NCBI GenBank assembly: GCA_016875735.1 | Contig: VGOW01000007.1 | Span: 5,844-69,843, forward strand | DNA: 64,000 bases | Direction: 5' to 3' | Origin: Chloroflexota bacterium | Lineage (GTDB): Bacteria > Chloroflexota > Anaerolineae > Anaerolineales > VGOW01 | Shown: one piece after another, positions 1 through 64,000 of the stretch | How the letters are laid out: every line of letters begins with the position of its first letter | Position numbering within the stretch: the stretch's first letter is position 1 | Position numbers and translations under genes: made by a program | The notes under the pieces: generated by a model | What the model saw: only the letters and a program-made list of their open reading frames with translations | Databases searched by the model: none | Told to the model about the DNA's origin: nothing

Positions 1-303
1 GCTCGACGCCGAAGCGGGCGCGGGCGTGGAAACGGGTGTGTTGCCGGTGATGGTCGGCGCGGCGGGGGCGGCTCCCCCGCCGGGAATGATCAACTGCTGT
101 CCGACGAAAATCGTCGTGCCGCTTAATCCATTCGCCGATTGAATCGCCGCGACGGTCGTGCCGCAGTTGAGCGCAATGCGATAGAGCGTGTCGCCGCGTT
201 GAACGGTGTGCGGCGAGGCGCACGCGGCGAGGGTGGGGGCCGCCTGCCCGGCGCACAACGCGATGATGAACAGCGCAGTGGCGATGCGAGTGAGTCTGAT
301 CAT
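1..303 (-). CDS. LysM-domain secreted protein (partial; C-terminus lies off the left edge)
   Basis: Not in the ORF track because it runs off the edge. Hand translation from ATG 303..301 gives MIRLTRIATALFIIALCAGQAAPTLAACASPHTVQRGDTLYRIALNCGTTVAAIQSANGLSGTTIFVGQQLIIPGG. This is a signal peptide followed by a canonical LysM motif. Confidence 0.75.
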   Translation of the reverse strand, partial: MIRLTRIATALFIIALCAGQAAPTLAACASPHTVQRGDTLYRIALNCGTTVAAIQSANGLSGTTIFVGQQLIIPGGGAAPAAPTITGNTPVSTPAPASASS

Positions 304-370
304 GATCCGATCTCCTTCAGACTCATTATAGAGGGGCGAGCAGAGCCTCAATGATAGGAGATCGGTCAGG

Positions 371-1162
371 CTAGCGCGCGAGCCAGTTTTTGATTTCGGA
401 GTCGAAGAGGAGGAGCGCCACCGCGCCAATGACGAGGAACGGGCCATAGGGGATGGCGGTGAATAGGTTGTATCGGCGGCGAAGAAAAGCGATGAGGAGG
501 TACAGCGATGCGCCAATGCCGCCGCACACGACGGCGATGAAAAGCGCGACGACGATGCCCGACCACCCGACCGCCAGCCCGATCACACCCGCCAGATTCA
601 CATCGCCGCCGCCGAAAGGAATCTCGGCGAGCGGCTGGCCGCGCAGTCGTCCGGCGATTGCGCCGAACGCCCAGCCGAAAAGATAGATGGCGTACACAAC
701 GGCAAAGCCCACCGCGCCGCCGACGAGAACTTTGGAAAGTTCGCGCTCTGCGCCGAAGAGGCTGTAGAGCGCGGCGATGAGCGCGGCGGGGAAAACGGTG
801 ACGTACAGAATCAGCCGGTGTTCGAGATCGATGACGGTGATGAGCAGAAGGCACTCAAGCAGCAGCGAAAGCAATCCGAATTTGACCGTGAGGCCGAACC
901 GCTCGAAGAGATAAACCAGCATCGCCGCCGAGGCAATCTCTACAACGACTCGCCGCCACTGCATCGGCGCATCGCATTGGGCGCACCGCCAACGCCGCAC
1001 AACGAGCGCGAACAGCCCGACCCATTGCGAACGGTGGTACGGGAAACCGCAGTGGTGGCAATGCGGCGCGAGAGGGCGAACGCGCTGAGGCAAATCGTCG
1101 GCGAGGCTGTTGATGATCAGCCCGGCGAAGAGGCCAGCGACGATGAGGGCAAATTGAATCAT
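371..1162 (-). CDS. Prepilin (type IV leader) peptidase, A24 family
   Basis: ORF 371..1273. Multi-TM protein with a Cys-rich box (HCHHCG...RCAQCD) and a GGGDVNLAG-type motif typical of PilD-like peptidases. Start moved to the internal Met (MIQFALIVAGLF, TM1) because the upstream 37 codons are repeat-derived sequence. Confidence 0.8.
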   Translation of the reverse strand: MIQFALIVAGLFAGLIINSLADDLPQRVRPLAPHCHHCGFPYHRSQWVGLFALVVRRWRCAQCDAPMQWRRVVVEIASAAMLVYLFERFGLTVKFGLLSLLLECLLLITVIDLEHRLILYVTVFPAALIAALYSLFGAERELSKVLVGGAVGFAVVYAIYLFGWAFGAIAGRLRGQPLAEIPFGGGDVNLAGVIGLAVGWSGIVVALFIAVVCGGIGASLYLLIAFLRRRYNLFTAIPYGPFLVIGAVALLLFDSEIKNWLAR

Positions 1163-1194
1163 GCGCGAGATTTTCAGTAGATCACGAAGCAAGG

Positions 1195-1262
1195 AGCGCT
1201 CAGAGCGAAGCCGCATCCTTCGACTACGGCGCGAATAACACGCGTCTTCTCTCAGGATGCTT
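1195..1262. repeat. Half-copy of the long palindromic repeat seen at 39626..39737
   Basis: ccgcatccttcgactacgg (1211..1229) matches ccgcatccttcgactgcgg (39688..39706) at 18/19. Flanking similarity extends about 60 nt (gaa.ccgcatccttcgact.cggcg.gaa.aac...ctcagg). Confidence 0.55.
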
Positions 1263-1304
1263 TTGCGATCCATTGATTATAGACTGATATGCTAGAATCG
1301 CGGC

Positions 1305-2144
1305 ATGGCTCAGTCTGCAACTCCGGTGAGCAGCTTCCCCGACCGTGACCGTTTGAGCGTGGTGACGGCGGTGATCGTGCTGGCCTATGCGCTGGCGCGG
1401 TTCGTGGAGATTCCGTCGAGGGAATTCACCGCGACTCTCTTCGGCTCATCCATCGGCGTTGAACTGAACGGCCAAGTGGCGCTGTTGTTGATGATCGCCG
1501 CGCTGATCAGCACCGGCTCGGAAACGTTGATCCGCAGTCACCCCCGGGCCGAGAGCGGATACGGGCGCAACGCCCTGCATTGGATTCTGCCGGGGGCCGC
1601 TTCGCTGGCGCTGGGGCTTTGGCTCAATCTCGCGCCCATCGGGCCGGTGTGGTGGTTGGGGCTGGCCCTCAGCGCGTTTCTGCTCGTCCTCGTGCTAGTC
1701 GCCGAATACACGGTGGTCGATCCGAACGATCCGGCGTACCGCGCCGCCGCGCTCGGCCTCACGGCGCTCACCTTCATCGTCGCGCTGGCGCTGTTCGGCT
1801 GGATTCGTTTCACTGGCGCGCGCGCCGCGCTTTCGGCGACAGCCACTGCGTTTCTTTCCGCATTACTGGCTTTGCGTTTGCTCATGCTCAACGGCGGCGC
1901 GTTCGGGCGCAGCGCCCTCTATTCGGGCGTTGTGGGGTTTGTGCTGGCGCAAGCCATGTGGGCGCTGAACTATTGGCGAGTGACTCCCACCGGAGCGGGC
2001 CTGCTGTTGCTCGTTCTGTTTTATGTGGCGCAAGGGCTGGCGCAACAGCACCTCGTCGGGCAACTCACGCGCCGCGCGCTGATTGAGTTCGGCGTCGTCG
2101 GCCTCATCGGCGCAGTGATCGCGCTCAGTTTGGCGAGGCCATAA
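1305..2144 (+). CDS. Polytopic membrane protein, unknown function
   Basis: 279-aa ORF with several long hydrophobic segments. It is divergent from the peptidase gene and followed by a strong terminator. No recognisable catalytic motif. Confidence 0.55.
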   Translation: MAQSATPVSSFPDRDRLSVVTAVIVLAYALARFVEIPSREFTATLFGSSIGVELNGQVALLLMIAALISTGSETLIRSHPRAESGYGRNALHWILPGAASLALGLWLNLAPIGPVWWLGLALSAFLLVLVLVAEYTVVDPNDPAYRAAALGLTALTFIVALALFGWIRFTGARAALSATATAFLSALLALRLLMLNGGAFGRSALYSGVVGFVLAQAMWALNYWRVTPTGAGLLLLVLFYVAQGLAQQHLVGQLTRRALIEFGVVGLIGAVIALSLARP

Positions 2145-2155
2145 AAGGCAAAACC

Positions 2156-2192
2156 ATCCGGCTCTTCACAAAAATGAGGAGCCGGATTTTTG
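2156..2192. terminator. Bidirectional intrinsic terminator
   Basis: ATCCGGCTCTTCA-CAAAAA-TGAGGAGCCGGAT forms a 13-bp stem with one G.U pair. It is followed by TTTTTG on the plus strand and preceded by AAAAC, which gives a T-run on the minus strand. It sits between convergent genes ending at 2144 and 2195. Confidence 0.7.
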
Positions 2193-2194
2193 AT

Positions 2195-2455
2195 TCACGG
2201 TGTTGCGGGCGCGGGGGCCTGACCGGGCGTGGGAGAGGGCGGGGAGACCGAAGTGGGTTCGGGGGTGGGAGACGATGTGGCGGTTGGGGCGAGGGTGGGA
2301 GGCGGCAACAACGTAGGCGTGGGCGGTTGTTGAAACGAGAGATCAGAAAGCAACGGCGAGAGCAACATGCTCAGCACCACCACGATTCCGAGAAACGCCA
2401 ACAGTTTCGATTGGCGTGACATCGGCTTGTTGGCCCGGTAAGATTTCTTGCTCAT
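2195..2455 (-). CDS. Small membrane-anchored Pro/Thr-rich protein
   Basis: 86-aa ORF lying 19 nt downstream of plsY on the same strand. It has one TM helix (LLAFLGIVVVLSMLLSPLL) and then a PT-rich tail. No homology recognised. Confidence 0.4.
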   Translation of the reverse strand: MSKKSYRANKPMSRQSKLLAFLGIVVVLSMLLSPLLSDLSFQQPPTPTLLPPPTLAPTATSSPTPEPTSVSPPSPTPGQAPAPATP

Positions 2456-2474
2456 CGCCGCGATTATAACACCG

Positions 2475-3206
2475 TCACTTGTTTTGGCCGCCCGACTGCG
2501 CGGCTAACTTGGCCTCGCGCCGTTTGGCTCGCCAGCCAATCAGCCGCTCGGTGCCGTTCATGAGCCGCTGAATGTTGGGGCGCAGCGCCCACACCTGCAA
2601 AACAAAAATAATGATGCCATACGCCACGTATTCCCACGGGCCGCCAAAGTAAATCGCGCGCACGGCAAAAATAACGGTGGCGATCAGCCCGGCCGACAGG
2701 GTGGCCACCGAAGCATAGCCCACGCCAAAAAGGATGAGCGCGCCGACGGGCACGATGATCAGCCAGCTCCAGCCCCACAACCCGCTGGCCGCTCCCACCG
2801 AAGGGGCGCCGCCAGCCCCGCCCCCGAACTTCAACCGGGTGCGGCCAGTCTCGTCGGTGACGCGCTCGGCGAGAAACAGCGAATAGTTATGGCCGACCAC
2901 CGACATGGCGCCCGCGATCACTTCGGCCCAATGCCCGCCGCCGGTGAGGGTGCGCGCCAGCACAACCGCGAATGTGCCTTTGAGAATATCGAGCAGAGCC
3001 GTGAGCAGGCCGGCGCTAATGCCCGCCGCGCGCATGGCATTGGTGCCGCCGGTGCGGCCACTGCCCACCTCGCGCACATCCTTGCCCGACATCACCCGCA
3101 CGATGATCACCCCGAACGGTATCGAGCCGAGAAAATAGGCGACCACCACCGATACCACTGCAAGCACAACGCTCATGAATACCCTCCGCAAAAATGTATT
3201 CGTCAC
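2475..3206 (-). CDS. plsY: Glycerol-3-phosphate acyltransferase PlsY
   Basis: GSIPFGVIIVRVMSGKDVREVGSGRTGGTNAMRAAG matches the PlsY signature (GSIP...G.D.R..GSGN.GATN) in a polytopic membrane protein. Confidence 0.9.
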   Translation of the reverse strand: MTNTFLRRVFMSVVLAVVSVVVAYFLGSIPFGVIIVRVMSGKDVREVGSGRTGGTNAMRAAGISAGLLTALLDILKGTFAVVLARTLTGGGHWAEVIAGAMSVVGHNYSLFLAERVTDETGRTRLKFGGGAGGAPSVGAASGLWGWSWLIIVPVGALILFGVGYASVATLSAGLIATVIFAVRAIYFGGPWEYVAYGIIIFVLQVWALRPNIQRLMNGTERLIGWRAKRREAKLAAQSGGQNK

Positions 3207-3243
3207 CCTGCACGGAGTTTAACCCTCACTGCCGCGTTGGGTT

Positions 3244-3642
3244 TCACTTTTCGATCCGCAAATCGATTTCGCGCGCCGCGCCGTCCCTGATCTCGAACGC
3301 CCGCGCCTGCCACCCGCCCTCGCCGGGCGAACAGATAATGTAGGCCGAGTCCGGGTAATAGGCTTCGGCGATGTCCGTCGCCGAGGGAGTCGGCGGCCCG
3401 GCAGGGTGCGAGTGAAAGATGCCCATCAGTTCCCAACCCCGATCCTCGATCTCGATCAGGGTGCGGATCAGTTCGCCCGGCTCCATCGAAAAGCGTGTGG
3501 GGCTTGCATCCGCGTTGGACACACAATACACGGCCAACGTTTGGCCGACTTTCCCGCCGAGCAGGCCGCAGGCTTCGTTGGGCAATTGCGAATCAAGATG
3601 GGTCGTGATGGCTTGCCACTGCGCGGCAGTAAGTCCGATCAT
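3244..3642 (-). CDS. JAMM/MPN+ metalloprotease-family protein
   Basis: JAMM motif HSHPAGPPTPSATD plus the upstream E (NEACGLL). Start moved to MIGLTAAQW (Met20 of ORF 3244..3699). Confidence 0.8.
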   Translation of the reverse strand: MIGLTAAQWQAITTHLDSQLPNEACGLLGGKVGQTLAVYCVSNADASPTRFSMEPGELIRTLIEIEDRGWELMGIFHSHPAGPPTPSATDIAEAYYPDSAYIICSPGEGGWQARAFEIRDGAAREIDLRIEK

Positions 3643-3732
3643 TAGAGAACGATTATACCCCTTTGACCCATGTGATCTTTCCGAGTAAGATTCTCGCAAG
3701 CATACTCGTCTAAGTCAAAGAGTTGGAGTTCG

Positions 3733-4797
3733 ATGGTTCGCAAATTTACTCGGCGTGAGTTTCTCAAGTTATCGTCTATCGCCGTCGGCGCGGCGGCTCT
3801 GCCCACCCTGCCGCCCGCCGATCTGCGGCTCGGCCCGACTCTCACCCGGCTGGGCCGGGTGACGATCACTAAAGCGCAGGTGATGGATCGGCCCAACCGT
3901 TTGGCGGCTCGGCTGGGTTTCAAAGATCGCGACAGCATTCTGGAAATTTATCGCGCCGTCGTCGGCGAGGGATTCTTCCCGCACAATCACGTGTGGTTCG
4001 AGATCCCGGAAGGTTTCATTTATTCGTCGCTCGTTCAGCCGGTGAAGAACGAGCCGCAGACTCCGCTGGCCGCTCTTCCCGGCGACGGCTTCTACGGAGA
4101 ACTCAGCGTCCCCTATTCGGATGCGCGCGCCGCCGCCGATCCCAAAGCCGAGATCGTGTACCGTCTCTATTACAGCGCGGTGTTCAAGATCGATAAGATC
4201 GCCACAGCCAGTGATGGCAGTGTTTGGTATCACGTTGAGGATGATCAGAACAGCCACTATTGGGCTGAGGGCAGGCATGTGCGTCTCGTTCAGCCGGATG
4301 AGATAGGGCCGATTTCGCCGAACGCCGCCGAGAAGCGCGTGATCGCTAACGTGGAAACGAACTGGCTTTCGGCGTACGAAGGCAAGACCGAAGTCTTCCG
4401 CACTCGCATTGCTTCGGGCGCAACGTTTTTCGATCCAAGCGGCGGCGAGGGAGTCACCCTCACGCCGGGCGGCGCGCACCCTATTCATTGGAAGCGCATC
4501 TCACGGCACATGGCCGGCGGCGTCACCCCCAACGGCTACGATTTGCCGGGCGTGGCGTGGGTGTCGTATTTTTCTGGCGGCGCGTCCATTCATTCGACGT
4601 ATTGGCACAACGATTACGGCCGGCCGCGCTCGCACGGTTGCCTCAACTGCACGCCCGAAGCGGCCAAGTGGCTGTTCCGGTGGACCACGCCGGTGGTGGA
4701 TTACACGGTGGGCGATATTCATGTGGAGTGGCCGGGCGGCACGCGGGTCGAGATCAAAGGATCGCCGCCGCCGCTGAACAGCGACTCTGGAGGCTGA
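3733..4797 (+). CDS. L,D-transpeptidase (YkuD family) with Tat signal
   Basis: Twin-arginine signal TRREFLKLSSIAVGAAALP. YkuD catalytic motif HSTYWHNDYGRPRSHGCLNC near the C-terminus. Confidence 0.85.
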   Translation: MVRKFTRREFLKLSSIAVGAAALPTLPPADLRLGPTLTRLGRVTITKAQVMDRPNRLAARLGFKDRDSILEIYRAVVGEGFFPHNHVWFEIPEGFIYSSLVQPVKNEPQTPLAALPGDGFYGELSVPYSDARAAADPKAEIVYRLYYSAVFKIDKIATASDGSVWYHVEDDQNSHYWAEGRHVRLVQPDEIGPISPNAAEKRVIANVETNWLSAYEGKTEVFRTRIASGATFFDPSGGEGVTLTPGGAHPIHWKRISRHMAGGVTPNGYDLPGVAWVSYFSGGASIHSTYWHNDYGRPRSHGCLNCTPEAAKWLFRWTTPVVDYTVGDIHVEWPGGTRVEIKGSPPPLNSDSGG

Positions 4798-4804
4798 CTC
4801 TTTT

Positions 4805-5581
4805 ATGGACGCAAGCAGCATTTCGCTGGGGTTGGCAGTGCTGGCTGGCATGGCCTCGTTCCTTTCGCCGTGCGTGCTGTCGCTCGTCCCCGCATACATC
4901 GGCTATCTCGGCGGGCGGGGAGTTACAGCCAGCGGAGCGAACGCCGTGGGCGGCGTGCAAACCGCCTCGAACCGTTGGCTCACCTTCACGCACGGGCTGG
5001 CCTTCGTCTCCGGATTCAGTTTCGTGTTCATCTTTCTCGGCATCTCGGCCGGCCTGCTCGGCATGGTATTCGGGCAAGCCAGTTTTCAACTCAACGGCGT
5101 CGTTTACGATCTGCGCGACATCGTCGCCAAAGTGGGCGGGCTGGTGGTCATCGTCTTCGGCCTTCACACTATGGGCGTCATCACCATTCCCTTCCTCGAA
5201 TACGACACGCGCAAACAAGCCGACATCAGCCCCAACATCAGTTATCTTTCGTCGGCGATGATGGGCGTGTTCTTCTCAGCGGGATGGTCGCCGTGTGTGG
5301 GGCCGGTGCTCGGCGCACTGCTCACCCTGGCCCTCACCGCCGAGGGCGTGGGCCGCGCCGCGTGGCTGCTCAGCGGCTACTCGCTGGGGCTGGCGATTCC
5401 GTTTCTCATCGCCGCCTTCGCCATTGGCGAAATGACCAACGTCATCCGCCGCTACCGAAAATACACGCGCTACGTTTCCATCGCCACCGGCGCTGTGCTG
5501 GTCATCGTCGGCGTCCTTCTGCTCTCCGGCGCACTGCAACGACTCGCCGGACTCGGATCGTTCATCGATTTCGGAATCTAA
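4805..5581 (+). CDS. ccdA: Cytochrome c biogenesis / thiol-disulfide transfer membrane protein CcdA (DsbD-core family)
   Basis: Polytopic protein with the two conserved Cys-containing helices (FLSPCVLSLVPAYIGYLGG and FSAGWSPCVGPVLGA). Confidence 0.85.
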   Translation: MDASSISLGLAVLAGMASFLSPCVLSLVPAYIGYLGGRGVTASGANAVGGVQTASNRWLTFTHGLAFVSGFSFVFIFLGISAGLLGMVFGQASFQLNGVVYDLRDIVAKVGGLVVIVFGLHTMGVITIPFLEYDTRKQADISPNISYLSSAMMGVFFSAGWSPCVGPVLGALLTLALTAEGVGRAAWLLSGYSLGLAIPFLIAAFAIGEMTNVIRRYRKYTRYVSIATGAVLVIVGVLLLSGALQRLAGLGSFIDFGI

Positions 5582-5584
5582 GAA

Positions 5585-6157
5585 ATGGAAACCGGCGACT
5601 CGACACGCGCCACACTGCTCATTCTCGGCGGCGGCCTGCTGATCGGGTTGACGATTGGCGCGCTCGTCCTCTTCGGCTTCCCCTCACTGCCGCCCGCCAC
5701 TGCGGGGGGAACGGCCTCGGGTGGGACGGCGGCTCCGTACACCGGCTCGCCCGCCCCCGACTTCACCCTCGAAAACATCAGCGGGCAAAAGATCACCCTG
5801 AGCAAATTGAAGGGCAAGCCGGTGCTAATCAATTTTTGGGCCACGTGGTGCGGCCCGTGCCGCATCGAAATGCCGGCCATCGAAGCCGCGCGCCAAAAAT
5901 ACAAAAGCGAAGGGCTCACCGTTCTCGCGGTGGGCGCCGACGAGCCATTGAAGGATGTGACTGCCTTCGTGAACGAGCTGGGGCTGACGTTCGAGGTGCT
6001 GATGGATCCCGGCCTCACCGTCAACGACATGTATCGCATTCAAGCCTACCCCACCAGTTTTTTCATCGGGCGCGACGGCGTGATCGCCTCTCTGCAAATC
6101 GGCTTGATGTCCGAGTCTCAACTCGAAGAAAATCTGGCGAAGATTTTGGCGAAATGA
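5585..6157 (+). CDS. TlpA/ResA-like membrane-anchored thioredoxin-fold thiol:disulfide oxidoreductase
   Basis: N-terminal TM anchor followed by a thioredoxin fold with NFWATWCGPC active site. It lies directly after ccdA. Confidence 0.85.
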   Translation: METGDSTRATLLILGGGLLIGLTIGALVLFGFPSLPPATAGGTASGGTAAPYTGSPAPDFTLENISGQKITLSKLKGKPVLINFWATWCGPCRIEMPAIEAARQKYKSEGLTVLAVGADEPLKDVTAFVNELGLTFEVLMDPGLTVNDMYRIQAYPTSFFIGRDGVIASLQIGLMSESQLEENLAKILAK

Positions 6158-6420
6158 TCGCCGTGACTCTGTATACCAAACCCGGCTGTGAGTTGTGCCG
6201 CGAAGCGCGGGACGAGTTGGGCGCTCTCGCCGCCGAGTATCCGCACCGCGTCGCCGAAGTGAACATCCTCGACGACGCGAAACTCTTCGAGCGATACAAA
6301 CACAGCATCCCCGTCGTGGTCATCGGCGAAACGCGGCTCGTCTATCCATTCTCATCGCTCGATCTCCGCGCCGCCCTCCACTCCAACTCTCGACTCGACC
6401 TCCCCGCACATGACCCCTAA
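6154..6420 (+). CDS. Glutaredoxin-like small protein (DUF836/Grx2-like)
   Basis: This is the only credible part of the 516-aa alternate-frame ORF 4870..6420. MIAVTLYTKPGCELCREARDEL has a CxxC motif. ATG 6154 overlaps the upstream TGA (ATGA coupling). Confidence 0.7.
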   Translation: MIAVTLYTKPGCELCREARDELGALAAEYPHRVAEVNILDDAKLFERYKHSIPVVVIGETRLVYPFSSLDLRAALHSNSRLDLPAHDP

Positions 6421-7132
6421 ACCCGTCACTGGCCGCCAACGCGATTTCGTCATCTGGCTCGACAAACAAATATACGCTTTCGCCAAACACTGGCTGGCCG
6501 TGTTCAACGTCGTGGTGCTCATTTACGTGGGCCTGCCCTTCGTCGCTCCGGCGTTGATGAAAGCCGGGCTGACCGCGCCCGCCAATTGGATCTACACCGC
6601 CTACTCTCCGCTCTGCCATCAATTCGCGTTTCGTTCGTGGTTTCTCTTCGGGCCCAAAGCCTATTACGAATCCGCCGAGTTTCAACAACTCACCGGCATC
6701 GATCCCTACGATCTCGTTCAGCGGTGGGCGGCGAAAACTTTCGTGGGCAACGAGGCGATGGGATTCAAAGTGGCCTATTGTGAGCGCGATGTTGCCATTT
6801 ACGGCGCAATTTTCGTCGCCGGGCTGATCTTCGCCGCCGCGCGCGCGCGGGGCTACCGAATCAAACCCGTCCATTGGATCATTTACGGCATCATCGGCAT
6901 CGGCCCCATTGCCCTCGACGGCTTCAGCCAACTGCTCTCGCAACCGCCATTCCACTTGTGGGCCTTGCGCGAAAGCACTCCCCTGCTCCGCACCCTCACC
7001 GGCTTCCTCTTCGGCGCAATGAACGTGTGGTTGGCGTATCCGTACGTCGAAGAATCGTTCGGCGAAATCAAGATCGAACTTGAGGCGAAGTTGTCGCGGA
7101 TCGGAGTGTTGAAAATGGCGAATGATAGATGA
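6410..7132 (+). CDS. DUF2085 family membrane protein
   Basis: YSPLCHQFAFRSWFLFG and YCERDVAIYGAIF match the DUF2085 pattern (CHQ..RS...C.RC.G.Y) in a multi-TM protein. Confidence 0.75.
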   Translation: MTPKPVTGRQRDFVIWLDKQIYAFAKHWLAVFNVVVLIYVGLPFVAPALMKAGLTAPANWIYTAYSPLCHQFAFRSWFLFGPKAYYESAEFQQLTGIDPYDLVQRWAAKTFVGNEAMGFKVAYCERDVAIYGAIFVAGLIFAAARARGYRIKPVHWIIYGIIGIGPIALDGFSQLLSQPPFHLWALRESTPLLRTLTGFLFGAMNVWLAYPYVEESFGEIKIELEAKLSRIGVLKMANDR

Positions 7133-7153
7133 CCGCTTCGCGTGACGAAGCAG

Positions 7154-7216
7154 ATTCGTCCTTCGTCCTTCGTCCTTCGTCTTTCATCCTTCTTCCTTCC
7201 TCCTTCATCCTTCCAT
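7154..7216. repeat. Tandem degenerate heptamer array (CTTCGTC-like, 9 units) abutting the pgeF start codon
   Basis: attcgtc cttcgtc cttcgtc cttcgtc tttcatc cttcttc cttcctc cttcatc cttccat. The upstream GACGAAG (7144..7150) is complementary to the units. Confidence 0.8.
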
Positions 7217-7991
7217 GCGCGCCCACACCGCCAACGGCCTCACTTTCTTCACCTTCGAGTCGTTCCCCAACGGCTCGCTCACGCACGCCATCTTTGCCCG
7301 CGCGGGCGGCGTCAGCCCTCAGCCGTGGGCCTCGCTCAACATGAGCATCAGCACCGGCGACTCGCTGGAGAACACTCGCGCCAATCGCGCCCGCGCCTTC
7401 GACGCGCTCGGCCTGCCCTTCGACAGCATGGCCGATGTGTGGCAGGTTCACGGAGTGGAAACGGTTCGCGCCGACGAGCCGCGCGGAGGCCGCGACCCGA
7501 TCAAAGCCGATGGGTTGATCACCGATCGGCGCGGCGTGGCGCTCTTTCAACGCTTCGCCGACTGCGCGCCGATTCTGCTCTTCGATCCGAAACGCCGCGC
7601 GCTCGGCATGGTTCATGCGGGCTGGCGCGGCGCGGTGAACCGGGCGGCGGCCTCCCCTGTGAAAACAATGATGGAATCGTATGGCAGTCGCCCCGCGGAT
7701 CTCATCGCCGGGATCGGCCCGTGCATCGGCCCCGATCATTACGAAGTGGGCCCCGAAGTGGCGGATGCCGTCCGCCGATCCTTCCCCAACGCCGACGAAT
7801 TGCTGATCACCCAAAACGGCAAAATCCATTTCGATCTGTGGGCCGCCAATGCGCGCGCACTGCGCGAAGCCGGAGTGGAACAGATCGAGATCGCCGGGCT
7901 GTGCACCGCCTGCCACACCGAGCATTTCTTTTCGCACCGCGCCGAGTCCGGGCGCACCGGGCGCTTCGGCGCAGTGATTGCGTTGAGATAG
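7215..7991 (+). CDS. pgeF: Peptidoglycan editing factor PgeF / YfiH (DUF152, laccase-domain protein)
   Basis: DCAPILLFDPKRRALGMVHAGWRG and C-terminal CTACHTEHFFSHR match YfiH-family conserved His/Cys motifs. Confidence 0.9.
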   Translation: MRAHTANGLTFFTFESFPNGSLTHAIFARAGGVSPQPWASLNMSISTGDSLENTRANRARAFDALGLPFDSMADVWQVHGVETVRADEPRGGRDPIKADGLITDRRGVALFQRFADCAPILLFDPKRRALGMVHAGWRGAVNRAAASPVKTMMESYGSRPADLIAGIGPCIGPDHYEVGPEVADAVRRSFPNADELLITQNGKIHFDLWAANARALREAGVEQIEIAGLCTACHTEHFFSHRAESGRTGRFGAVIALR

Positions 7992-7993
7992 GA

Positions 7994-8046
7994 TCCACGA
8001 AGGCGCACGAAGCCACATCAACATCCCCTTCGTGATCCTTCGTGGA
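7994..8046. repeat. Nested intercistronic hairpin between pgeF and yggS
   Basis: tccacgaagg (7994..8003) pairs perfectly with ccttcgtgga (8037..8046). An inner stem cacgaag/cttcgtg is also present. The hairpin starts 3 nt after the pgeF stop. Confidence 0.75.
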
Positions 8047-8058
8047 CTCAATGGCCGC

Positions 8059-8784
8059 ATGTCGTCGTTAGCCGATCGTTACTCACACACCCTCGACCGA
8101 ATCGCCTCCGCCGCCCGCCGCGCCGGGCGCAACCCCGAAAGCGTCAAACTCGTGGCCGTGTCCAAAGGGCGCGCGCTGGCCGACGTTTATGATCTGCACG
8201 CGCTCGGCCAGCGCGACTTCGGCGAGAACCGCGCCGAAGAGGGCGGTGATAAAATAAACGCCGCGCGCCGCGATCACAAAATGATCACGTGGCACATGAT
8301 CGGGCACGTACAGCGGCGCAAGGCTCGCGATGTGGTCGCCGATTTCGATTGGGTGCATTCGGTGGACGGCGTCCCGCTGAGTGAGCGATTGAATCGCGCC
8401 GCCGGAGAGATCGGGCGCAGACTGCCGATCCTGCTGGAGTGCAACGTCTCCGGCGAAGAGAGCAAATACGGGTTGGCCGCCCACCGCTGGGACTCCGACC
8501 CGGCCCAGTGGGAAGCGTTGTGCGCCATCGTCGGATCGATTCTCGCCCAACCGAATCTTCGCCTGCGCGGGCTGATGACGATGGCCCCCATCGTGCCCGA
8601 TCCGGAACTCGCCCGCCCCGTCTTCCGATCACTGCGCGCACTGCGGGATCGGTTTGCGGCGCAGTTTCCATCGGCGGAATGGGGCGAACTCTCGATGGGC
8701 ATGACCGACGATTTTGAAGTGGCAATCGAAGAAGGCGCGACCCTCGTGCGAATCGGGCGAGCCATCTTTCAACCGCAGGAATAA
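8059..8784 (+). CDS. yggS: YggS-family pyridoxal-phosphate homeostasis protein
   Basis: [10 protein letters not shown] (PLP Lys), [10 protein letters not shown] and C-terminal LVRIGRAIF are typical YggS motifs. Start set at MSSLADRY, downstream of the hairpin. Confidence 0.9.
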
Positions 8785-8786
8785 TC

Positions 8787-9062
8787 TTGGATATGGCAAA
8801 CACTCTTATCTCTCTGATCAATCTCGCCGCCACCGTTTTCTCTCTGCTCATTCTGGCGCGCGTGCTCTTCTCGTGGTTTCGCCCCGACCCGTACAACCCG
8901 GCGGTCAAATTCGTGTACGACGTGACCGAGCCGATCCTCGCCCCCATCCGAAACTTCCTGCCGCAGACGGGCATGATCGACCTCAGCCCGATGGTGGCCT
9001 GGCTGTTAGTTGATTTCATCATCGTGCCCATCCTCGTCACGTTGGTGCGCTCTTTGTTTTGA
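8787..9062 (+). CDS. yggT: YggT family membrane protein
   Basis: 91 aa with 2 TM helices. LILARVLFSWFRPDPYNPAVKFVYDVTEPILAPIRNFLP matches the YggT signature. Confidence 0.85.
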   Translation: MDMANTLISLINLAATVFSLLILARVLFSWFRPDPYNPAVKFVYDVTEPILAPIRNFLPQTGMIDLSPMVAWLLVDFIIVPILVTLVRSLF

Positions 9063-9132
9063 TATTACAATGTTCGCCACCGCGCGCCGTGCTACATTGA
9101 AACCGGTGTGGGTGAGTGATTTTGGGCTTCAT

Positions 9133-9207
9133 TTCACCGCCGAGTGCGCCGAGTTCGTAGAGAAAAACCAAAAGAAACTCTGCGCTCTCTGTGTGCTCCG
9201 CGGTGAA
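9133..9207. repeat. Imperfect 30+30 nt inverted repeat (word family ctctgcg/cgcagag)
   Basis: Left arm ttcaccgccgagtgcgccgagttcgtagag (9133..9162), loop 9163..9177, right arm ctctgcgctctctgtgtgctccgcggtgaa (9178..9207). Most non-Watson-Crick positions are G.U-compatible. Related copy at 27136..27192. Confidence 0.7.
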
Positions 9208-9232
9208 AACTCCTAATCCGCCAGAGGTCGAT

Positions 9233-9628
9233 ATGAGTGAACACAAATCTCAGTTTGGCCAAGGGACGGGCGGCGCGGCTCTGCCGGTGAAGGTTGTGCC
9301 GCGGGCGAGCAAAAACGAAATCGTCGGCGTGGGAACGGATGGCGCGTTGAAGATTCGAGTGACGGCGCCCCCCGTGGAAGGCGCGGCCAACGAAGCCGTC
9401 ATCGAACTGCTGGCCGATGCGCTGGGCCTGCCCAAATCGAACTTTGATATTGTGGCCGGGCTGACCAACACCAACAAACTGGTGAGCATCATCGGCATGA
9501 GCCCGGCGCAGGTGGATGAGAAGTTGAGGCAGAAAGCGGCCAAACCGGCCAAAGCAAAGAAACCGGCGAAGGCGGCCAAAGCAAAGCCGAAGGCCAAAGC
9601 CAAAACCGCAAAGAAGAAAAAGAAGTGA
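9233..9628 (+). CDS. DUF167 (YggU) family protein with Lys/Ala-rich tail
   Basis: LPVKVVPRASKNEIVGVGTDGALKIRVTAPPVEGAANEAVIELLADALGLPKSNFDIVAG matches DUF167. Start moved to MSEHKSQ because upstream codons lie in the repeat arm. Confidence 0.85.
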   Translation: MSEHKSQFGQGTGGAALPVKVVPRASKNEIVGVGTDGALKIRVTAPPVEGAANEAVIELLADALGLPKSNFDIVAGLTNTNKLVSIIGMSPAQVDEKLRQKAAKPAKAKKPAKAAKAKPKAKAKTAKKKKK

Positions 9629-9643
9629 TGACGAAGAGGATCG

Positions 9644-9673
9644 AAAACGGCGCAACGTGTGCGCCGTTTTTTT
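9644..9673. terminator. Bidirectional intrinsic terminator
   Basis: AAAACGGCGCA-ACGTG-TGCGCCGTTTTTTT sits between convergent genes ending at 9628 and 9694. Confidence 0.85.
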
Positions 9674-9693
9674 GATTCATGCGAGGGGGAGCA

Positions 9694-10083
9694 TCAACGT
9701 TTCTTCTTCCCTTTTGCGGCGGCCTTTGCCAAATTCTCCTTCACCCGAAACTTCACGATTTTGCCTATCAAACCGAGAGGCATGGGTTTGTCCAATGGGA
9801 ACCTCACCGAGCCTTTCCCACCTTCATAAGCCGACAACTCTTTCTTGAACTTCTCGATCCCTGTCGGCACGGGGTAAAACCCGATATGATTTTGGAAAGC
9901 GGCAAAGTGAACCAAGTTGCCTTTCAGGGTGAAGGTCGGCATTCGATACTTGATCGTCTCTTCCGCGTCCGGCGCCGCTTTCCGTATCGTCGTCCTTATC
10001 TTTTCCAGAATCTCTTGAACATCCGGCGGGAAGCCGGCAATGTAGTCATCGATGGTCTTGGACGCTGTTGGCGAAGTTTTCAT
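9694..10083 (-). CDS. DUF1801 (YdhG-like) domain protein
   Basis: TIDDYIAGFPPDVQEILEKIRTTIRKAAPDAEETIKYRMPTFTLKGNLVHFAAFQNHIGFYP is the typical DUF1801 pattern. Confidence 0.75.
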   Translation of the reverse strand: MKTSPTASKTIDDYIAGFPPDVQEILEKIRTTIRKAAPDAEETIKYRMPTFTLKGNLVHFAAFQNHIGFYPVPTGIEKFKKELSAYEGGKGSVRFPLDKPMPLGLIGKIVKFRVKENLAKAAAKGKKKR

Positions 10084-10106
10084 GTTTTCCCTTCGTCGCG
10101 TGCGGG

Positions 10107-10517
10107 TTATGCTGAGGCGGTGATGAATGCAGCTAGCGATACCGCTATTTGGCGAAAGTCTTTCAGGCTCTGCTTATCCATGGTCACCAAGGAAGCCCCC
10201 AAATCCTGGGCCAGCGCCACAAACTCGCAATCATAAGCCGAGCAGGTGCTTGCCGCCGCGAGCCTCAGCACATGCCGCGAGTCGACTTCATACTCTTGAT
10301 CCTCCATCAGAGCAAGTGCTTCGTTCATGATCTGTTGGCTTGCTTCCAGCGATAACCACCCTTTTCGAACATAGAGCGCAAGAACGTTACGAAATTCGCT
10401 TCGCCACAGCATTGGCGCAACCCACTGTGCGTCTTTGAGCAACGCTTGTTCGGCCTGCCGGGAATGCTGGCTCTCCAAATACAAATAGCCGATCAGATTC
10501 GTATCGACGACGATCAT
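10107..10517 (-). CDS. vapC: PIN-domain toxin VapC
   Basis: MIVVDTNLIGYL (first acidic residue) and later acidic positions (SEF, AYDCEF). Its start overlaps the antitoxin stop by 4 nt. Confidence 0.85.
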   Translation of the reverse strand: MIVVDTNLIGYLYLESQHSRQAEQALLKDAQWVAPMLWRSEFRNVLALYVRKGWLSLEASQQIMNEALALMEDQEYEVDSRHVLRLAAASTCSAYDCEFVALAQDLGASLVTMDKQSLKDFRQIAVSLAAFITASA

Positions 10518-10756
10518 AGCCGGCCTGCATGTTTGGCGGCTTTGAACTCACGGTCGGTGAGGGAATGGCTCTTAGTCTTGTGGCGTAAATGGCGCGCGCG
10601 CGCCAATAGCGCTTCGGGGTCTATCTTCCGGCCTAGCACCCCACGCTCGATATGGGTGATGATTTCGCTGTTGATACTGCGGCGATTCGCGGCGGCAGAC
10701 TGCTTGAGCAGGTCATACACATCTGGGGGGATGTTTTTGACAGTGATGGTTGGCAC
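10514..10756 (-). CDS. vapB: RHH/FitA-like antitoxin VapB
   Basis: MPTITVKNIPPDVYDLLKQSAAANRRSINSEIITHIE is the Arc/MetJ-type ribbon-helix-helix N-terminus typical of FitA/VapB antitoxins. Confidence 0.8.
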   Translation of the reverse strand: MPTITVKNIPPDVYDLLKQSAAANRRSINSEIITHIERGVLGRKIDPEALLARARHLRHKTKSHSLTDREFKAAKHAGRL

Positions 10757-10822
10757 GACCGGCCTCCATTTTGGTTACAAGATGGAACCATTATGGTAGT
10801 AGCGCGCACTGCTGTCAAGTGG

Positions 10823-13243
10823 TCATATCGCCAGCCTCTGCCCGGTGGCCATGGCAATGCTTACCACCGATTTGTAGGCCATGTCGCGCAGATGAGGCAG
10901 GTTCTCGCGCGCGGCGGCGGTGAGCAGTGGAACGGCATCGGCGGCGGCCATGCGCCCGAGATGATCGGCGGCGGCCATACGCACTTGCTCATCGCCTTCC
11001 TTCAGCGCATCGAGCATCGCCGCGCGAGCCGCCGCGCCGGTGGGCACGCCGCGCCCTTTGCCCGCCGCATACGCCGCCAGCCAGCCGGTCTGATCGATGG
11101 GCGGCAGGGGTTTGGGAGAATGATCGGGCGGCGTCTGCAAATCGTGAAAGGCGGCTTCGGCGGCGGAGCGCACAATCCATTGGCTGTCTTCGATGTACAT
11201 TTTCTCCAGCCGCTCCATCACCCAATCTTGTTTGCCCACACGGAGCATACCGGCCACCGCGCCCCGCCGCAGAACCACATCGCTGTCGGCCAGCGCCTCT
11301 TTCAACATCGCCTGCCCGTCGGTGATGTGCAGGGCCAGCGCCTCGCAAACGGCGCGGCGCATGTTCTCGTTGCCCTCGAGCAAGGCGCGGCCCAACGCCT
11401 CGATTGAATTCTGATCGCCGATGACGGCCAGCGCCAGCCCCGCCGTCCAACGCGCGTAAAGGTCTTCGTCGCCGTGAAGCAGTTTAACCAGATCGGGCAC
11501 AGCGGTGTTATCGCCCAACGCGCCGAGCGCCGCCGCCGAATACTGCCGCGAGAGCGGATCGGGCGAAGCCAAACTTTGCCTGAGCAGTTTGCTCACGTTT
11601 TTATCGCGCGCCGCCGTCAGCGCGCACACCGCGCGCATCCGCAGCTGCGACGGCATTTTGGCGTTGATAAAGAATTGCGCGAGCCGCCGCAAAATGTCTG
11701 CGCGCCACGGCGCATTGGAGGGCGCATCGCTGAGCCACGAAGCAATGGTGAACAGATCCGATTGCATGGCATCGGGCGGCGTGCTGAGTCGTTGAGCCAC
11801 GAGCGCCGAAGCGTTCGCCAGCGTGGCGTAAAAGCGCAGGGCCGTTCCCCACGCAGGCGATTGCTGCACCGCGCCCATCGCTTCGGGCGATTCGTTCACC
11901 GCGCTCCACTTGGCGGCCAGATACGCGCCCACCACCGGATGGGCAAACGACACTCGCCCCCCGGCCCGCTTCGCCAACAACCCGCCCCGCCCGGCCAACT
12001 CATCCACCACATCCTGCGGATCGGCATTGGACGGCACGGGCACTTCGACGCGCGCAGTGTTCACCAACTCCACCAGCCGCTCGCGGGCGAGGCCGTATCG
12101 ATCGTGCGAAAGCATTTGCCCGGCGCAGCGCTCGAACGCGCGGCGGGCTTCGGGCGCGCGCGCGAATCGTTTGACGTATGTTTCGATCCAATCCACCGGG
12201 CGCGGGCCTTCGGCGTCGCCCGCAAGCCCGGTCCAAATCTTGAGCGTGACTTCGAGAGGCGTCCGCCTCACACTGCCGCCCGACAACCAGCCTTCGACCA
12301 GCGCCGGTTCGATCTGTTCTTTGGGGCGCCGCCTCCGCGCCGCCAACAGTTTCTCCCACGCATCCACCCACTTGCTCACCAATGAACGATAGTCCACGGG
12401 CGACCACCCGCCGATGGACACCGCCGCAAAATCCAAAGCCAACAGCGGCGCGTGGCCGACGACCGGGCCGGTGGCAATGATGCGAGTCTGATGATGAGCG
12501 GTGATGAAATTTTTGAGCCACTCCAACACCAGCGATTGATGCGCGGGCGGCAAGTCTTCGAGGCCGTCGAGGAGGAGAAGCACGCTGCCGTTTTTGAGCG
12601 CGGTTCGGAAGTAGCCGGGAAAGGCCGGGGCGACGATGGCGCTCAGTTTAGCGGAGGCGGCGTCAATGATCGGTTGGGCTACGTCGGTCTTTTCGGCCAG
12701 AGGCAGTTCGAGATCGCCGGCGTGCACCATCACCGGCACAACCGGCTTCGGAAAGAAATCTTCGTCGAGGGCGGCGGCGCGCAATCCGAGATGAATGAGG
12801 GCGAGGGTTTTGCCCATGCCGGGTTTGCCGAGAATGGCGATGTGGCCGGGCGCGCGGGCCAGATCGCGCGGGGTGTGAAAGGCGGCTTGATACACGCCGG
12901 GCAGTTCGGGGTAATCGAGGGTGGCCGGGATGAGTCGATTGATGTCGTGATCTGGATTTTGATTCGGCTCGTAGGGAGACTCGTCGGCCCAAAAGCGCGG
13001 CGCGATGAGAATGTCGTCGAGAGCAACGAGCGACCCGGCGAGGTGCGCCGTCTGCCACACGGCGATCACATCCTGCCGGTAGCGTTGATCGGCGCCGGAG
13101 GCGAGGCGCTCGCGCAGGCCCGTGAACGATTCGAGGAAGCGATCGCGCAGGGCGAACAAGCGCGCGCGAAGGCGATAGGCCAGCGCGAACAGCGCGCACG
13201 CGGCGAGGAAGCCGAGAAGAAAAGAAAGGAAATCGAATCTCAC
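10823..13243 (-). CDS. Membrane-anchored NACHT-like P-loop NTPase with C-terminal HEAT repeats
   Basis: N-terminal TM helix (FLSFLLGFLAACALFALAY). Walker A ILGKPGMGKT and Walker B LLLLDGLED. C-terminal PBS-lyase/HEAT-like repeats (AAALGALGD..AVPDLVKLL...ALAVIGD..SIEALGRAL). Confidence 0.8.
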   Translation of the reverse strand: MRFDFLSFLLGFLAACALFALAYRLRARLFALRDRFLESFTGLRERLASGADQRYRQDVIAVWQTAHLAGSLVALDDILIAPRFWADESPYEPNQNPDHDINRLIPATLDYPELPGVYQAAFHTPRDLARAPGHIAILGKPGMGKTLALIHLGLRAAALDEDFFPKPVVPVMVHAGDLELPLAEKTDVAQPIIDAASAKLSAIVAPAFPGYFRTALKNGSVLLLLDGLEDLPPAHQSLVLEWLKNFITAHHQTRIIATGPVVGHAPLLALDFAAVSIGGWSPVDYRSLVSKWVDAWEKLLAARRRRPKEQIEPALVEGWLSGGSVRRTPLEVTLKIWTGLAGDAEGPRPVDWIETYVKRFARAPEARRAFERCAGQMLSHDRYGLARERLVELVNTARVEVPVPSNADPQDVVDELAGRGGLLAKRAGGRVSFAHPVVGAYLAAKWSAVNESPEAMGAVQQSPAWGTALRFYATLANASALVAQRLSTPPDAMQSDLFTIASWLSDAPSNAPWRADILRRLAQFFINAKMPSQLRMRAVCALTAARDKNVSKLLRQSLASPDPLSRQYSAAALGALGDNTAVPDLVKLLHGDEDLYARWTAGLALAVIGDQNSIEALGRALLEGNENMRRAVCEALALHITDGQAMLKEALADSDVVLRRGAVAGMLRVGKQDWVMERLEKMYIEDSQWIVRSAAEAAFHDLQTPPDHSPKPLPPIDQTGWLAAYAAGKGRGVPTGAAARAAMLDALKEGDEQVRMAAADHLGRMAAADAVPLLTAAARENLPHLRDMAYKSVVSIAMATGQRLAI

Positions 13244-13247
13244 GCGA

Positions 13248-14030
13248 TTACCACCGCTGAATCATCTCGTCTTCTCTGTCGTCGGTGTCGGTGTAGCCTT
13301 TGCCCTGCTCGGCGTAGAGGATTCTGCCGCAGTTGCCGCAGTGCACCAACTCGCCGCCCTGCCGCGCCGCTTGAATGCGCGACGACGACGGCGCGACTCC
13401 GCAGGCGCTGCACGTCCCCTCCACGAGCAGTGACACAGCGCTGCCGCGCTTCTGTTTGCGGAGCGACTCGTAAGTCGCGCGGTCTTCGGCGGGGATGCTG
13501 ATGAGCGCCGCTTCGCGCTCGCCGCCAAGTTTGGCGATGAGGGCCCCGAGGGCGCTTTTGTCTTTCAGCAGGTCGCGCTCTTCTTCGGCGCGGGCGGCCT
13601 CGACGGCGGCCAGTTCGGATTTGGCGGCGGCCTCCTTTTTCTCGGCGGCCTCCACCGCGTCCATCGCGCTCAATTGCTGTTCGTCGAGTCCTTCGCGCTT
13701 GCGCTTGAGCGAGTCGATCTCGGTTTGCAAATCTTTCAACTCGCGCGGGTTTTTGATCTTGCCGCTGTACAAACGATCTTCGGACTCTTTGATTTTGGCG
13801 GAGACGGTTTGGTTTTCGTCGTCGAGGGTTTTGGCGGCGCGGCGGGCGGCGGCCAATTCGGATCCCACCGCAGTGAGATCGGCTTGCGCTTGTTGCACAG
13901 CGGGGTTGCTGGCCAGTTTGGCTTGCGTCTCGGCCAACTGCGCCCGCCGCTGATCGAGGTCGGCGTCAATCTTGTGCAGGCGGTAGATGGTAGAAGCGCG
14001 GCTCACGGCGGGGATTATAAACCGAATCAC
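13248..14030 (-). CDS. Coiled-coil C4 zinc-ribbon protein (COG1579/DUF164-like)
   Basis: Long heptad-rich region followed by CSACGV...HCGNCGRILY. It ends 4 nt before the NACHT gene start. Confidence 0.75.
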   Translation of the reverse strand: MIRFIIPAVSRASTIYRLHKIDADLDQRRAQLAETQAKLASNPAVQQAQADLTAVGSELAAARRAAKTLDDENQTVSAKIKESEDRLYSGKIKNPRELKDLQTEIDSLKRKREGLDEQQLSAMDAVEAAEKKEAAAKSELAAVEAARAEEERDLLKDKSALGALIAKLGGEREAALISIPAEDRATYESLRKQKRGSAVSLLVEGTCSACGVAPSSSRIQAARQGGELVHCGNCGRILYAEQGKGYTDTDDREDEMIQRW

Positions 14031-14053
14031 AACGAAGGTTTATAATCTGCTCG

Positions 14054-15334
14054 ATGACCACCCACGAGATCAACTACTTCGACGAGGCCGCCATCAGCGT
14101 GAAGGCTGGCGACGGCGGCGACGGCATCGTGAGTTTCCGGCGCGAGAAGTTCGTGCCCGCGGGCGGCCCGGCCGGCGGCGACGGCGGGCGCGGCGGCTCG
14201 GCCTATCTCGTCTGCGATCCGACTCTCAACACGCTGTACGTCTTTCAACACAAGCAAAAATATCACGCCGAGAACGGCAAACCGGGTGGCCGCAAAAACA
14301 TGAGCGGCAGATCGGGTAACGATGTCGAGATCAAAGTTCCCCCCGGCACGGTCGTTTACGACGCCGACACTGCCGACGTGCTGGGCGACATCACCGAGAA
14401 AGGGCAACGACTGCTGGTGGCCAAAGGCGGCAAAGGCGGGCGCGGCAACCAACACTTTGCCACATCGCGCAATCAGGCCCCGCGCATCGCCGAGAAAGGC
14501 GAACCGGGCGAGGCGCGCGAACTTCGGCTCGAACTCAAACTGATCGCCGACATCGGAATCGTCGGCGTCCCCAACGCGGGCAAGTCAACCTTCCTCGCCG
14601 CAGTGAGCGCGGCCAAACCGAAGATCGCCAATTATCCGTTCACGACTCTCATCCCCAATCTCGGCGTGGCCGATCTCGGCAGCTATTCCACCGTTGTGCT
14701 GGCCGACATTCCCGGCCTCATCGAAGGCGCGCACATGGGCGCAGGACTCGGCTTCGCTTTTCTGCGGCACATCCAGCGCACGCGCGTGCTCATTCATTTG
14801 CTCGACGGCCTCTCGGCCAACCCCGTCGGCGACTTCGGACAAATCCTCAGCGAACTTTCGCTGTTCGACGAGCGGCTGGCGCAAAAGCCAATGATCGTGG
14901 CCCTGAACAAAATGGATGTGCCCGAAGCCGGAGAGAAGTGGCCGGGCGTAAAAAGTGAAATCGAGAAACGCGGCTACGAGATCATAGCCATCTCGGCGGC
15001 GGGGCGGCTGGGCGCCCGCGAACTGCTCAACCGCGCCAGCCAGTTGCTCGCCGACTCTCCTCCCGCCCCCACGTACGAAGCCCTGCCCGTTTATCGCCCC
15101 GCGCCCGACCCGAATGCGTTCGAGATTCAGCGCGAGGGCGAAAGCGTGTGGCGTGTGAGCGGACAGAAGATCGAACGCGCGGCGCAGATGACGTATTGGG
15201 AATACGAAGACTCGACTCGCCGCTTCCAAAAGATTCTCGAAGCCCTCGGCATCCGCCGCGCGCTGAGCGAGGCCGGAGTGAAAGAAGGCGATACGGTGAT
15301 CATCGGCGAGGCAGAATTGGAGTGGAGTGATTGA
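14054..15334 (+). CDS. obg: GTPase Obg/CgtA
   Basis: Glycine-rich Obg fold FDEAAISVKAGDGGDGIVSFRREKF..GGPAGGDGGRGG, G-domain GVPNAGKST and DIPGLIEGA, plus a C-terminal OCT-like domain. Confidence 0.95.
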   Translation: MTTHEINYFDEAAISVKAGDGGDGIVSFRREKFVPAGGPAGGDGGRGGSAYLVCDPTLNTLYVFQHKQKYHAENGKPGGRKNMSGRSGNDVEIKVPPGTVVYDADTADVLGDITEKGQRLLVAKGGKGGRGNQHFATSRNQAPRIAEKGEPGEARELRLELKLIADIGIVGVPNAGKSTFLAAVSAAKPKIANYPFTTLIPNLGVADLGSYSTVVLADIPGLIEGAHMGAGLGFAFLRHIQRTRVLIHLLDGLSANPVGDFGQILSELSLFDERLAQKPMIVALNKMDVPEAGEKWPGVKSEIEKRGYEIIAISAAGRLGARELLNRASQLLADSPPAPTYEALPVYRPAPDPNAFEIQREGESVWRVSGQKIERAAQMTYWEYEDSTRRFQKILEALGIRRALSEAGVKEGDTVIIGEAELEWSD

Positions 15335-15944
15335 CAATCAGCAATCAGTGAAACTCGGCCTCTTCGGCGGCACGTTCGATCCCCCACATCTCGGTCATCT
15401 CATTTTGGCCGAAGCCGCGCGCGATCAACTGAGTCTCGACAAAGTGCTGTGGGTCGTCGCCGGGCAATCGCCGCTCAAACAGGATCGGGCGATCAGCCCG
15501 GCAGAGATTCGGGCGGAGATGGTGGAAGCCGCCATCGCGGGCAACCCCGCCTTTGCCCTCTCGCGCATCGATCTCGACCGCCCCGCCCCGCACTACACCC
15601 TCGACACGCTCAAACTGCTGGGGCGCGAATTCCCAAACGCTGAATTGTATTTTTTGATGGGAGAAGATTCGCTGGCCGACTTGCCCCGCTGGCGGAGTCC
15701 CGATGAGATCGTCGGCCTGTGCTGGCTGGCTGTGTCACGGAGGCCGGGAACGGATTTCAGTTTGAGCGCGGTCGAGTCAGCGGCGCCGGGAGCCTCGGCG
15801 CGAATCCGGTGGATCCAATCGCCGCAGATCGAGATCGCCTCCAGCGATATTCGGCGGCGCATCGGCGAGGGGCGCACGGTGCGATACCTGCTGCCGCCGG
15901 GGGTTCACGAGATCATCGTTCGCGAGGGGTTGTATAGCAAGTAG
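15327..15944 (+). CDS. nadD: Nicotinate-nucleotide adenylyltransferase NadD
   Basis: GLFGGTFDPPHLGHL (H/TxGH motif) and the SSDIRRRI motif. It overlaps the obg end by 8 nt. Confidence 0.9.
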   Translation: MIDNQQSVKLGLFGGTFDPPHLGHLILAEAARDQLSLDKVLWVVAGQSPLKQDRAISPAEIRAEMVEAAIAGNPAFALSRIDLDRPAPHYTLDTLKLLGREFPNAELYFLMGEDSLADLPRWRSPDEIVGLCWLAVSRRPGTDFSLSAVESAAPGASARIRWIQSPQIEIASSDIRRRIGEGRTVRYLLPPGVHEIIVREGLYSK

Positions 15945-15979
15945 GCCCCTTGCATAACAAGGCAGACGAACTCCACCTC

Positions 15980-17329
15980 CTATCCAGCCTGCTGTTCATA
16001 GGTCTTTTGAATTAGTTTCGCCTTCATCTCGTATCTCGGCAGTGTCCCGGGCGGAAGAATCTCCACATTAGCGGAAAAGATCAGCTTGTCACGCAATAGG
16101 CCTTCGACATCGCGCTTCAACTCCGGCAGGTTTGAGGCTTCCGACCCATGCTCTACTTGAATCTTCAACGGCGGGTCAACCCGCGGACCAGGCGCATCAA
16201 GAATAATCTGTATTTCGCCAGTGGTGCGTGGGCGGAGAGACATGACCACGTCTTTGATCGCTGAGGGGAAGACATTGACGCCGAGCAAAATAAGCATGTC
16301 GTCGGTACGACCTACGCAACGAAGGCGCACACCTGTCCGGCCACAGGGGCAGGTTTCTGTCCAAGCAACCACTTGATCGCGCGTGCGAAAGCGCACCAAA
16401 GGCACGCATTGACGGTCAATGTGGGTGAAAACCAGTTCGCCACGCACTTCGGGATGGCTCATCGGAAGCACTACACCAGTGTCCGGGTCAATAATCTCAA
16501 GAATCACAAGATCGGGCGCAACGAAGTGCATCCCTGCCCGCTCGTCACACTCGCCTGCGTAGACCGGAATAACATCGGCGTTGCCAATTCCTTCTGTTAC
16601 GAATACACCCCAATCTTCTTCTATGCGCTTGCGGACTTCGGGTACACCCCCACCGGGTTCCGCGCCGACCTGAATTCGTTGAAGCCCCAATTTGCGCGGA
16701 TCCATATGGAATCTGCTCCGCACGTATTCGGCGAGGTACGTTGCGTACGAAGGTGTGCAAGTCAATTGATTTGCGCCAATGTTCTGAATGGATGTCACTA
16801 GCCGATCTGATGCGCCGGTGCCAATTGGAATGAATGTTGCTCCGATCTGCTCAGCAGCATCCTGCAAAGGAATGCCCCCAACGAAGAAACTTAACCCGAA
16901 GCCCATCGCCAAGATGGTATCTGGCCGTACCCCCTCCGCCCAGTATACCCGCGCCACGGACTCCATCCAACCATCGCGGTCATGGCGCGTGATGCCGACA
17001 TAACTCGGACGGCCTGTCGTCCCCGAGGAGGAGTGAATTCGAATCACATCTTCCATCTGCGCGGCAGCGTGCAAACCGAGCGGAGGTCGTTCGATCTGGC
17101 TGTCACGCAATTCCTCTTTCGTCGTGAAGGGGAGCCTTGCCAGATCATCGATGGTGCGAATGTCGGCCGGGTTGATTCCGTTCGCGTCGAAACGTCGGCG
17201 ATAAAACGTCGAGTACTCATAGTTGTAGGCCATCTGCCGCCGCAGTCTGTCCTCCTGCATGAGGCGGACACGATCCAGTGGCATAGTCTCAATATCTTGG
17301 TTAAAGTAGCGTGGATAGGATGTGGTCAT
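15980..17329 (-). CDS. PaaK / coenzyme F390 synthetase-family adenylate-forming CoA ligase
   Basis: 449 aa. SSGTTGRPS AMP-binding motif and overall COG1541-type layout. Last gene of the carboxylase operon. Confidence 0.85.
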   Translation of the reverse strand: MTTSYPRYFNQDIETMPLDRVRLMQEDRLRRQMAYNYEYSTFYRRRFDANGINPADIRTIDDLARLPFTTKEELRDSQIERPPLGLHAAAQMEDVIRIHSSSGTTGRPSYVGITRHDRDGWMESVARVYWAEGVRPDTILAMGFGLSFFVGGIPLQDAAEQIGATFIPIGTGASDRLVTSIQNIGANQLTCTPSYATYLAEYVRSRFHMDPRKLGLQRIQVGAEPGGGVPEVRKRIEEDWGVFVTEGIGNADVIPVYAGECDERAGMHFVAPDLVILEIIDPDTGVVLPMSHPEVRGELVFTHIDRQCVPLVRFRTRDQVVAWTETCPCGRTGVRLRCVGRTDDMLILLGVNVFPSAIKDVVMSLRPRTTGEIQIILDAPGPRVDPPLKIQVEHGSEASNLPELKRDVEGLLRDKLIFSANVEILPPGTLPRYEMKAKLIQKTYEQQAG

Positions 17330-18258
17330 ATGATTTGTCGGAGACTCCCGATCACGGCGCGCAAATCTTTTGGCTCCATCTCGTAGGGTAATTCTCCAGC
17401 CGTCGTGACCAGCACGCAGTTAGCAGTCCGCAAACGGCGGATTTCATCTAGCAAAGGCGGAGCAATAGGCATAGCGGGCAAGGCAATGCCGTAAGGGACC
17501 TCCGGCAAGCCGACTCCTTGCGAGGATTTCAGCAGGCTCTCGGTTGGCAAACATAGCACAGCCTCTGTTAACCCCACCCCGTTGTTTCCATTGGGCGCTT
17601 CTATGGCCAATACGACTGGCAGGGCTTCATAGAATCGCGCGACTCGGCAAAGCGTTTCTACCTGAGCAGACCATTGAAACTGCGTGGGGCTATCTTGGCT
17701 TGGAAGCCTCGGTTCAATTAACAGAATTAAATCGGCTCCAGCCTCACAGGCCAATCGCGCCGCCTGAAGAGTAGCGCCGCCAGCCAGCGCAAGATAGTCT
17801 GATAGTGTCGGGCCGTCCAGCCCCGATGTCGGAACGCCGATGTATTCGACCGTCGTCAACAAGCCCGGCAATGCTACGGCCAGTGCTACCCGCTCGCGCA
17901 GGACAACACGCAAGCGACGCAAGACTTCGAGCATGATCGGAATGCGCCCCCGATTCTCGATGTCGGTCGGGGCAATCGTAACGGGCGGCGCCAGCACCTG
18001 CGGCAGATCGGCCTCCCACCCAAGCCTTGCGCCTAAAGCCTCAGCGATGAGCGTTTGGTCGGCATAGCAACACAGCGCATCACACTGCAACGGCCCCTGC
18101 AGCTGGCGCAACCCATTTGCGATCTTGGTCGGATTGGAAAAGAACTGCTGGGGGGACATTCCTCCAACTTTGGCCGCCATAGCAAAGAACAGCGGCATGA
18201 AGATAGGGCGTGGGGGCACCGTCCCCGTTCGAGCTAGTTGCTTGACGAGTGCCTGCAC
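17326..18258 (-). CDS. URO-D/MtaA-like (uroporphyrinogen decarboxylase family) protein; function unknown
   Basis: 310 aa. The pattern ...QQFFSNPTKIANGLRQLQGPLQCDALCCYADQTLIAEALGARLGWEADLPQV resembles the URO-D/MtaA N-terminal region. This is a recollection-level match that needs an HMM search. Confidence 0.5.
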   Translation of the reverse strand: MQALVKQLARTGTVPPRPIFMPLFFAMAAKVGGMSPQQFFSNPTKIANGLRQLQGPLQCDALCCYADQTLIAEALGARLGWEADLPQVLAPPVTIAPTDIENRGRIPIMLEVLRRLRVVLRERVALAVALPGLLTTVEYIGVPTSGLDGPTLSDYLALAGGATLQAARLACEAGADLILLIEPRLPSQDSPTQFQWSAQVETLCRVARFYEALPVVLAIEAPNGNNGVGLTEAVLCLPTESLLKSSQGVGLPEVPYGIALPAMPIAPPLLDEIRRLRTANCVLVTTAGELPYEMEPKDLRAVIGSLRQII

Positions 18259-18325
18259 TCGTATTCCTCTCCGTCCGCTATCACTTCCTTGGCCGAATTA
18301 ACTCCGCAACCAGGGAGGAGGAGAA

Positions 18326-20389
18326 TCACGGTCTGAACACCGGCATGGTCGGCTCACCGGTAGGCCACTTGCCGAACCAAGTAAGGATTTCGTCCGGTGG
18401 CTTCAATTGCTCCCACTCAGCCATGAACTCGGCGTAGGGCTTGCCGCGTTTTAGCCTGCTTTGACACTCGGCGTCGCGCCGGGCTTTAGTTGCTTCAACA
18501 TCCACACCTGCTCCGTCAGGCATGAGAACCACCTTGTAGATATTATCAACCACGCCCGCCGAGATTTTGTGCGTTGTGAAGTCCTGCCACACGCTCTGGG
18601 GGTCGCGCTCCAACGGATCGCCATACCCAGCACCGCCCGTGGCGAAACTCACGGTAATTACGTCACCATCGGCGACCGGGCGTGTAGTGCGCCCGAAGAA
18701 CTCCGAAACCCATTGGCCACCAATAGAATGATTCTGGAGCATATCTTGCAGGTCGAGCGTGATATCTGGCGCGCCGGCTTGCATCTTCTGCAGGATGTCC
18801 GCACTCAAAATGCTAATGCCCGGGACAGTGCAGGGCGCATAGCCGCCGAAAAGTGGTTGCGGAGTCTGTATCTTACTGTTGTCCGAAATTGTCGCAAAGA
18901 AAAGCGCTGGAACTTTGTGGTAACCGACCCAAAGTTGCGTCGTGCCCACACCGCCCCGGTACAAACCGTGCCCACAACTATCCTGCCAGTGTTGCGAGAA
19001 CGGGATGAATAGCGGGAACTCGTTCTCCATCGATTCGACGTTGGGCGCTCGGCCATACACGCACCACGGGAAGCCGAAGGCGTCGACGCCGTCCTGAAGC
19101 GCTCGCCCACCCTGCCCTTCGGTGTTGATCGAGTAGGCAAGCATGTCGGCGAAGGGTAATCCCCATTGCGATAACCCAGCAATGATCAATGCGTTCCCAG
19201 CATTGCCATGCGAAGCAGTCACCTGTTTCCACATCCCCGTGGGGAAGATGGCTTTGGCAAACACGTTGTGCATCGCACTCATCGCCCCAGTGGCAATCAT
19301 TACTGCATTGCTGGTAGCCGCACGGGCATCGGGATTCAGAACAATGCCGGGTGGGAACTTGAAGTCGATCGAAGCAAAGGTGGCACTACTAATAGGCAAA
19401 TCGTGGAAGATATATTCGTAAATGTAGTTCGACATGTGCCCCACAGCGGATTGCGCGTGGGTGTTGTAGGAGGAGTTGTTCTCCGGCGAGGTGCCCGTGA
19501 AGTCAAAGGTCAGCCGGTCGCCCTGCTTGATCATGGCCAAGGCGCACGACCGCACCAGGCCCTGCCGAGTGCCGAGCGCGTCGGCGAAGTGCACACTGCG
19601 ATACACCCCGTCGGGCCAGGCGGCGATACGCTGGCGGGCGCTCTGCTCCGCCGTTTCCAACATCTTGCGCAACAAACCGACGACGAAGTCCACACCGTGG
19701 CGCTCACACATTTCCACCACGCGTTGCCGGGCGCGCTCACAGCCCACGACGCGAGCCTTCAGATCGATCACAAACATCTGCGGCGCGCGGATGCCGTAAG
19801 CCGCCGTCATCTCCAAGATATCGTCACGTAGCACACCGTTCTCACCGATCTTGATAGGCGGCAGATTCATTCCCTCCTCAAATCTCGATGTTGCGCCTAC
19901 GGGCATCCCACCCGGCTCTATGGCGCCGGTTTCGGTGGTATGCACTGCCGCGCCCGCCCACGCCACTAACTTGCCGCCGTAGAAGATCGGCACGATGGCC
20001 AATTGATCGGGGTTATGGATGCCGCCGTACAGCGCGTCGTTGGTGTACCACACATCGCCATCTCTAATACCGGGATTCTCAGAGTAGTAGTGCAAGATGT
20101 ACTTGATAAGAATCGGCTGGATGATGGCGTGCAGGTAGGTACCGCAGGAGGCATTTGCCAAGTCACCAGCAGCAGTGAAGAGCGCCACCATCGAGTCGCC
20201 AGCAATGCCGATCGAACTGCGGGACGAGCGCATGAAGACCTCCATGGCTTCATCCAGCAGGTCGTTGGTTCGTTGCAGGCCGATCTCATACTGTCCGGCG
20301 CTGACGAGCTTGACACATGCTTGCTCGTTGCTAGTGGCCGGTTCTGGCTTGAGCCATTTCAGTTTCTGTTCAAGGGTTGGAATGGGCAT
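18326..20389 (-). CDS. Hydantoinase B/oxoprolinase-family subunit, acetone/acetophenone carboxylase catalytic-subunit-like
   Basis: 687 aa. HyuB-type GGAGYGDP motif near the C-terminal third and a long AcxB-like C-terminal extension. Confidence 0.85.
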   Translation of the reverse strand: MPIPTLEQKLKWLKPEPATSNEQACVKLVSAGQYEIGLQRTNDLLDEAMEVFMRSSRSSIGIAGDSMVALFTAAGDLANASCGTYLHAIIQPILIKYILHYYSENPGIRDGDVWYTNDALYGGIHNPDQLAIVPIFYGGKLVAWAGAAVHTTETGAIEPGGMPVGATSRFEEGMNLPPIKIGENGVLRDDILEMTAAYGIRAPQMFVIDLKARVVGCERARQRVVEMCERHGVDFVVGLLRKMLETAEQSARQRIAAWPDGVYRSVHFADALGTRQGLVRSCALAMIKQGDRLTFDFTGTSPENNSSYNTHAQSAVGHMSNYIYEYIFHDLPISSATFASIDFKFPPGIVLNPDARAATSNAVMIATGAMSAMHNVFAKAIFPTGMWKQVTASHGNAGNALIIAGLSQWGLPFADMLAYSINTEGQGGRALQDGVDAFGFPWCVYGRAPNVESMENEFPLFIPFSQHWQDSCGHGLYRGGVGTTQLWVGYHKVPALFFATISDNSKIQTPQPLFGGYAPCTVPGISILSADILQKMQAGAPDITLDLQDMLQNHSIGGQWVSEFFGRTTRPVADGDVITVSFATGGAGYGDPLERDPQSVWQDFTTHKISAGVVDNIYKVVLMPDGAGVDVEATKARRDAECQSRLKRGKPYAEFMAEWEQLKPPDEILTWFGKWPTGEPTMPVFRP

Positions 20390-20406
20390 GCTGTCACCTC
20401 GAATTC

Positions 20407-22524
20407 CTACTCCAGTATTCCCAGTTCATGCTGATTGATCGAGTAAATCAGACCGGGCGGGACAACGATGGTGGTGAATTGTGTTTCGACCAGTGCCGGC
20501 CCTTCTACAACGTTACCAGGTCGCAAGGCCATACCGTCATATACGTTCGTTTCGCGCAGATCGCCGTGCTCAGGCCAGAAAGCCAACCGCGAACCGCGCT
20601 GGGCATAGGCAGGGCTGGGACCTTCGAGTGCCCGGGTAGGCAGGTTAAGCTTAACCGTTGGCAGGACGGCTTTGAGCACGAAGTTGTCCACGTAAACACC
20701 ACCAGCGGGATTGACGACCAGTCGGCTGAAAGTCTCGGCGAATTCGCGCTCGAACTCGTCATAAATCGCACGGGCGTAGGCCTCGCCACGAATGAATAGT
20801 TCGGGCGACGATGTACGTTTGACTTGCACCTGACCGCCGTACAACATATCCAGTTCCAGTTGGAATATAGCCTGGTCCGGATCGAACCCTTCGCCTGCCA
20901 GATCGAGTTTGGCTACATCGATCAATGAAGTCACCACCGCGTTGAATTGATCCTGATCGACCACGAATTGCTGAGTGAATGGCTGGATGAACATCATGCG
21001 TTGCGATTTCTCATAGACATGGATGTTGTCCAGGATGGACGAGCCAAGCGCACAGAACACCGGCGAAAGCGGGAAGATGACGGCGCGCTTAATATCTTGC
21101 TTGTAGCCCGCTACGTGCGTGGGGCCTCCACCGCCAAAGGCAAAGAGCACAAAGTCATCTGGATTGTAGCCGCGCAGGTGTACTTCCTTGCGAATGGCCG
21201 AGGCCATATTGCCTTCCACGACCTGCCGGATGAGCCATGCGGCTTCATGCACGCTCACACCGAGCGGCCGAGCGATGTGTTGCTGGACCACCTGCTCGGC
21301 TTTTGCCTTGTCCAACTTCATCTTGCCGCCATAAAAGTAATCTGGATCTATGTAGCCCAACACTACATTCGCATCCGTAACCGTAGGTGCAGTGCCGCCA
21401 AGGTTGTAGCAGGCCGGGCCGGGCAAGGAACCTGCGCTCTGTGGACCCACCTCTAGCCGATTGCCTAGTGCCCGGTTGACTTTGGCGATCGAGCCGCCGC
21501 CTGCGCCGATGGAGAGCGTCTGCAACATGGTGATGCCCACCATCCATCGGTCGATGATCGGTCGGAACTCGTAGTTGCGCACTGCGTCCTGCACAATCAA
21601 GCCAATGTCGAACGAAGTGCCACCCACATCACTCGTGACAACATTGTGATAGCCAAGTTGTTTGGCGATGTGTTGCGCGCCGATCAGGCCCGCCACCGGG
21701 CCGCCATTGTAAGTTCGGCTGGCTGTGGTCTTGAATATCTCCGCAATGCCCCCCGAGTTGTGGATCATTTGGAATGAGCCACGATAACCCTTGTCGCGCA
21801 ACCTATCCCACATTGCCGATAGCTCGATCTGCATGGCGCGTTGAAGATAAGCATCAAGAACCGAGGTCATAGTGCGCTCATATTCGCCAAGCTTACCCAG
21901 CACCTCACTGGAAAGCACCACAGGCGCACTGCCAAGGTGATAATCTTTATATTCCTCGCGGATGATCTCCTTGACGCGTTGCTCGTGGGCAGGATTCACG
22001 AAAGACCACAAAAGCGAGACAACGAAGCCGCGCGCGCCGTTGTTGACCAGCCGATGGACTTTTGCTCGCACGTCAGCCTCGTCCATTGGGCGCACCACCT
22101 TGCCAGTAGAGTCCACACGTTCGCGCACCCCCACAATTAACTCCGGCGGGATGATGGGCATTGGCTTGTTCTGAACAGCCAGGTTCCGGCGTTCGGCAAC
22201 GCGCGTGCCGTCTACCCACTGTGCGCCGCGCCCGATCAGAATGGCGTCCTCGTGGCCCTCCGTGGTGATAAGCGCCAGGCGCGGACCGCTCCGCTCGATC
22301 AACCGGTTCATCGCGATCGTCGTCGAGTAGCGAATAATCTGGGTGTCGCCGAGCAACTGCTCTGCTGTCATGCCCGAGTTCTTGGCAGCCTCTTCGATGA
22401 CATTGAGGAAGCACACTGACAGATCGTAGGGTGTAGTCGGGGATTTTGCAGGCGTCACCGAGCCGTTGCGAGTAAGCACCAGATCGGTGAATGTTCCACC
22501 AACGTCAATATCAATGCTGTTCAT
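20407..22524 (-). CDS. Hydantoinase A/oxoprolinase-family ATP-binding subunit (paralogue 2)
   Basis: MNSIDIDVGGTFTDLVL (ASKHA phosphate-1 motif) and DVGGTSFDIGLI (second ASKHA half). 705 aa. Confidence 0.9.
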   Translation of the reverse strand: MNSIDIDVGGTFTDLVLTRNGSVTPAKSPTTPYDLSVCFLNVIEEAAKNSGMTAEQLLGDTQIIRYSTTIAMNRLIERSGPRLALITTEGHEDAILIGRGAQWVDGTRVAERRNLAVQNKPMPIIPPELIVGVRERVDSTGKVVRPMDEADVRAKVHRLVNNGARGFVVSLLWSFVNPAHEQRVKEIIREEYKDYHLGSAPVVLSSEVLGKLGEYERTMTSVLDAYLQRAMQIELSAMWDRLRDKGYRGSFQMIHNSGGIAEIFKTTASRTYNGGPVAGLIGAQHIAKQLGYHNVVTSDVGGTSFDIGLIVQDAVRNYEFRPIIDRWMVGITMLQTLSIGAGGGSIAKVNRALGNRLEVGPQSAGSLPGPACYNLGGTAPTVTDANVVLGYIDPDYFYGGKMKLDKAKAEQVVQQHIARPLGVSVHEAAWLIRQVVEGNMASAIRKEVHLRGYNPDDFVLFAFGGGGPTHVAGYKQDIKRAVIFPLSPVFCALGSSILDNIHVYEKSQRMMFIQPFTQQFVVDQDQFNAVVTSLIDVAKLDLAGEGFDPDQAIFQLELDMLYGGQVQVKRTSSPELFIRGEAYARAIYDEFEREFAETFSRLVVNPAGGVYVDNFVLKAVLPTVKLNLPTRALEGPSPAYAQRGSRLAFWPEHGDLRETNVYDGMALRPGNVVEGPALVETQFTTIVVPPGLIYSINQHELGILE

Positions 22525-22892
22525 GTCGCCACCTCAAGATGTCCTTCTTTGATGATCAATTCCTGCCGCGCCAACCGCGCTTTGAGGCCATCGAGGTCAA
22601 TTTCGATATCGTGAGTCAATGGATGGCCGGGGGGCAGATACTCGGTTTCGAGTTGTGTGCCGCATTGAGGGCAGTAAAACTCTATGATCCGAATCCAAGC
22701 CGGGTCGGGCGCAAAGTTGTATTCGGCCTCAATCAGTGGTGAGTGTATCTCGCGTGGATCACGATTGTGGATCAAGCAACCCTTCTTATAGTTCTCGCGG
22801 GCGCTCACCAGAGCATGTCCACAACGATTGCAGCGCCACATTTCGTCGGCCAGGTCCAGGTCGATGCTTTCTGTCATACGGATGCGGCTCAT
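22521..22892 (-). CDS. Acetone-carboxylase gamma-subunit-like Cys4 zinc protein
   Basis: MWRCNRCGH...FYCPQCGTQLETEY gives two CxxC pairs in a 123-aa protein. RBS TAGGAGAAA lies 7 nt upstream of the ATG. The gene has an ATGA overlap with the next gene. Confidence 0.8.
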   Translation of the reverse strand: MSRIRMTESIDLDLADEMWRCNRCGHALVSARENYKKGCLIHNRDPREIHSPLIEAEYNFAPDPAWIRIIEFYCPQCGTQLETEYLPPGHPLTHDIEIDLDGLKARLARQELIIKEGHLEVAT

Positions 22893-22902
22893 CTCATTTC
22901 TC

Positions 22903-24852
22903 CTATCTTGTCAATTTACCATTGCCAAACTCATCCACCTGCAATTGCCAGGCTGGGCCGATCAGGTAGGTTGTTTGGGCGCTCTCGGCAATGGCAGGAC
23001 CGGCCACGTGGTTGCCAGGCTTCAGGCTCTCCCATATGTAAACCGGTGTGTCGATGGCTTGCCCGTTCCAGCGCACTTGGCGGCTGCCAGTTTTGGCCGA
23101 CAACGCATCCGCACTGCCCAATTGGCTGGGCACTGGCTCTTGGCCTCCCACTGCATAACTCGCCCGCAGGCGCGCCAGTTCGAGAGTGCCTTCGCCAATC
23201 GCTTTCTTCAGCCCAGCGCGATCCAGATGGCTGATCGGCAAGGACGCGGTCGTGATCTTGCCTGACGTCTCGCGCACATCCAATTCCAACATGAGCTGTG
23301 CCTTGGCCAAATCGAGTTCCTCCCCGGCCAGATCGCGGTTAGCCTCTGCGCGCATCGCAGAGATCGCCTGCTCAAGTCTCGTGAGCCCTGTCTCATCAGC
23401 CTTCGCCATTAGCGCGTGTTCATAAACATGCAAGATGTCTGCAAGCGATGAGCCAAGCACACTGAACACCGGCCCAAGGTTAAACACGTAGGCGCATTTC
23501 AGTCCAAGTTGCTCCGCCAGGCTGGTGGCGAAGATAGGCCCATTGCCGCCAAAGGCGAACAAGATGTAGCCGGAGGCTGACTCCCCAGTAGCATTGAGCC
23601 GCTTCTGAATGCCCTCGGCTGCCATTCCCACTGCGCACTGGGCAATGCGTGCCGCTGCTTCTTCTGTGCTACAACCAAGCGGTTTGGCGATGTGTGTTTC
23701 GATGGCTTCGCGGGCACGATCCTTATTGAGCATACGTGCACCACCGAGGAAATTGAGGGGGTTCAGGTAACCCAACAGAAGCGCCGCGTCGGTCAATGTG
23801 GCTTCTGCACCGCCCACGTCATAGCACGCCGGGCCAGGATATGCTCCCATGCTCTCGGGGCCAAGCGTGACCTTGCCATCTTTTGCCCGCGCCACACTTC
23901 CACCGCCAAGCGCAAGTGAGGCCACATCGGGCATCGGTATTTGGAGCGAGATGCCGAAGATGTCCGGTCGGCGGTTAAGGGCGGGCACGCCGTTTTGAAT
24001 GAAACTGATTTTCGTCGTGGTGCCGCCCACGTCGAGGGCAATGACATGCGAGTGATTCTGGCGGCGGGCAAAGTGTGCGCTAGCATACAGCCCCATAGTC
24101 GGGCCTGACTCGATCGTATCTACCGCGCGCGTCTTCGAGACGCGGGCAACGCCGCCATTTTGATGGCCGATAAGCAACCAGCGCTTCCAACCGTGCTGGT
24201 CGCGCAAAATGTCTTCAGCTTTGAATAGCGTGCTGGCAAGCGGCCCATGAACGTAGGCGTTAATGAGGGTGACGTGCGTGCGCGTCATGTCGTCGGGGTG
24301 CTTGCAAATGTCGCTACCGAGCAGAACGGGCACCGAGCCGAGGTAATGGTCTGGATACTGGCGGTTGACAATAGTCTGCAATTGCCGCTCGGCCCCTGGG
24401 TTGGCAAATGCCCCACTTAGGCTAATGCACACACGGCGCACGCCACGCTCCAGGAGACTCTTGACTAGACCCAGCACCACGTGCGGATCTGCAGTTTGAG
24501 GCAGACCCAATACACCGCCCTCGCCAGCCAATTCTAGTGCCGGGCTGGGGCCGTCGCCGGAATACAGGTCATGTTCGTGGCCTTGCGAGACAAGCAGTCC
24601 AAGCCGGGGCCCACGACGTTCGGCCAATACATTGGTGGTGACGGTGGTAGACCAGCGAATGAGCTGCGTTTGCCCAAGGAGCGCGGCCAGATCTGGCAAG
24701 CCTAGTTGGTCGGATCCGGCTTGCAGGCAGTCGAGGAAGCAAACAGTCAGGTCGTGGGGGGTGGTATCTACCTTCACTGGTGTCATATGGCGGCCCTCGG
24801 TAAACAAGCCGTCAGTGAAGGTTCCACCAACATCAATGTCAATTGTGTACAC
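22903..24852 (-). CDS. Hydantoinase A/oxoprolinase-family subunit (paralogue 1)
   Basis: VYTIDIDVGGTFTDGLF and LDVGGTTTKISFI motifs. Start reassigned to GTG 24852, preceded by AAAGGAGG (RBS) 7 nt upstream. The ORF-track Met at 24912 adds 20 unsupported codons. Confidence 0.85.
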   Translation of the reverse strand: MYTIDIDVGGTFTDGLFTEGRHMTPVKVDTTPHDLTVCFLDCLQAGSDQLGLPDLAALLGQTQLIRWSTTVTTNVLAERRGPRLGLLVSQGHEHDLYSGDGPSPALELAGEGGVLGLPQTADPHVVLGLVKSLLERGVRRVCISLSGAFANPGAERQLQTIVNRQYPDHYLGSVPVLLGSDICKHPDDMTRTHVTLINAYVHGPLASTLFKAEDILRDQHGWKRWLLIGHQNGGVARVSKTRAVDTIESGPTMGLYASAHFARRQNHSHVIALDVGGTTTKISFIQNGVPALNRRPDIFGISLQIPMPDVASLALGGGSVARAKDGKVTLGPESMGAYPGPACYDVGGAEATLTDAALLLGYLNPLNFLGGARMLNKDRAREAIETHIAKPLGCSTEEAAARIAQCAVGMAAEGIQKRLNATGESASGYILFAFGGNGPIFATSLAEQLGLKCAYVFNLGPVFSVLGSSLADILHVYEHALMAKADETGLTRLEQAISAMRAEANRDLAGEELDLAKAQLMLELDVRETSGKITTASLPISHLDRAGLKKAIGEGTLELARLRASYAVGGQEPVPSQLGSADALSAKTGSRQVRWNGQAIDTPVYIWESLKPGNHVAGPAIAESAQTTYLIGPAWQLQVDEFGNGKLTR

Positions 24853-25044
24853 GATTGATGACCTCCTTTGAGGGAACTTGGAGTCCGGTACGGAGAGGCA
24901 AATTCTGCGCACCTATCCGAAGGATAAGTTGGAGTTCTCTCCTAAATCATACAAGGAGGACAAAGTTGGGCGTGAGGGACGAAAGGAGAATTTCCGAGCA
25001 GAGTCGACTCGTCCGAGTGCGACTTTAGTCGTACGACTGGCAGC

Positions 25045-25695
25045 TCACAACGGCAGAAGACCAGCCTGCCTTCCATATCGGATCGCTTGTACTCGATTCT
25101 GTACGCCGAGTTTGACAAGGATGCTGCTCATATGAGCTTTAACTGTCTTCTCTGAAATGACGAGAGCCAAACCAATATCGCGATTGGACTTGCCCTCAGC
25201 GGCCAAGCGGAGAACTTCGACCTCTCGGTCGCTCAGTGGTGTTGCGGGCGGCGGGCGAATTGGCGCGGCAACGCTACGCAACGAGTTGACAACTATTTTT
25301 GCTGCCTGCGCATCCAGAGGCACTTCGCCACGGCAAACTTTCTGAATAGCCGCAACGAGATCAGGCGGCTCAACGTCTTTAAGAACATATCCCTCCGCCC
25401 CAGCCTCGAGAGCCTCAGTGATGTACTTTGCTTCTATAAAACTGGTGAGCGCCAGCACTTTGATGTCAGGCCAACGATCCTTGATTTGGCGGATCGCTTC
25501 AATGCCGTTCAATTGAGGCATAACCAGATCCATCAGGACAACATCGGGCCGGCACGCTTCAGCCTGACGCACAGCCTCAGCGCCGTTGTTGGCCTCACCG
25601 ACCACTGCAATATCGCCATAACTGGCCAGGCAGGATTTTAGGCCGATGCGCACCATGGCGTGATCGTCAACGATAAGCGTTCGGATAGGCATCAT
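25045..25695 (-). CDS. NarL/LuxR-family response regulator
   Basis: Receiver (LIVDDH...VVLMDLVMP...ALTS...K) plus C-terminal LuxR HTH (LSDREVEVLRLAAEGKSNRDIGLALVISEKTVKAHMSSIL). Confidence 0.9.
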   Translation of the reverse strand: MMPIRTLIVDDHAMVRIGLKSCLASYGDIAVVGEANNGAEAVRQAEACRPDVVLMDLVMPQLNGIEAIRQIKDRWPDIKVLALTSFIEAKYITEALEAGAEGYVLKDVEPPDLVAAIQKVCRGEVPLDAQAAKIVVNSLRSVAAPIRPPPATPLSDREVEVLRLAAEGKSNRDIGLALVISEKTVKAHMSSILVKLGVQNRVQAIRYGRQAGLLPL

Positions 25696-26911
25696 CCTCT
25701 ACCTCCCCGCGCAAGGGCAACCACGCTTCAATCTGTGTGCCTGAGTTCGGCACCGAGTTCACAAGTAGGCTCCCGCCCAACTGCTCAGCACGTTCCCGCA
25801 TGGAGATCAGCCCCAGTCCCGCCCGGCTCACCGATGGCTGTGGACTGGAGGGAGTTCCTGCGACATCAAATCCGTAGCCATCGTCAGCCACAGTCAATGT
25901 CACGTCCACGTCAGTGAGCCTCAATTCTACCGCTATGCGCCGGGCTTGCGCATGTTTGACAGCATTGTGCATCGCTTCTTGCGCGATACGAAACAGCGCA
26001 TCTTCCACTTGAGGTGGGAGGTGTCTCACGCCAGATTGCCGAACTTCCACAGAGAGGCCATGGCGAACCTGTGTGGCTTCAGCCAATTTGCGCATGGCGG
26101 TGATCAGCCCTTCGCCCTCAAGCGGGGCGGGGCGTAATTGGTAGATTAGCGCGCGCATCTCAGAAAGCGCATCACGGGCAGCTTGATATAGAAGATCGAT
26201 AGTAACGCCCGGATCCTCTTGGCCGGAGCGCAGATAGTTACGTGCGGCGTCAGCCAGAAGCATGATCGTAAAAAGGGATTGGGTGACCGAGTCATGCAAT
26301 TCACGGGCAATAGCATGCCGCTCATTGAGATGGGCCAATCGCTCAGCCTCGCCATAGAGCCGCGCATTCTCGATCGCGATGGCGGCGTGTTTGGCGAAAA
26401 GTGACAGCAGTTCCGCATCACGTTCATCAAACACACGCCGAGGAGAACTAGTGCCGATAGAAAAAACGCCGATTAGCCGGCCTTGCCACCAAATGGGCAC
26501 ACTCACCGCCGACCGGATCCGGCGCATTGCTTCGTCATCGAGGGGGATATGCACCTGGCTGCCGTAGTCACTAAGGATGACAGGGTGCCTCGCGGCATAT
26601 ACCTGGCCGCTTAGGCCGACACCCTCCGCAAAGTCAATGTGGAGTAACGCCTCAGGTAAATTGTAGAGAGCTTTGTGGCGGATAGCATGCCGCTCCTCAT
26701 CCACCAGGCCAATGGCGCCCTGCTCGGCATCCAGCAATTCCACCGCGTTGACAACCATCTTCCTCAGGAGTGCATCCAAGTCAAGTTCACGACTCAGGGA
26801 CTCCGTCAGCGAAAGCAGAGTGATGAGTTGCTGCAGGTTGCGCTGCAAATCAGCGATCTGCTGATCGCGCTGCGCCAATTGTGAAGCAAGGCCGTCGAGT
26901 GTAGCAACCAT
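25667..26911 (-). CDS. GAF-domain sensor histidine kinase (HisKA_3/NarX type)
   Basis: Coiled-coil N-terminus, a GAF region, the H-box ERHAIARELHDSVTQSL and an HATPase_c domain (VADDGYGF...GLGLISMRERA). Confidence 0.85.
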   Translation of the reverse strand: MVATLDGLASQLAQRDQQIADLQRNLQQLITLLSLTESLSRELDLDALLRKMVVNAVELLDAEQGAIGLVDEERHAIRHKALYNLPEALLHIDFAEGVGLSGQVYAARHPVILSDYGSQVHIPLDDEAMRRIRSAVSVPIWWQGRLIGVFSIGTSSPRRVFDERDAELLSLFAKHAAIAIENARLYGEAERLAHLNERHAIARELHDSVTQSLFTIMLLADAARNYLRSGQEDPGVTIDLLYQAARDALSEMRALIYQLRPAPLEGEGLITAMRKLAEATQVRHGLSVEVRQSGVRHLPPQVEDALFRIAQEAMHNAVKHAQARRIAVELRLTDVDVTLTVADDGYGFDVAGTPSSPQPSVSRAGLGLISMRERAEQLGGSLLVNSVPNSGTQIEAWLPLRGEVEDDAYPNAYR

Positions 26912-27135
26912 TAAGTTTGCTCGAGGACGATTGCTGATGGATAGTTACGCACAGGGTGTGTTTGCTTCACGCACTATTTTGTGTGCAGCTGGCCCCGGCT
27001 CGAGGCACTCCAAGTATCGCCCGATGTTCAGAAGCAAAGGGGGAAGAGGGTCTCAATCTCTGCGGCGAGCACCGGGTTCACCACGCGATCCTTCCATATT
27101 ACGCCGTACTGGATAGATACGACCATGGTACAAAA

Positions 27136-27192
27136 GCGCAGAGTTCGCAGAGATTTAACAGCCCTTCTCTGCGCTCTCCGCGAACTCCGCGG
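27136..27192. repeat. Inverted repeat of the ctctgcg/cgcagag word family
   Basis: gcgcagagttcgcagag (27136..27152), a loop, then ctctgcgctctccgcgaactccgcgg (27167..27192). It shares ctctgcgctctc...ctccgcggt with 9178..9207. Confidence 0.65.
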
Positions 27193-27211
27193 TTGAATTA
27201 CGCAGCCCCTC

Positions 27212-27436
27212 TCATTCTTCTTTCGCCTCCGGCTTCGCCACGTCGGGCAATTTCGTTCCCGGCGGAATCCACCGCTTCAAATCGGCCAACTGAATTTTGA
27301 TCGCGCGCCGGCACTTGGGGCAGTTCTCCACGTGATGAATTGCTTTGGCCGCCTGCGCCTCGGCTACCGCCTGCAGAACATTCTCGCGTTTCATGGTGTA
27401 ACGATGCCCGCACCATTGGCAAACGACTTGCATCAT
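27212..27436 (-). CDS. Small Cys4 zinc-ribbon protein, unknown function
   Basis: MMQVVCQWCGH...VENCPKCRRAIK. RBS-like AAAGGAA lies upstream. The longer ORF-track version (to 27565) would overlap the EamA gene. Confidence 0.45.
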   Translation of the reverse strand: MMQVVCQWCGHRYTMKRENVLQAVAEAQAAKAIHHVENCPKCRRAIKIQLADLKRWIPPGTKLPDVAKPEAKEE

Positions 27437-27470
27437 GGGTCGCATTCCTTTCGCGTGTCGAGTATACCAC

Positions 27471-28400
27471 TCACCGTTTGGAGGCCAGCACGATGCCGCC
27501 GAGGATGAGCAGGCCGCCGAACAATTTGAGAGGCGCCGGTGTTTCGCCGAAGATGAAAAAGGCAAGAATGGTCGAGCCGATTGGCTCGCCGAGAATGGTG
27601 ACCGACACGTACGTAGCCGAGAGGTAACGCAATGCCCAATTGAACGCTGAGTGACCGATCAGTTGCGGCACCAGGGCGAGCAGCGCCATCCAAAAATAGG
27701 CGGCGGGCGAGTATCCGAAGAACGAGCGCCCGCTGAACAGCGCGGCAATAATGAGCGTGATGGCCGCGACTCCGTAGCAGAGAAAAATGTATGGGATGAG
27801 AGAAAGTTTGGCGCGCAATCGCCGCCCAATGAGCAGATATCCGGCCACCGTGATCGCGCCCGCCAGCGCGAGCAGATCGCCGATTATCGCGCGCCCCCGC
27901 GCGAACTCGGCGAGGGAGGGGCAGACGATTCCCTCGCGAGTGACAGCGCACGCGTCGGAGAGGCCCACCATCGCCCCGCCAGTCAGCGCTACGATCAACC
28001 CGGCGATCAACGGCTTGCCGAATTTCTCGCGCCACACGATCAGCGAGAACAAACCGACAAACAGCGGCGAGGTGGAAACGAACACTACCGAACTGGCAAC
28101 GGTAGTGTATTCGAGCGAGGTGATCCACGTACCGAAGTGCAAACCGAGGAAGAGGCCGGAGACGACGGCGACGGCAGAATCGCGGCGAGTGAGGCGGGTG
28201 AGCTCGGCGCGATGGCGAGTGAGGGCGATGGGCGCGAGGACGATAGAGGCAAAGGTGAGGCGATACGCGGCGATGATCAGCGAGGGCGCTTTCACATCTT
28301 GCGCGAGTTTGATGATGATGGAGGCCGCCGACACAGCCAGCACGCCGACGGCAATGCCGATGTATGGGTGAACGGCGGGACGGGGAGTGGAGAGGGACAT
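27471..28400 (-). CDS. EamA/DMT-superfamily transporter (10 TM)
   Basis: 309 aa with two EamA-like halves of about 5 TM each and typical G-rich ends of each half (..LGEPIGSTILAFFIFGE...GGLLILGGIVLAS). Confidence 0.85.
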   Translation of the reverse strand: MSLSTPRPAVHPYIGIAVGVLAVSAASIIIKLAQDVKAPSLIIAAYRLTFASIVLAPIALTRHRAELTRLTRRDSAVAVVSGLFLGLHFGTWITSLEYTTVASSVVFVSTSPLFVGLFSLIVWREKFGKPLIAGLIVALTGGAMVGLSDACAVTREGIVCPSLAEFARGRAIIGDLLALAGAITVAGYLLIGRRLRAKLSLIPYIFLCYGVAAITLIIAALFSGRSFFGYSPAAYFWMALLALVPQLIGHSAFNWALRYLSATYVSVTILGEPIGSTILAFFIFGETPAPLKLFGGLLILGGIVLASKR

Positions 28401-28421
28401 GACTCTGTGCGATATTGGCGT

Positions 28422-28818
<397 letters not shown>

Positions 28819-28893
28819 ACACCGACTCCATCATAGCATGGAACGCGCCGCGTTTTCTTCTCTGATAGAATAGCCGCATCAAGGAGCAGCCCC

Positions 28894-30306
28894 ATGAACA
28901 CAAACTCCCGCTCGCGCTGGCCCATCGCCGTTGCCGCACTCACACTCGGAATCGTCGCCTGCACCTGTGGCGGACTCGGCAACGCCGCGCCGACTCCCAC
29001 ACCGGCCTCGCCGCCCACACCCACACCGCCGCCCGCCGAAATTGCCGCCCCCACCAAACCACCCATCATCGGCGAAGGCACGGGCGGCGGCGGCGGACTC
29101 TCCATCATCAACGCCGTCGCCGCGCCGCGCAGTGATGGCGGCTGGCGGCTCATGGGCGAAGTCGCCAACAACTCCGACTCCGCCGCCAGCAGCCTCAGCC
29201 TCAACATCGAATGGTTCGATTCCAGCGGCGCATCGCTCGGCTCCGACACCGGCTACATTCTCACCACCAACGTTGCCCCCGGCGAATCCTCTCCCTTCCT
29301 CTACAACATTTACGATGCCGGAGTTCCGGTAGCCTCCTTCGCCGCCGAAGTCACCGAGTTCACCACCCTTCAAGATTTATCCCGCGCTTCCTTCGACATC
29401 GAACACGCCGTGCTCACCGTCGATGAATTCGGCGACTTCCACTGCACCGGCGAATTGGTGAACAACGGATCCGTGTCGGCCTCCCTCGAAGGACTCGCCG
29501 CCGCCATCGTCGACAGCAGCGGGGCGCTTGTCTCCGCCGATTCGTATTGGGCCGTCGCCCGGCATCTCGAACCCGGCGCGCGCACCCCCTTCCGAATCTC
29601 GCCACTCGGATTCAGCGGCGCGGCCGCCTCCGCCTACTCGTGCTCCGTTTACGTGGACGCCGTCACCGCCGACCCCATCGGCCTCAGCCCTGTAGCCTTT
29701 GTGGACACCAACGGCGATGGCGACAACGGCAACGACATCCTCTTCTACATTGACGCATTCGGCTCCAGCCATCTCGTCGGCGAGATCACCAACAATGGCA
29801 GTGAGCCAATGGCCGTGCAGCTCATCGCCGGGCTGTACAACGCCAACGGCGAGACCATCGACGCCGACTTTGCCAGCGCGCCCATCGCCCTCGATCCCGG
29901 CCAAACACTTCCCTTCGACTTCACCACCCTCTCGGCCATCAACTATAACGAAGCCCTGCGCGGCGAAGTATCGCGCTTCTTCGTGCTGATCGATCCGTTC
30001 TGGACTTTCCCCACTTTCACTCAGCAAGTGCAGCTCCAGCCGCAGAACGGCTCGGCCAGCAACGACAACGGCACGGTCGTCGAAACGGTGGACATCTTCA
30101 ACGATCAAACATTCAACGTTGACTATGCCTATGTGCTGGTCAAAGTCACCGATGCCTCCGGACAAGTCGTGGGGTATAGCTTCACCAGCACCGACCCCAT
30201 CACCGCCGGAGCGTCGGTAAGCGCCAGCGTCACATTGTATGTTGATCCCGCGCTCGATCCGTCAACCCTCACCGTCACCGTCACCGCATACGCCCTCAAA
30301 CCATAA
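28894..30306 (+). CDS. Lipoprotein with four tandem beta-rich (CARDB/FxLYD-like) repeats
   Basis: Lipobox LTLGIVAC followed by a PT-rich linker. Then four ~90-100-aa repeats, three carrying GE[VLI]xNN[SG] (GEVANNS, GELVNNGS, GEITNNGS), with PG..xPF in repeats 1-3. Confidence 0.7.
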   Translation: MNTNSRSRWPIAVAALTLGIVACTCGGLGNAAPTPTPASPPTPTPPPAEIAAPTKPPIIGEGTGGGGGLSIINAVAAPRSDGGWRLMGEVANNSDSAASSLSLNIEWFDSSGASLGSDTGYILTTNVAPGESSPFLYNIYDAGVPVASFAAEVTEFTTLQDLSRASFDIEHAVLTVDEFGDFHCTGELVNNGSVSASLEGLAAAIVDSSGALVSADSYWAVARHLEPGARTPFRISPLGFSGAAASAYSCSVYVDAVTADPIGLSPVAFVDTNGDGDNGNDILFYIDAFGSSHLVGEITNNGSEPMAVQLIAGLYNANGETIDADFASAPIALDPGQTLPFDFTTLSAINYNEALRGEVSRFFVLIDPFWTFPTFTQQVQLQPQNGSASNDNGTVVETVDIFNDQTFNVDYAYVLVKVTDASGQVVGYSFTSTDPITAGASVSASVTLYVDPALDPSTLTVTVTAYALKP

Positions 30307-30380
30307 CCGATCACTGCTCCTCGCCGCCAACCCCTTCACGAAGTTCGCGCGCGCCGCGAACTTCGCGAATCGCTCTCCCA

Positions 30381-33300
30381 ATGCGCCGCCTCATCGCTCC
30401 GCTGGCAGTCACCCTCTTTGCCCTCTTTGCCGCGCAGCCCCTCTTCACCGCCCAGCTCACCTGCTCCGACGATAGCGCCTTCCACATTGGCCGCGCGGTG
30501 ATGCTGGAGCAGTTGATCGACTCCGGCCATTTTTTTCCCCGCTGGTCGCCGCACATGGCGCACGGCTATGGTTATCCATTCTTCAATTACTACGGCGCAC
30601 TGTCGTCATACCTTCTCGTTGCCCTGCACAAACTCGGCTTCATCTATCCGCTCGCCCTGCACATCGCCTTCGGCCTCTGCCTGTGGCTCGCCGGGTTGTC
30701 AACCTACGCCTTCGTTCGCGAGTGGTGCGGCGATGCCGCCGGAGTCGTTTCTGCCGTTGCCTACATCACAGCGCCTTACTTTGCTTACGATCTCCTCTTT
30801 CGCGGCAACCTCGCCGAATCGCTCGCCCTCGCCCTCCTGCCGCTCGCCCTCTTTACCCTCCATCGCTCGGTGAACTCCAAACCTCAAACCCCAAACTCCC
30901 AACCAATTTTTGAAGTTGGGAGTTTGAAATTTGGATTTTGGAATTTGCTCGCCTCCGCGAGCCTTGCCGCCCTCCTCTACACCCACAACGCCACCTCGTT
31001 GGCCGCCGCCCCTCTCTTCATCGGATACGTCGCCCTCATTGCATATCTTCATCGGGATCCGCGCGCGCTCCTTCGCGGTGGGCTGATCCTTCTGCTCGGC
31101 CTCGCCCTCTCCGCCGCCTTTTGGCTCCCCGCCCTCGCCGAGATCAACCTCGTCCAAACCGACCGCCTCCTCGTCCCGCCCATCTTCACTTATTACACAA
31201 ATTACCTCTCGCCCGCCGAATTACTCGCCCCGCCCATCCCCATCGATCCGCTTCTCATCAATCCATCGCCCGCCAAAGCGCTCGGGCTCGCCACCGCCAT
31301 CCTTGCCATCATCGGCCTCATCGCCCTTCTGCGCCGCACCCCTTTGAAGTTTGAAGTTTGGAGTTTGCCCTTTGGCTTTTTCTTCGCCACATTCCTCCTC
31401 ACTTACGCCGCCCTCACCCTCGCCCCCTCGCGCCCTCTATGGGACACCGTCCCCCTGATCAAATTCATCCAATTCCCGTGGCGCTTCCTCGGCCCGACAA
31501 CATTGTGCGCCGCCGCCCTCGTCGGCGCCGGAGTCCACTGGCTATCCAATCGTCAATGGCTGGCCGCTGGCTTCATCGCCGCTGTCATCTCCATCGGCAA
31601 TCTTTCGTGGTGGTATCCGCGCTACTGTGTCGGCTTCACCGAATCCACTCTCGCCGATATTCTGAAATTCGAATACGACTCCGCCACCATCGGCACCACT
31701 GCCAAAGGCGAATATCTCCCGCGCACCGTTCGCGCCGTTCCCGGCGACGAGGGCATTGCTCAAGCATGGATGCGCGGCGAACCGCCGCAATACATTACCG
31801 GCCTCCCCTCGGACTCGACACTCACCATCGTTCATCCCGATCCGCTCGACTACCGCGCAACCGTCACCGTGTCCGCGCCCATCACCCTCACCTTCAACCA
31901 ATTCTTCTTTCCCGGCTGGACGGCGACTCTCGACAACCGCCCCGCCGACATCACCCTCACCGCCGACACCGGACTCATCACCGTGCGCGTCCCCGCTGGC
32001 GCACACGAACTGCGCTTCCGCTTCGGCAACACACCCCTCCGCGCCATCGCCGCAGCCATTTCAATCATCGCTCTTGCATATCTAGCATTCAGCATTCAGC
32101 GCTCAGCGTTCAGCGTTCAGCATTCCGCGTCCAGCATTCCGCATTCCGCATTCAGCATTCCGCATTCCGCATTCGTCATCCTCCCCCTCGCCCTCATCCT
32201 CCTCCGCCCTCTCATCATCGACCGCACCATCAATCCCCTCCGCCGCTCGTCATTCGACGACCCAACGATCACCATCGGCCAGCCCGTCAACGCCAACTTC
32301 TCCAGCGGCCTCACCGCGCTCTCCGTCGAGTTTCCGTCCCCCGTCGCTTCCGGCGCCGAGTTCGACGTGACTCTTTACGCCGCGCCGCGCACGCGCATCG
32401 AAAACGACTATCGCCCTCGCTTCGATGTCGTCTCTGCCGACGGATTGATTTGGAACAACGGCGCCGACTCGCTTCCCCCGCGCTGGCATCGCGAGCCGCC
32501 CGGCACGCAATACTGGCCGGTGGGGCAATACGCACAGTGGGCGCGGCGCGAAATGATTCTGCCCGGCACGCCGCCCGGGGATTATGAACTCGCCGCCACC
32601 ATTTTCGATCTTGCTACCCTCGCGCCCGACAGCGTGATCGACACCGACGGCAAGGCGCTCGCGCCCGTCGCCGCGCTCGGAACGATTCACATCACCCGCC
32701 CCGCCGCCCCGCCCGATCCCGCCGACCTCAACATCGAGCGCCGCGTCGATCACGACTTCGGCCCGATCACGCTTCTCGGCTACAACCTCGACCGCGCCGA
32801 AGCCCGCCCCGGCGACGCCGCCCTCATCACCCTCTTCCTCCGCGCCGACGATGCGATGCTCGCAAACTTAAAGTTCAATCTGTTCGATCCGGCCTACCCC
32901 ACGTCGGAATGGTTGCCGGGCGATGTGTGGCGGTTCCAGATTCTGAAACGCATCCCGGCAGAGGCGGAGTCCGGCCCGTTTCGATTCAACTTGAGTCTCG
33001 CCGACTCTGACTCTCGATCCATCGATCTCGCCCCTATTATCCTCACTGCGCCCGACCGCGTTTTCGATCCGCCCCTCATCGGCAACCGGACTGCGATTCG
33101 GTTCGGCGACTCGATCCGACTCGCCGGATACGACCTCACGACGACCGACGCGCTGAACATCATTCTGTTGTGGCGCGCGCTCGCCACGCCCGATTCCGAT
33201 CTCATCGCCTTCATTCACATCGAAGATGTGTCGGGGCAAGTCGTGGCGCAGTCAGACGCCGTGCCCGCCAATTGGAGTCGGCCCACCACCGGCTGGCTGG

Positions 33301-33452
33301 CGGGCGAATACATTCTCGATCCGCGCGCGCTGCCCGCGCTGCCATCCGGCGAATACACGATCTTCGTCGGCCTCGCCGACCGAATCACCGGCGCGCGCTT
33401 GCCCACCGCCGAGGGCGACCGCGCCATGGTTGGGGTTTACAAAGCGCCGTGA
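30381..33452 (+). CDS. Large polytopic membrane protein, GT-C-like / COG5617-like (putative glycosyltransferase) with soluble C-terminal half
   Basis: 1023 aa. N-terminal about 13 TM with the FHIGRAVMLEQLIDSGHFFPRWSPHMAHGYGYPFFNYYG motif, which I recall from YfhO/PTPS-related membrane proteins. It contains three in-frame simple-repeat insertions. Confidence 0.7.
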   Translation: MRRLIAPLAVTLFALFAAQPLFTAQLTCSDDSAFHIGRAVMLEQLIDSGHFFPRWSPHMAHGYGYPFFNYYGALSSYLLVALHKLGFIYPLALHIAFGLCLWLAGLSTYAFVREWCGDAAGVVSAVAYITAPYFAYDLLFRGNLAESLALALLPLALFTLHRSVNSKPQTPNSQPIFEVGSLKFGFWNLLASASLAALLYTHNATSLAAAPLFIGYVALIAYLHRDPRALLRGGLILLLGLALSAAFWLPALAEINLVQTDRLLVPPIFTYYTNYLSPAELLAPPIPIDPLLINPSPAKALGLATAILAIIGLIALLRRTPLKFEVWSLPFGFFFATFLLTYAALTLAPSRPLWDTVPLIKFIQFPWRFLGPTTLCAAALVGAGVHWLSNRQWLAAGFIAAVISIGNLSWWYPRYCVGFTESTLADILKFEYDSATIGTTAKGEYLPRTVRAVPGDEGIAQAWMRGEPPQYITGLPSDSTLTIVHPDPLDYRATVTVSAPITLTFNQFFFPGWTATLDNRPADITLTADTGLITVRVPAGAHELRFRFGNTPLRAIAAAISIIALAYLAFSIQRSAFSVQHSASSIPHSAFSIPHSAFVILPLALILLRPLIIDRTINPLRRSSFDDPTITIGQPVNANFSSGLTALSVEFPSPVASGAEFDVTLYAAPRTRIENDYRPRFDVVSADGLIWNNGADSLPPRWHREPPGTQYWPVGQYAQWARREMILPGTPPGDYELAATIFDLATLAPDSVIDTDGKALAPVAALGTIHITRPAAPPDPADLNIERRVDHDFGPITLLGYNLDRAEARPGDAALITLFLRADDAMLANLKFNLFDPAYPTSEWLPGDVWRFQILKRIPAEAESGPFRFNLSLADSDSRSIDLAPIILTAPDRVFDPPLIGNRTAIRFGDSIRLAGYDLTTTDALNIILLWRALATPDSDLIAFIHIEDVSGQVVAQSDAVPANWSRPTTGWLAGEYILDPRALPALPSGEYTIFVGLADRITGARLPTAEGDRAMVGVYKAP
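30875..30947. repeat. Heptad-periodic palindrome inserted in-frame in a CDS
   Basis: ctccaaa cctcaaa ccccaaa ctcccaa ccaattt ttgaagt tgggagt ttgaaat ttggatt ttggaat. The perfect 12-bp core caaactcccaac (30892..30903) pairs with gttgggagtttg (30915..30926). It encodes SKPQTPNSQPIFEVGSLKFGFWNL. Confidence 0.8.
31343..31375. repeat. Half-element of the same word family (ttgaagt/ttggagt) inside the CDS
   Basis: tttgaagtttgaagtttggagtttgccctttgg encodes PLKFEVWSLPFG. Its words match the right arm of the 30875..30947 element. Confidence 0.6.
32085..32175. repeat. 13 tandem degenerate heptamers (AGCATTC/CGCATTC) inside the CDS
   Basis: agcattc agcattc agcgctc agcgttc agcgttc agcattc cgcgtcc agcattc cgcattc cgcattc agcattc cgcattc cgcattc. 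It is translated with a 7-aa period (FSIQRSA FSVQHSA SSIPHSA FSIPHSA). Confidence 0.85.
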
Positions 33453-33473
33453 GTCGGGTAAAATGCCGTCACC

Positions 33474-33500
33474 GTAGGACAAGTTGCCAACTTGTCCTAC
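33474..33500. other. Perfect 12-bp palindromic hairpin between the membrane-protein gene and rpsT
   Basis: GTAGGACAAGTT-GCC-AACTTGTCCTAC lies 22 nt after the stop at 33452 and 26 nt before the rpsT GTG. Only a weak T tract (ACATTTGTT) follows it. Confidence 0.5.
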
Positions 33501-33525
33501 ACATTTGTTAGAAGGAGAAACATTC

Positions 33526-33798
33526 GTGGCAAACACTCAATCTGCACAGAAGCGCATTCGCTCCAACGCCCGCAAAGCGCTGCGCAACAAAGTTCGCAAA
33601 TCGCGCGTGCGCACGGCGGTGAAGGGCGCGCGCGACTCGCTCGACGAAGCCAACGCCGCCGAAGCGCGCAAAGCCGTGCTGGCCGCTGTAAGCGAATTGG
33701 ACAAAGCCGCCGAGACCGGCGTCATTCACAAAAACAACGCCGCCCGCCGCAAAGGCCGGTTGATGAAAAAACTGGCCGCGCTCGAAGCCAAGAAATAG
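33526..33798 (+). CDS. rpsT: 30S ribosomal protein S20
   Basis: [32 protein letters not shown]...[19 protein letters not shown]. Start reassigned to GTG 33526, preceded by GAAGGAG (33511..33517). Confidence 0.93.
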
Positions 33799-33814
33799 CC
33801 GCCCCCTTTACAGC

Positions 33815-33848
33815 AAAAGGCCGCTGTCAAAAAGACAGCGGCCTTTTT
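33815..33848 (+). terminator. Intrinsic terminator of rpsT
   Basis: AAAAGGCCGCTGTC-AAAAA-GACAGCGGCCTTTTT, a 10-bp GC-rich stem followed by a T5 run. Confidence 0.85.
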
Positions 33849-33930
33849 GATTCTTGTGGAATTTTAAGGCTCGCCCATTGACTAGGACATCTGTTCTATG
33901 CTACAGTAATCGCAACCCTCCCCCCAACAC

Positions 33931-33966
33931 GGTCGCCGCCGTATCCGCGCGGGTACGGTGGCGACC
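33931..33966 (+). other. Strong GC hairpin in the leader of the FtsK-like gene
   Basis: GGTCGCCGCCGTATCC-GCGC-GGGTACGGTGGCGACC forms about 16 bp (two G.U pairs) with a tetraloop and no T-run. A second hairpin, CCGGATTTCACTTCGA/TCGAGTTGAATCCGG, ends 3 nt before ATG 34057. Confidence 0.5.
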
Positions 33967-34056
33967 CCCGCCCGCCGCCGAACGCGCCTCGCTTCAACTT
34001 TCCTTCTCGCCAGCCCGCGTCCGGATTTCACTTCGAGGGTCGAGTTGAATCCGGCG

Positions 34057-35118
34057 ATGGCTCACTCACTCTCACGCGAAATGATGGAGTTCCAATCGGA
34101 CAGGATCGAGGCTGTGCTGGCCTCGCACCGAATCCCGATCCGAGTCCACGGGGGCATCGTCTCGCCATCATGGATTCGGTTTCACTTCACCGCCGCGCCC
34201 ACCGCCAAAGTGAGCAGTATCCGCAACCTCACCGAAGAGATCGCGCTGGCGTTGGGCGCTCCGGCCGTCCGCATTGCGCGAGAAGGCAACGTGTTAGCCA
34301 TCGAAGTTCCCCGCAACGACAAACAACCTCTGCGACTTTTGCCGCTATTGAGGCGCACATTCAGCACGATCGGTATTCAGCCCATCACCGCGTGTGTCGG
34401 GTTGACGCAGGACGGGCGCCCGCTGATGATCCGTTTGCCCGCGCCCGATGTGTCGCACGTGTTGGTGGCCGGAGCCACCGGCTCCGGCAAAACCGAATTG
34501 ATGCGCGCGTTGCTACTCAGCCTCGCCGTGGGCAACCGCCAGCACAAACTGCAGCTCGCGCTCATCGATCCGAAATCGCGCGGCTTCGGGCCGCTCGCGT
34601 TCCTGCCGCACCTCCTCGCCCCCATCGCCTCCGACACACTCTCCGCCGCCGCGCTCCTCGAAAGATTGATTGTCGAAATGGATCGGCGCGACGCCGAGGG
34701 CATCTCATCGCCGCGCATTGTGATTGCCATTGACGAAGTGGTGGATTTGCTGATGACCGGCGGCAAGCCGGTGGAGACGGCGCTCACGCGCATTGCCCAG
34801 CGCGGGCGCGAAGCCGGGTTGCATCTCATCGTCGGCGCGCAGAAGCCGGCCTCTGCCGTGTTAGGGCCGCACCTCAAAGCCAACCTGCCAGTGAGGCTCG
34901 TGGGGCGTGTGGGCAGTGTGGAAGACGCGCGAGTAGCGAGCGGGGTTTCGGGCAGTAGCGCAGAGAAGTTAACCGGCGCCGGAGATTTCATCGCCGTGTT
35001 CGGCGGGCAGGCCATTCACTTTCAATCGGCCTTCGCCTCGCCGGGCGACCTCGTCGAGTTCCGCCGAATCATTCACGGGCAAACCCCTCTGCTCACTGCT
35101 CCCAAAAACGAGTCATGA
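34057..35118 (+). CDS. FtsK/SpoIIIE-family ATPase, motor (alpha-beta) domains only
   Basis: Walker A VLVAGATGSGKTELM and Walker B IVIAIDEVVDL, with IVGAQKP...VRLVGRV typical of the FtsK beta domain. There is no N-terminal TM region and no gamma (winged-helix) domain. Start set at MAHSLSREMM. Confidence 0.8.
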   Translation: MAHSLSREMMEFQSDRIEAVLASHRIPIRVHGGIVSPSWIRFHFTAAPTAKVSSIRNLTEEIALALGAPAVRIAREGNVLAIEVPRNDKQPLRLLPLLRRTFSTIGIQPITACVGLTQDGRPLMIRLPAPDVSHVLVAGATGSGKTELMRALLLSLAVGNRQHKLQLALIDPKSRGFGPLAFLPHLLAPIASDTLSAAALLERLIVEMDRRDAEGISSPRIVIAIDEVVDLLMTGGKPVETALTRIAQRGREAGLHLIVGAQKPASAVLGPHLKANLPVRLVGRVGSVEDARVASGVSGSSAEKLTGAGDFIAVFGGQAIHFQSAFASPGDLVEFRRIIHGQTPLLTAPKNES

Positions 35119-35441
35119 CTCTGCGCTGGATATTTCTCACTGCCGTCGCGGCCTTCGCCATTACTGCGGCAATCATCATCGGCCAGCGGTTGAACGGCGA
35201 AGCATTGGCAATGCTGATGGGCGCAGTCGTCGGCGTGGTTGCCAGCCTGCCCGGACACTACTTTCTGTATCGCGTCGCCAATCGGACACAAGCGCCGCCT
35301 CCCGCTCCGGCATTACCGACGCACACCCCCCTCTCCATCACCCTGCCCCAACCGTTGCCTCGCGGGGAGTCCGATACCCCTTCTCTTCAACCGCGCCGCT
35401 TCATCTCCATCGGCGAAGATACCGCCGAAGTGATTCGGTAA
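35115..35441 (+). CDS. Small 2-TM membrane protein, translationally coupled to the FtsK-like gene
   Basis: ATGA overlap at 35115..35118. Two hydrophobic helices (IFLTAVAAFAITAAIIIG and AMLMGAVVGVVASLPG) are followed by a Pro-rich tail. Confidence 0.5.
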   Translation: MTLRWIFLTAVAAFAITAAIIIGQRLNGEALAMLMGAVVGVVASLPGHYFLYRVANRTQAPPPAPALPTHTPLSITLPQPLPRGESDTPSLQPRRFISIGEDTAEVIR

Positions 35442-35448
35442 AACAAAA

Positions 35449-35476
35449 CCGCCGAGTCGAGAGATCGACTCGGCGG
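35449..35476 (-). terminator. Intrinsic terminator (T-run on the minus strand)
   Basis: CCGCCGAGTCGA-GAGA-TCGACTCGGCGG. On the minus strand it is followed by TTTTGTTTT. It lies between convergent genes ending at 35441 and 35502. Confidence 0.7.
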
Positions 35477-35501
35477 CGAAACTCAAACTCCAACTCTCAA
35501 C

Positions 35502-36176
35502 TCACTTCTCTTCCGTGCCCGCATCCAACCGATAGCCCTGCCCGCGCAGTGTTTTGAGATAGCGCGGCTTCACCGGGTTCGGCTCAATCACCGATCTCAG
35601 CCAACTGACATGCACATCGAGCGTGCGGGTATCGCCAGTGTAGTCGGTGTCCCACACTTGCTTGATCAGCGTTTTGCGCGAAACCACTTCGCCCGCGTGG
35701 CGCATCAGCACTTCGAGCAGTTTGGACTGTTTCGGCGTGAGGCGCTCCTCGCGCGGGCCGCATTTCACTTTGCGTTGAGCCAAGTTGAGTTTGATGGGCC
35801 CCACTTGCATCGAAGCCCCGTCGCCGGCAGGCAAGAGGCGGTTGACTCCGTTGAGCAGTTTGCGCGCCGTGAACGGATGACGAAGGATCAGATCGGCGCC
35901 GCTGTTTTCATCGAGCGCCGTCTTCCTGTCCACCACCAGCAGAATACGAACATAAGCAAGCGACTTGCGAAGATCGCGGCACATGCGCGCTCCGCTCATT
36001 TTGAGCGAGGCGGCATCCACCACAATGACATCGGGAGAAGAGCCGTTTGCCCGGACCACCGCATCGGCAGTGGAGTGAGCGACGATGAGGCGATAGCCGC
36101 GCTTCTCAAGCGCCGGAGCGAACGAAGGCACGCTTGCTTTATCACTCTCAACAAGCAGAACTGGTGCGCCGGTCAT
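35502..36176 (-). CDS. OmpR/PhoB-family response regulator (orphan)
   Basis: Receiver (VLLVESDK...VIVVDAASLKMSG) plus winged-helix domain (LTPKQSKLLEVLMRHAGEVVSRKTLIKQVWDTDYTGDTRTLDVHVSWLR...YLKTLRGQGYRL). Start at MTGAPVLL. Confidence 0.8.
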   Translation of the reverse strand: MTGAPVLLVESDKASVPSFAPALEKRGYRLIVAHSTADAVVRANGSSPDVIVVDAASLKMSGARMCRDLRKSLAYVRILLVVDRKTALDENSGADLILRHPFTARKLLNGVNRLLPAGDGASMQVGPIKLNLAQRKVKCGPREERLTPKQSKLLEVLMRHAGEVVSRKTLIKQVWDTDYTGDTRTLDVHVSWLRSVIEPNPVKPRYLKTLRGQGYRLDAGTEEK

Positions 36177-36343
36177 AGATACATCCCTGAGCAGTGTTGG
36201 AGAAAAGAAGAGGCAGATCGAAACGACTGGGTGTGCGTGCTTCGACTGCCTTAAGGTTGAGGCGATCATACCACGTCCGACGCGTATCGCAAGTACCACT
36301 TAAGTTTCACTTCTGTTGCTGAGCCGCAACACGATGGCGGCGA

Positions 36344-36372
36344 TTGTTCATTCGCCGCTCTTCTTGTACAAT
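36344..36372 (+). promoter_or_regulatory. Candidate sigma-70-type promoter giving a near-leaderless PfkB-kinase mRNA
   Basis: TTGTTC (36344..36349), a 17-nt spacer, then TACAAT (36367..36372). ATG 36382 lies 9 nt after the -10 element and there is no RBS in between. Confidence 0.35.
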
Positions 36373-36381
36373 CGCCCGCCA

Positions 36382-37404
36382 ATGACAAAAGTCAAACCAC
36401 AGTTTGCCGTCGCCGGTGGATTGCGAGAGGACTACTTCATCACTCCGGCGGGCGAGCCGCACCTGCGTGAGATCGGCGGCAATGCGTTGTATGCCGCTGT
36501 GGGCGCGGCGCTGTGGCGCAAAGCGCCGCACAGCGTGGGCATCGTCGCCCGCGTTGGCGAAAACTATCCTGCCGAGTGGATCGATCTTTTCAATCAGCGC
36601 GGCTTCGACACGCGAGCGATCAAAATCGTTCCCGGCCATCACGACACGCGCACCTTCTACGCTTACCTCAGCCTCGAAGAGCGCGTGGACATCGACCCCG
36701 CCGGGCACTTCGCCCGCATCGGCCAGCCCCTGCCGCCCGAACTCAAAGATTACTCCACCTCCACCGAAGGGCAGGAAGATCGACAACAGTTCGCGCCGCT
36801 CGCCGTGCGCCCGGCCGATGTGCCAAAAAGTTTTCACGAAGCGCGCGGCCTGCACCTCTCCCCCTGCGATTACCTCACCCACCGCACCCTGCCCGAAGCG
36901 GCGCGCGCCGCCGGAATCAAAATCATCACTTGCGATCCGTCGGTGCGTTACATGCAACCCGGCCTGAAAAAAGAAGTTGCCGAAGTGGTGCGCGGACTCG
37001 ACGCCTTCCTCCCCAGCGAAATGGAAGTGCGCTCGTATTACCGCGCCGACGTTTACGATGTGTGGGAAGCCGCCGCCGAGTTTGGCGCGATGGGCTGTCG
37101 CATCGTCGTCGTCAAACGCGGCGCAAACGGATGCGTTGTGCATCACGTCGAGAGCGGCGGCAAATGGCAAATCCCGGCTTACCCTGTCACCGTGCGCGAT
37201 GTCACCGGCGCAGGCGATTCATTCAGCGGCGGCTTCCTCACCGGCCTCGCCGACACCGGCGATCCGGTTGAGGCCACCCTGCGCGGACTCGTGTCGGCCT
37301 CCATTGTCATTGAAGGCGCGGGCGCCCTCAGCGGCCTCAACGCCCATCCCGATCTTCCGCAAGCTCGCCTCAATCGTCTGCGCGAATCCGTTCGCAAGAT
37401 ATGA
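36382..37404 (+). CDS. PfkB-family carbohydrate/nucleoside kinase
   Basis: DVTGAGDSFSGGFLTGL (PfkB signature 2) and an N-terminal GG dipeptide region (FAVAGGL). Start at MTKVKPQF. Confidence 0.85.
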   Translation: MTKVKPQFAVAGGLREDYFITPAGEPHLREIGGNALYAAVGAALWRKAPHSVGIVARVGENYPAEWIDLFNQRGFDTRAIKIVPGHHDTRTFYAYLSLEERVDIDPAGHFARIGQPLPPELKDYSTSTEGQEDRQQFAPLAVRPADVPKSFHEARGLHLSPCDYLTHRTLPEAARAAGIKIITCDPSVRYMQPGLKKEVAEVVRGLDAFLPSEMEVRSYYRADVYDVWEAAAEFGAMGCRIVVVKRGANGCVVHHVESGGKWQIPAYPVTVRDVTGAGDSFSGGFLTGLADTGDPVEATLRGLVSASIVIEGAGALSGLNAHPDLPQARLNRLRESVRKI

Positions 37405-38489
37405 ACCTGCTCGACCGCGCCATCGCCATTCAACAAATCGCCGCGCCCACCTTCGAAGAAAAAGATCGCGCCGAATACGTCGCGCGCGAATTCGACGCGC
37501 TCGGCCTGTGCGATGTGGAAGTGGACGAACTGGGCAACGTCTTCGCCCGCCGCCCGGGCGGCGCGGCGGCGCCGATTCTGATCACCGCCCACACCGACAC
37601 CGTTTTCCCGCGCGGCGCCGACCTCGCCCTTCAGCGCACATCCACCCGCGTGATCGGGCCCGGCATCGGCGACAACTCGCTCGGCGTGGCCGGGCTATTC
37701 GCCATTGTCGAGTCGTTGAGCGAAATGAATCTCGAAACGCCCGGCGACCTTTGGCTGCGCGCCAACGTGGGCGAAGAGGGCTTGGGCGATTTGCGCGGCA
37801 TGAGGCGAGCGATGGATCGATTGGGGCGGCGCGTGCGCGCCACGATTGTGATCGAGGGTATGGCTTACGGGCGCGTGTATCATCAAGCCATCGGCGTGCA
37901 TCGTTTGCGAATCTCCGCGCGCGCCGAGGGCGGCCACTCGTGGCACGATTACGGCCGGCCCAGCGCCGTGCACGGGTTGGCGGCTCTCGCCGCGCGCATC
38001 ATCGCCCTGCCCATCTCTGCTCAACCCAAAACAACCCTCAACATCGGGCAGATCAGCGGCGGCACATCGGTGAACACCATCGCCCGCGAGGCCTCGCTTG
38101 AACTCGATCTGCGATCTGAAGACCCGGCGGCGCTGGCCGAATTGGTGATGAAAATCGGATCGCTGATCCGGGAGTCGGCCTCCCCTGCTCTGGCCTTCAC
38201 TCACATCACCACCAGCCGCCGCGCGCCCGGATCGATCCCGCTCGATCATCCGCTGGTTCAGCTTGCGGCGAACGCTCTGCGCGAGGTGGGCGCGGAGCCG
38301 GTCTTCGAGAAGGGCAGCACCGATGCGAACGTTCCCCTCAGTCTCGGCCTGCCCGCCGTCGTCATCGGTTTGTGCCGCGGCGGCAACGCTCATCGCCCCG
38401 ACGAATACATCGAAACCGAGAGGCTCGACAACGGATTGAGGCAATTGATGACGGTGGTGATGGGCGCGTATAAATTGCCCGCGCCCTGA
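37401..38489 (+). CDS. M20-family metallopeptidase (ArgE/DapE/PepT-like)
   Basis: ITAHTDTVFP, GIGDNSLG and EEGLGDLRG metal-binding motifs. ATGA overlap with the kinase gene. Confidence 0.85.
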   Translation: MNLLDRAIAIQQIAAPTFEEKDRAEYVAREFDALGLCDVEVDELGNVFARRPGGAAAPILITAHTDTVFPRGADLALQRTSTRVIGPGIGDNSLGVAGLFAIVESLSEMNLETPGDLWLRANVGEEGLGDLRGMRRAMDRLGRRVRATIVIEGMAYGRVYHQAIGVHRLRISARAEGGHSWHDYGRPSAVHGLAALAARIIALPISAQPKTTLNIGQISGGTSVNTIAREASLELDLRSEDPAALAELVMKIGSLIRESASPALAFTHITTSRRAPGSIPLDHPLVQLAANALREVGAEPVFEKGSTDANVPLSLGLPAVVIGLCRGGNAHRPDEYIETERLDNGLRQLMTVVMGAYKLPAP

Positions 38490-38499
38490 AACCCTCGCC

Positions 38500-39573
38500 T
38501 CACCCCCGATACTTCTCCCACACTCTTTTCAACTCATCCAACGGCAAGGCATAGGCCGTGTTGCCGCGAAGGCCGGTCGTCGTTTCGGCGGCGACGATGG
38601 AATTGATGATGGCCTCTTCGACGCACTCGGCGACGGCCTCGAAGAAGTCGTTGAGGTGATGATGGGGTAACATGCTCAATGCAACTTGCGCTTCATGGCT
38701 CCGGCCCGGAATGTGGTTGCCGGTGGCGAAGGCCAAAAACAAATCGCCGCTGCCGTTGTGCCCCACACTCCCCACGCGAGCCAAGCCGACCGTCGCTCGC
38801 TGAGCCAATCGGTTGCACTGCGTCGGCAGCAGCGGCGCGTCGGTGGTGATGATAACGATGATCGATCCGAGCGGCGGCTGACGCCCCCACGGCAGCGGAA
38901 CGCGAGTGTGATCGATCTCGCGCCCCACCGGGACGCCGTCAACCCGGAACAGTTCGCGATCGCCATGATTGGCCTGAACCAACGCGCCGACCGTGAATGC
39001 GCCGCTGGCAACGTTGACCACGCGCGACGCCGTGCCGATGCCGCCTTTGAAGTCGTGGCAGATCATTCCCGTGCCGCTTCCCACACAACCTTCGGCCACC
39101 GGGCCGGAGCGCGCATGTTCCAGCGCTTCAAAAACATGCTCATGCTTCACATGAAAGGCGGGCATGTCGTTCAGCCAACCATCGTAAGTTTCAGCCACCA
39201 CCGGCAGAGCCCATGTGTCGGTGAAGCCTTTCTCGTGCCCGTAGATTGTGAGCGCTTCGTGCGCCGTGCCCACCTGCCCGGTGTTGGTGAGGGCAATGGG
39301 CGACGACAGCACACCCGACTCGGCGATCCAATGCACGCCGGTCATCTCGCCGTTGCCGTTGAAAGAATGAAAACCGGCGAAGGCATGATCCGTCCAAATA
39401 TGTCCTTCGCGCGGGACGATGACGGTGACGCCGGTGCGGGCAATGCGCGGCTCGTCGCGGATGATGGTGGAGTGCCCCACGAGAACACCGGGCACGTCGG
39501 TGAGGGCGTTGTGCGGGCCGGTGGGGTGCTGGCCGATGATGATTCCTAAATCGCGCAATCGGGCTCGAGTCAT
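38500..39573 (-). CDS. DmpA/S58 (P1) family aminopeptidase
   Basis: RARLRDLGIIIGQHPTGPHNALTDVPGVLVGHSTI and the self-processing region GIGTASR are typical of DmpA/BapA. Start ATG 39573 is preceded by GGAGGAGA 6 nt upstream. Confidence 0.85.
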   Translation of the reverse strand: MTRARLRDLGIIIGQHPTGPHNALTDVPGVLVGHSTIIRDEPRIARTGVTVIVPREGHIWTDHAFAGFHSFNGNGEMTGVHWIAESGVLSSPIALTNTGQVGTAHEALTIYGHEKGFTDTWALPVVAETYDGWLNDMPAFHVKHEHVFEALEHARSGPVAEGCVGSGTGMICHDFKGGIGTASRVVNVASGAFTVGALVQANHGDRELFRVDGVPVGREIDHTRVPLPWGRQPPLGSIIVIITTDAPLLPTQCNRLAQRATVGLARVGSVGHNGSGDLFLAFATGNHIPGRSHEAQVALSMLPHHHLNDFFEAVAECVEEAIINSIVAAETTTGLRGNTAYALPLDELKRVWEKYRG

Positions 39574-39625
39574 GATTGTCTCCTCCGGATGAAATATGGA
39601 CAAGGATCAGCAGATCACGAAACAA

Positions 39626-39737
39626 GCACTCTGAGCAGAGGCCTGCGAAGCAGGCCGTAGTCGAAGAGTGCGGTTGTCGCCGCGAATCCGCATCCTTCGA
39701 CTGCGGCGAGAACAACTCTCGCCTACGCTCAGGGCGC
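39626..39737. repeat. About 110-bp imperfect palindrome in a divergent intergenic region
   Basis: Inner arms are ccgtagtcgaagagtgcgg (39655..39673) and ccgcatccttcgactgcgg (39688..39706). Outer arms are ctgagc and gctcag. A perfect mini-hairpin GGCCTGC-GAA-GCAGGCC is embedded at 39640..39656. Half-copy at 1195..1262. Confidence 0.7.
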
Positions 39738-39741
39738 TTTC

Positions 39742-40212
39742 GTGGCTACTGAGTATATTCGCAATGCGCTTGACACGACACCCAATGCTTCTATACTTTC
39801 TCCATGTTCCTGTTCTACTTTTCAATCGGCCTCGCCGTCGGCCTCCACTGCGCTGTATCACCTCTTTCAGAAAATCACTCCTGCCAATGCAAACCCGCCG
39901 CTCGCGCTGATCGTCACCTACCTCTCCGCGGCGATCATTTGTCTCGGCCTGTTTCCATTCTATCCGTTGAAGAACGGACTCGGCGCGGCGGTGCGGCAAT
40001 TGAATTGGGCCAGTGTGGGGTTGGAAGTCGGCTTCCTGTTGGCGTATCGGTCGGGCTGGAACATCAGCCTCGCGGCCATCGTCGCCAACGCCGCCGTGGC
40101 GCTGATCCTCGTTCCGCTCGGTCTGCTGTTCTTCAAAGACAAAGTGACGCCGATCAATCTCGTGGGCGTCCTCGTGTGCATCGTCGGTTTGGTGATGGCA
40201 AACTTGAAGTAA
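39742..40212 (+). CDS. Small DMT/EamA-like 4-TM membrane protein; 5' end ambiguous (possible frameshift)
   Basis: The ORF-track frame (GTG 39742) gives ...TALYHLFQKITPANANPPLALIVTYLSAAIICLGLF...INLVGVLVCIVGLVMANLK, which is EamA-half-like. The hydrophobic N-terminus MFLFYFSIGLAVGL is encoded from ATG 39804 in another frame. See the corresponding finding. Confidence 0.55.
   Translation: MATEYIRNALDTTPNASILSPCSCSTFQSASPSASTALYHLFQKITPANANPPLALIVTYLSAAIICLGLFPFYPLKNGLGAAVRQLNWASVGLEVGFLLAYRSGWNISLAAIVANAAVALILVPLGLLFFKDKVTPINLVGVLVCIVGLVMANLK
39770..39797 (+). promoter_or_regulatory. Near-consensus promoter predicting a leaderless transcript starting at ATG 39804
   Basis: TTGACA (39770..39775), a 16-nt spacer, then TATACT (39792..39797). 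The A of ATG 39804 is the 7th nt after the -10 element. Confidence 0.55.
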
Positions 40213-40231
40213 ACCCATAAGGAGGATCATC

Positions 40232-41911
40232 ATGTCCAAAGTGAATCGGTTGTTATCCGCCGCGCTGGTTGTCGCGGCCATCGTCTCTGCCTGCGGGGGA
40301 GGAGGCGGCGCGGCCACGCAAGCGCCCGCCGCCACCGAAGGCCCGGCCATCGTGCGCCTTGGTTGGGCCGGCAGCCCCGACACGCTGAACCCCGGCGCGG
40401 CGGTGCTCTCCGAAGCGTATACGATTTTTGCTCTCGTGTACGACTCGCTCTATGAGTTTCAACTCGACGGCACGTACAAGTTGGGCGTGGCCGAGAGCGC
40501 GGATGTTTCGGATGACGGTTTGACGTGGACGTTCAAGATTCGGTCGGGCGTCAAATTTCACGACGGCCAACCGATGACGGCGAAAGATGTGGCCTTCTCG
40601 CTCAACCTCTACAAGAGCCACGAAGACTTTCCCTATCTCAACACGTATACGTATAGCTTCGAATCCATCGAAGCGCCCGACGACTCCACCGTAGTCATCA
40701 CGCTCACCGGGCCGGTGCCCAATATCGACTACCTGCTGTCGTACCTCTACATCCTGCCCGAACATGTGTGGAGGGATCATGCCGAAGGATCGGCGGCGGC
40801 GGAGTTCGAGAATGCGGAAATGATCGGCACGGGGCCGTTTGCGGTGAAGGAGTACAAGCAGAACGAGTTCGTTCACCTCGTCGCCAACAAAGATCACTTC
40901 CTCCAACCGCCGAAGATCGACGAAGTCGTATTTCAAACCTTCGAGAATCAAGATGCGCTGGTGCAGGCGATCAAGACCGGGCAGGTGGATATGATCACCG
41001 AGATGCCCAAAACCGCCGCACCGACTCTGCGCAACGAACCCAATGTGAAGTTGGTGACCGGCGCGCCGTTCTCGCCGGATGTATCCGACATCATCTTCAA
41101 TCAGGTAGCGCCGGAGAACTGCCCAAAAGATGCCGGAGGCGTTTGCACCGGCCACCCTGCTCTGCGTGACCGTAACGTGCGTCTCGCGCTCGCTCATGCC
41201 ACCGACAAAAAGAAGATCATCGACGTGGTTCTTCTCGGCCTCGGCGATCCCGGCCTCACCCTTATCCCCAATGGACTCGGGCGCTGGTACAACAACTCGT
41301 TGGCCGATTATGGCTATGATGTCGCAAAGGCAAAGCAAATCCTCGACGATGCTGGTTACAAAGACATCGATGGCGACGGCGTGCGTGAAATGCCCGACGG
41401 CGCCAACCCCCTCATCTTCCGCATGAACTGGCCGAGCGACAGCACCAACGCGCCGCGCATGGCCGAACTGCTCTCGCAGATGTGGCTGGAAGTGGGCGTG
41501 AAGACTGAACTGCAAGCGCAAGACCCCGACGCGCTCACCGCCGTTTGTTGCCCGGCGTTCGACTTCGACGTGATCCTCTGGGGCTGGGGCTCCGACCCCG
41601 ATCCCAACCTTCTGCTGGGGGTGATGACCACCGAGCAGATCCCGACCGGCAGCAGTGAAACCGGTTACTCGAACCCGGCCTACGACGATCTCTTCGCCCA
41701 ACAGTCGGTGGAACTCGATTCGGCGAAGCGCAAAGACATCGTGTGGCAGATGCAGAAGATCGCGCACGACGACGTGGTTTACATCATCCCCTTCTACGCG
41801 CAAGAGGTGCAGGCCTTCCGCACCGACCGCTTCGGCGGATGGATCACCGACGCGGGCAAACTGGCGCTGGAAGATGTGAGTTCGCTGGTTGTGATCGAGC
41901 CGGTCAAGTGA
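40232..41911 (+). CDS. ABC transporter substrate-binding lipoprotein, family 5 (peptide/nickel, OppA/DppA-like)
   Basis: Lipobox AAIVSAC plus a Gly-rich linker. Family-5 SBP-like sequence throughout (e.g. TWTFKIRSGVKFHDGQPMTAKDVAFS). Confidence 0.9.
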   Translation: MSKVNRLLSAALVVAAIVSACGGGGGAATQAPAATEGPAIVRLGWAGSPDTLNPGAAVLSEAYTIFALVYDSLYEFQLDGTYKLGVAESADVSDDGLTWTFKIRSGVKFHDGQPMTAKDVAFSLNLYKSHEDFPYLNTYTYSFESIEAPDDSTVVITLTGPVPNIDYLLSYLYILPEHVWRDHAEGSAAAEFENAEMIGTGPFAVKEYKQNEFVHLVANKDHFLQPPKIDEVVFQTFENQDALVQAIKTGQVDMITEMPKTAAPTLRNEPNVKLVTGAPFSPDVSDIIFNQVAPENCPKDAGGVCTGHPALRDRNVRLALAHATDKKKIIDVVLLGLGDPGLTLIPNGLGRWYNNSLADYGYDVAKAKQILDDAGYKDIDGDGVREMPDGANPLIFRMNWPSDSTNAPRMAELLSQMWLEVGVKTELQAQDPDALTAVCCPAFDFDVILWGWGSDPDPNLLLGVMTTEQIPTGSSETGYSNPAYDDLFAQQSVELDSAKRKDIVWQMQKIAHDDVVYIIPFYAQEVQAFRTDRFGGWITDAGKLALEDVSSLVVIEPVK

Positions 41912-41995
41912 TTGCAGAGTGTTGATTTCGGATTGCAGATTGAAGAACGCAACCGCCTTCAATCTGCAATCTGCGATCTGAAATCGCAAATCCGA
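41910..41995. repeat. Heptad-periodic inverted repeat filling the SBP/permease junction
   Basis: gattgcagattgaag (41931..41945) pairs perfectly with cttcaatctgcaatc (41957..41971). The arms are runs of GATTNNN and NNNAATC heptamers. The right arm ends at ATG 41996. Confidence 0.85.
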
Positions 41996-43033
41996 ATGAA
42001 ACGCTATCAACTTCTAGTCAGCAAAGTCGGCTGGTCGCTGTTCACCGTCCTCTTCGTCATCGTCCTCAACTTCTTTCTGTTCCGCGTGCTGCCCGGCGAT
42101 CCCTCGCGCGCCGGTGTGCGCGACCCGCGATTGACGAAAGAGGCGCAGGAAGCTATCCGCGTGCGCTTCGGCCTCGACAAACCGATCATCAACTGCTTCA
42201 CGACTCTCAACCCCCTTAAACTCGCCCCCGAAACGTGCGCGGTCAACCCGCTCGATACTCAATTCTTCATTTACATTGGCAATCTTATTCGCGGCGAGTT
42301 GGGCATCAGCTTCCACACCAACCGCCCCGTGGCCGGCATCCTCCGCGAACGGCTGGGAAACACCATCCTGCTCATCGGCGCCGGGCAGATTCTCAGCATC
42401 GTGCTCGGCATCGCCATCGGCGTCGTCGCCGCGTGGAAGTCGCGCACCGTGGTCGATTACACTGCGCTCGTTTCCAGCCTCGTCGCGTGGAGCATGCCCA
42501 CCTTCTGGCTGGGTATCATATTGCTGTTCTGGGGCAGTCGCGATCTCGGCTTGCCCATCGGCGGGCAGGTCACGGTGGGCACGACCTATGCCACCGTTTG
42601 GGATCGCTGGCTCGACATCGGGCGGCACATGCTCCTGCCCACGCTCACCCAAACCATCATCTACGTCGCCGAGTATGTGCTCATCATGCGCTCCACCATG
42701 CTCACCGTGCTCTCCGAAGATTACATTCTCACCGCCAAAGCCAAAGGTCTCAGCACGTTCCAGATTCTCAAAGACCACGCCTTGCGCAACGCCGCTCTGC
42801 CCATCGTCACCATCGTCGCCCTCAACCTCGGCTTCACCGTCGCCGGAGCAATCCAAATCGAATCCGTGTTCTCGTGGCCCGGTCTCGGCCAAGCCACCTA
42901 CGAAGCCGTTGTCCGCCGCGACTATCCGTTATTGCAGGGCGCGTTTCTATTGCTGGCCGTCAGCGTCATCATTGCCAACTTGATCGCAGATTTGCTTTAT
43001 TCATATCTCGACCCCCGCGTGCAAACATCATAG
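41996..43033 (+). CDS. ABC transporter permease (OppB/DppB-like)
   Basis: MKRYQLLVSKVGWSLFTVLFVIVLNFFLFRVLPGDP and the EAA-loop region (YILTAKAKGLS...ALRNA) are typical of BPD_transp_1 peptide permeases. Upstream codons of the ORF-track version are repeat-encoded. Confidence 0.9.
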   Translation: MKRYQLLVSKVGWSLFTVLFVIVLNFFLFRVLPGDPSRAGVRDPRLTKEAQEAIRVRFGLDKPIINCFTTLNPLKLAPETCAVNPLDTQFFIYIGNLIRGELGISFHTNRPVAGILRERLGNTILLIGAGQILSIVLGIAIGVVAAWKSRTVVDYTALVSSLVAWSMPTFWLGIILLFWGSRDLGLPIGGQVTVGTTYATVWDRWLDIGRHMLLPTLTQTIIYVAEYVLIMRSTMLTVLSEDYILTAKAKGLSTFQILKDHALRNAALPIVTIVALNLGFTVAGAIQIESVFSWPGLGQATYEAVVRRDYPLLQGAFLLLAVSVIIANLIADLLYSYLDPRVQTS

Positions 43034-43503
43034 TAAAGGGTGAAGTGTGGAGAGTGGAAAGAAGGCGATGTCTGTAAATGCTCCCGCAAAGGATCACCGT
43101 GATCTTCGAGTATATCAACTCGCATTTGAGTCGGCGGTTCGCGTTTATGAAACCACCAAATCGTTCCCACCCGAGGAGCGATACAGCCTCACCGATCAGA
43201 TCCGGCGTTCATCCCGTTCCGTCTGCACCAACATCGCCGAAGCGTGGCGCAAGAGACGCTACCCCAACCACTTTGCCAGTAAGCTCAGCGATGCCGACGC
43301 AGAGGCTACCGAAACCATCGTGTGGCTCGACTTTGCCTTTCGCTTCGGCTTCGTCTCAGCCGATCTTCACCGCGAACTCATCGAAAGCTACAACCTTGTT
43401 TGCAGGCAACTCACTGTGATGATGTCCCAACCCCACAAATGGACTCCAAAACCCTGATCCACCCTCTACCCTCCGCCCTCCACTCTTCACTCTCCAGCCT
43501 CCG
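43034..43503. repeat. Long-range imperfect inverted repeat enclosing the four-helix-bundle gene
   Basis: The left purine-rich heptamer run is gtaaagg gtgaagt gtggaga gtggaaa gaagg. The right pyrimidine-rich run is ccaccct ctaccct ccgccct ccactct tcactct ccagcct. GTGAAGTGTGGAG (43040..43052) is 12/13 complementary to CTCCACTCTTCAC (43478..43490). Confidence 0.6.
43068..43457 (+). CDS. Four-helix-bundle protein (23S rRNA intervening-sequence protein family)
   Basis: DLRVYQLAFESAVRVYETTKSFPPEERYSLTDQIRRSSRSVCTNIAEAWRKRRYPNHFASKLSDADAEATETIVWLDFA is the characteristic pattern of this family (TIGR02436/PF05635, from memory). Confidence 0.85.
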   Translation: MSVNAPAKDHRDLRVYQLAFESAVRVYETTKSFPPEERYSLTDQIRRSSRSVCTNIAEAWRKRRYPNHFASKLSDADAEATETIVWLDFAFRFGFVSADLHRELIESYNLVCRQLTVMMSQPHKWTPKP

Positions 43504-45421
43504 CCGCAACCGCATGGGGCTCATCGGCGCAGGGATGCTCGTCGCCTCCTTTGTCGTCGCCGCCCTCGCCTCCCTCATCGCCCCCTATGATCCAAAGAGC
43601 CCCCTGCCGGTCACCATCGACACCATCTATGCCCCGCCCGGCCCCCAACACCTCCTCGGCACCGATGACGCCGGGCAGGATGTGCTGACGAACTTCATCT
43701 ACGGCTCGCGCATCTCGCTCACCGTCGGCTTCTTTGCCTCATTCATTTCCATCGTCATCGGCGGAGTCATCGGCCTCGCCGCCGGTTACTTCGGCGGGCG
43801 CATCGATAACCTGCTCATGCGCTTCACCGACATCATCCTCGTCATTCCCGACCTCCCTCTCACCATCGTCCTCGTCGCCCTCACCAAACCCAGCCTGCTC
43901 AACATCATCATCGTCATCGGCATCGTCGGCTGGACAGGCAGTGCGCGCCTCGTGCGGTCGCAAACCATCGCCGTCAAAGAGCGCAAGTTCGTCGTGCGCG
44001 CCCGGGCCATCGGCGCCGGCCACCTGCGCATCATCGCCCGCCACATCTTCCCCCTCGTCCTGCCGCTCATCGTCACCAACACCGTGCTCGTCATCTCCCT
44101 CGCCATCCTCAACGAAAGCGCCCTCTCCTTTCTCGGCCTCGCCGACCCCACCACCCTCTCGTGGGGCCAAATGCTCAACTACGCTTTCACGCGTGGCGCA
44201 ATGAGCACTGGCGCATGGTGGGCGCTCGTGCCGCCCGGCTTCGGAATCGTATGGGTGGTGCTGGCCTGCACCCTGCTCGGCTACGGCCTCGAACAAATCC
44301 TCAACCCGCGAGTCGAGTCGCACCACCTCTCCGTCGGCGCGCAGATGATTTCGCGGCTGACCGGGCGTCTGTCCCCGCTCGACTCGCTCCCGGCGGCCAG
44401 CGACCGCTCACACCGCGCCGCGCCTCCCGATCTCAACCGCGCCCCCGTCGTTCTCGACGTGGCCGGCCTCTCGGTGGACTTCGTCTCCGAGTCCGCCCCG
44501 CCCGCTCACGCCGTCTCGAACGTTTCCTTCAGCCTCCGCCAGGGCGAACTGCTCGGTCTCGTCGGAGAATCGGGTTGCGGCAAAACCACGCTCACCCTCG
44601 CCCTCATGCGCCTCCTGCCCGCCGCAGGCCGCATCGTCGGCGGCGAAGTGAGCATGGCCGACCACGATCTTCTTTCGTTGAGCGAAAAAGAAATGGAAGA
44701 GGTGCGCTGGAAAGATATTGCCATGATCTTTCAGGGCGCAATGAACGCCCTCAATCCGGTGCGCACTATTGGCGATCAGATTGCCGAAGCCGTCCTTCGC
44801 CGTCAGCCGAACTCCCCTCAAGAATCCGTTGACCGGCGCGTGTCCGAACTGCTCGAGCTCGTTGGCATCGCCGCCGCCCGCCGCGCCCAGTATCCGCATC
44901 AATACTCCGGCGGCATGAGGCAACGCGCGATGATCGCCATGGCGCTCGCCTGCAATCCCAAGGTCGTCATTGCCGACGAACCCACCACTGCTCTCGACGT
45001 GATGATCCAAGCGCAGATACTCGATCTGCTCGCCCGCCTCCGCCGCCAACTCGGCCTCTCGGTCATCTTCATCACCCACGATCTCGGCGTGGTGGCCGAA
45101 GTGTGCGACACGGTGCTGGTGATGTATGGCGGCGTCACCGCCGAATACGCCAGCGTGGACACGATCTTCAACAACGCCCAGCATCCATATACGCGAGAAC
45201 TGCTCAAAGCCTTCCCCGATCTTTCACATCCGGGCGGCCGCCTCACCTCCATTCCCGGCTATCCCCCGCGCCTCAATGCTCTGCCGCCCGGCTGCCGGTT
45301 CGCCCCGCGCTGCCCCGCCGCCTTCGACCGTTGCCACACCGAGCCGCCAGCCATTCACTCGTTGAGCGGCTTTCACACGGCAAGTTGCCATCTGGTCGAA
45401 AATTTGGAGATTGGAGATTAA
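43439..45421 (+). CDS. Fused ABC permease (OppC/DppC-like) and ATPase (OppD/DppD-like)
   Basis: The N-terminal half is a permease (LRRNRMGLIGAGMLV..., with EAA-loop region FVVRARAIGAGHLRIIARHIFP). A ~45-aa linker follows. The C-terminal half is an ATPase (GESGCGKTT, YPHQYSGGMRQR, VVIADEPTTALD). Start at MDSKTL (ATG 43439), overlapping the 4HB gene end by 19 nt. Confidence 0.85.
   Translation: MDSKTLIHPLPSALHSSLSSLRRNRMGLIGAGMLVASFVVAALASLIAPYDPKSPLPVTIDTIYAPPGPQHLLGTDDAGQDVLTNFIYGSRISLTVGFFASFISIVIGGVIGLAAGYFGGRIDNLLMRFTDIILVIPDLPLTIVLVALTKPSLLNIIIVIGIVGWTGSARLVRSQTIAVKERKFVVRARAIGAGHLRIIARHIFPLVLPLIVTNTVLVISLAILNESALSFLGLADPTTLSWGQMLNYAFTRGAMSTGAWWALVPPGFGIVWVVLACTLLGYGLEQILNPRVESHHLSVGAQMISRLTGRLSPLDSLPAASDRSHRAAPPDLNRAPVVLDVAGLSVDFVSESAPPAHAVSNVSFSLRQGELLGLVGESGCGKTTLTLALMRLLPAAGRIVGGEVSMADHDLLSLSEKEMEEVRWKDIAMIFQGAMNALNPVRTIGDQIAEAVLRRQPNSPQESVDRRVSELLELVGIAAARRAQYPHQYSGGMRQRAMIAMALACNPKVVIADEPTTALDVMIQAQILDLLARLRRQLGLSVIFITHDLGVVAEVCDTVLVMYGGVTAEYASVDTIFNNAQHPYTRELLKAFPDLSHPGGRLTSIPGYPPRLNALPPGCRFAPRCPAAFDRCHTEPPAIHSLSGFHTASCHLVENLEIGD
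44308..44387. repeat. 10-bp perfect inverted repeat in the permease-ATPase linker
   Basis: GCGAGTCGAG (44308..44317) and CTCGACTCGC (44378..44387) are separated by 60 nt. The segment is in-frame with no stop codon. Confidence 0.6.
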
Positions 45422-45462
45422 CTCATGGCGGCCCAATCTCCACTCTCTAATTCTCAATCTCC
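45403..45462. repeat. Heptad-periodic inverted repeat spanning the stop/start of the two ATPase genes
   Basis: tggagattggagatt (45405..45419) faces aatctcc actctct aattctc aatctcc (45435..45462). The stop TAA (45419..45421) and the next ATG (45425) sit in the loop. Confidence 0.75.
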
Positions 45463-46432
45463 GATCCTGCAAGTCCGCAACCTCCACAAACTATTCCCCG
45501 TCGGGCGCAATCTCCCGTGGGCCGCGCCCAAATTCATTCACGCGGTTGACGGCGTATCCTTCGATTTGAATCGCGGCGAGGCGCTGGCTCTCGTCGGCGA
45601 AAGCGGCTGCGGCAAATCTACCCTCGCCCTCACCCTCATGGGACTCGAAACGCCGTCATCGGGGCAGATCATTTTCGATGGCACAGATGTGACCCGCGCC
45701 CACGGCGGCCAGCTCAAAGAAATGCGCCGCCGCATTCAAATGATCTTTCAAGACCCCTACGAGTCGCTCAACCCCATGATGACCATCGGCCAACTCGTGG
45801 CCGAACCGCTCACCGTTCACGGACTCCTGCCGGATCGAATCGAGCGCGAGGCGCGAATGAAGCAGGCCCTCGAAGATGCCGGACTCAAACCCGCCGAGTC
45901 ATTCGTCAACCGACTCCCGCACGAACTCTCCGGCGGACAACGCCAGCGCGTGGTCATTGCCGGGGCGCTGGTGCTCGAGCCCACTCTCCTCCTCGCCGAC
46001 GAACCTGTATCAATGCTCGACGTTTCCATCCGCGCCGAAATCCTCAACCTGCTTGCCGAACTGCGGCAGACGCGCGGCATCTCGACTCTGTTCATCACTC
46101 ACGATCTCAGCACCGCCGCTTACTTTGTGGATCGCGTGGCGGTGATGTATTTGGGCCGCATCGTCGAAATCGGACCCACTCGCGCCGTCCTCCGCCAACC
46201 GGCTCATCCGTACACCCAAGCGTTGCTCTCCGTCATCCCTGTGCCCAACCCGCGCGAGCGCCATCCGCACACCATCCTGCAAGGCGAAACTCCCAACCCC
46301 ATTGATCTTCCGCCCGGTTGCCGCTTCCATCCCCGTTGCCCCGCCGCCTTCGACCATTGCCCCAACGCCGACCCCGAACTCGCCGCCGTTGCGGGCGATC
46401 ACGAAGCGGCGTGTTTGCTAATCAAACCATAG
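45425..46432 (+). CDS. ABC transporter ATP-binding protein (OppF/DppF-like)
   Basis: GESGCGKST, LSGGQRQRVVIAGAL, LLLADEPVSMLD and the C-terminal oligopeptide-ATPase extension (PPGCRFHPRCP). Confidence 0.9.
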   Translation: MAAQSPLSNSQSPILQVRNLHKLFPVGRNLPWAAPKFIHAVDGVSFDLNRGEALALVGESGCGKSTLALTLMGLETPSSGQIIFDGTDVTRAHGGQLKEMRRRIQMIFQDPYESLNPMMTIGQLVAEPLTVHGLLPDRIEREARMKQALEDAGLKPAESFVNRLPHELSGGQRQRVVIAGALVLEPTLLLADEPVSMLDVSIRAEILNLLAELRQTRGISTLFITHDLSTAAYFVDRVAVMYLGRIVEIGPTRAVLRQPAHPYTQALLSVIPVPNPRERHPHTILQGETPNPIDLPPGCRFHPRCPAAFDHCPNADPELAAVAGDHEAACLLIKP

Positions 46433-46433
46433 G

Positions 46434-47264
46434 TCAACCCTTCGGCGGCCCCCGCCTCACTCTCTCCATCACCCGGCTCATCCCTTCCCCATCTCTTGGC
46501 GCCGTCCACATCGCCTCAATCCACCACGTCGCCCCGTTCTCGGCCCACTTGCGAACGTTCGCCGCCGCTTGCTTCGGCTTGTCGCCGGGCGTCGCCCCCT
46601 CCACCACAATGTCGAACGGCGTCTTGAGTTTGCGCCGCTTCATCACGTAAGCCTTCATCTCGCGCACATCGGCGGGAGTGAAGGGAACAATCTTACCCTT
46701 CGCATTCATTTTGTTCGGCAGTAACCCATCGTACTTCACCACCCTCTGCATCGACTTCTCGCGCCGCCACGCGCCCACCACCCAGATGGGGATGCGCGGC
46801 TTTTGCACCGGCGGCGGGGGCGGAAAAAACGTGGTCTCTCTGATTTTGTAATGCGCGCCCTCGAAATTAAAAGGCTGGCCTTTCCAGAGGCCGGTCAAAA
46901 TTTCCAGCCCTTCATCCAGCAATTCGGCCCGCGTCTTTCGGTCGGTCACTTCGCCGAACTGCTCGAAGCCGGTATCCACCGCGCCTAACCCCACCGACAG
47001 GATCACGCGCCCGTTCGAGAGTCGGTCGAGCGCCGCCATCTCGCTCGCCAGTTTCCACGGCCTCATCCGCGAGAGCGGCGTGATCATCGTCCCCAATTTG
47101 ATTCGCTCGGTGAGCATGGCCGCCGCCGTCAACTGCACCCACGCATCGATTCCCCACACCGGCTCCCAAACGAAGAGTCCATCCCACCCCGCCCTCTCGG
47201 CCTCCCGCGCCGCCTCCGCCGCCGCCCGCGCATCGCCGAATGGAAGAACGAAACCGAAGTTCAT
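46434..47264 (-). CDS. LLM-class (luciferase-like) flavin/F420-dependent oxidoreductase
   Basis: MNFGFVLPFGDARAAAEAAREAERAGWDGLFVWE...LGTMITPLSRMRPWKLASEMAALDRLSNGRVILSVGLG is a typical LLM N-terminal TIM-barrel pattern. Confidence 0.75.
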   Translation of the reverse strand: MNFGFVLPFGDARAAAEAAREAERAGWDGLFVWEPVWGIDAWVQLTAAAMLTERIKLGTMITPLSRMRPWKLASEMAALDRLSNGRVILSVGLGAVDTGFEQFGEVTDRKTRAELLDEGLEILTGLWKGQPFNFEGAHYKIRETTFFPPPPPVQKPRIPIWVVGAWRREKSMQRVVKYDGLLPNKMNAKGKIVPFTPADVREMKAYVMKRRKLKTPFDIVVEGATPGDKPKQAAANVRKWAENGATWWIEAMWTAPRDGEGMSRVMERVRRGPPKG

Positions 47265-47329
47265 AGGGACTCCTTTTGAGAATTCGATCTGTTTTCGAGG
47301 TTGCCATTATAACCATGCGTCAAGGCCTG

Positions 47330-47338
47330 TGCTATACT
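47330..47338 (+). promoter_or_regulatory. Candidate extended -10 promoter element (TGcTATACT)
   Basis: tgcTATACT at 47330..47338, followed by RBS AAGGAG (47362..47367) 6 nt before ATG 47374. No good -35 element was seen. Confidence 0.4.
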
Positions 47339-47373
47339 GCCAAAAGTAGTCTGCCTTCAACAAGGAGTCGGCC

Positions 47374-47817
47374 ATGACCATCCTCCTCGACAACATCACC
47401 ATTCCCGAACAGGGGACATTGACCATTCACCTCACCATTGAAATCAAGGTGACGGCGGAGCAGGCCCGCAAAAAGGTGGACCGCTGGCTGATGGATCAGA
47501 TCAGTTCGCAGATGGGTGCCGAAACGCCAACGTTGGTGGCCGGGGAGCGAACTGCATGGCGCGTTCCGGTCTACATTAGCTTCCCCAGCGTCGGCCATGC
47601 AGGGACGGTTGGGACAATTGATGTTGACGCACAAAGCGGGGAAATGGAGGTCTCGCCCGATAAGATAGCGGACATCGAACGGCAAGCGCAGGAGATTGCC
47701 AAACGACTGCCCTCCTACAAACCACACACACCACCGCCCGAATTCATCCCCAAGAACGTTCCGCCCGCGAAGGTCTTCGTGGTCACTGAAGACAGCCAAT
47801 TGAAGCCCAAAGAATGA
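47374..47817 (+). CDS. Hypothetical protein, possible PepSY-like fold
   Basis: 147 aa. ITAEQARKKVDRWL...AWRVPVYISFPSVGHAGTVGTIDVDAQSGEM resembles the PepSY pattern (helix, then strands ending in VDa.tGe). This is a weak, memory-based match. It has a strong RBS. Confidence 0.5.
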   Translation: MTILLDNITIPEQGTLTIHLTIEIKVTAEQARKKVDRWLMDQISSQMGAETPTLVAGERTAWRVPVYISFPSVGHAGTVGTIDVDAQSGEMEVSPDKIADIERQAQEIAKRLPSYKPHTPPPEFIPKNVPPAKVFVVTEDSQLKPKE

Positions 47818-48275
47818 CGCCAGCCCTTCTACCAATCGAACACATCCAACAGCGTTCGGATGGCGACTGCATTGCGGCTTGCGCCGCGATGATTCTCAAG
47901 TATATGGGCATTGCGGTTGGGTATGAGCGTTTGCTCGCGCTGTTGAGGACCAGCCCAATTGGTGCGGCCTCTTTTCGAGTCCGAGAACTGGAGCACTTGG
48001 GTATCACCGTCGTGTATAAGCAAGGCGACCTCGCGGAACTTCACCGACATCTGTTGAGTGATCGCCCTTGCATCGCGTTTGTCAAATCGTCTGAGTTACC
48101 CTACTCGAATCTATCAATCAACCATGCGGTCGTTGTCTCCGGCATAGATGACGAACTCATATACCTCAACGATCCCGATCTGGATTACGCCCCCGTCGCC
48201 GTATCTCACGGGGACTTCGGCCTTGCTTGGCTTGAGCGCGATGAATACTACGCCGCTTTTCTCCACCGCGATTGA
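47814..48275 (+). CDS. Stand-alone C39-like papain-fold cysteine peptidase
   Basis: IQQRSDGDCIAACAAMILKYMGI (Q...C catalytic region as in bacteriocin-processing C39 domains), then INHAVVVSG (His) and LNDPD (Asp). ATGA overlap with the upstream gene. Confidence 0.65.
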   Translation: MTPALLPIEHIQQRSDGDCIAACAAMILKYMGIAVGYERLLALLRTSPIGAASFRVRELEHLGITVVYKQGDLAELHRHLLSDRPCIAFVKSSELPYSNLSINHAVVVSGIDDELIYLNDPDLDYAPVAVSHGDFGLAWLERDEYYAAFLHRD

Positions 48276-48318
48276 ACCTCTCCGGCACTCCATCCGCGCC
48301 CACCCGCGTTCCCCTTCT

Positions 48319-50370
48319 ATGGCAGCCATTCGATCCTCCTTTCCTCACCCCATCACCGAAATCGAAAACACGTTCATCCCTCTCGCCGACGGCGCGCGCC
48401 TCGCCGCTCGGATGTGGATGCCAGCGGACGCCGACTCGAATCCCGTCCCGGCCATCCTCGAATATCTGCCGTATCGCAAAGACGACGGCACGGCCTACCG
48501 CGACTCGATCCGCCATCCTTACTTCGCCGGGCACGGTTACGCCTCCATTCGAGTCGATATGCGCGGCTCCGGCGACTCCGACGGCATCCTTTACGACGAG
48601 TACCTCAAGCAAGAACAAGACGACGCGCTCGAAGTATTGAAATGGATCGCCGCGCAAAAATGGTGCACGGGCCGCGTCGGCATCATCGGCATTTCGTGGG
48701 GCGGCTTCAACGGATTGCAAATCGCCGCCCGTCGCCCGCCCGAGCTCAAAGCCATCATCACCCTCTGTTCCACCGACGACCGATACGCCGACGACGTGCA
48801 TTACATGGGCGGATGCCTGCTCGCTTCCGAAATGCTCGAATGGGCCTCGGTGATGCTGGCCTGCAACGCCCAACCGCCCGACCCGCGCTTCCGATCCGAC
48901 TGGCGCGAAGTGTGGTTCGAGCGCATGGAAAAGACTCCGCCGTACATCAAAGCGTGGCTGGCGCATCAGCGCCGCGATGAATTTTGGAAACACGGCTCGG
49001 TGTGCGAGGAAGGGCGATTCGTGAATCGCCCCTACGCCGATATCGAATGCGCCGTGTATGCGGTGGGCGGTTGGCAAGACGGATACACCAACGCCGTGCC
49101 GCGACTCCTCGCCGGACTCTCGTGCCCGCGCAAAGGACTCATCGGCCCGTGGTCGCACGGCTACCCCGAAGTGGCCCTGCCCGGCCCGCAGATCGGATTT
49201 CAACAAGAATGTGTGCGCTGGTGGGATCATTGGCTCAAAGGGATCGACACCGGAATCATGGATGAGCCGATGTTGACGGCATGGATGCAGGACTCCGCTC
49301 CCGCCCGATCATTTTACGATCACCGTCCGGGCCGCTGGGTCGCCGAATCGATCTGGCCCTCCCCCAACATCTCACCCCAAATCCTGCACCTCGTTGATCA
49401 CCGCCTCTCCCCAACCACCCAACCACCCAACCACCCAACCACCCAACCACCCACCATCCTCGGCTCCCAACACTGCGGCCTCACCTCCGGCATTTGGTGC
49501 CCCTACGGCAAGCCCGGCGACACCCCGCGCGATCAACGCCCCGATGACGGACTCAGCCTCACCTTCGATTCTGATCCCGTTGACTCGACTCAAGAAATAC
49601 TCGGCTTCCCCGAAGTCACGCTCGCGCTTTCATCCGACAAACCCAACGCGCTCATCGCCGCGCGGCTGTGCGATGTTGCCCCCACCGGCGAGTCACTGCT
49701 CGTCTCGTGGGGAATGTTAAATCTCACCCACCGCGAGTCGCGCGAACATCCGACGCCGCTCGAACCCGGCAAGCCCTACACCGTCGCCGTTCAACTCAAC
49801 GTCATCGCCCATTCGCTTCCCGCCGGTCATTGCTGGCGCATCGCCCTCTCGCCAACGTATTGGCCTCACGCCTGGCCCTCCCCCGAACCCGTCACCCTCA
49901 CCCTCCACAGCGGCCACCTCACCCTCCCCCTCCGCCCACTTGACCACTCGACTACCCGACTACCCGACCACTGGGCCAAACCCGAACACGCCCCACCCCT
50001 CGCCATCGAAACCCTCGCCGCCAAAAACCGCGAGCGCACCGTGCATCTCGACAACGTCACCGGCAAACTCACGACGGTTGACAAGAGCGAGCGCGGCTAC
50101 ATCCGCTTCCTCGACAGCAGCCTCGAGAACGATTACACCACCGTTGACACCTTCTCCATTGTCGAAGGCCAGCCTCTGTCGGCCGCCGCCCAATCCGATC
50201 GCACCATTCGCATTGGCCGCGGCGAATGGCAAACTCGCATCGAAACGTCGAGCGTGATGACTTCGGACGCCGCCAACTTTCACGTCACCAACATCCTGCA
50301 AGCCTACGAAGGCGAAGTGCGCGTGTTCGCAAAGACTTGGCATTTCTCCGTCCCGCGCGATCACGTTTAA
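48319..50370 (+). CDS. CocE/NonD-family (S15 X-Pro dipeptidyl-peptidase-like) hydrolase
   Basis: ILEYLPYRKDDGTA...RVDMRGSGDSDG...GIIGISWGGFNG (nucleophile elbow GxSxGG). Start set at MAAIRSSF because upstream codons overlap the C39 gene. Confidence 0.85.
   Translation: MAAIRSSFPHPITEIENTFIPLADGARLAARMWMPADADSNPVPAILEYLPYRKDDGTAYRDSIRHPYFAGHGYASIRVDMRGSGDSDGILYDEYLKQEQDDALEVLKWIAAQKWCTGRVGIIGISWGGFNGLQIAARRPPELKAIITLCSTDDRYADDVHYMGGCLLASEMLEWASVMLACNAQPPDPRFRSDWREVWFERMEKTPPYIKAWLAHQRRDEFWKHGSVCEEGRFVNRPYADIECAVYAVGGWQDGYTNAVPRLLAGLSCPRKGLIGPWSHGYPEVALPGPQIGFQQECVRWWDHWLKGIDTGIMDEPMLTAWMQDSAPARSFYDHRPGRWVAESIWPSPNISPQILHLVDHRLSPTTQPPNHPTTQPPTILGSQHCGLTSGIWCPYGKPGDTPRDQRPDDGLSLTFDSDPVDSTQEILGFPEVTLALSSDKPNALIAARLCDVAPTGESLLVSWGMLNLTHRESREHPTPLEPGKPYTVAVQLNVIAHSLPAGHCWRIALSPTYWPHAWPSPEPVTLTLHSGHLTLPLRPLDHSTTRLPDHWAKPEHAPPLAIETLAAKNRERTVHLDNVTGKLTTVDKSERGYIRFLDSSLENDYTTVDTFSIVEGQPLSAAAQSDRTIRIGRGEWQTRIETSSVMTSDAANFHVTNILQAYEGEVRVFAKTWHFSVPRDHV
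49411..49456. repeat. Five perfect tandem octamers (CCAACCAC) in-frame in the hydrolase CDS
   Basis: The five ccaaccac units are followed by ccacca and encode PTTQPPNHPTTQPPT. The reverse-complement unit recurs at 58564..58603. Confidence 0.9.
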
Positions 50371-50377
50371 AACAAAA

Positions 50378-50399
50378 GGGCGGCCCGTCGAGGCCGCCC
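50378..50399 (-). terminator. Intrinsic terminator of the HD-domain gene (hairpin shared with the convergent hydrolase gene)
   Basis: GGGCGGCC-CGTCGA-GGCCGCCC. On the minus strand it is followed by CTTTTGTTTT. Confidence 0.7.
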
Positions 50400-50981
50400 T
50401 CACTTCTTCTCCGCAGGTTTCCCCGCTGGCGCAAACAACCCTTTCACCGCTTCATCCAACTTCTTCACCACTTCGTGCTCCCTCAACTCGCTCGCCTTCA
50501 GACTCTCCGTCACCGAGCGGTAATACCAGGCGATCTCCGGCTTGCCGCGCTTGAAGCGCGACCACACCCTCTCGCCCATCGCCGAGTAATCGGCGGCCAT
50601 CGAGCGCACGTTGTGCAATTTGTCGGCGGCGGAAACGAGAGCCACATCGCGCGGCGCAGTTCTGAGATGAGCCACCGTGTGCTGTTTGCGATGCTCCCAC
50701 GTGTCGTTTTTATTCGGCTCCGAACACCCTTCCACGATGAAAGCGATTCTCGTCCCGAACCTTTCGCGCAGTTCGGCCAGCGTCACCCCCGTGTCTTCCA
50801 CCGTGTCGTGCAGCAGCGCCGCCGCCAAAAGTTCAGAGTCGGTTTCCCCGCACTCGATCAACACCATCATCACCCCCACCGGATGCACGATGTAGGGCAC
50901 GTCGGTGCTTTTGCGCACCTGCCCATCGTGCGCGCGCGCGGCAAAGGCCAAAGCAGAATCGATCAACGGGTGCGGTGACAT
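50400..50981 (-). CDS. HD-domain protein, small alarmone ((p)ppGpp) hydrolase-like
   Basis: ALAFAARAHDGQVRKSTDVPYIVHPVGVMMVL...AALLHDTVEDT is the SpoT/Mesh1-type HD hydrolase motif set. 193 aa with no synthetase domain. Confidence 0.8.
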   Translation of the reverse strand: MSPHPLIDSALAFAARAHDGQVRKSTDVPYIVHPVGVMMVLIECGETDSELLAAALLHDTVEDTGVTLAELRERFGTRIAFIVEGCSEPNKNDTWEHRKQHTVAHLRTAPRDVALVSAADKLHNVRSMAADYSAMGERVWSRFKRGKPEIAWYYRSVTESLKASELREHEVVKKLDEAVKGLFAPAGKPAEKK

Positions 50982-50990
50982 GCAAGAAGA

Positions 50991-52295
50991 TTACAGATAC
51001 TCCATCTCGCGCGCCGCCTTCTCCAACTCTTCGCGGAACTCCGGCGCGGCCACGTTGATGAGCGCCTTCGCCCGCCGGGCAATCGTCTTCCCGTACAGAT
51101 CGGCGACTCCGTACTCGGTGACTACGTAATGCACGTGATTGCGCGTCGTCACCACACCCGCGCCCATCTTGAGCATAGGCACGATCTTGCTGAACTTCGA
51201 TTCGTCTTTCTTCACCAGCGTGCTCGGCAGGGCAATGATGGGCACGCCGTCTTTTGCTCGCGACGCGCCATAAATGAAATCGACCTGCCCCCCCACCCCG
51301 CTGTAAAAACGCGGCCCGATACTGTCGGCGCACACTTGGCCGGTGAGGTCCACTTCAATCGCCGAGTTGATCGCCACCATCCGCTCGTTCTGGGCGATGA
51401 CGAATGGATCGTTGACGTATTCCGAAGGGTGCAGTTCGACGAGCGGATTGTCGTTCACGAAATCGTACAGCCGCTGGGTGCCGAGCAAAAACCCGGCCAC
51501 CATTTTGCCCGGATGCAGAGTCTTCTTTTCGCCGGTGATCACTCCGCGTTGAAAGAGATCGATGACGCCGTCGGAGAACAGTTCGGTGTGCACGCCGAGG
51601 TCTTTGTGGTTGGTGAGTCGGCGCAGAACCGCATCGGGGATGGCGCCGATGCCCGTTTGCAGAGTCGCCTCGTCGGGGATGAGCGTGGCTACGTGATCGG
51701 CAATGCGTTCGGTCACTTCATCAGTCGCGCCCATATGCACTTCGGGCAGGGGGTAATCCACTTGCACGATCACATTCAACTTCGAGAGGTGAATGAACGA
51801 ATCGCCGAGCGTGCGCGGCATGCGCGGATTGACTTCGGCCATAACTAATGTGGCCGACTGCGCCGCCGTTTTGGTGATGCCTACTTCGACCCCGAAGGAG
51901 CAGAAACCGTGTTCATCGGGCGGCGAGACTTGAATGAGGGCCACGTCGAGAGGCAGCACGCCTGACCGGAAGAGGCCGGAGATTTCGGAGAGGAAGCACG
52001 GGGTGAAATCGGCGCGGCCTTCGTTCACCGCGCCGCGCACATTGTCGCTGATGAAGAGCGTGTTCACTCGCAGATGGCCATCCATCGTGGGGGCCACGTA
52101 ATCGGCGGGGCCCACTGTGAGCACTTGGGTGATCTCCACCTCGGTGAGCAGAGGCGCGCGGGCGCACAGCGCGGCCAGCAGTGTTTTGGGCACCGAGCAG
52201 TTGCCGGTGAGGAACACGCGCATGTGCGATTGGATGCGGCTGACGGCTTGCTCCGGAGTCAGTAATCGATCTCGATAAAGTTCGAACCAGTTCAT
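50991..52295 (-). CDS. Acetyl-CoA hydrolase/transferase family protein (4-hydroxybutyrate CoA-transferase-like)
   Basis: 434 aa. An N-terminal region (LTPEQAVSRIQSHMRVFLTGNCSVP) and a C-terminal GGQVDF-containing region (YSGVGGQVDFIYGA) are typical of this family. Confidence 0.85.
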   Translation of the reverse strand: MNWFELYRDRLLTPEQAVSRIQSHMRVFLTGNCSVPKTLLAALCARAPLLTEVEITQVLTVGPADYVAPTMDGHLRVNTLFISDNVRGAVNEGRADFTPCFLSEISGLFRSGVLPLDVALIQVSPPDEHGFCSFGVEVGITKTAAQSATLVMAEVNPRMPRTLGDSFIHLSKLNVIVQVDYPLPEVHMGATDEVTERIADHVATLIPDEATLQTGIGAIPDAVLRRLTNHKDLGVHTELFSDGVIDLFQRGVITGEKKTLHPGKMVAGFLLGTQRLYDFVNDNPLVELHPSEYVNDPFVIAQNERMVAINSAIEVDLTGQVCADSIGPRFYSGVGGQVDFIYGASRAKDGVPIIALPSTLVKKDESKFSKIVPMLKMGAGVVTTRNHVHYVVTEYGVADLYGKTIARRAKALINVAAPEFREELEKAAREMEYL

Positions 52296-52299
52296 GCTC

Positions 52300-53379
52300 T
52301 CATCTCCCGCCGCCGATGGCGCGCGAAATCACTTTGCCGCCGTGTGTCATCACGCCGCGAGCCAAAGGCTGGCTCTGGGCAACGGCGGCGTCCACACCGA
52401 GCGCGGTGATGAGTTGAGTGTAAGGCCAGGTGGCGTTATTCAGCGCATGCGTGGCCGTGCGACCCAGCACGCCGGGCATGTTCGGCACGCAGTAGTGGAT
52501 CACGTTTTCAGTGATGAAGCTGGGGTTGCGGTGCGAGGTGGGGCGGCTCGTTTCCACGCACCCCCCCTGATCGATGGCGACATCGAGAATGATCGAGCGC
52601 GGTTTCATTTCGCGCACCATCTCTTGAGTGACGACGATGGGCGTGCGCGCGCCCGGCGCCAATACCGCGCCGATCAGCACATCGGCGAAGCGCACCACTT
52701 TGCGCACGTTGAACGAGTGCGAAACCATCGTCACGAATTTACCATCGAGCGCGGCTACCTTTTCGAGCCGGGTCAATTCTTTGTCGAGCACGTAAACGGC
52801 GGCGCCGAGTCCGGCGAAGGCGCGGGCGGCGTAGGTGCCCACCACTCCCGCGCCGAGAATGATCACTTCGGCGGGCGGCACGCCCGGCACCCCGCCGAGC
52901 AAAATGCCTTTGCCGCCGCGATCGTTGCGCAAGAGTCCGGCGGCGATACTGGCGCACATCCGCCCGGCGATCTGGCTCATGGGCATGAGCACGGGCAGTG
53001 AGCCATCATCGGCCTGAATGGTTTCGTAAGCGATGGCCGTGACTTTGAGCCGCAGCAAAGCATCGAGGTTGTCGGGAGAGGCGGCGGCCAAATGCCAAAA
53101 GGCCATCACCGTTTGGCCCGGCCTGAACCAACTCAACTCGTCGGCGGTGGGGCGCGCAACTTTGAGCACGAGATCGGCGCGGCCATACGCCTCCTCGCCG
53201 GAGTAAACGATCGTCGCCCCCGCCTTGACGAAGTCGTCATCGCTGAAGCCCGCGCCCAGCCCCGCGCCCTTTTCGACGTAGCAATGATGGCCGTCGGCGG
53301 CGAGCAGCTGCGCGCCCGCGGGGGTGAGGCCGACTCTGTTTTCGTCGGCCCGGCGTTCGCGTGGCACACCGATATTCAT
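52300..53379 (-). CDS. ald: Alanine dehydrogenase
   Basis: MNIGVPRERRADENRVGLTPAGAQLL..GH.CYVEKGAGLGAGFSDDDF and the Rossmann motif VIILGAGVVG. Start at MNIGVP (ATG 53379). Confidence 0.9.
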   Translation of the reverse strand: MNIGVPRERRADENRVGLTPAGAQLLAADGHHCYVEKGAGLGAGFSDDDFVKAGATIVYSGEEAYGRADLVLKVARPTADELSWFRPGQTVMAFWHLAAASPDNLDALLRLKVTAIAYETIQADDGSLPVLMPMSQIAGRMCASIAAGLLRNDRGGKGILLGGVPGVPPAEVIILGAGVVGTYAARAFAGLGAAVYVLDKELTRLEKVAALDGKFVTMVSHSFNVRKVVRFADVLIGAVLAPGARTPIVVTQEMVREMKPRSIILDVAIDQGGCVETSRPTSHRNPSFITENVIHYCVPNMPGVLGRTATHALNNATWPYTQLITALGVDAAVAQSQPLARGVMTHGGKVISRAIGGGR

Positions 53380-53410
53380 GGTTGAGCCTCGATCCTGCGC
53401 GCCCGGGCTT

Positions 53411-54118
53411 TCACTGCCCAAGCGCCGCGTCGATCAGTCGTTGAAACTCGCTGAAGTCCAACGGATTCTGCACTCGCTGGTTGTTGACGAAAATGGTAGG
53501 GGTGCTGGTCACGCCCATCGCGCGAGCCAGTTGCTCGTCTTCGCGCACGGCGGCGGCGTATCGGCCAGAGTCAAAGCACGAATTGAACGTCCCCGCGTCC
53601 AGCCCGATCGAGTCGGCGAACGCTTTTAGTCGGCGCGGGGCGAATGCGCCCTCGCCTTCGCCGTTCCAATTGGCGAACACCATCTTGTGGTAATTCCAAA
53701 ACTCGCTTTGCTCGTTGGCGCACTGGCTGGCCTCGGCGGCGTCGCGCGACTCACTGCCGCCCACGTTCCCATCAACGACAATGTAGTGACGATATTCGAA
53801 ACGAACCTGCCCGGTTGCAACGTATGTATCGATGATCTGACGTTCCACGTCAGTGGCAAATTGCCGACAGAACGGTCACTGGAAGTCGGAGAACTCCAGA
53901 ATCACTACCCGTGCATCTTTGGGGCCGAGCGCTTTGCCCTCGGCCATCGGCCACGTCTCTTTTTCGATGGTCGTGATCTCGCCGATGGGGCGCGTGTTCT
54001 GATACACCAAAAAGCCAGCGGCGGCCACTGCCACCAGCGCCACTCCGGCAATCACCATCCACCGCCGTTGGCGGGCCTCCTGTTGGCGCTTCCGTCTCAA
54101 TTCTTCGCGTTTGCTCAT
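53411..54118 (-). CDS. Membrane-anchored DsbA-like (Thioredoxin_4) oxidoreductase with in-frame TGA at the CxxC position (candidate selenoprotein, or pseudogene)
   Basis: ORFs 53876..54118 and 53411..53848 are in the same frame. Read-through gives ...VVILEFSDFQ-[TGA 53878..53876]-PFCRQFATDVERQIIDTYVATGQVRFEY.... TGA therefore replaces the first Cys of the canonical EFSDFQCPFC context. Confidence 0.6.
53837..53853 (-). promoter_or_regulatory. Candidate bacterial SECIS-like hairpin downstream of the in-frame UGA
   Basis: On the mRNA, the hairpin CUGACG-UGGAA-CGUCAG (6-bp perfect stem, G in the loop) starts 22 nt after the UGA. Confidence 0.35.
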
Positions 54119-54378
54119 GTGTCTCTCCTGAAGTGAAAGTATGGGGCCGAGTGTCGCGCGAGGTCGAAACCGGCCCCTGTGACATTACGTGGATGATAGA
54201 AGCCGAACCCGCCGCGCTCCAGTGACGTTCTTCCCAAATTGAAAACGAAGTATGTACTCAATGAACTCTGTCATGAGATTGAATGATGTTTCTCACTTTC
54301 TTTATCCACTATGAATTCCTAAACTGAAATCGCCGATGATCGTTTGCTCATCGCAATCATGTTCATGAAGGAGTCCTG

Positions 54379-54801
54379 ATGAAACAACAACTTGTAAAAG
54401 ATTGGATGACCGCCAACCCGGTGTGCGCCACGCCGCACACCACCCTGCCCGAGGCTCTGCAATTGATGCAAGAGCGCCGCATCCGCCGTTTGCCGGTAGT
54501 GGATAAAGGCAAACTGGTGGGCATCGTCACTCGCGGCGATCTGCGCGGCGCTCAACCTTCGGAGGCCACCAGCCTCAGCATCTTCGAGATTCATTACCTC
54601 GTCGGGCGGATCACTCTCGACCGCTTGATGACCAAAGACGTGCTCAGCGTTTCACCGAGCGCCACCGTGGGGGAAGCCGCCACCATTATGCTCAAAAACA
54701 AGATCGCCGGGCTGCCAGTGGTTGAAAGCGACCGGGTGGCGGGCATCCTCACCGAGTCGGACATCTTCCGCATGATCGTGCGGATGTGGGAAAAGGAATA
54801 A
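54379..54801 (+). CDS. CBS-domain pair protein
   Basis: Two CBS motifs (VKDWMTANPVCATPHTTL...RRLPVVDKGKLVGIVTRGDL and LMTKDVLSVSPSATV...AGLPVVESDRVAGILTESDI). Confidence 0.85.
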   Translation: MKQQLVKDWMTANPVCATPHTTLPEALQLMQERRIRRLPVVDKGKLVGIVTRGDLRGAQPSEATSLSIFEIHYLVGRITLDRLMTKDVLSVSPSATVGEAATIMLKNKIAGLPVVESDRVAGILTESDIFRMIVRMWEKE

Positions 54802-54802
54802 C

Positions 54803-55456
54803 TCAGAGCGAATCTTTGAGATTGTGTTTGGTGGCGTACGAAGCTGCTTCGGCGCGATTGGCGAGGCCAAGTTTGCTGAGGACGTTGCTCACGTAATTGC
54901 GCACCGTGCCTTCGCCCAAGTGCAGGTCTTGAGCAATTTCGCGATTCGTTTTGCCTTCGGCCACCAAGGCCAGCACGCGCCGCTCTTGCTCGGTGAGCTG
55001 AGAGAACGCGCTTGATTCTTGTTCGCGGGCCGCGCGGCGCACTTCGGCAAACACCCGCTCGGTGAGAGCCGGGTCGAGCAGAGAATTGCCCTGCCCCACC
55101 ATTTCAATCGCGCGGATCAAATCCTGCCCGCCTGCCTGTTTCAACACATACCCCGCCGCCCCGGCGCGGATGGCCGCAAACAACATACCATCCTCGGCAT
55201 AGCTGGTGAGCATAATCACTTTGGCGTCGGGGAGTTGTTTGGTGATCTCTCGGCAAGCGTCAATCCCGCTCGAACCTCCAAGCCGTATATCCAAAACAAT
55301 GACATCGGGCTTGAAGTGCAGGGCTTTCTCTAAAGCGTCGCTGGCTGTCGAGGCCTCGGCCACCACTTCCATATCCGGGTGCCGATCAATCAATGCCTTC
55401 AATCCCAAACGAACCACTTCATGGTCGTCAACAATCATGATTCTCTGTCGTCGCAT
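54803..55456 (-). CDS. NarL/LuxR-family response regulator
   Basis: Receiver (IMIVDDHEVVRLGL...VIVLDIRLG...MLTS) plus LuxR HTH (LTEQERRVLALVAEGKTNREIAQDLHLGEGTVRNYVSNVL). Confidence 0.9.
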   Translation of the reverse strand: MRRQRIMIVDDHEVVRLGLKALIDRHPDMEVVAEASTASDALEKALHFKPDVIVLDIRLGGSSGIDACREITKQLPDAKVIMLTSYAEDGMLFAAIRAGAAGYVLKQAGGQDLIRAIEMVGQGNSLLDPALTERVFAEVRRAAREQESSAFSQLTEQERRVLALVAEGKTNREIAQDLHLGEGTVRNYVSNVLSKLGLANRAEAASYATKHNLKDSL

Positions 55457-55539
55457 GGGTGTATTTTACCCGTTGCCTACCTTGCAAGACAAGTGGATCA
55501 AATAGCCGTCGGCGCGTGACTGGGATACAATTCCGGGCG

Positions 55540-57243
55540 ATGGACAGCCCTCCCCCCACCTCCTCTCGCGCCGCCGATATTCTGATCGTGCAGCTTCTCG
55601 CCCTCCGAGAAGCCGTCCTCGCCATTTCGTCAGACCTCTCGCCCATAGAAACACTCCGGCACATCGTGAAGGCCGCCGCGCAATTGGCCGACGCGCAGTA
55701 TGCAGCGATCGGCATCCCCGATGAGACCGGCGCCCAAATGATGGAGTTTGTCACCGAAGGACTCACACCCGAAGAAGCGGCGCAGATTTCGCACCCGCCG
55801 CGCGGCTACGGTGTGCTCGGTATCGTCGTCCACGAGAGCAAAGCGCTCCGCGTAAAAAACGTGAGGCAGCACCCGCGCTCGGTGGGGTTTCCGCCCAACC
55901 ATCCACCCATGGCCAGTTTTCTGGGCGTGCCCATCATTCATAAAGGGCGGCTGTTGGGCAACCTGTATCTCACGAACAAGATTCACGGCGACGAGTTCAC
56001 CGAGTCGGATCAAGCCATCATTGAACTGCTGGCCTCCCACGCCGCCAACGCCATCCAGAATGCGCGGCTGTTTCAAGCCACGCTCGATCGCAGTCAGGAA
56101 TTGCAGGAGCGCAACCGCGAATTAGCCGCCGTCAACGCGGTGGCCGTGTCCACCAGCCAGCATCTGGATTTGAGCACGGTGATGGATGAGGCAGTTCAGC
56201 ACGTGCTGGCTGTGTCGGATGCCGAAGTGGGAGAAATTTTTCTGCTCGACGAATCCAGCGACGATATGGTGCTGGCCCTGCATCACGGCCCGTTCCCCGA
56301 AGCGTTTCAATCCATCCGGCGCTTCCGGCGCGGCGAGGGGTTTCCGGGCCGGGTAGCGCTCACCGGCCAGCCCCTCGTTTCCACCAACTTGGCCGAAGAC
56401 GTGCGCTATGTGCGCCGCGAAGTCATTGAAGCCGGCTTCCGCGCTTATTGCTCGATACCGCTGTTCGCCAAAGGCAAAGTAGTGGGCACGCTCGATTTGG
56501 CCTCGCACAACGACGTCGCCTTCGACCAATCCACTCTGACCCTGCTGGCCGGCATCGGGCATCAGATCGGAGTGGCGGTGGAGAATGCGCGGCTGTACAA
56601 AAGGATTGCGCAGTTGGCAGTGCTGGAAGAGCGTCAGCGCATCGGCATGGATTTGCACGACGGCGTCATCCAATCCATTTACGCCGTCGGCCTCACTTTA
56701 GAATACGCCAATGCGCTATTGGCCGACGACGACGTGCTCGGCGCAACCGAACGATTGAAATGGGCAATCGACTCGCTCAACGCCACCATCCGCGACATCC
56801 GTTCCTATATTCTCGATCTGCGCCCGCGCCGATTCGAAGGCGACAATTTGATTTCCGGCTTGCAGCAACTGCTGGCCGAATTCAAAGCCAACACACTATT
56901 GTCGGTGGAGTTTGGAGCCGACTCCGCCGCCGACGCGGCTCTCACGCCCGATGCGCGGCTGGCGCTGTTCCACATTGCGCAGGAAGCATTGAGCAACGCC
57001 GCCAAGCACAGCCAAGCCTCGCGCATCGAAGTGCGGCTGATGAGAGACAGCGGCGACATTGTTCTCTTCCTCAAGGATAACGGCATAGGGTTCAAGCCCG
57101 AACGGGTGGAGCGGCGTGTGGGCCACGGGCTGATGAACATGCACGACCGCGCCCTCGCCATCGGCGGCATTTTCAACGTCGGCCCCGGCAGCGATGGACG
57201 GGGCACCCAAGTGCAAGTTCGTATCCCCCGACACGGCGGGTGA
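55540..57243 (+). CDS. Tandem-GAF sensor histidine kinase (HisKA_3 type)
   Basis: Two GAF-like regions, the H-box ERQRIGMDLHDGVIQSIY and an HATPase_c domain (LKDNGIGF...GHGLMNMHDRA). It is divergent from the response-regulator gene. The start is uncertain (MDSPPP chosen). Confidence 0.8.
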   Translation: MDSPPPTSSRAADILIVQLLALREAVLAISSDLSPIETLRHIVKAAAQLADAQYAAIGIPDETGAQMMEFVTEGLTPEEAAQISHPPRGYGVLGIVVHESKALRVKNVRQHPRSVGFPPNHPPMASFLGVPIIHKGRLLGNLYLTNKIHGDEFTESDQAIIELLASHAANAIQNARLFQATLDRSQELQERNRELAAVNAVAVSTSQHLDLSTVMDEAVQHVLAVSDAEVGEIFLLDESSDDMVLALHHGPFPEAFQSIRRFRRGEGFPGRVALTGQPLVSTNLAEDVRYVRREVIEAGFRAYCSIPLFAKGKVVGTLDLASHNDVAFDQSTLTLLAGIGHQIGVAVENARLYKRIAQLAVLEERQRIGMDLHDGVIQSIYAVGLTLEYANALLADDDVLGATERLKWAIDSLNATIRDIRSYILDLRPRRFEGDNLISGLQQLLAEFKANTLLSVEFGADSAADAALTPDARLALFHIAQEALSNAAKHSQASRIEVRLMRDSGDIVLFLKDNGIGFKPERVERRVGHGLMNMHDRALAIGGIFNVGPGSDGRGTQVQVRIPRHGG

Positions 57244-57309
57244 GTGAGCCCCCACAAAACAAAACTGGCCTCCAACAATATGTTGGAGGCCAGTCGATTC
57301 TCCGCACGA

Positions 57310-57744
57310 TCAATCTACCAAAGTCACTGCGGGTTGCGCGCCGTTGCCCTGCAGCATCTGCGCGAAGTTCGTCTGCGCCAAATGGGCCACAAGTTTGGCC
57401 TGAGCATCGCACCACACAGTGCGCACCGAACATTCATCGCTCATGGGGCATTGGTGCGGCTCGGTGGCACACTCGTTGAGCATCACCGGCCCGTCAATGG
57501 CTTCAACGATCTCAAGAAGCGAGATCTCCTCGGGAGCGCGGGCGAGCGACACCCCGCCGCGCGCGCCGCGAGTGGCGCGCACCACCCCCGCCGCCGCCAA
57601 CTGCGATACTATCTTTGCGAGGAACGTCGTAGGAATCAGCCGCTCGCGAGCGATCTGGGCCGTGGAGGCTCGGGCGTTTGGGCCAATTTGCGCCAGATAT
57701 AGAACCGCGCGGACCGCATAGTCTGCTTGTCGAGTAATTTGCAC
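57310..57744 (-). CDS. Rrf2-family transcriptional regulator with three-Cys cluster
   Basis: VQITRQADYAVRAVLYLA...GVVRATRGARGGVSLA (wHTH), then C-x8-C-x5-C (NECATEPHQCPMSDEC), a candidate Fe-S ligand set. Start GTG 57744 is preceded by GGGAGAGG. Confidence 0.85.
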   Translation of the reverse strand: MQITRQADYAVRAVLYLAQIGPNARASTAQIARERLIPTTFLAKIVSQLAAAGVVRATRGARGGVSLARAPEEISLLEIVEAIDGPVMLNECATEPHQCPMSDECSVRTVWCDAQAKLVAHLAQTNFAQMLQGNGAQPAVTLVD

Positions 57745-58013
57745 AGGCCTCTCCCTTTTATAACGGAATCCGATAAAGCAACTCGCCAATCACTTTACGC
57801 CTTCCCGCCCATTATACAATAGTGACTAATATCACGGGCAAAATCCGACGAGTTTCCTGATAATTGGTTATCCGCCCCCTCGACCCGATTCGGTGACGGT
57901 CTTCCACAGGTTGGCCGCCCCAACGCCCACCCCGAAAACGCGGTGACATTCGTCAAAGGCTTATCAGGAATACAGGCACTTTACCAAAAGTATGCCGATG
58001 CTATAGTGCATTC

Positions 58014-58415
58014 ATGAACGGCCCTCTGCGGGTGTATATCATTGATTGCCACGACGAAGTTCGGCGGGCGCTCGCCGCCCGGCTGAAGACCTCGCCCGAC
58101 ATTGCCGTGGTGGGCGACACGGGGGACGCCGATGAGGGCCTGCAAAAGACCACGACTCTGCAACCGGATATCTTGCTCGTCGAAACGAAACGAAGCGATG
58201 GCCGGGGGCTTGAGATCGTCAAAGCAATCGCGCAGAGCGAGTTGAAAACGAAAGTGATTGTGCTGACTTCGTACGCCAGCGAGTGGGAGCGAGTGACGAT
58301 GGCCCACAGCGGCGCGGCGAGATATTTACTGAAGGACATCGCCTCCGCGCAGCTGATTGAAGAGATTCGCGCGGTGATGAGGCAAGAGCCGGAAACAATG
58401 GCTCCGCCGAAATAA
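58014..58415 (+). CDS. Stand-alone receiver-domain protein with atypical acidic pocket
   Basis: CheY-like fold (VYIIDCHDE...DILLVETKRSDGRG...VIVLTSY...YLLKD). Glu occupies the position expected for the phospho-acceptor Asp, and Cys replaces one N-terminal Asp. Confidence 0.75.
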   Translation: MNGPLRVYIIDCHDEVRRALAARLKTSPDIAVVGDTGDADEGLQKTTTLQPDILLVETKRSDGRGLEIVKAIAQSELKTKVIVLTSYASEWERVTMAHSGAARYLLKDIASAQLIEEIRAVMRQEPETMAPPK

Positions 58416-58454
58416 AACTCCCGAATGGCAAGACCTTTCGGGAGTTTTATTTTT
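58414..58454. terminator. Bidirectional intrinsic terminator
   Basis: AAAACTCCCGAA-(11-nt loop)-TTCGGGAGTTTTATTTTT lies between convergent genes ending at 58415 and 58478. Confidence 0.8.
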
Positions 58455-58477
58455 GGGCGATCCGCATGCGGGGCGCC

Positions 58478-61411
58478 TTATTTGCGAGTCTTCTTTTTCG
58501 CCAACAATGCAGAAGCAGTGGTTTCGCCTTCCGGTTTGGGCGGCAGCGGAGTGGATTCGGTGGGTGGGTGGCTGGCTGGGTGGTTGGGTGGCTGGGTGGT
58601 TGGGAGTTTCGCCATCGTTTCGGATTGAGGAACGGAGGGGAGGGGCGAGTCGAGGGTGGAGCCTGCGCGCTGTTTGGCTTGGCGCAATCGCGAAAGCGAT
58701 TCGGCGCGTTCGGGTTCGAGCGCCGGGCGGCGCAACCCGACGACGAAGGTTTGGATTCGAGCGGCGGCGCGCCGCAGATCGTATCGGCTGATGACGAGTC
58801 GGCGAATGGCAATGTCGAATGGAAGAAGAAGGGTGGCGAGCAGAAGAAGGTAAGGCCACACCGGGCTGGTGACGTTGCGCGCCAATTGATTGTGGGCAAA
58901 GGCTTCCTTCGGGTCGTCGGCAAAGCAATCAGCGAGATTCAAAACATTCTGCTCGTTAGGCGCGCACATCCCGGTGATCAGTGTGAGTTGCGCAAGCGAG
59001 TCCACGCCTGCTTCGGGGTCGTCGGGCAATTTGTATTCGGGCGAATAGGTGAGCACCCATCCCGCAGTCTCGCCGACCGAAATGTTTGCGCCGTCGCCCG
59101 CGCCCGCCACACGAATGAGATACGCGCCCTGCTCGGTGGGCGTGAACTCGGCTTCGTACCGCCCCGGCGCAACCTGCGTCATTTCAACCGTTTGCGTCGC
59201 GCCGTCGGGGCCGACAACATTGGCGGTGAGCGCGAGGCTGTTGATGAAGTCTCCGCTGTTGTCGAAGGCATCCACCGCGAGGGTGGCGGTCTCCCCATCG
59301 AGTTTCACGTCGGCAGTGATGTCAGACTGCACACTCTCGTTGATCGTGAACCGAATCGCCTGCGCGAACAACGTGGCGAAGCCGTCCCACTGCACCCAAT
59401 CGCTCGCCCACCGCCCCGTCGCGTCGGATGTCCACGCCACCGCGCGGCCCAACCCGTACTGCCACGAAGCGAGAATCGGATCCGCCGCGCCGTCGGCGAG
59501 TTGCGAAACGAGAATCGTTTGCGCCGCCGATTTCGCCGTCGTGCCGACGTAACCGTGCAACTGCGGCACAGCCTCGATGCCTTGCATGATCGGGCTGGGC
59601 GCGATCTGTTCGGGGAAGAAACTTTCTTCGATGATATATGCGCGCGTGGCAAGCGTTGTCTCTTCGGTGAAGATTTCGGGAATGGAGGTCGGGTTCTCGG
59701 CGAAGTGATAACGCCCGCCGCCCACTTGCGCCAGCAGTTCGAGCAATTGTTGATCGGCGTCCCGCCCCACCGCAACCGTCGACATCGTGATCCCGTTGTC
59801 GTTATACATTTGCTCGACCAGCGAGGCGATGCCGGTCGGATCGGCTTGCCCATCGGTGAGCAGGATAACGTGTTTGATCTGCGAGTCGTCGTCGGGCAGT
59901 TCGGAAGCGACGGCCTGCACGCCGGAGAGAATATCGGTGCCGCCCGCTGAGCGAATGGAGGCGATGCGATTGATCACGCTGTCGGGATCGTCGAGCGGCG
60001 TGATGGGCGCCACCCAACTCGCGCTGTCGTCGAACTGCACCACCCCCACATTGTCGGTGGGCGCGAGAAGTTCGACGGCGCGAATGGCGGCCTCTTTGGC
60101 GAGTTCGATCTTCTCTGCGCCGCCGCTGGACTCGGACATGCTGCCGGAGTGATCGATGACGAATACGATGGTGAGACGCGGCCTCCGTTTCTGATCCTTC
60201 AACTGCATCTCGACCGGAAGCACGTCTTCGAGCGGCGTGCGGAAGTAGCCGCCGACTCCGTAACTGTTGGGGCCGCCGACGACGAGCAGGCCGCCGCCGA
60301 GATCGCGAACGTATTGCTCGATGGCGATCTGTTGCCGCTGGGTGAGATCGCGCGCCGGAGTGTTGACGATGACCACCGAGGCGTATTCGGCGAGCAGAGG
60401 CAGTTCGGAGGGCAAGCCCGACGGCGGCACGCGATCAAAATCGATGCCCGCCGCTTGCAGGGCCGCCGCCAACTCGCGCCCCTCGTCAATCGCCTCATCG
60501 TTCTGCCCGGTGACGAGCAACACACGCGGCGGGCCTTTCACTTGCGAGAACGCGGCCAGCTCATTGTTTTGGTAAAACGTATCCTGCCCATTCGCCGGAA
60601 CGATTTGCACTTTGTAAGCGATGAAGCCGGGTGTGCCCGCTTTGAGCGTCACCGGGTACGATTGCTCACCGGCGATCAATTCGAGCGTGCCCTCGTACAC
60701 CACTTCGGCTCCGGCGAACACGCGCACACCCACTCGCTGGGCAACCGACGATTTGACTCGGATGTTGAGGGTGAACTCTTCACCCTGCCGCAACGACGAT
60801 GGCGCGCTCACATCGGTAACGAGGGACTCGCTGGTTTGGGCCTCGCCGCGCACGACGGGCACGGCGGTGATCTGCGCCCCGGCGGCGGCGGCCAACCGCG
60901 CGGCCTCTTCGGCGTTGCCGGTGGTGGCGATGCCGTCGGAGATGATCACGATTCGTTTGGCGGCCTGCGCGGGGAAGAGGGCCAGCGCGAGTCGAATGGC
61001 TTGCGAGAGATCGGTGGCGTTGGTCACCGGGATCGAAGTGAACTCGCTGATCGTCCGCGTCGAAGTCATCGGGTGTTCCACCAGCGCATCGCCGCCGAAG
61101 AGAATCACCGCGCCTTTATCGTCCGGCCCCATTTGAGTGATGGCTCGCTGAACCCATGCCACTGCCCCGGCCTTCGCGCCTTCGGGCATCGAGTCCGACA
61201 CATCCACGAGAAAGACGACGGCGAGGTTGTCTGCGGTGCGCACGAGTTCAAGTCCGGCCAGCGAGAGCACGAGCGCGGCGAAGAGGATCAGCCGCACAGC
61301 GAGGCTGGCGATCTCCCTTCGCCGCGAGACGGCGCGCGACGGCCACCCCAACCACAGGATGAGCGGGGTGAGAAGGAAGAGGAGGAGGAAAAGGGGTGAG
61401 GAGAAAGTCAC
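58478..61411 (-). CDS. Large membrane-anchored protein with two VWA domains (BatB-like)
   Basis: GTG start. N-terminal double-TM Bat-type region (PLFLLLFLLTPLILWL...), VWA MIDAS motifs (VFLVDVSDSM and VFVIDHSGSM) and a C-terminal TM helix. A repeat-encoded PTTQPPNHPASHPPT segment lies near the C-terminus. Confidence 0.8.
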   Translation of the reverse strand: MTFSSPLFLLLFLLTPLILWLGWPSRAVSRRREIASLAVRLILFAALVLSLAGLELVRTADNLAVVFLVDVSDSMPEGAKAGAVAWVQRAITQMGPDDKGAVILFGGDALVEHPMTSTRTISEFTSIPVTNATDLSQAIRLALALFPAQAAKRIVIISDGIATTGNAEEAARLAAAAGAQITAVPVVRGEAQTSESLVTDVSAPSSLRQGEEFTLNIRVKSSVAQRVGVRVFAGAEVVYEGTLELIAGEQSYPVTLKAGTPGFIAYKVQIVPANGQDTFYQNNELAAFSQVKGPPRVLLVTGQNDEAIDEGRELAAALQAAGIDFDRVPPSGLPSELPLLAEYASVVIVNTPARDLTQRQQIAIEQYVRDLGGGLLVVGGPNSYGVGGYFRTPLEDVLPVEMQLKDQKRRPRLTIVFVIDHSGSMSESSGGAEKIELAKEAAIRAVELLAPTDNVGVVQFDDSASWVAPITPLDDPDSVINRIASIRSAGGTDILSGVQAVASELPDDDSQIKHVILLTDGQADPTGIASLVEQMYNDNGITMSTVAVGRDADQQLLELLAQVGGGRYHFAENPTSIPEIFTEETTLATRAYIIEESFFPEQIAPSPIMQGIEAVPQLHGYVGTTAKSAAQTILVSQLADGAADPILASWQYGLGRAVAWTSDATGRWASDWVQWDGFATLFAQAIRFTINESVQSDITADVKLDGETATLAVDAFDNSGDFINSLALTANVVGPDGATQTVEMTQVAPGRYEAEFTPTEQGAYLIRVAGAGDGANISVGETAGWVLTYSPEYKLPDDPEAGVDSLAQLTLITGMCAPNEQNVLNLADCFADDPKEAFAHNQLARNVTSPVWPYLLLLATLLLPFDIAIRRLVISRYDLRRAAARIQTFVVGLRRPALEPERAESLSRLRQAKQRAGSTLDSPLPSVPQSETMAKLPTTQPPNHPASHPPTESTPLPPKPEGETTASALLAKKKTRK
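58564..58603. repeat. Five tandem octamers (GTGGNTGG), reverse complement of the CCAACCAC array at 49411
   Basis: The units are gtgggtgg ctggctgg gtggttgg gtggctgg gtggttgg. They are in-frame in the minus-strand VWA gene. Confidence 0.85.
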
Positions 61412-61447
61412 GATCTAACGATCAATGAACAATGAGAAAATGAACAA
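61412..61447. repeat. Intercistronic spacer made of degenerate heptamers
   Basis: The minus strand reads TGA ttgttca ttttctc attgttc attgatc gttagat c GTG. It fills the whole gap between the two VWA genes and has no obvious GGAGG RBS. Confidence 0.55.
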
Positions 61448-63361
61448 TCATGCCCCTGCCTTCTTTCGCTGAAACAGTCCTCTCCATCCCGGCGCGGCGG
61501 GCAGTGACGACCCCCGGTGATACACCCACCACTCGATGAGCAGTATTGCAAGCGCGGCGGCGGCCACGAAGGGCCACAGTTCGCGTTGGCCCACTTGATC
61601 GCGCACTGAGGCCGCCACTTGCGCCCGGCCCACCGTGAGCGTGGCGGCGGGCTGGATGTTGCTCTCGCGCGCGCTGAAAAGATTCACGGCGAAGAACCCG
61701 GCGAACTTTCCGCCCTCTTGCGCCGAGGCCGTGCCCACTCCGTAAATGCCGAGTTGAGTCGTGTCGGCAAACAACGCTCCAGCGTTCGTCACTCCGGCGG
61801 TGAACAATTGATCGTCGGGAGCGAAGATGCCCACCGCCTGTTCGCCCACCGCCGGCCGAATGGTGACCGAGTCCCCCGGATGAATGATGTCATCCGCCGA
61901 GATGACGGTGGAGGGCGTGAGCCATTCGATCAGATTCGACATCAGAATCGGGTAAGCGATTTGCAGGGGCAGATCGGAGTCGCGCAGATCAAAAGTGAAG
62001 ACGACGATGCGCCGCCGTTCGAGCGTGCCGTAAAAGATGAGCGGCTTGCCTTCGATGGAGGCAAGCGCGCGCGCCCATGCCGGAGTCTGTGCGTCCACTG
62101 CTTTGAGAATGTGCACATTGCTCAAGTCCACGAATTGCAGAAGCGGATCGTCTTCGGCAGTGGTCACGGCGCTGGCGAGGGCAGGCGCGAACTCGCCGTC
62201 GATGTTGAACAGTGCGTTGGGCGGCGGATTGAAGATGAGCAGTTCTTTGGCCGGCAGTTCGCTGGAGATCGCGCCGTCGTAAACGTAGAGATCGAACGGG
62301 TCGGAGGGCAGAGGCGAATCCACCGGAGCGCGATACGGCTCGATGCCGGGGAACGCGGCCAGCAACTGCTCGATGTAACGGTTGCCCTGATTCGAGAGGA
62401 AGAGCACGCGCCCCGACTGCGGCGGGTTGTACACAGCGAAGCCGCGATCGTCGGCGGGCAGGTAGTCGGTCGTCGTCACTCCGGCAGGCGGCGAGAGCAC
62501 GGCTTCAGCTCGCACCACGCCCTCGTAAGCGGTGAGAATCACGTTGGATGTTTTGCCCGGCGACACGGTGAGTTGTTGGGCGTTGAATAACTCGCCGTCG
62601 AGATTGAGGGTGAGGATCGTTTTGGCTTCGGCCTCGCCGTAGTTAGTGACACTAGCGAAGACTTGCGGGCCGCCGGGCCCGGGCCGAATCGAAAGGGCGC
62701 TCACTGCGAGGTTGGCCGACTCGGTTCCGATGGGCACGTACCGCACTTCGCCGGTGAGCGGCGGACTCTTTTCGGGGAGGCCGCCATCGGAAATGAGCAC
62801 GGTGGTGGAGTTGGCGACACTGCCATTGGCTCCGGCGGCGAGGGCAAAGGCCGCTTCCCAGTTGGCGATGCCCACACTCGGTTTAGCAGAATCAATGGCG
62901 GCGATCAGTTCGCGTTTGTCGCCGGAGGCCGAGGCGATCACGCCGGGCTGTTCGCTGACGAGAATGAGGGTCATCAAACTTTCGTCGGAGAGATCGTTGG
63001 CGAGGCCGCGCGCGATCTTCTTGGCTTCCTCGAAGCGCGAGGGTTGAACATCGGCGGCGTTCATTGAGGCCGAGGCGTCGAGCAAAACGGTAATCTGGCC
63101 GCTGGCGACGACAGGCACGGGGAGAAACGGGCGGGCGAGCGCGACAACGAGCAGTGCCAGCAGCAATAGTTGCAGAAGCAGAAGAATGTTGCGGCGCAGG
63201 CGCTGCCACGGCGCATTGGCTTCGCGGTCGCGCAGAACCATGCGCCACAACATCACCGACGACACTTCGGTTTCGCGCCGCCGCAACTTCAGCATGTACA
63301 GAATAATGATCGGAGCGGCGAGGGCCGAGAGGGAAAGGAAGAGAGGGGTGAGGAAACTCAT
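61448..63361 (-). CDS. BatA-like VWA-domain membrane protein
   Basis: MSFLTPLFLSLSALAAPIIILYMLKLRRRE (aerotolerance-regulator N-terminal double-TM motif) and VWA MIDAS VLLDASASM. Start ATG 63361 overlaps the upstream TGA (ATGA). Confidence 0.8.
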   Translation of the reverse strand: MSFLTPLFLSLSALAAPIIILYMLKLRRRETEVSSVMLWRMVLRDREANAPWQRLRRNILLLLQLLLLALLVVALARPFLPVPVVASGQITVLLDASASMNAADVQPSRFEEAKKIARGLANDLSDESLMTLILVSEQPGVIASASGDKRELIAAIDSAKPSVGIANWEAAFALAAGANGSVANSTTVLISDGGLPEKSPPLTGEVRYVPIGTESANLAVSALSIRPGPGGPQVFASVTNYGEAEAKTILTLNLDGELFNAQQLTVSPGKTSNVILTAYEGVVRAEAVLSPPAGVTTTDYLPADDRGFAVYNPPQSGRVLFLSNQGNRYIEQLLAAFPGIEPYRAPVDSPLPSDPFDLYVYDGAISSELPAKELLIFNPPPNALFNIDGEFAPALASAVTTAEDDPLLQFVDLSNVHILKAVDAQTPAWARALASIEGKPLIFYGTLERRRIVVFTFDLRDSDLPLQIAYPILMSNLIEWLTPSTVISADDIIHPGDSVTIRPAVGEQAVGIFAPDDQLFTAGVTNAGALFADTTQLGIYGVGTASAQEGGKFAGFFAVNLFSARESNIQPAATLTVGRAQVAASVRDQVGQRELWPFVAAAALAILLIEWWVYHRGSSLPAAPGWRGLFQRKKAGA

Positions 63362-64000
63362 TTCACAATCCCCATCCTTCTCATCTGATACAGCACGATC
63401 TGATCCCACTTCGTGTCGGTGGTGACGGGCACGTAGTGCGCGCCGCGCTTGAGGCAGTGGGCTTCGATCTCGTCGCGCCACGATTGCACGCGACGCTTGT
63501 ACAGGTCGCGCAGCGGCCCATCCACCGACACATCCTGCGGGTCGCCCGTCTCCACATCGAGCAATTGCAAGTCACCGGCCAGCGGCGGGTCTACTTCTTC
63601 GGGCGCGAGCACGTGAATGAGTCCCACTTCGTGCCCTTTGCTCTGCAGAGCCGAGAGTCCGGACTGGTATCCGGCGGGCGAAAAAAGATCGGTGATGACG
63701 AAAGCCAGCCCGGCGCGATGGGAGGCGATAACATAGTTGCGAAGGGCGCCGTCGAGATCGGTGAGGCCTTCGGGCTTGAGGTCGCCGAGAAACTTGAGCA
63801 TCCGCGCTGTGCCGCCGCGGCCGCGCGTGGGGCCGAATCGAGTGGTGGGCAGGCCGCCGCCGGTTATCGCCGTCACGGTGAGGCGATCTCCGGCGGCGAG
63901 GGCGATGTGCCCCAACGCGGCGGCGAGATGAACGGCGTACTGAAACTTGTTGCGCTGCTTCGCGGAGTCGGCGTCCCCGCTCATTGAGTCGGGAGGCCAA
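63358..64000 (-). CDS. DUF58 family protein (partial; N-terminus lies off the right edge)
   Basis: LAFVITDLFSPAGY...VGLIHVLAPEE is the typical DUF58 (vWA-like, MoxR-operon) C-terminal half. The frame stays open upstream of Met 63984 to the window edge. Confidence 0.8.
   Translation of the reverse strand, partial: WPPDSMSGDADSAKQRNKFQYAVHLAAALGHIALAAGDRLTVTAITGGGLPTTRFGPTRGRGGTARMLKFLGDLKPEGLTDLDGALRNYVIASHRAGLAFVITDLFSPAGYQSGLSALQSKGHEVGLIHVLAPEEVDPPLAGDLQLLDVETGDPQDVSVDGPLRDLYKRRVQSWRDEIEAHCLKRGAHYVPVTTDTKWDQIVLYQMRRMGIVK

Follow-up and report, generated by a model that had tools for sequence, protein, structure and literature searches.

Only a single acetophenone carboxylase (Apc) has been characterised (PMC5214803). 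Among related enzymes, the hydrolases of the hydantoinase/oxoprolinase family have two subunits and acetone carboxylase (Acx) has three, with its gamma and beta subunits being longer, and an uncharacterised Apc-like cluster whose ApcE is 26% identical has been described in Rubrobacter xylanophilus DSM 9941 (PMC5214803). As the reference for the locus presented here, we took the ApcABCDE carboxylase and Bal ligase of Aromatoleum aromaticum EbN1 (PDB 5L9W for the core, 9fou for epsilon; PMC5214803, PMC4729919). Within the window, i.e., the whole 64 kb stretch of DNA that was analysed, we found what its sequence indicates is very probably a complete and intact operon for a five-subunit ATP-driven aromatic-ketone (acetophenone-type) carboxylase, together with a CoA ligase. 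We regard it as an ordinary new example of an already known carboxylase system, here in a Chloroflexi bacterium.

Gene organization and Apc-type identity

Six packed genes run on the minus strand from position 24852 to 15980. Of the five junctions between them, counted in transcription order, the second and fifth are 4-nt overlaps, and the first, third, and fourth are gaps of 10, 17, and 67 nt, respectively. The expected motifs (YTIDIDVGGTFTD, CNRCGH...CPQCG, MNSIDIDVGGTFTD, GGAGYGDP, and SSGTTGRPS) were all found, and the Pfam domains are Hydantoinase_A (in two genes), Acetone_carb_G, Hydantoinase_B, URO-D, and AMP-binding with AMP-binding_C_2, for which E-values down to 1e-89 exclude chance similarity. 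For the first gene, which lies in an ORF spanning 22903-24912, we take the GTG at 24852 as the true start, because a AAAGGAGG ribosome-binding site directly precedes it, it aligns to residue 1 of EbN1 ApcA, and a 649-aa gene is likewise called on three independent metagenome contigs. The first-pass annotation had thus described the six-gene layout, with its gaps, overlaps, and motifs, correctly throughout, and the hydantoinase A/B, acetone-carboxylase gamma, URO-D, and PaaK-type families it had named were all matched in HMM searches. Four other assemblies carry identical copies of the locus. The operon's host is an uncultured Chloroflexi bacterium, recovered from a metagenome.

The six genes are collinear with apcABCDE-bal of EbN1, and for each of the five subunits the best NCBIfam model is the corresponding Apc subunit model and the best solved relative is the corresponding 5L9W or 9fou chain. 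These matches bear out the earlier proposal of an Apc-type core with a fifth subunit of about 30 kDa and a CoA ligase in apc-bal synteny. In bit score, the Apc chains stand 3- to 5-fold above those of acetone carboxylase, oxoprolinase, and hydantoinase (956-1015 versus 118-329 bits for alpha and beta), and by this measure the subunits side with Apc rather than with the acetone-carboxylase or oxoprolinase branches. Moreover, those features for annotating Apc in PMC5214803 that were compared, namely gene order, subunit lengths, the gamma Cys4 site, the ATP motifs, and an R/KERiDsxG fingerprint confined to alpha and not found in alpha', are all seen in the window operon; the same paper also names glycine-rich polyproline-II segments of beta as a signature. 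All five subunits score below the cut-offs of the NCBI equivalog models for strict acetophenone carboxylase (NF042960 and NF042974-NF042977; 702/1250, 204/250, 1106/1500, 1046/1500, and 68/450 bits for ApcA to ApcE, respectively), and therefore function is not automatically transferable and the substrate has to be deduced.

Carboxylase subunits

The ApcA-like alpha' subunit (649 aa; 22903..24852, minus strand), the proposed bicarbonate kinase, matches PDB 5l9w_b over its full length (E=1e-184) and shares 47% identity with EbN1 ApcA. It contains the DVGGT motif twice as well as GAYPGP, keeps E248, D274, and K281 in the alignment, and, as expected for alpha', lacks the R/KERxDxxG fingerprint. 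The ApcC-like alpha subunit (705 aa; 20407..22524, minus strand), the proposed ketone kinase, scores 1015 bits to PDB 5l9w_B versus 329 to acetone carboxylase, is 63% identical to EbN1 ApcC, and carries the RERVDSTG fingerprint along with all ATP motifs. In fact, each of the two paralogues has a full set of the three ASKHA ATP motifs; a degenerate ATP site in one of the Apc paralogues, as had been supposed at first, does not agree with the structure paper (PMC5214803). In a neighbour-joining tree of alpha and alpha' sequences, each rooted reciprocally with the other, those from the window group with other Apc-like sequences and belong to the non-proteobacterial half for both subunits.

In the proposed substrate pocket of the ApcC-like alpha subunit, five of the seven residues (N282, P285, I333, Q344, and T345) are identical, with the remaining two changed conservatively (L81M and F281Y). 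Of eight non-proteobacterial alpha subunits sampled, every one has M81 and seven have Y281, the exception being Ca. Angelobacter with F281, whereas L81 and F281 are found together in two proteobacterial alpha subunits (EbN1 and Georgfuchsia), both linked to ethylbenzene-type genes. The Met81 lineage spans Chloroflexota, Actinomycetota, Bacillota, Acidobacteriota, and Archaeoglobi, with most members also having Tyr281.

The ApcB-like gamma subunit (123 aa; 22521..22892, minus strand), a predicted Cys4 Zn-ribbon, scores 130 bits to Pfam Acetone_carb_G, in agreement with its first assignment to the acetone-carboxylase gamma type, and shares 64% identity with EbN1 ApcB, in an alignment that matches up all four Cys residues. 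Its length is Apc-like (129 aa in Apc and 168 in Acx), as is that of the HyuB-type ApcD-like beta subunit (687 aa versus 684 in Apc and 776 in Acx; 18326..20389, minus strand). Beta scores 956 bits to PDB 5l9w_A versus 189 to acetone carboxylase, has 58% identity with EbN1 ApcD across 686 aa, and retains the equivalents of D65, H123, D126, and H148 in the alignment. More divergent is the epsilon subunit (310 aa; 17326..18258, minus strand), with 27% identity to EbN1 ApcE, a Pfam URO-D score of 29 bits that exceeds the gathering score, and a full-length match to the NCBIfam ApcE model (E=1e-18) that is nonetheless far under its cut-off. Its best PDB match by sequence is 9fou (E=2e-11), which is also the closest fold to an AF2 model of the protein (pLDDT 88.5; TM 0.79-0.83), followed by MtaA and then URO-D. 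Judged by sequence and model, the "URO-D-like" fifth protein is an ApcE homologue, since 9fou ranks best on both counts and the ApcE barrel is itself URO-D/MtaA-like.

CoA ligase

The gene for the PaaK-family acyl-CoA ligase (449 aa; 15980..17329, minus strand), a presumed aroylacetate-CoA ligase, shows a 4-nt overlap of its start with the epsilon stop. Identity is about 35-36% to EbN1 Bal and 33% to E. coli PaaK, and in a neighbour-joining tree the three are connected solely via long deep branches. Bal has the same Pfam architecture, including the PaaK-type AMP-binding_C_2 domain. By sequence, this shows a common family for the window ligase and Bal without implying orthology, because the ligase is no nearer to Bal than to E. 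coli PaaK. Two points left open by the first-pass annotation are hereby settled, as ApcE does fall in the URO-D/MtaA fold family and Bal does carry the PaaK-type domain. Relatives of the ligase with 59-72% identity adjoin Apc-like clusters in Chloroflexota, Actinomycetota, and Bacillota, and members of this clade stand before or after the carboxylase genes, depending on the genome.

Related clusters and adjacent regulatory genes

Carboxylase and ligase genes are found together again in Ardenticatenaceae, Thermogemmatispora, Rubrobacter, and Paradesulfitobacterium. A thiolase gene is directly downstream in Thermogemmatispora; in Ca. Angelobacter the gene set is the same but differently arranged, with a thiolase after epsilon, and an Archaeoglobi contig ends after apcABC(D). 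The clusters of Paradesulfitobacterium and Ca. Angelobacter both adjoin the genes of a Mo enzyme with three subunits, for which the alpha and beta subunits of 4-hydroxybenzoyl-CoA reductase (Hcr) are the best NCBIfam matches.

Upstream of the apcA-like gene, a 192-nt gap (24853..25044), the presumed promoter/operator region, separates its start from the stop of a NarL/LuxR-type response regulator gene (Response_reg and GerE; 216 aa; 25045..25695, minus strand). This region holds two perfect 10-bp palindromes and gave zero matches to the sigma-70 consensus. The regulator gene is co-directional with the operon, lies within the same lower-GC block, and is overlapped by 29 nt by the gene for a sensor histidine kinase (GAF, HisKA_3, and HATPase_c; 414 aa; 25667..26911, minus strand), in which a membrane-associated domain was not detected. 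Adjacency, co-orientation, and the shared lower GC suggest that this pair, as candidate sensor and regulator, may control the operon, although it is missing in the nearest relative with flanking sequence. The regulator has 26% identity to the one upstream of Georgfuchsia apcA, where the apc-linked kinase has a PAS domain rather than the GAF domain of the sensor here. A paralogous kinase/regulator pair is located at 54803-57243, with the kinases being 32% identical.

Proposed pathway and alternative assignments

By analogy with the Aromatoleum enzyme, from which the chemistry of each step is taken, the complex would be an Apc-type carboxylase for aryl methyl ketones, dependent on ATP but not on biotin. 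The ApcC-like alpha subunit would convert the enol form of the ketone to an enol phosphate, and the ApcA-like alpha' subunit would phosphorylate bicarbonate to carboxyphosphate, with beta and the Zn-ribbon gamma serving as scaffold and a loosely bound epsilon barrel being required for turnover. Carboxyphosphate-derived CO2 would then attack the enol phosphate, yielding an aroylacetate at the expense of two ATP; this would be benzoylacetate if acetophenone is the substrate. The PaaK-family ligase may trap the unstable beta-keto acid as its CoA thioester, which a thiolase encoded elsewhere could cleave to aroyl-CoA and acetyl-CoA. Genes for ethylbenzene or phenylethanol dehydrogenase, a thiolase, or the benzoyl-CoA pathway were not found in the 64 kb window. 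We infer that the substrate is acetophenone or a close ring-substituted aryl ketone.

Possible, if on the doubtful side, is an Apc-type enzyme whose physiological substrate is not acetophenone but a ring-substituted or otherwise different ketone, such as 4-hydroxyacetophenone, aminoacetophenone, propiophenone, or an acetyl-heteroarene. The distribution of M81 and Y281 against L81 and F281, the Hcr-like Mo enzyme beside the Paradesulfitobacterium and Ca. Angelobacter clusters, and the scores under the equivalog cut-offs all point this way. However, both pocket changes are conservative and the pocket was proposed from structures without a bound substrate, an Hcr-like gene was not found in the 64 kb window, and Ca. 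Angelobacter combines F281 with an Hcr-like neighbour, so residue and context are uncorrelated. Rather unlikely, in our estimate, is the more specific proposal that the Met81 lineage as a whole represents not acetophenone carboxylases but ATP-dependent carboxylases for ring-substituted aryl ketones, e.g., 4-hydroxyacetophenone. If so, the Hcr-like neighbour, recurring in two phyla, would be the downstream dehydroxylation step. To our knowledge, only biotin-dependent or phosphorylation-dependent systems are so far known for 4-hydroxyacetophenone carboxylation.

As for the ligase, PaaK models are its best named matches, in a Pseudomonadota MAG a relative with 60% identity adjoins genes for copper amine oxidase and aldehyde dehydrogenase (a setting of the kind expected for converting phenylethylamine to phenylacetate), and a Tectomicrobia relative adjoins just a lone HyuB gene, all of which would suit an ordinary phenylacetate-CoA ligase that is merely adjacent and does not handle the carboxylase product. 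We consider this very unlikely given that its start overlaps the epsilon stop, its clade adjoins Apc-like clusters in three phyla, its PaaK scores of 279-302 bits are under half of the equivalog cut-offs (279/646 for TIGR02155 and 302/700 for NF041878), Bal is in the same family, and other paa genes are absent from the window. Least credible, and highly improbable, is an ATP-dependent hydrolase (hydantoinase, oxoprolinase, or caprolactamase) or an acetone carboxylase, with which the Hydantoinase_A and Hydantoinase_B domains are in common and for which caprolactamase models appear among the secondary matches; against this stand the presence of alpha', gamma, and epsilon in the window and the bit scores of the Apc chains.

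Comparison with known systems

Acetone carboxylase AcxABC (PDB 5M45 and 5SVB) belongs to the same superfamily and shares ATP-dependent enol-phosphate chemistry and a Zn-ribbon gamma subunit, but with three subunits it has neither alpha' nor epsilon, its beta and gamma are longer, and it gives 3- to 5-fold fewer bits than Apc. PaaK (E. coli b1398; PDB 4r1l and 2y4o) has its family and domain architecture in common with the window ligase, which differs in scoring under the PaaK equivalog cut-offs and in being placed in a carboxylase operon and not a paa cluster. In R. xylanophilus DSM 9941, the apcABCDE-like core, the URO-D-like epsilon, and alpha M81/Y281 are as in the window, and the orthologous ligase is 62-63% identical. 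This ligase gene, however, is located not after epsilon, where a second PaaK-like ligase (45% identical) is found, but ahead of apcA and behind a GntR regulator, and the cluster is without a two-component system. Relative to EbN1, identity is 47-64% for the core subunits, 27% for epsilon, and about 35-36% for the ligase, the pocket differs by L81M and F281Y, and ethylbenzene dehydrogenase and Ped genes are not near the window operon. Nevertheless, the six gene families, their order, and the subunit lengths match those of EbN1 ApcABCDE and Bal, and the ATP motifs, Cys4 site, beta D/H/D/H site, alpha fingerprint, and epsilon fold are all retained.

Operon layout and assignment to the Apc family

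Six minus-strand ORFs are located exactly where the first-pass annotation placed them, with the junctions between them (gaps of 10, 17, and 67 nt at the first, third, and fourth, and 4-nt overlaps at the second and fifth) and all of the quoted motifs found in the window as described. These encode ApcA-like alpha' (22903–24852), ApcB-like gamma (22521–22892), ApcC-like alpha (20407–22524), ApcD-like beta (18326–20389), and ApcE-like epsilon (17326–18258) subunits and a PaaK-family ligase (15980–17329), for which the Pfam matches are Hydantoinase_A (twice), Acetone_carb_G, Hydantoinase_B, URO-D (weak, yet above the gathering score), and AMP-binding with AMP-binding_C_2. The longest ORF of the apcA-like gene extends to 24912, with the real start being the GTG at 24852, since AAAGGAGG lies directly 5' of this codon, the start aligns to residue 1 of Aromatoleum ApcA, and the same 649-aa product is called on independent metagenome contigs having an identical beta-subunit protein. 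The genomes closest to the window are Anaerolineae and Ardenticatenaceae MAGs, and the window epsilon protein has an identical counterpart in an NCBI MAG annotated ‘Chloroflexi bacterium’.

Curated NCBIfam models exist for all five acetophenone carboxylase subunits, and the best match of each window subunit was the corresponding Apc model, in the operon order A, B, C, D, and E, with none of the five reaching its NCBI equivalog cut-off. Among solved structures, each core subunit matched its counterpart chain in the Apc core complex (PDB ID: 5L9W) far ahead of all others, with alpha giving 1015 bits versus 329 to acetone carboxylase (Acx), and beta 956 bits versus 189. By sequence, the PDB match of epsilon was 9fou, the ‘acetophenone carboxylase epsilon subunit’. 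Moreover, the Aromatoleum aromaticum EbN1 locus, recovered through a search with the ApcA sequence, has the same gene order as the window (apcA, B, C, D, E, and bal), with identities of 47% for alpha', 64% for gamma, 63% for alpha, 58% for beta, 27% for epsilon (over 218 aa), and 36% between the ligase and Bal. The best Apc-model matches, the 5L9W and 9fou matches, and the EbN1 gene order all bear out the earlier proposal of an acetophenone-carboxylase-like operon syntenic with apc, while readings of the locus as an acetone carboxylase or an ATP-dependent hydrolase are both rejected on the subunit composition and the score margins. Judged by its sequence, the locus is a complete and intact Apc-type operon in an uncultured Chloroflexi bacterium.

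Signature features of the core subunits

Annotation of Apc as distinct from Acx and hydantoinase-type hydrolases draws on the order of the genes, the branch taken in a tree, the lengths of the subunits, and signature motifs (PMC5214803), and these agreed with Apc wherever checked. Here, all four cysteines of gamma are kept, as are the D65, H123, D126, and H148 positions in beta and the polar residues Glu248, Asp274, and Lys281 in alpha'. The R/KERiDsxG fingerprint occurs in the ApcC-like protein as RERVDSTG and is lacking in the ApcA-like protein. Both alpha paralogues retain the PHOSPHATE 1, PHOSPHATE 2, and ADENOSINE motifs, and the degenerate Apc ATP site mentioned in the first-pass annotation is not described in the structure paper (PMC5214803). 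Among the seven proposed acetophenone-pocket residues of alpha, five are identical, with Leu81 replaced by Met and Phe281 by Tyr.

Epsilon subunit and ligase

An AlphaFold model of epsilon, built with 34 homologues as input (pLDDT 88.5, pTM 0.90), was nearest in fold to ApcE (PDB ID: 9fou; E = 1.6e-17, TM 0.79–0.83), followed by MtaA methyltransferase and then uroporphyrinogen decarboxylases. The URO-D/MtaA-like label given originally to the fifth protein thus holds, and from this ranking it and ‘ApcE homologue’ are one and the same description. Epsilon is highly divergent everywhere, at 19–33% identity across lineages, as already remarked in the 2017 structure paper (PMC5214803), and it belongs to a large family, with 233 representatives of clusters at E ≤ 1e-30.

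Ligases adjoining the Apc-like clusters form a tight clade (59–72% identity across phyla), and EbN1 Bal likewise has the PaaK-type AMP-binding_C_2 domain. Sequence comparison shows these ligases to be members of Bal's family with no orthology to Bal implied, because the clade is about as close to Bal (35% identity) as to E. coli PaaK (33%). In Rubrobacter xylanophilus (locus L012), two PaaK-like ligases (10001–11350 and 18926–20248; mutual identity 45%) flank the apc-like cluster, the upstream one being the counterpart of the window ligase. Two other ligases 60–65% identical to that of the window lie away from a full Apc-like cluster (L018, 5474–10420; L016, 7998–11341), one in a Pseudomonadota MAG, where genes for aldehyde dehydrogenase and copper amine oxidase precede it, and the other in a Tectomicrobia MAG behind a lone HyuB-type gene.

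Upstream region and regulation

The GAF kinase/NarL pair noted earlier is confirmed by Pfam matches in the two upstream genes, namely GAF, HisKA_3, and HATPase in the sensor kinase (25667–26911, minus strand) and Response_reg and GerE in the regulator (25045–25695, minus strand). The pair is co-directional with the operon and ends 192 nt 5' of apcA. GC content is 0.55–0.60 across 16.0–27.5 kb versus 0.62–0.65 in the flanks, and because the operon and the two-component genes share this lower GC, they are consistent with a single block gained by horizontal acquisition. Control of the operon by the adjacent pair is plausible, and the nearest relative with flanking sequence is without the pair. 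In Georgfuchsia, a kinase and LuxR-type regulator are likewise situated directly 5' of apcA, though orthology to the window pair is ruled out by 26% identity and a PAS rather than GAF domain. Between the GAF domain of the window kinase and that of the Paradesulfitobacterium GAF-PucR regulator, the match is no more than generic.

A promoter and terminator scan gave nothing above shuffled expectation and nothing in the apcA upstream region, and an inverted-repeat search of the intergenic region found none. Two perfect 10-bp palindromes, GTCGTACGAC (25028–25037) and GAGTCGACTC (25001–25010), lie just 3' of the regulator stop and 5' of apcA; GTCGTACGAC has no second copy in the window (chance expectation 0.05) and was absent from the upstream regions of other apc-like clusters. 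Elsewhere in the window, a divergent gene pair (54803–57243) encodes another NarL-type regulator and a HisKA_3 kinase with two GAF domains; this kinase is 32% identical to the apc-side one, and so kinases of this type recur in the genome.

Among other genes near the operon, one flank contains the housekeeping genes obg and a cytidylyltransferase-family gene (probably nadD). Between the sensor kinase and an EamA transporter gene (27471–28400), and co-directional with both, lies an ORF of 74 aa (27212–27436, minus strand) whose two CxxC pairs may form a zinc ribbon; gene callers report it on the metagenome contigs, and no Pfam family is recorded for it. Farther away, a 699-aa ORF (43322–45421, plus strand) within a peptide ABC transporter cluster is an OppC-type permease (OppC_N and BPD_transp_1) fused to an OppD-type ATPase (ABC_tran and oligo_HPY).

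Relatives and family tree

Carboxylase-plus-ligase genes were seen in five bacterial phyla, in some with a thiolase alongside. Ardenticatenaceae has the gene order of the window with other neighbours, while the arrangement is apcABCDE-ligase-thiolase in Thermogemmatispora, with the thiolase (L015, 11360–12583) directly 3' of the ligase; GntR-ligase-apcABCDE-second ligase in R. xylanophilus; and GAF-PucR regulator-ligase-apcABCDE in Paradesulfitobacterium. In Ca. Angelobacter, apcABCD is followed by epsilon and, directly 3' of it, a thiolase (L020, 10795–12045), and a less closely related PaaK-like ligase (31% identity) is nearby on the opposite strand. An Archaeoglobi MAG (L011, 6–4571) carries apcA, apcB, apcC, and the first part of apcD, where the contig ends, and therefore the Apc-like family extends into Archaea.

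In a neighbour-joining tree with alpha and alpha' as mutual roots, the two proteobacterial sequences (EbN1 and Georgfuchsia) stand apart from all others in both halves. Met81 is found in all sampled non-proteobacterial alphas and Tyr281 in all of these except Angelobacter, with the Archaeoglobi alpha having both. The alpha identity matrix is nearly star-like (60–69%), and thus we regard the family as both old and broad, with a single member characterised so far. Georgfuchsia toluolica (L019, 1–19473) has an ethylbenzene-dehydrogenase-like Mo enzyme and the PAS kinase and LuxR-type regulator 5' of apcABCDE, and 3' of it an SDR, a BKACE (beta-keto acid cleavage enzyme), and CobW in place of a Bal-type ligase.

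Mechanism and substrate

By homology, alpha would phosphorylate the ketone enol and alpha' would form carboxyphosphate, with beta and gamma serving as the scaffold and epsilon enabling turnover, and the ligase would then trap the aroylacetate product as a CoA thioester. The thiolase of Thermogemmatispora and Angelobacter would complete the expected route from ketone to beta-keto acid, beta-ketoacyl-CoA, and finally aroyl-CoA and acetyl-CoA.

The window enzyme probably acts on acetophenone or one of its close analogues; all five subunits score below cut-off, and ethylbenzene, phenylethanol, and benzoyl-CoA genes are absent from the window. A search of all 64 kb for pathway partners turned up no ethylbenzene or phenylethanol dehydrogenase, thiolase, benzoyl-CoA reductase or oxygenase, or Hcr. 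A three-subunit xanthine-dehydrogenase-family Mo enzyme adjoins the Apc-like cluster in Paradesulfitobacterium and Ca. Angelobacter, from unrelated phyla (loci L010, 13315–17110; L017, 19092–21335; L020, 12042–16090), and the best NCBIfam matches of its alpha and beta subunits, below cut-off, are to 4-hydroxybenzoyl-CoA reductase, with beta matched full length. This Hcr-like enzyme beside the clusters of both is a hint of hydroxyacetophenone processing in some lineages; no comparable neighbour is present in the window. A clean link between Tyr281 and hydroxy-substituted substrates is ruled out, as the Ca. Angelobacter alpha with Phe281 adjoins an Hcr-like enzyme. The literature searched contained nothing relevant on Paradesulfitobacterium physiology and no characterised non-proteobacterial Apc.

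Comparison with known systems

Few biotin-independent carboxylases fix CO2 onto an unactivated methyl ketone, and Apc is among them. Studies so far concern one enzyme, from a betaproteobacterium (PMC5214803). The window locus leaves the understanding of the Apc system unchanged, its use being to help annotate the degradation of aromatic ketones in metagenomic data and to supply enzyme variants. Non-proteobacterial clusters of the apcABCD(E) type were already described, including that of Rubrobacter with a 26%-identical epsilon (PMC5214803), and because of these clusters in the 2017 paper and the NCBI subunit models, the kind of system is already known; what is new here is the Chloroflexi copy.

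Follow-up and report, generated by a model that had tools for sequence, protein, structure and literature searches.

The first cysteine of the CxxC motif in thioredoxin-fold proteins is the classic site of selenocysteine (Sec). A DsbA-like selenoprotein with Sec at this site (UxxC) first came to light in the Sargasso Sea metagenome, from which nine sequences were described (Zhang, Fomenko and Gladyshev 2005; PMC1088965), and was found in 41 of about 5200 bacterial genomes by Peng et al. (2016; PMC5029168). A 2026 review lists it as 'DsbA-like protein form 1' (PMC13188914). The Chloroflexi are known to include Sec users, with three selenoprotein families reported (PMC1794560).

The consensus for the bacterial SECIS hairpin (bSECIS) is that of the bSECISearch model, as summarised in PMC13188914. 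The apical loop is of 3-9 nt with a G in the first two loop positions, and typically has the form N1-G-[G/U]-N-N2, in which N1 and N2 pair. The upper stem is of 4-16 bp, the spacing from the UGA to the loop is 16-37 nt, and the minimum free energy is -7.5 kcal/mol or lower.

Here we describe a gene from the Anaerolineales, on the minus strand of a 64-kb stretch of DNA (the window), in which a TGA stands at the position of this cysteine. It is very probably an intact gene for a membrane-anchored oxidoreductase of the DsbA/BdbD type, predicted to carry Sec at U81 of a U81-P-F-C84 motif with the aid of a SECIS hairpin. The first-pass annotation of this DNA had proposed as much, taking the TGA as a Sec codon for the nucleophilic Cys and the hairpin downstream of it as the SECIS, and the proposal is now supported by conservation of the TGA, by purifying selection and by covariation within the hairpin. 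Since UxxC DsbA-like selenoproteins have already been described, the window gene extends a known family; a known pattern is extended, without a new mechanism.

The likeness to DsbA-like form 1 (PF01323, UxxC) lies in the DSBA/Thioredoxin_4 fold, in Sec for the first Cys of CxxC, in a small hairpin downstream of the UGA with a G in its apical loop, and in the wide occurrence of Cys homologues; as far as sequence can tell, every feature of form 1 appears to be present. The window gene differs in belonging to an Anaerolineales orthologue group whose products have a basic head and a single transmembrane (TM) anchor (MSKRE...), and in having a putative SECIS that keeps to one register, within the codons for T-(D/G)-(V/A)-(E/G)-R-Q. 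The published examples of form 1 (e.g. NIP15863.1) are likened to it here by description, and it may belong to the same subfamily as these. The best NCBIfam match is NF041057, the Rcas_1661 family of thioredoxin-like (seleno)lipoproteins (2.1e-37, residues 61-231), a curated Chloroflexi family, named after a Roseiflexus castenholzii gene, in which some members have Sec and others Cys. At 129 bits the match falls short of the curated cut-off (190 bits), and it takes in the catalytic domain only (model positions 80-246 of 247). Members of NF041057 are described as lipoproteins, whereas the window protein has a TM anchor; the window protein is related to this family but is not a member of it.

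Structure of the interrupted gene

Positions 54118..53411 (minus strand) form a single frame of 235 codons (708 nt), the sole internal stop of which is the TGA at 53878..53876 (Table 1). The ORF upstream of this TGA has 80 codons, beginning with the ATG at 54118 and ending ...ARVVILEFSDFQ. Nine sense codons (PFCRQFATD) then lie between the TGA and a GTG at 53848, where the ORF caller begins a 145-aa ORF running to the TGA at 53413..53411. Read-through of the internal TGA gives EFSDFQ-U-PFCRQFATDVERQ. Reading of the minus strand bears out the coordinates, the frame and the position of the TGA as first annotated. It had also been remarked that TGA is a normal stop elsewhere in this DNA, and it is indeed the commonest ordinary stop among the gene-like ORFs of the window (37/69); the genetic code is standard, without global recoding in the 64 kb.

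Table 1. Features of the interrupted gene and its surroundings (window coordinates)
Feature	Position	Strand	Basis or comment
Complete gene, membrane-anchored DsbA/BdbD-like thiol-disulfide oxidoreductase (predicted)	53411..54118	-	235 codons including one in-frame UGA (proposed Sec81), then terminal TGA; single frame, Pfam, BdbD match
Shine-Dalgarno-like AGGAGAG upstream of ATG 54118	54123..54129	-	Read from sequence; putative function
N-terminal TM anchor, residues 20-39, WMVIAGVALVAVAAAGFLVY, behind basic MSKREELRRKRQQEARQRR head	54002..54061	-	Translation; topology predicted
In-frame UGA at nucleophilic Cys of CxxC; proposed selenocysteine codon U81	53876..53878	-	Column Cys in 119/119 full-length homologues; TGA in relatives
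TGT codon, resolving Cys84 of U-P-F-C motif	53867..53869	-	C84 invariant in alignment
bSECIS-like hairpin CUGACG(U)-GGA-(A)CGUCAG	53837..53853	-	Consensus criteria, covariation, codon conservation
Cys133 codon	53720..53722	-	Invariant together with Cys181; putative disulfide
Cys181 codon, partner of Cys133	53576..53578	-	Invariant in alignment
Thr206-Pro207, cis-Pro loop of thioredoxin fold, facing active site	53498..53503	-	T206 and P207 invariant; aligned with TPT of BdbD
Genuine terminal stop, TGA	53411..53413	-	Sequence

The N-terminal pattern MSKRE..R..RQ is kept among the aligned orthologues. From the basic head and the TM anchor that follows it, the catalytic domain of this DsbA-like protein is predicted to lie outside the cytoplasm. 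The protein's role as an oxidase is likewise a prediction.

Gene-calling pipelines give exactly these two ORFs here and in about 46 relatives among the best 120 protein clusters, and the locus could in theory make two products, an 80-aa membrane peptide and a cytoplasmic DsbA-fold domain of 145 aa, without CxxC, that starts at GTG 53848. Such an arrangement is very unlikely. Inspection of the sequence before the internal GTG reveals no Shine-Dalgarno-like site comparable to the AGGAGAG that precedes the ATG, and the GTG itself lies within the loop and stem of the conserved hairpin. Conservation of coding sequence extends through the nine codons from the TGA to the GTG (P-F/Y-C-x-x-F-A-x-x), in which the resolving Cys does not vary, and a DsbA fold that lacked both an active-site motif and an export signal would have no evident function.

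Family and active site

For Pfam searches, the 235-residue product was used as query with Cys put in place of the stop. It matches Thioredoxin_4 (PF13462) at 4.4e-33 and 115 bits (cut-off 23.2) and DSBA (PF01323) at 3.2e-18 and 66.7 bits (cut-off 25.6), the matches spanning residues 62-231. The interrupted column is Cys in all 119 full-length homologues among the best 120 database matches, with the motifs CP[FYINVAG]C, CSFC or CTAC, and the stop thus sits exactly where it had been placed by the first-pass annotation, at the nucleophilic Cys of CPFC. The other invariant cysteines, Cys133 and Cys181, probably form a second, structural disulfide.

The nearest solved structure is that of Bacillus subtilis BdbD (PDB 3eu3; 2.5e-19, residues 60-232), and the closest structures as a group (3eu3, 4pwp/4pwo, 7unn, 3bci and 4jr4/4k6x) are of Gram-positive or actinobacterial DsbA-like proteins. 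Like them, the window protein is predicted to have a thioredoxin fold outside the cytoplasm, into which a helical domain is inserted, as well as a site of the CPxC type and the cis-Pro TPT loop, but all of the solved proteins use Cys. The thioredoxin fold, the CPxC-type site, the cis-Pro loop and the N-terminal anchor are what would be expected of a protein of the BdbD/DsbA type. The partner of BdbD is the membrane oxidase BdbC; no re-oxidase of the BdbC, DsbB or VKOR kind is found among the Pfam-annotated genes of the 64-kb window, and one could be encoded outside it.

Conservation of the TGA

Five further assemblies, each from a separate JGI sample, show the same split into 80 and 145 codons, with at least 99.8% identity to the window. 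An error of sequencing or assembly at one base of a TGC or TGT codon was a possibility beforehand, but the TGA is identical in these five independent assemblies, which excludes it, and also recurs in diverged relatives from other projects. The five contigs represent one population, in which the TGA is fixed, and so cannot alone tell a selenoprotein from a pseudogene.

A pseudogene was the alternative that the first-pass annotation had raised: a DsbA-like gene of the Cys type would have suffered a nonsense mutation from TGY to TGA, its product would end after 80 residues, and the remainder would be left to decay. A single-base change suffices for this, most full-length database homologues are of the Cys type, and there is no Sec machinery in the 64-kb window. 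The evidence from more distant relatives contradicts it. When the protein database was queried with the 154 C-terminal residues, downstream of the TGA, about 46 of the best 120 protein clusters proved to be products of 141-147 aa starting with (V/M)ERQ, that is, with the same split. The closest relatives are of the TGA type, at 75, 74 and 73% identity, while the best Cys-type relative has 70%. DNA was compared for four of the split relatives (L209-211, L212, L213/214 and L216/217), and TGA is present at this codon in all of them; L212 is from the NCBI metagenome-assembled genome GCA_040961345.1. In L209-211 the gene order of the window is shared as well: Rrf2, GAF-histidine kinase, response regulator, CBS, the split gene, alanine dehydrogenase, acetyl-CoA hydrolase and HD. 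L209, L212, L213/214, L216/217 and also L044 have the TGA at the same codon and are free of any other stop or frameshift.

Pairwise Nei-Gojobori estimates between TGA-bearing genes were used to gauge selection. Between the window gene and L209, dN/dS is 0.158 upstream of the TGA and 0.142 downstream, at a dS of about 1.1, and other TGA-bearing pairs give values close to these (0.14-0.2 downstream of the TGA). Purifying selection is strong on both sides of the TGA. A gene that lost its function before the TGA-bearing lineages parted would not show such values.

The TGA can also be followed into metagenomic DNA. A scan of metagenome contigs with the back-translated motif F-x-D-F-Q-TGA-P-x-C (TTYNNNGAYTTYCARTGACCNNNNTGY) returned at least 120 loci, and among the 121 matches listed 119 are DsbA-like genes in which homology extends both upstream and downstream of the TGA, the downstream ORF in these 119 being of about 145-165 codons. 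TGA at the catalytic position is thus a widespread and maintained state. A scan of genome contigs returned only Cys-type relatives, of 55% identity or less. Of the 22 members of the clade that contains the window gene, in a rough neighbour-joining tree, 21 are of the TGA type.

A nonsense mutation in a decaying gene is thus extremely improbable: the same TGA is kept in orthologues at a dS of about 1.1 or more without further lesions, with downstream dN/dS of 0.14-0.2; about 46 clusters are split alike; the clade around the window gene is almost wholly of the TGA type; and the hairpin and its synonymous sites, described below, are conserved. The orthologue column at this codon, which the first-pass annotation had singled out as a check, holds TGA in many relatives, including the closest ones, which have the same gene neighbourhood. 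Further decay of this copy, which it had named as a sign against a selenoprotein, is not seen, with dN/dS at about 0.15 on either side of the TGA.

The downstream hairpin

The hairpin CUGACG-UGGAA-CGUCAG begins 22 nt after the UGA, with its loop UGGAA at 53847..53843. The loop may also be taken as GGA alone; the spacing from UGA to loop is 28-29 nt, the stem has 6-7 bp, and the calculated free energy is -7.5 to -8.6 kcal/mol. Its limits, 53853..53837, agree with the spacings of 22 nt and about 28 nt first annotated, and the fit to bacterial SECIS geometry suggested there holds against the published consensus: stem, spacing and energy fall within every bSECIS limit, and U-G-G-A-A fits the loop pattern. 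The element is far shorter than that of Escherichia coli fdhF, and would be a candidate SelB site.

Hairpins of this description are not rare. Any position in the 64-kb window has a chance of about 2% of being followed by one that fits the bSECIS consensus, and a single-sequence fold of the hairpin region is not significant (z = +0.35); the hairpin alone is therefore weak evidence. No match to an Rfam SECIS family was obtained with the whole window at gathering thresholds, nor with 53780..53900 at E-values up to 10, where there was a chance snoRNA match only. An upstream helix predicted by ViennaRNA (GGCA/UGCC) was rejected as part of the element, being 67% paired in relatives and without covariation. 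Because the single-sequence fold is not significant, comparative data were relied on.

The comparative data place the hairpin above chance. It occurs in identical register in 18 further TGA-type metagenomic genes, those most similar to the window gene. All six stem pairs are paired in 19/19 sequences of this TGA-type alignment, and neither of the two loop Gs varies. Three of the six pairs vary, but only by compensatory double substitutions, with no one-sided changes in the 19 sequences. Thus an Asp codon GAC pairs with an Arg codon CGU in eight sequences, and a Gly codon GGC with an Arg codon CGC in 11, a covariation that couples a non-synonymous site with a synonymous one. None of 500 shuffles reaches the observed covariation score, a statistic that ignores phylogeny. 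L213 and L216 carry a G-U intermediate. Conservation of the hairpin with compensatory changes, which the first-pass annotation had suggested looking for, is therefore what the alignment reveals.

The codons themselves point the same way. Among codons for the same amino acid in the window gene and L209, 0.94 are identical in codons 81-97 but 0.56 elsewhere, and no 45-nt stretch of the gene is more conserved, in the same comparison, than the one that begins two codons past the UGA. On these figures the synonymous sites around the hairpin are constrained. Hairpins were also compared in strength over the 57 nt after the codon. The median is -11.6 kcal/mol for TGA-type genes (n=113) versus -6.8 kcal/mol for Cys-type genome homologues (n=88), with a Mann-Whitney p of about 1e-15 that is uncorrected for relatedness.

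Proposed decoding of the UGA

The route by which the UGA would be decoded follows the established bacterial Sec pathway. SelB, with GTP and Sec-tRNA(Sec), would bind the mRNA hairpin at 53853..53837, and SelB bound there would deliver Sec at the UGA at 53878..53876, a codon for which release factor 2 (RF2) would compete. The second UGA, at 53413..53411, has no hairpin partner and would bring about termination. The residue inserted at the internal UGA would accordingly be Sec, and the gene would imply that the organism makes selenocysteine and uses it in an exported disulfide-bond catalyst.

For this the organism would be expected to have selA, selB, selC and selD. In the 64-kb window and the roughly 1.1 Mb of retrieved loci, neither selA, selB or selD nor tRNA-Sec was found. 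ARAGORN finds no tRNA in the window and, in all 215 retrieved sequences, ordinary tRNAs only and no tRNA-Sec; selA, selB and selD are not among the roughly 40 Pfam-annotated ORFs of the window or in the precomputed annotation of 43-59 kb. A tblastn search of all retrieved DNA with E. coli SelD and SelB gave two weak GTPase-domain matches only, a negative result of little weight because the query sequences were unverified. A survey of coding-like same-frame ORF pairs gave no other in-frame TGA selenoprotein candidate in the window; same-frame adjacent pairs proved to be separate genes, such as SBP_bac_5 and permease at 40208-43033.

An absence of Sec machinery from the window and retrieved loci would also suit read-through of the UGA with a standard amino acid, by near-cognate pairing of tRNA-Trp or tRNA-Cys at a leaky UGA-C. 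The UGA is followed by C at this site, termination at UGA-C is weak in E. coli, and the hairpin conserved downstream might in theory promote such read-through. There is a slim chance that this is so. However, the recoded position is exactly that of the catalytic Cys in the CxxC motif of the thioredoxin fold, where Trp would abolish activity, and we know of no hairpin-stimulated insertion of Cys at UGA in bacteria. The size of the hairpin, its spacing and its GG loop are as in bacterial SECIS elements, and the family is an established selenoprotein family. Insertion of Sec at the UGA of an intact gene therefore remains the preferred reading.

Possible exchange between Sec and Cys forms

For the window gene, as for at least about 46 related clusters, gene callers report an 80-aa 'hypothetical' protein and a 145-aa 'protein-disulfide isomerase' in place of one product. 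Split annotation of this kind would hide an intact selenoprotein and lead to an under-count of selenium use in freshwater and sediment Anaerolineales.

The relatives comprise 44 TGA-type and 125 Cys-type clusters, and on the rough neighbour-joining tree about nine changes between Sec and Cys can be placed. The chances seem about even that the Anaerolineales DsbA/BdbD group is a large lineage, so far annotated only as split genes, in which Sec and Cys have replaced each other many times, with its SECIS in the conserved peptide T-(D/G)-x-x-R-Q and with 'fossil' or pre-adapted hairpins in its Cys genes. If this is true, the orthologue group would provide a natural system for the study of gain and loss of Sec sites, and its mixture of Sec- and Cys-type orthologues, some of them hairpin-bearing, a tidy data set for Sec/Cys exchange.

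Writing of the SECIS into a conserved peptide would explain why some Cys-type genes keep a ready-made hairpin. In part, the hairpin follows from the encoding of the peptide T-(G/D)-x-x-R-Q in G+C-rich codons. The Cys forms may retain the SECIS hairpin or may pre-figure it, the direction of any switch being unproven by the data. One Cys-type control (P0007) was left out of the DNA comparison. Cys-type genome homologues have at most 4/6 pairs in the hairpin register, and L215, the Cys-type sister in the neighbour-joining tree, has 0/6. Nevertheless, the hairpin is not exclusive to TGA-type genes, since the Cys-type homologue L207 has a perfect hairpin and L206, a syntenic Cys orthologue, has 5/6 pairs; L208 has 4/6.

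Hairpin diversity in the DsbA-like family

In the TGA-type relatives of the main DsbA-like gene, which carry TGA in place of the codon for the first cysteine of the CxxC motif, the bSECIS-like hairpin was compared over the 60 nt that follow each TGA in the homologous loci L006-L125. The conserved hairpins of other TGA-type subfamilies differ in sequence, which suggests that several SECIS classes exist inside this one protein family. One subfamily has GAGGGUCG-GUC-CGACCCUC, starting ~15 nt past the UGA, another has CUCGAGC-AGGU-GCUCGAG at ~31 nt past the UGA, and a third has GCCCU-CGGGCC-AGGGC. On the metagenomic contig L096, the tandem pair of TGA-type DsbA-like genes has a separate hairpin for each gene, and the stems differ in sequence (UUGGCG/CGCCAA and UCGACG/CGUCGA).

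A hairpin of this kind is also found in a Cys-type gene. The homologue P0094 in locus L207, with the active-site motif CPGC, carries a perfect copy (GCT GGC GCG GGT CGC CAG, 6/6 pairs), identical in sequence to the one that two TGA-type genes, those of loci L019 and L093, possess. A switch from Sec to Cys may have left this copy behind as a 'fossil' SECIS, or else the copy may be a pre-adapted site.

Gene neighbourhoods and a possible thiol pathway

Directly downstream of the TGA-type orthologue in L212, a locus of the metagenome-assembled genome GCA_040961345.1, lies a cytochrome c maturation cluster, and this adjacency hints at a functional tie of the DsbA-like protein to cytochrome c biogenesis. 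Within the window itself, a DsbD_TM/CcdA-type gene and the AhpC-TSA/Redoxin gene immediately after it are both intact, with no in-frame TGA, and together resemble the reducing thiol pathways that serve cytochrome c maturation. In two further relatives, L213 and L216, the TGA-type gene adjoins a formate transporter, an NADH dehydrogenase 51K-type subunit and a 956-aa molybdopterin formate-dehydrogenase-like protein; because the last is called as a single unbroken ORF, it is apparently not of the Sec type.

Other features of the window

Four overlapping terminator-like matches, each a G+C-rich stem followed by TTTTTGG, sit within the TM-anchor coding region of the main gene. Most likely they do not mark a real terminator but are a by-product of the coding sequence, in which Phe-Leu codons come after a hydrophobic segment rich in Ala, Val and Gly. 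RNase P RNA was the sole Rfam family detected in the window. Two big coding-like ORFs adjoin its gene, and a Pfam search with them gave zero matches at E <=1e-5.

Coordinates of the features discussed, by window or locus
Sequence	Feature	Position	Strand	Remarks
Window	DsbD_TM/CcdA-type membrane protein	4778-5581	+	
Window	AhpC-TSA/Redoxin thioredoxin-like protein	5582-6157	+	
Window	Hydantoinase/oxoprolinase gene cluster	18326-24912	-	one B subunit, two A-type paralogues
Window	Bacterial RNase P RNA class A	28419-28817	-	Rfam, 235.7 bits
Window	Two coding-like ORFs	28837-33452	+	489 aa and 1068 aa
Window	Terminator-like matches	54013-54038	-	
L096	Tandem TGA-type genes	5073 and 5747	+	
L207	P0094	597-1343		
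L212	TGA-type orthologue with cytochrome c maturation cluster	10001-19240		CcmE, 682-aa ORF, CcmH, ResA-like redoxin, multihaem cytochrome c, CcmA/B/C
L213	TGA-type gene neighbourhood	1590-9440		
L216	TGA-type gene neighbourhood	1591-9440
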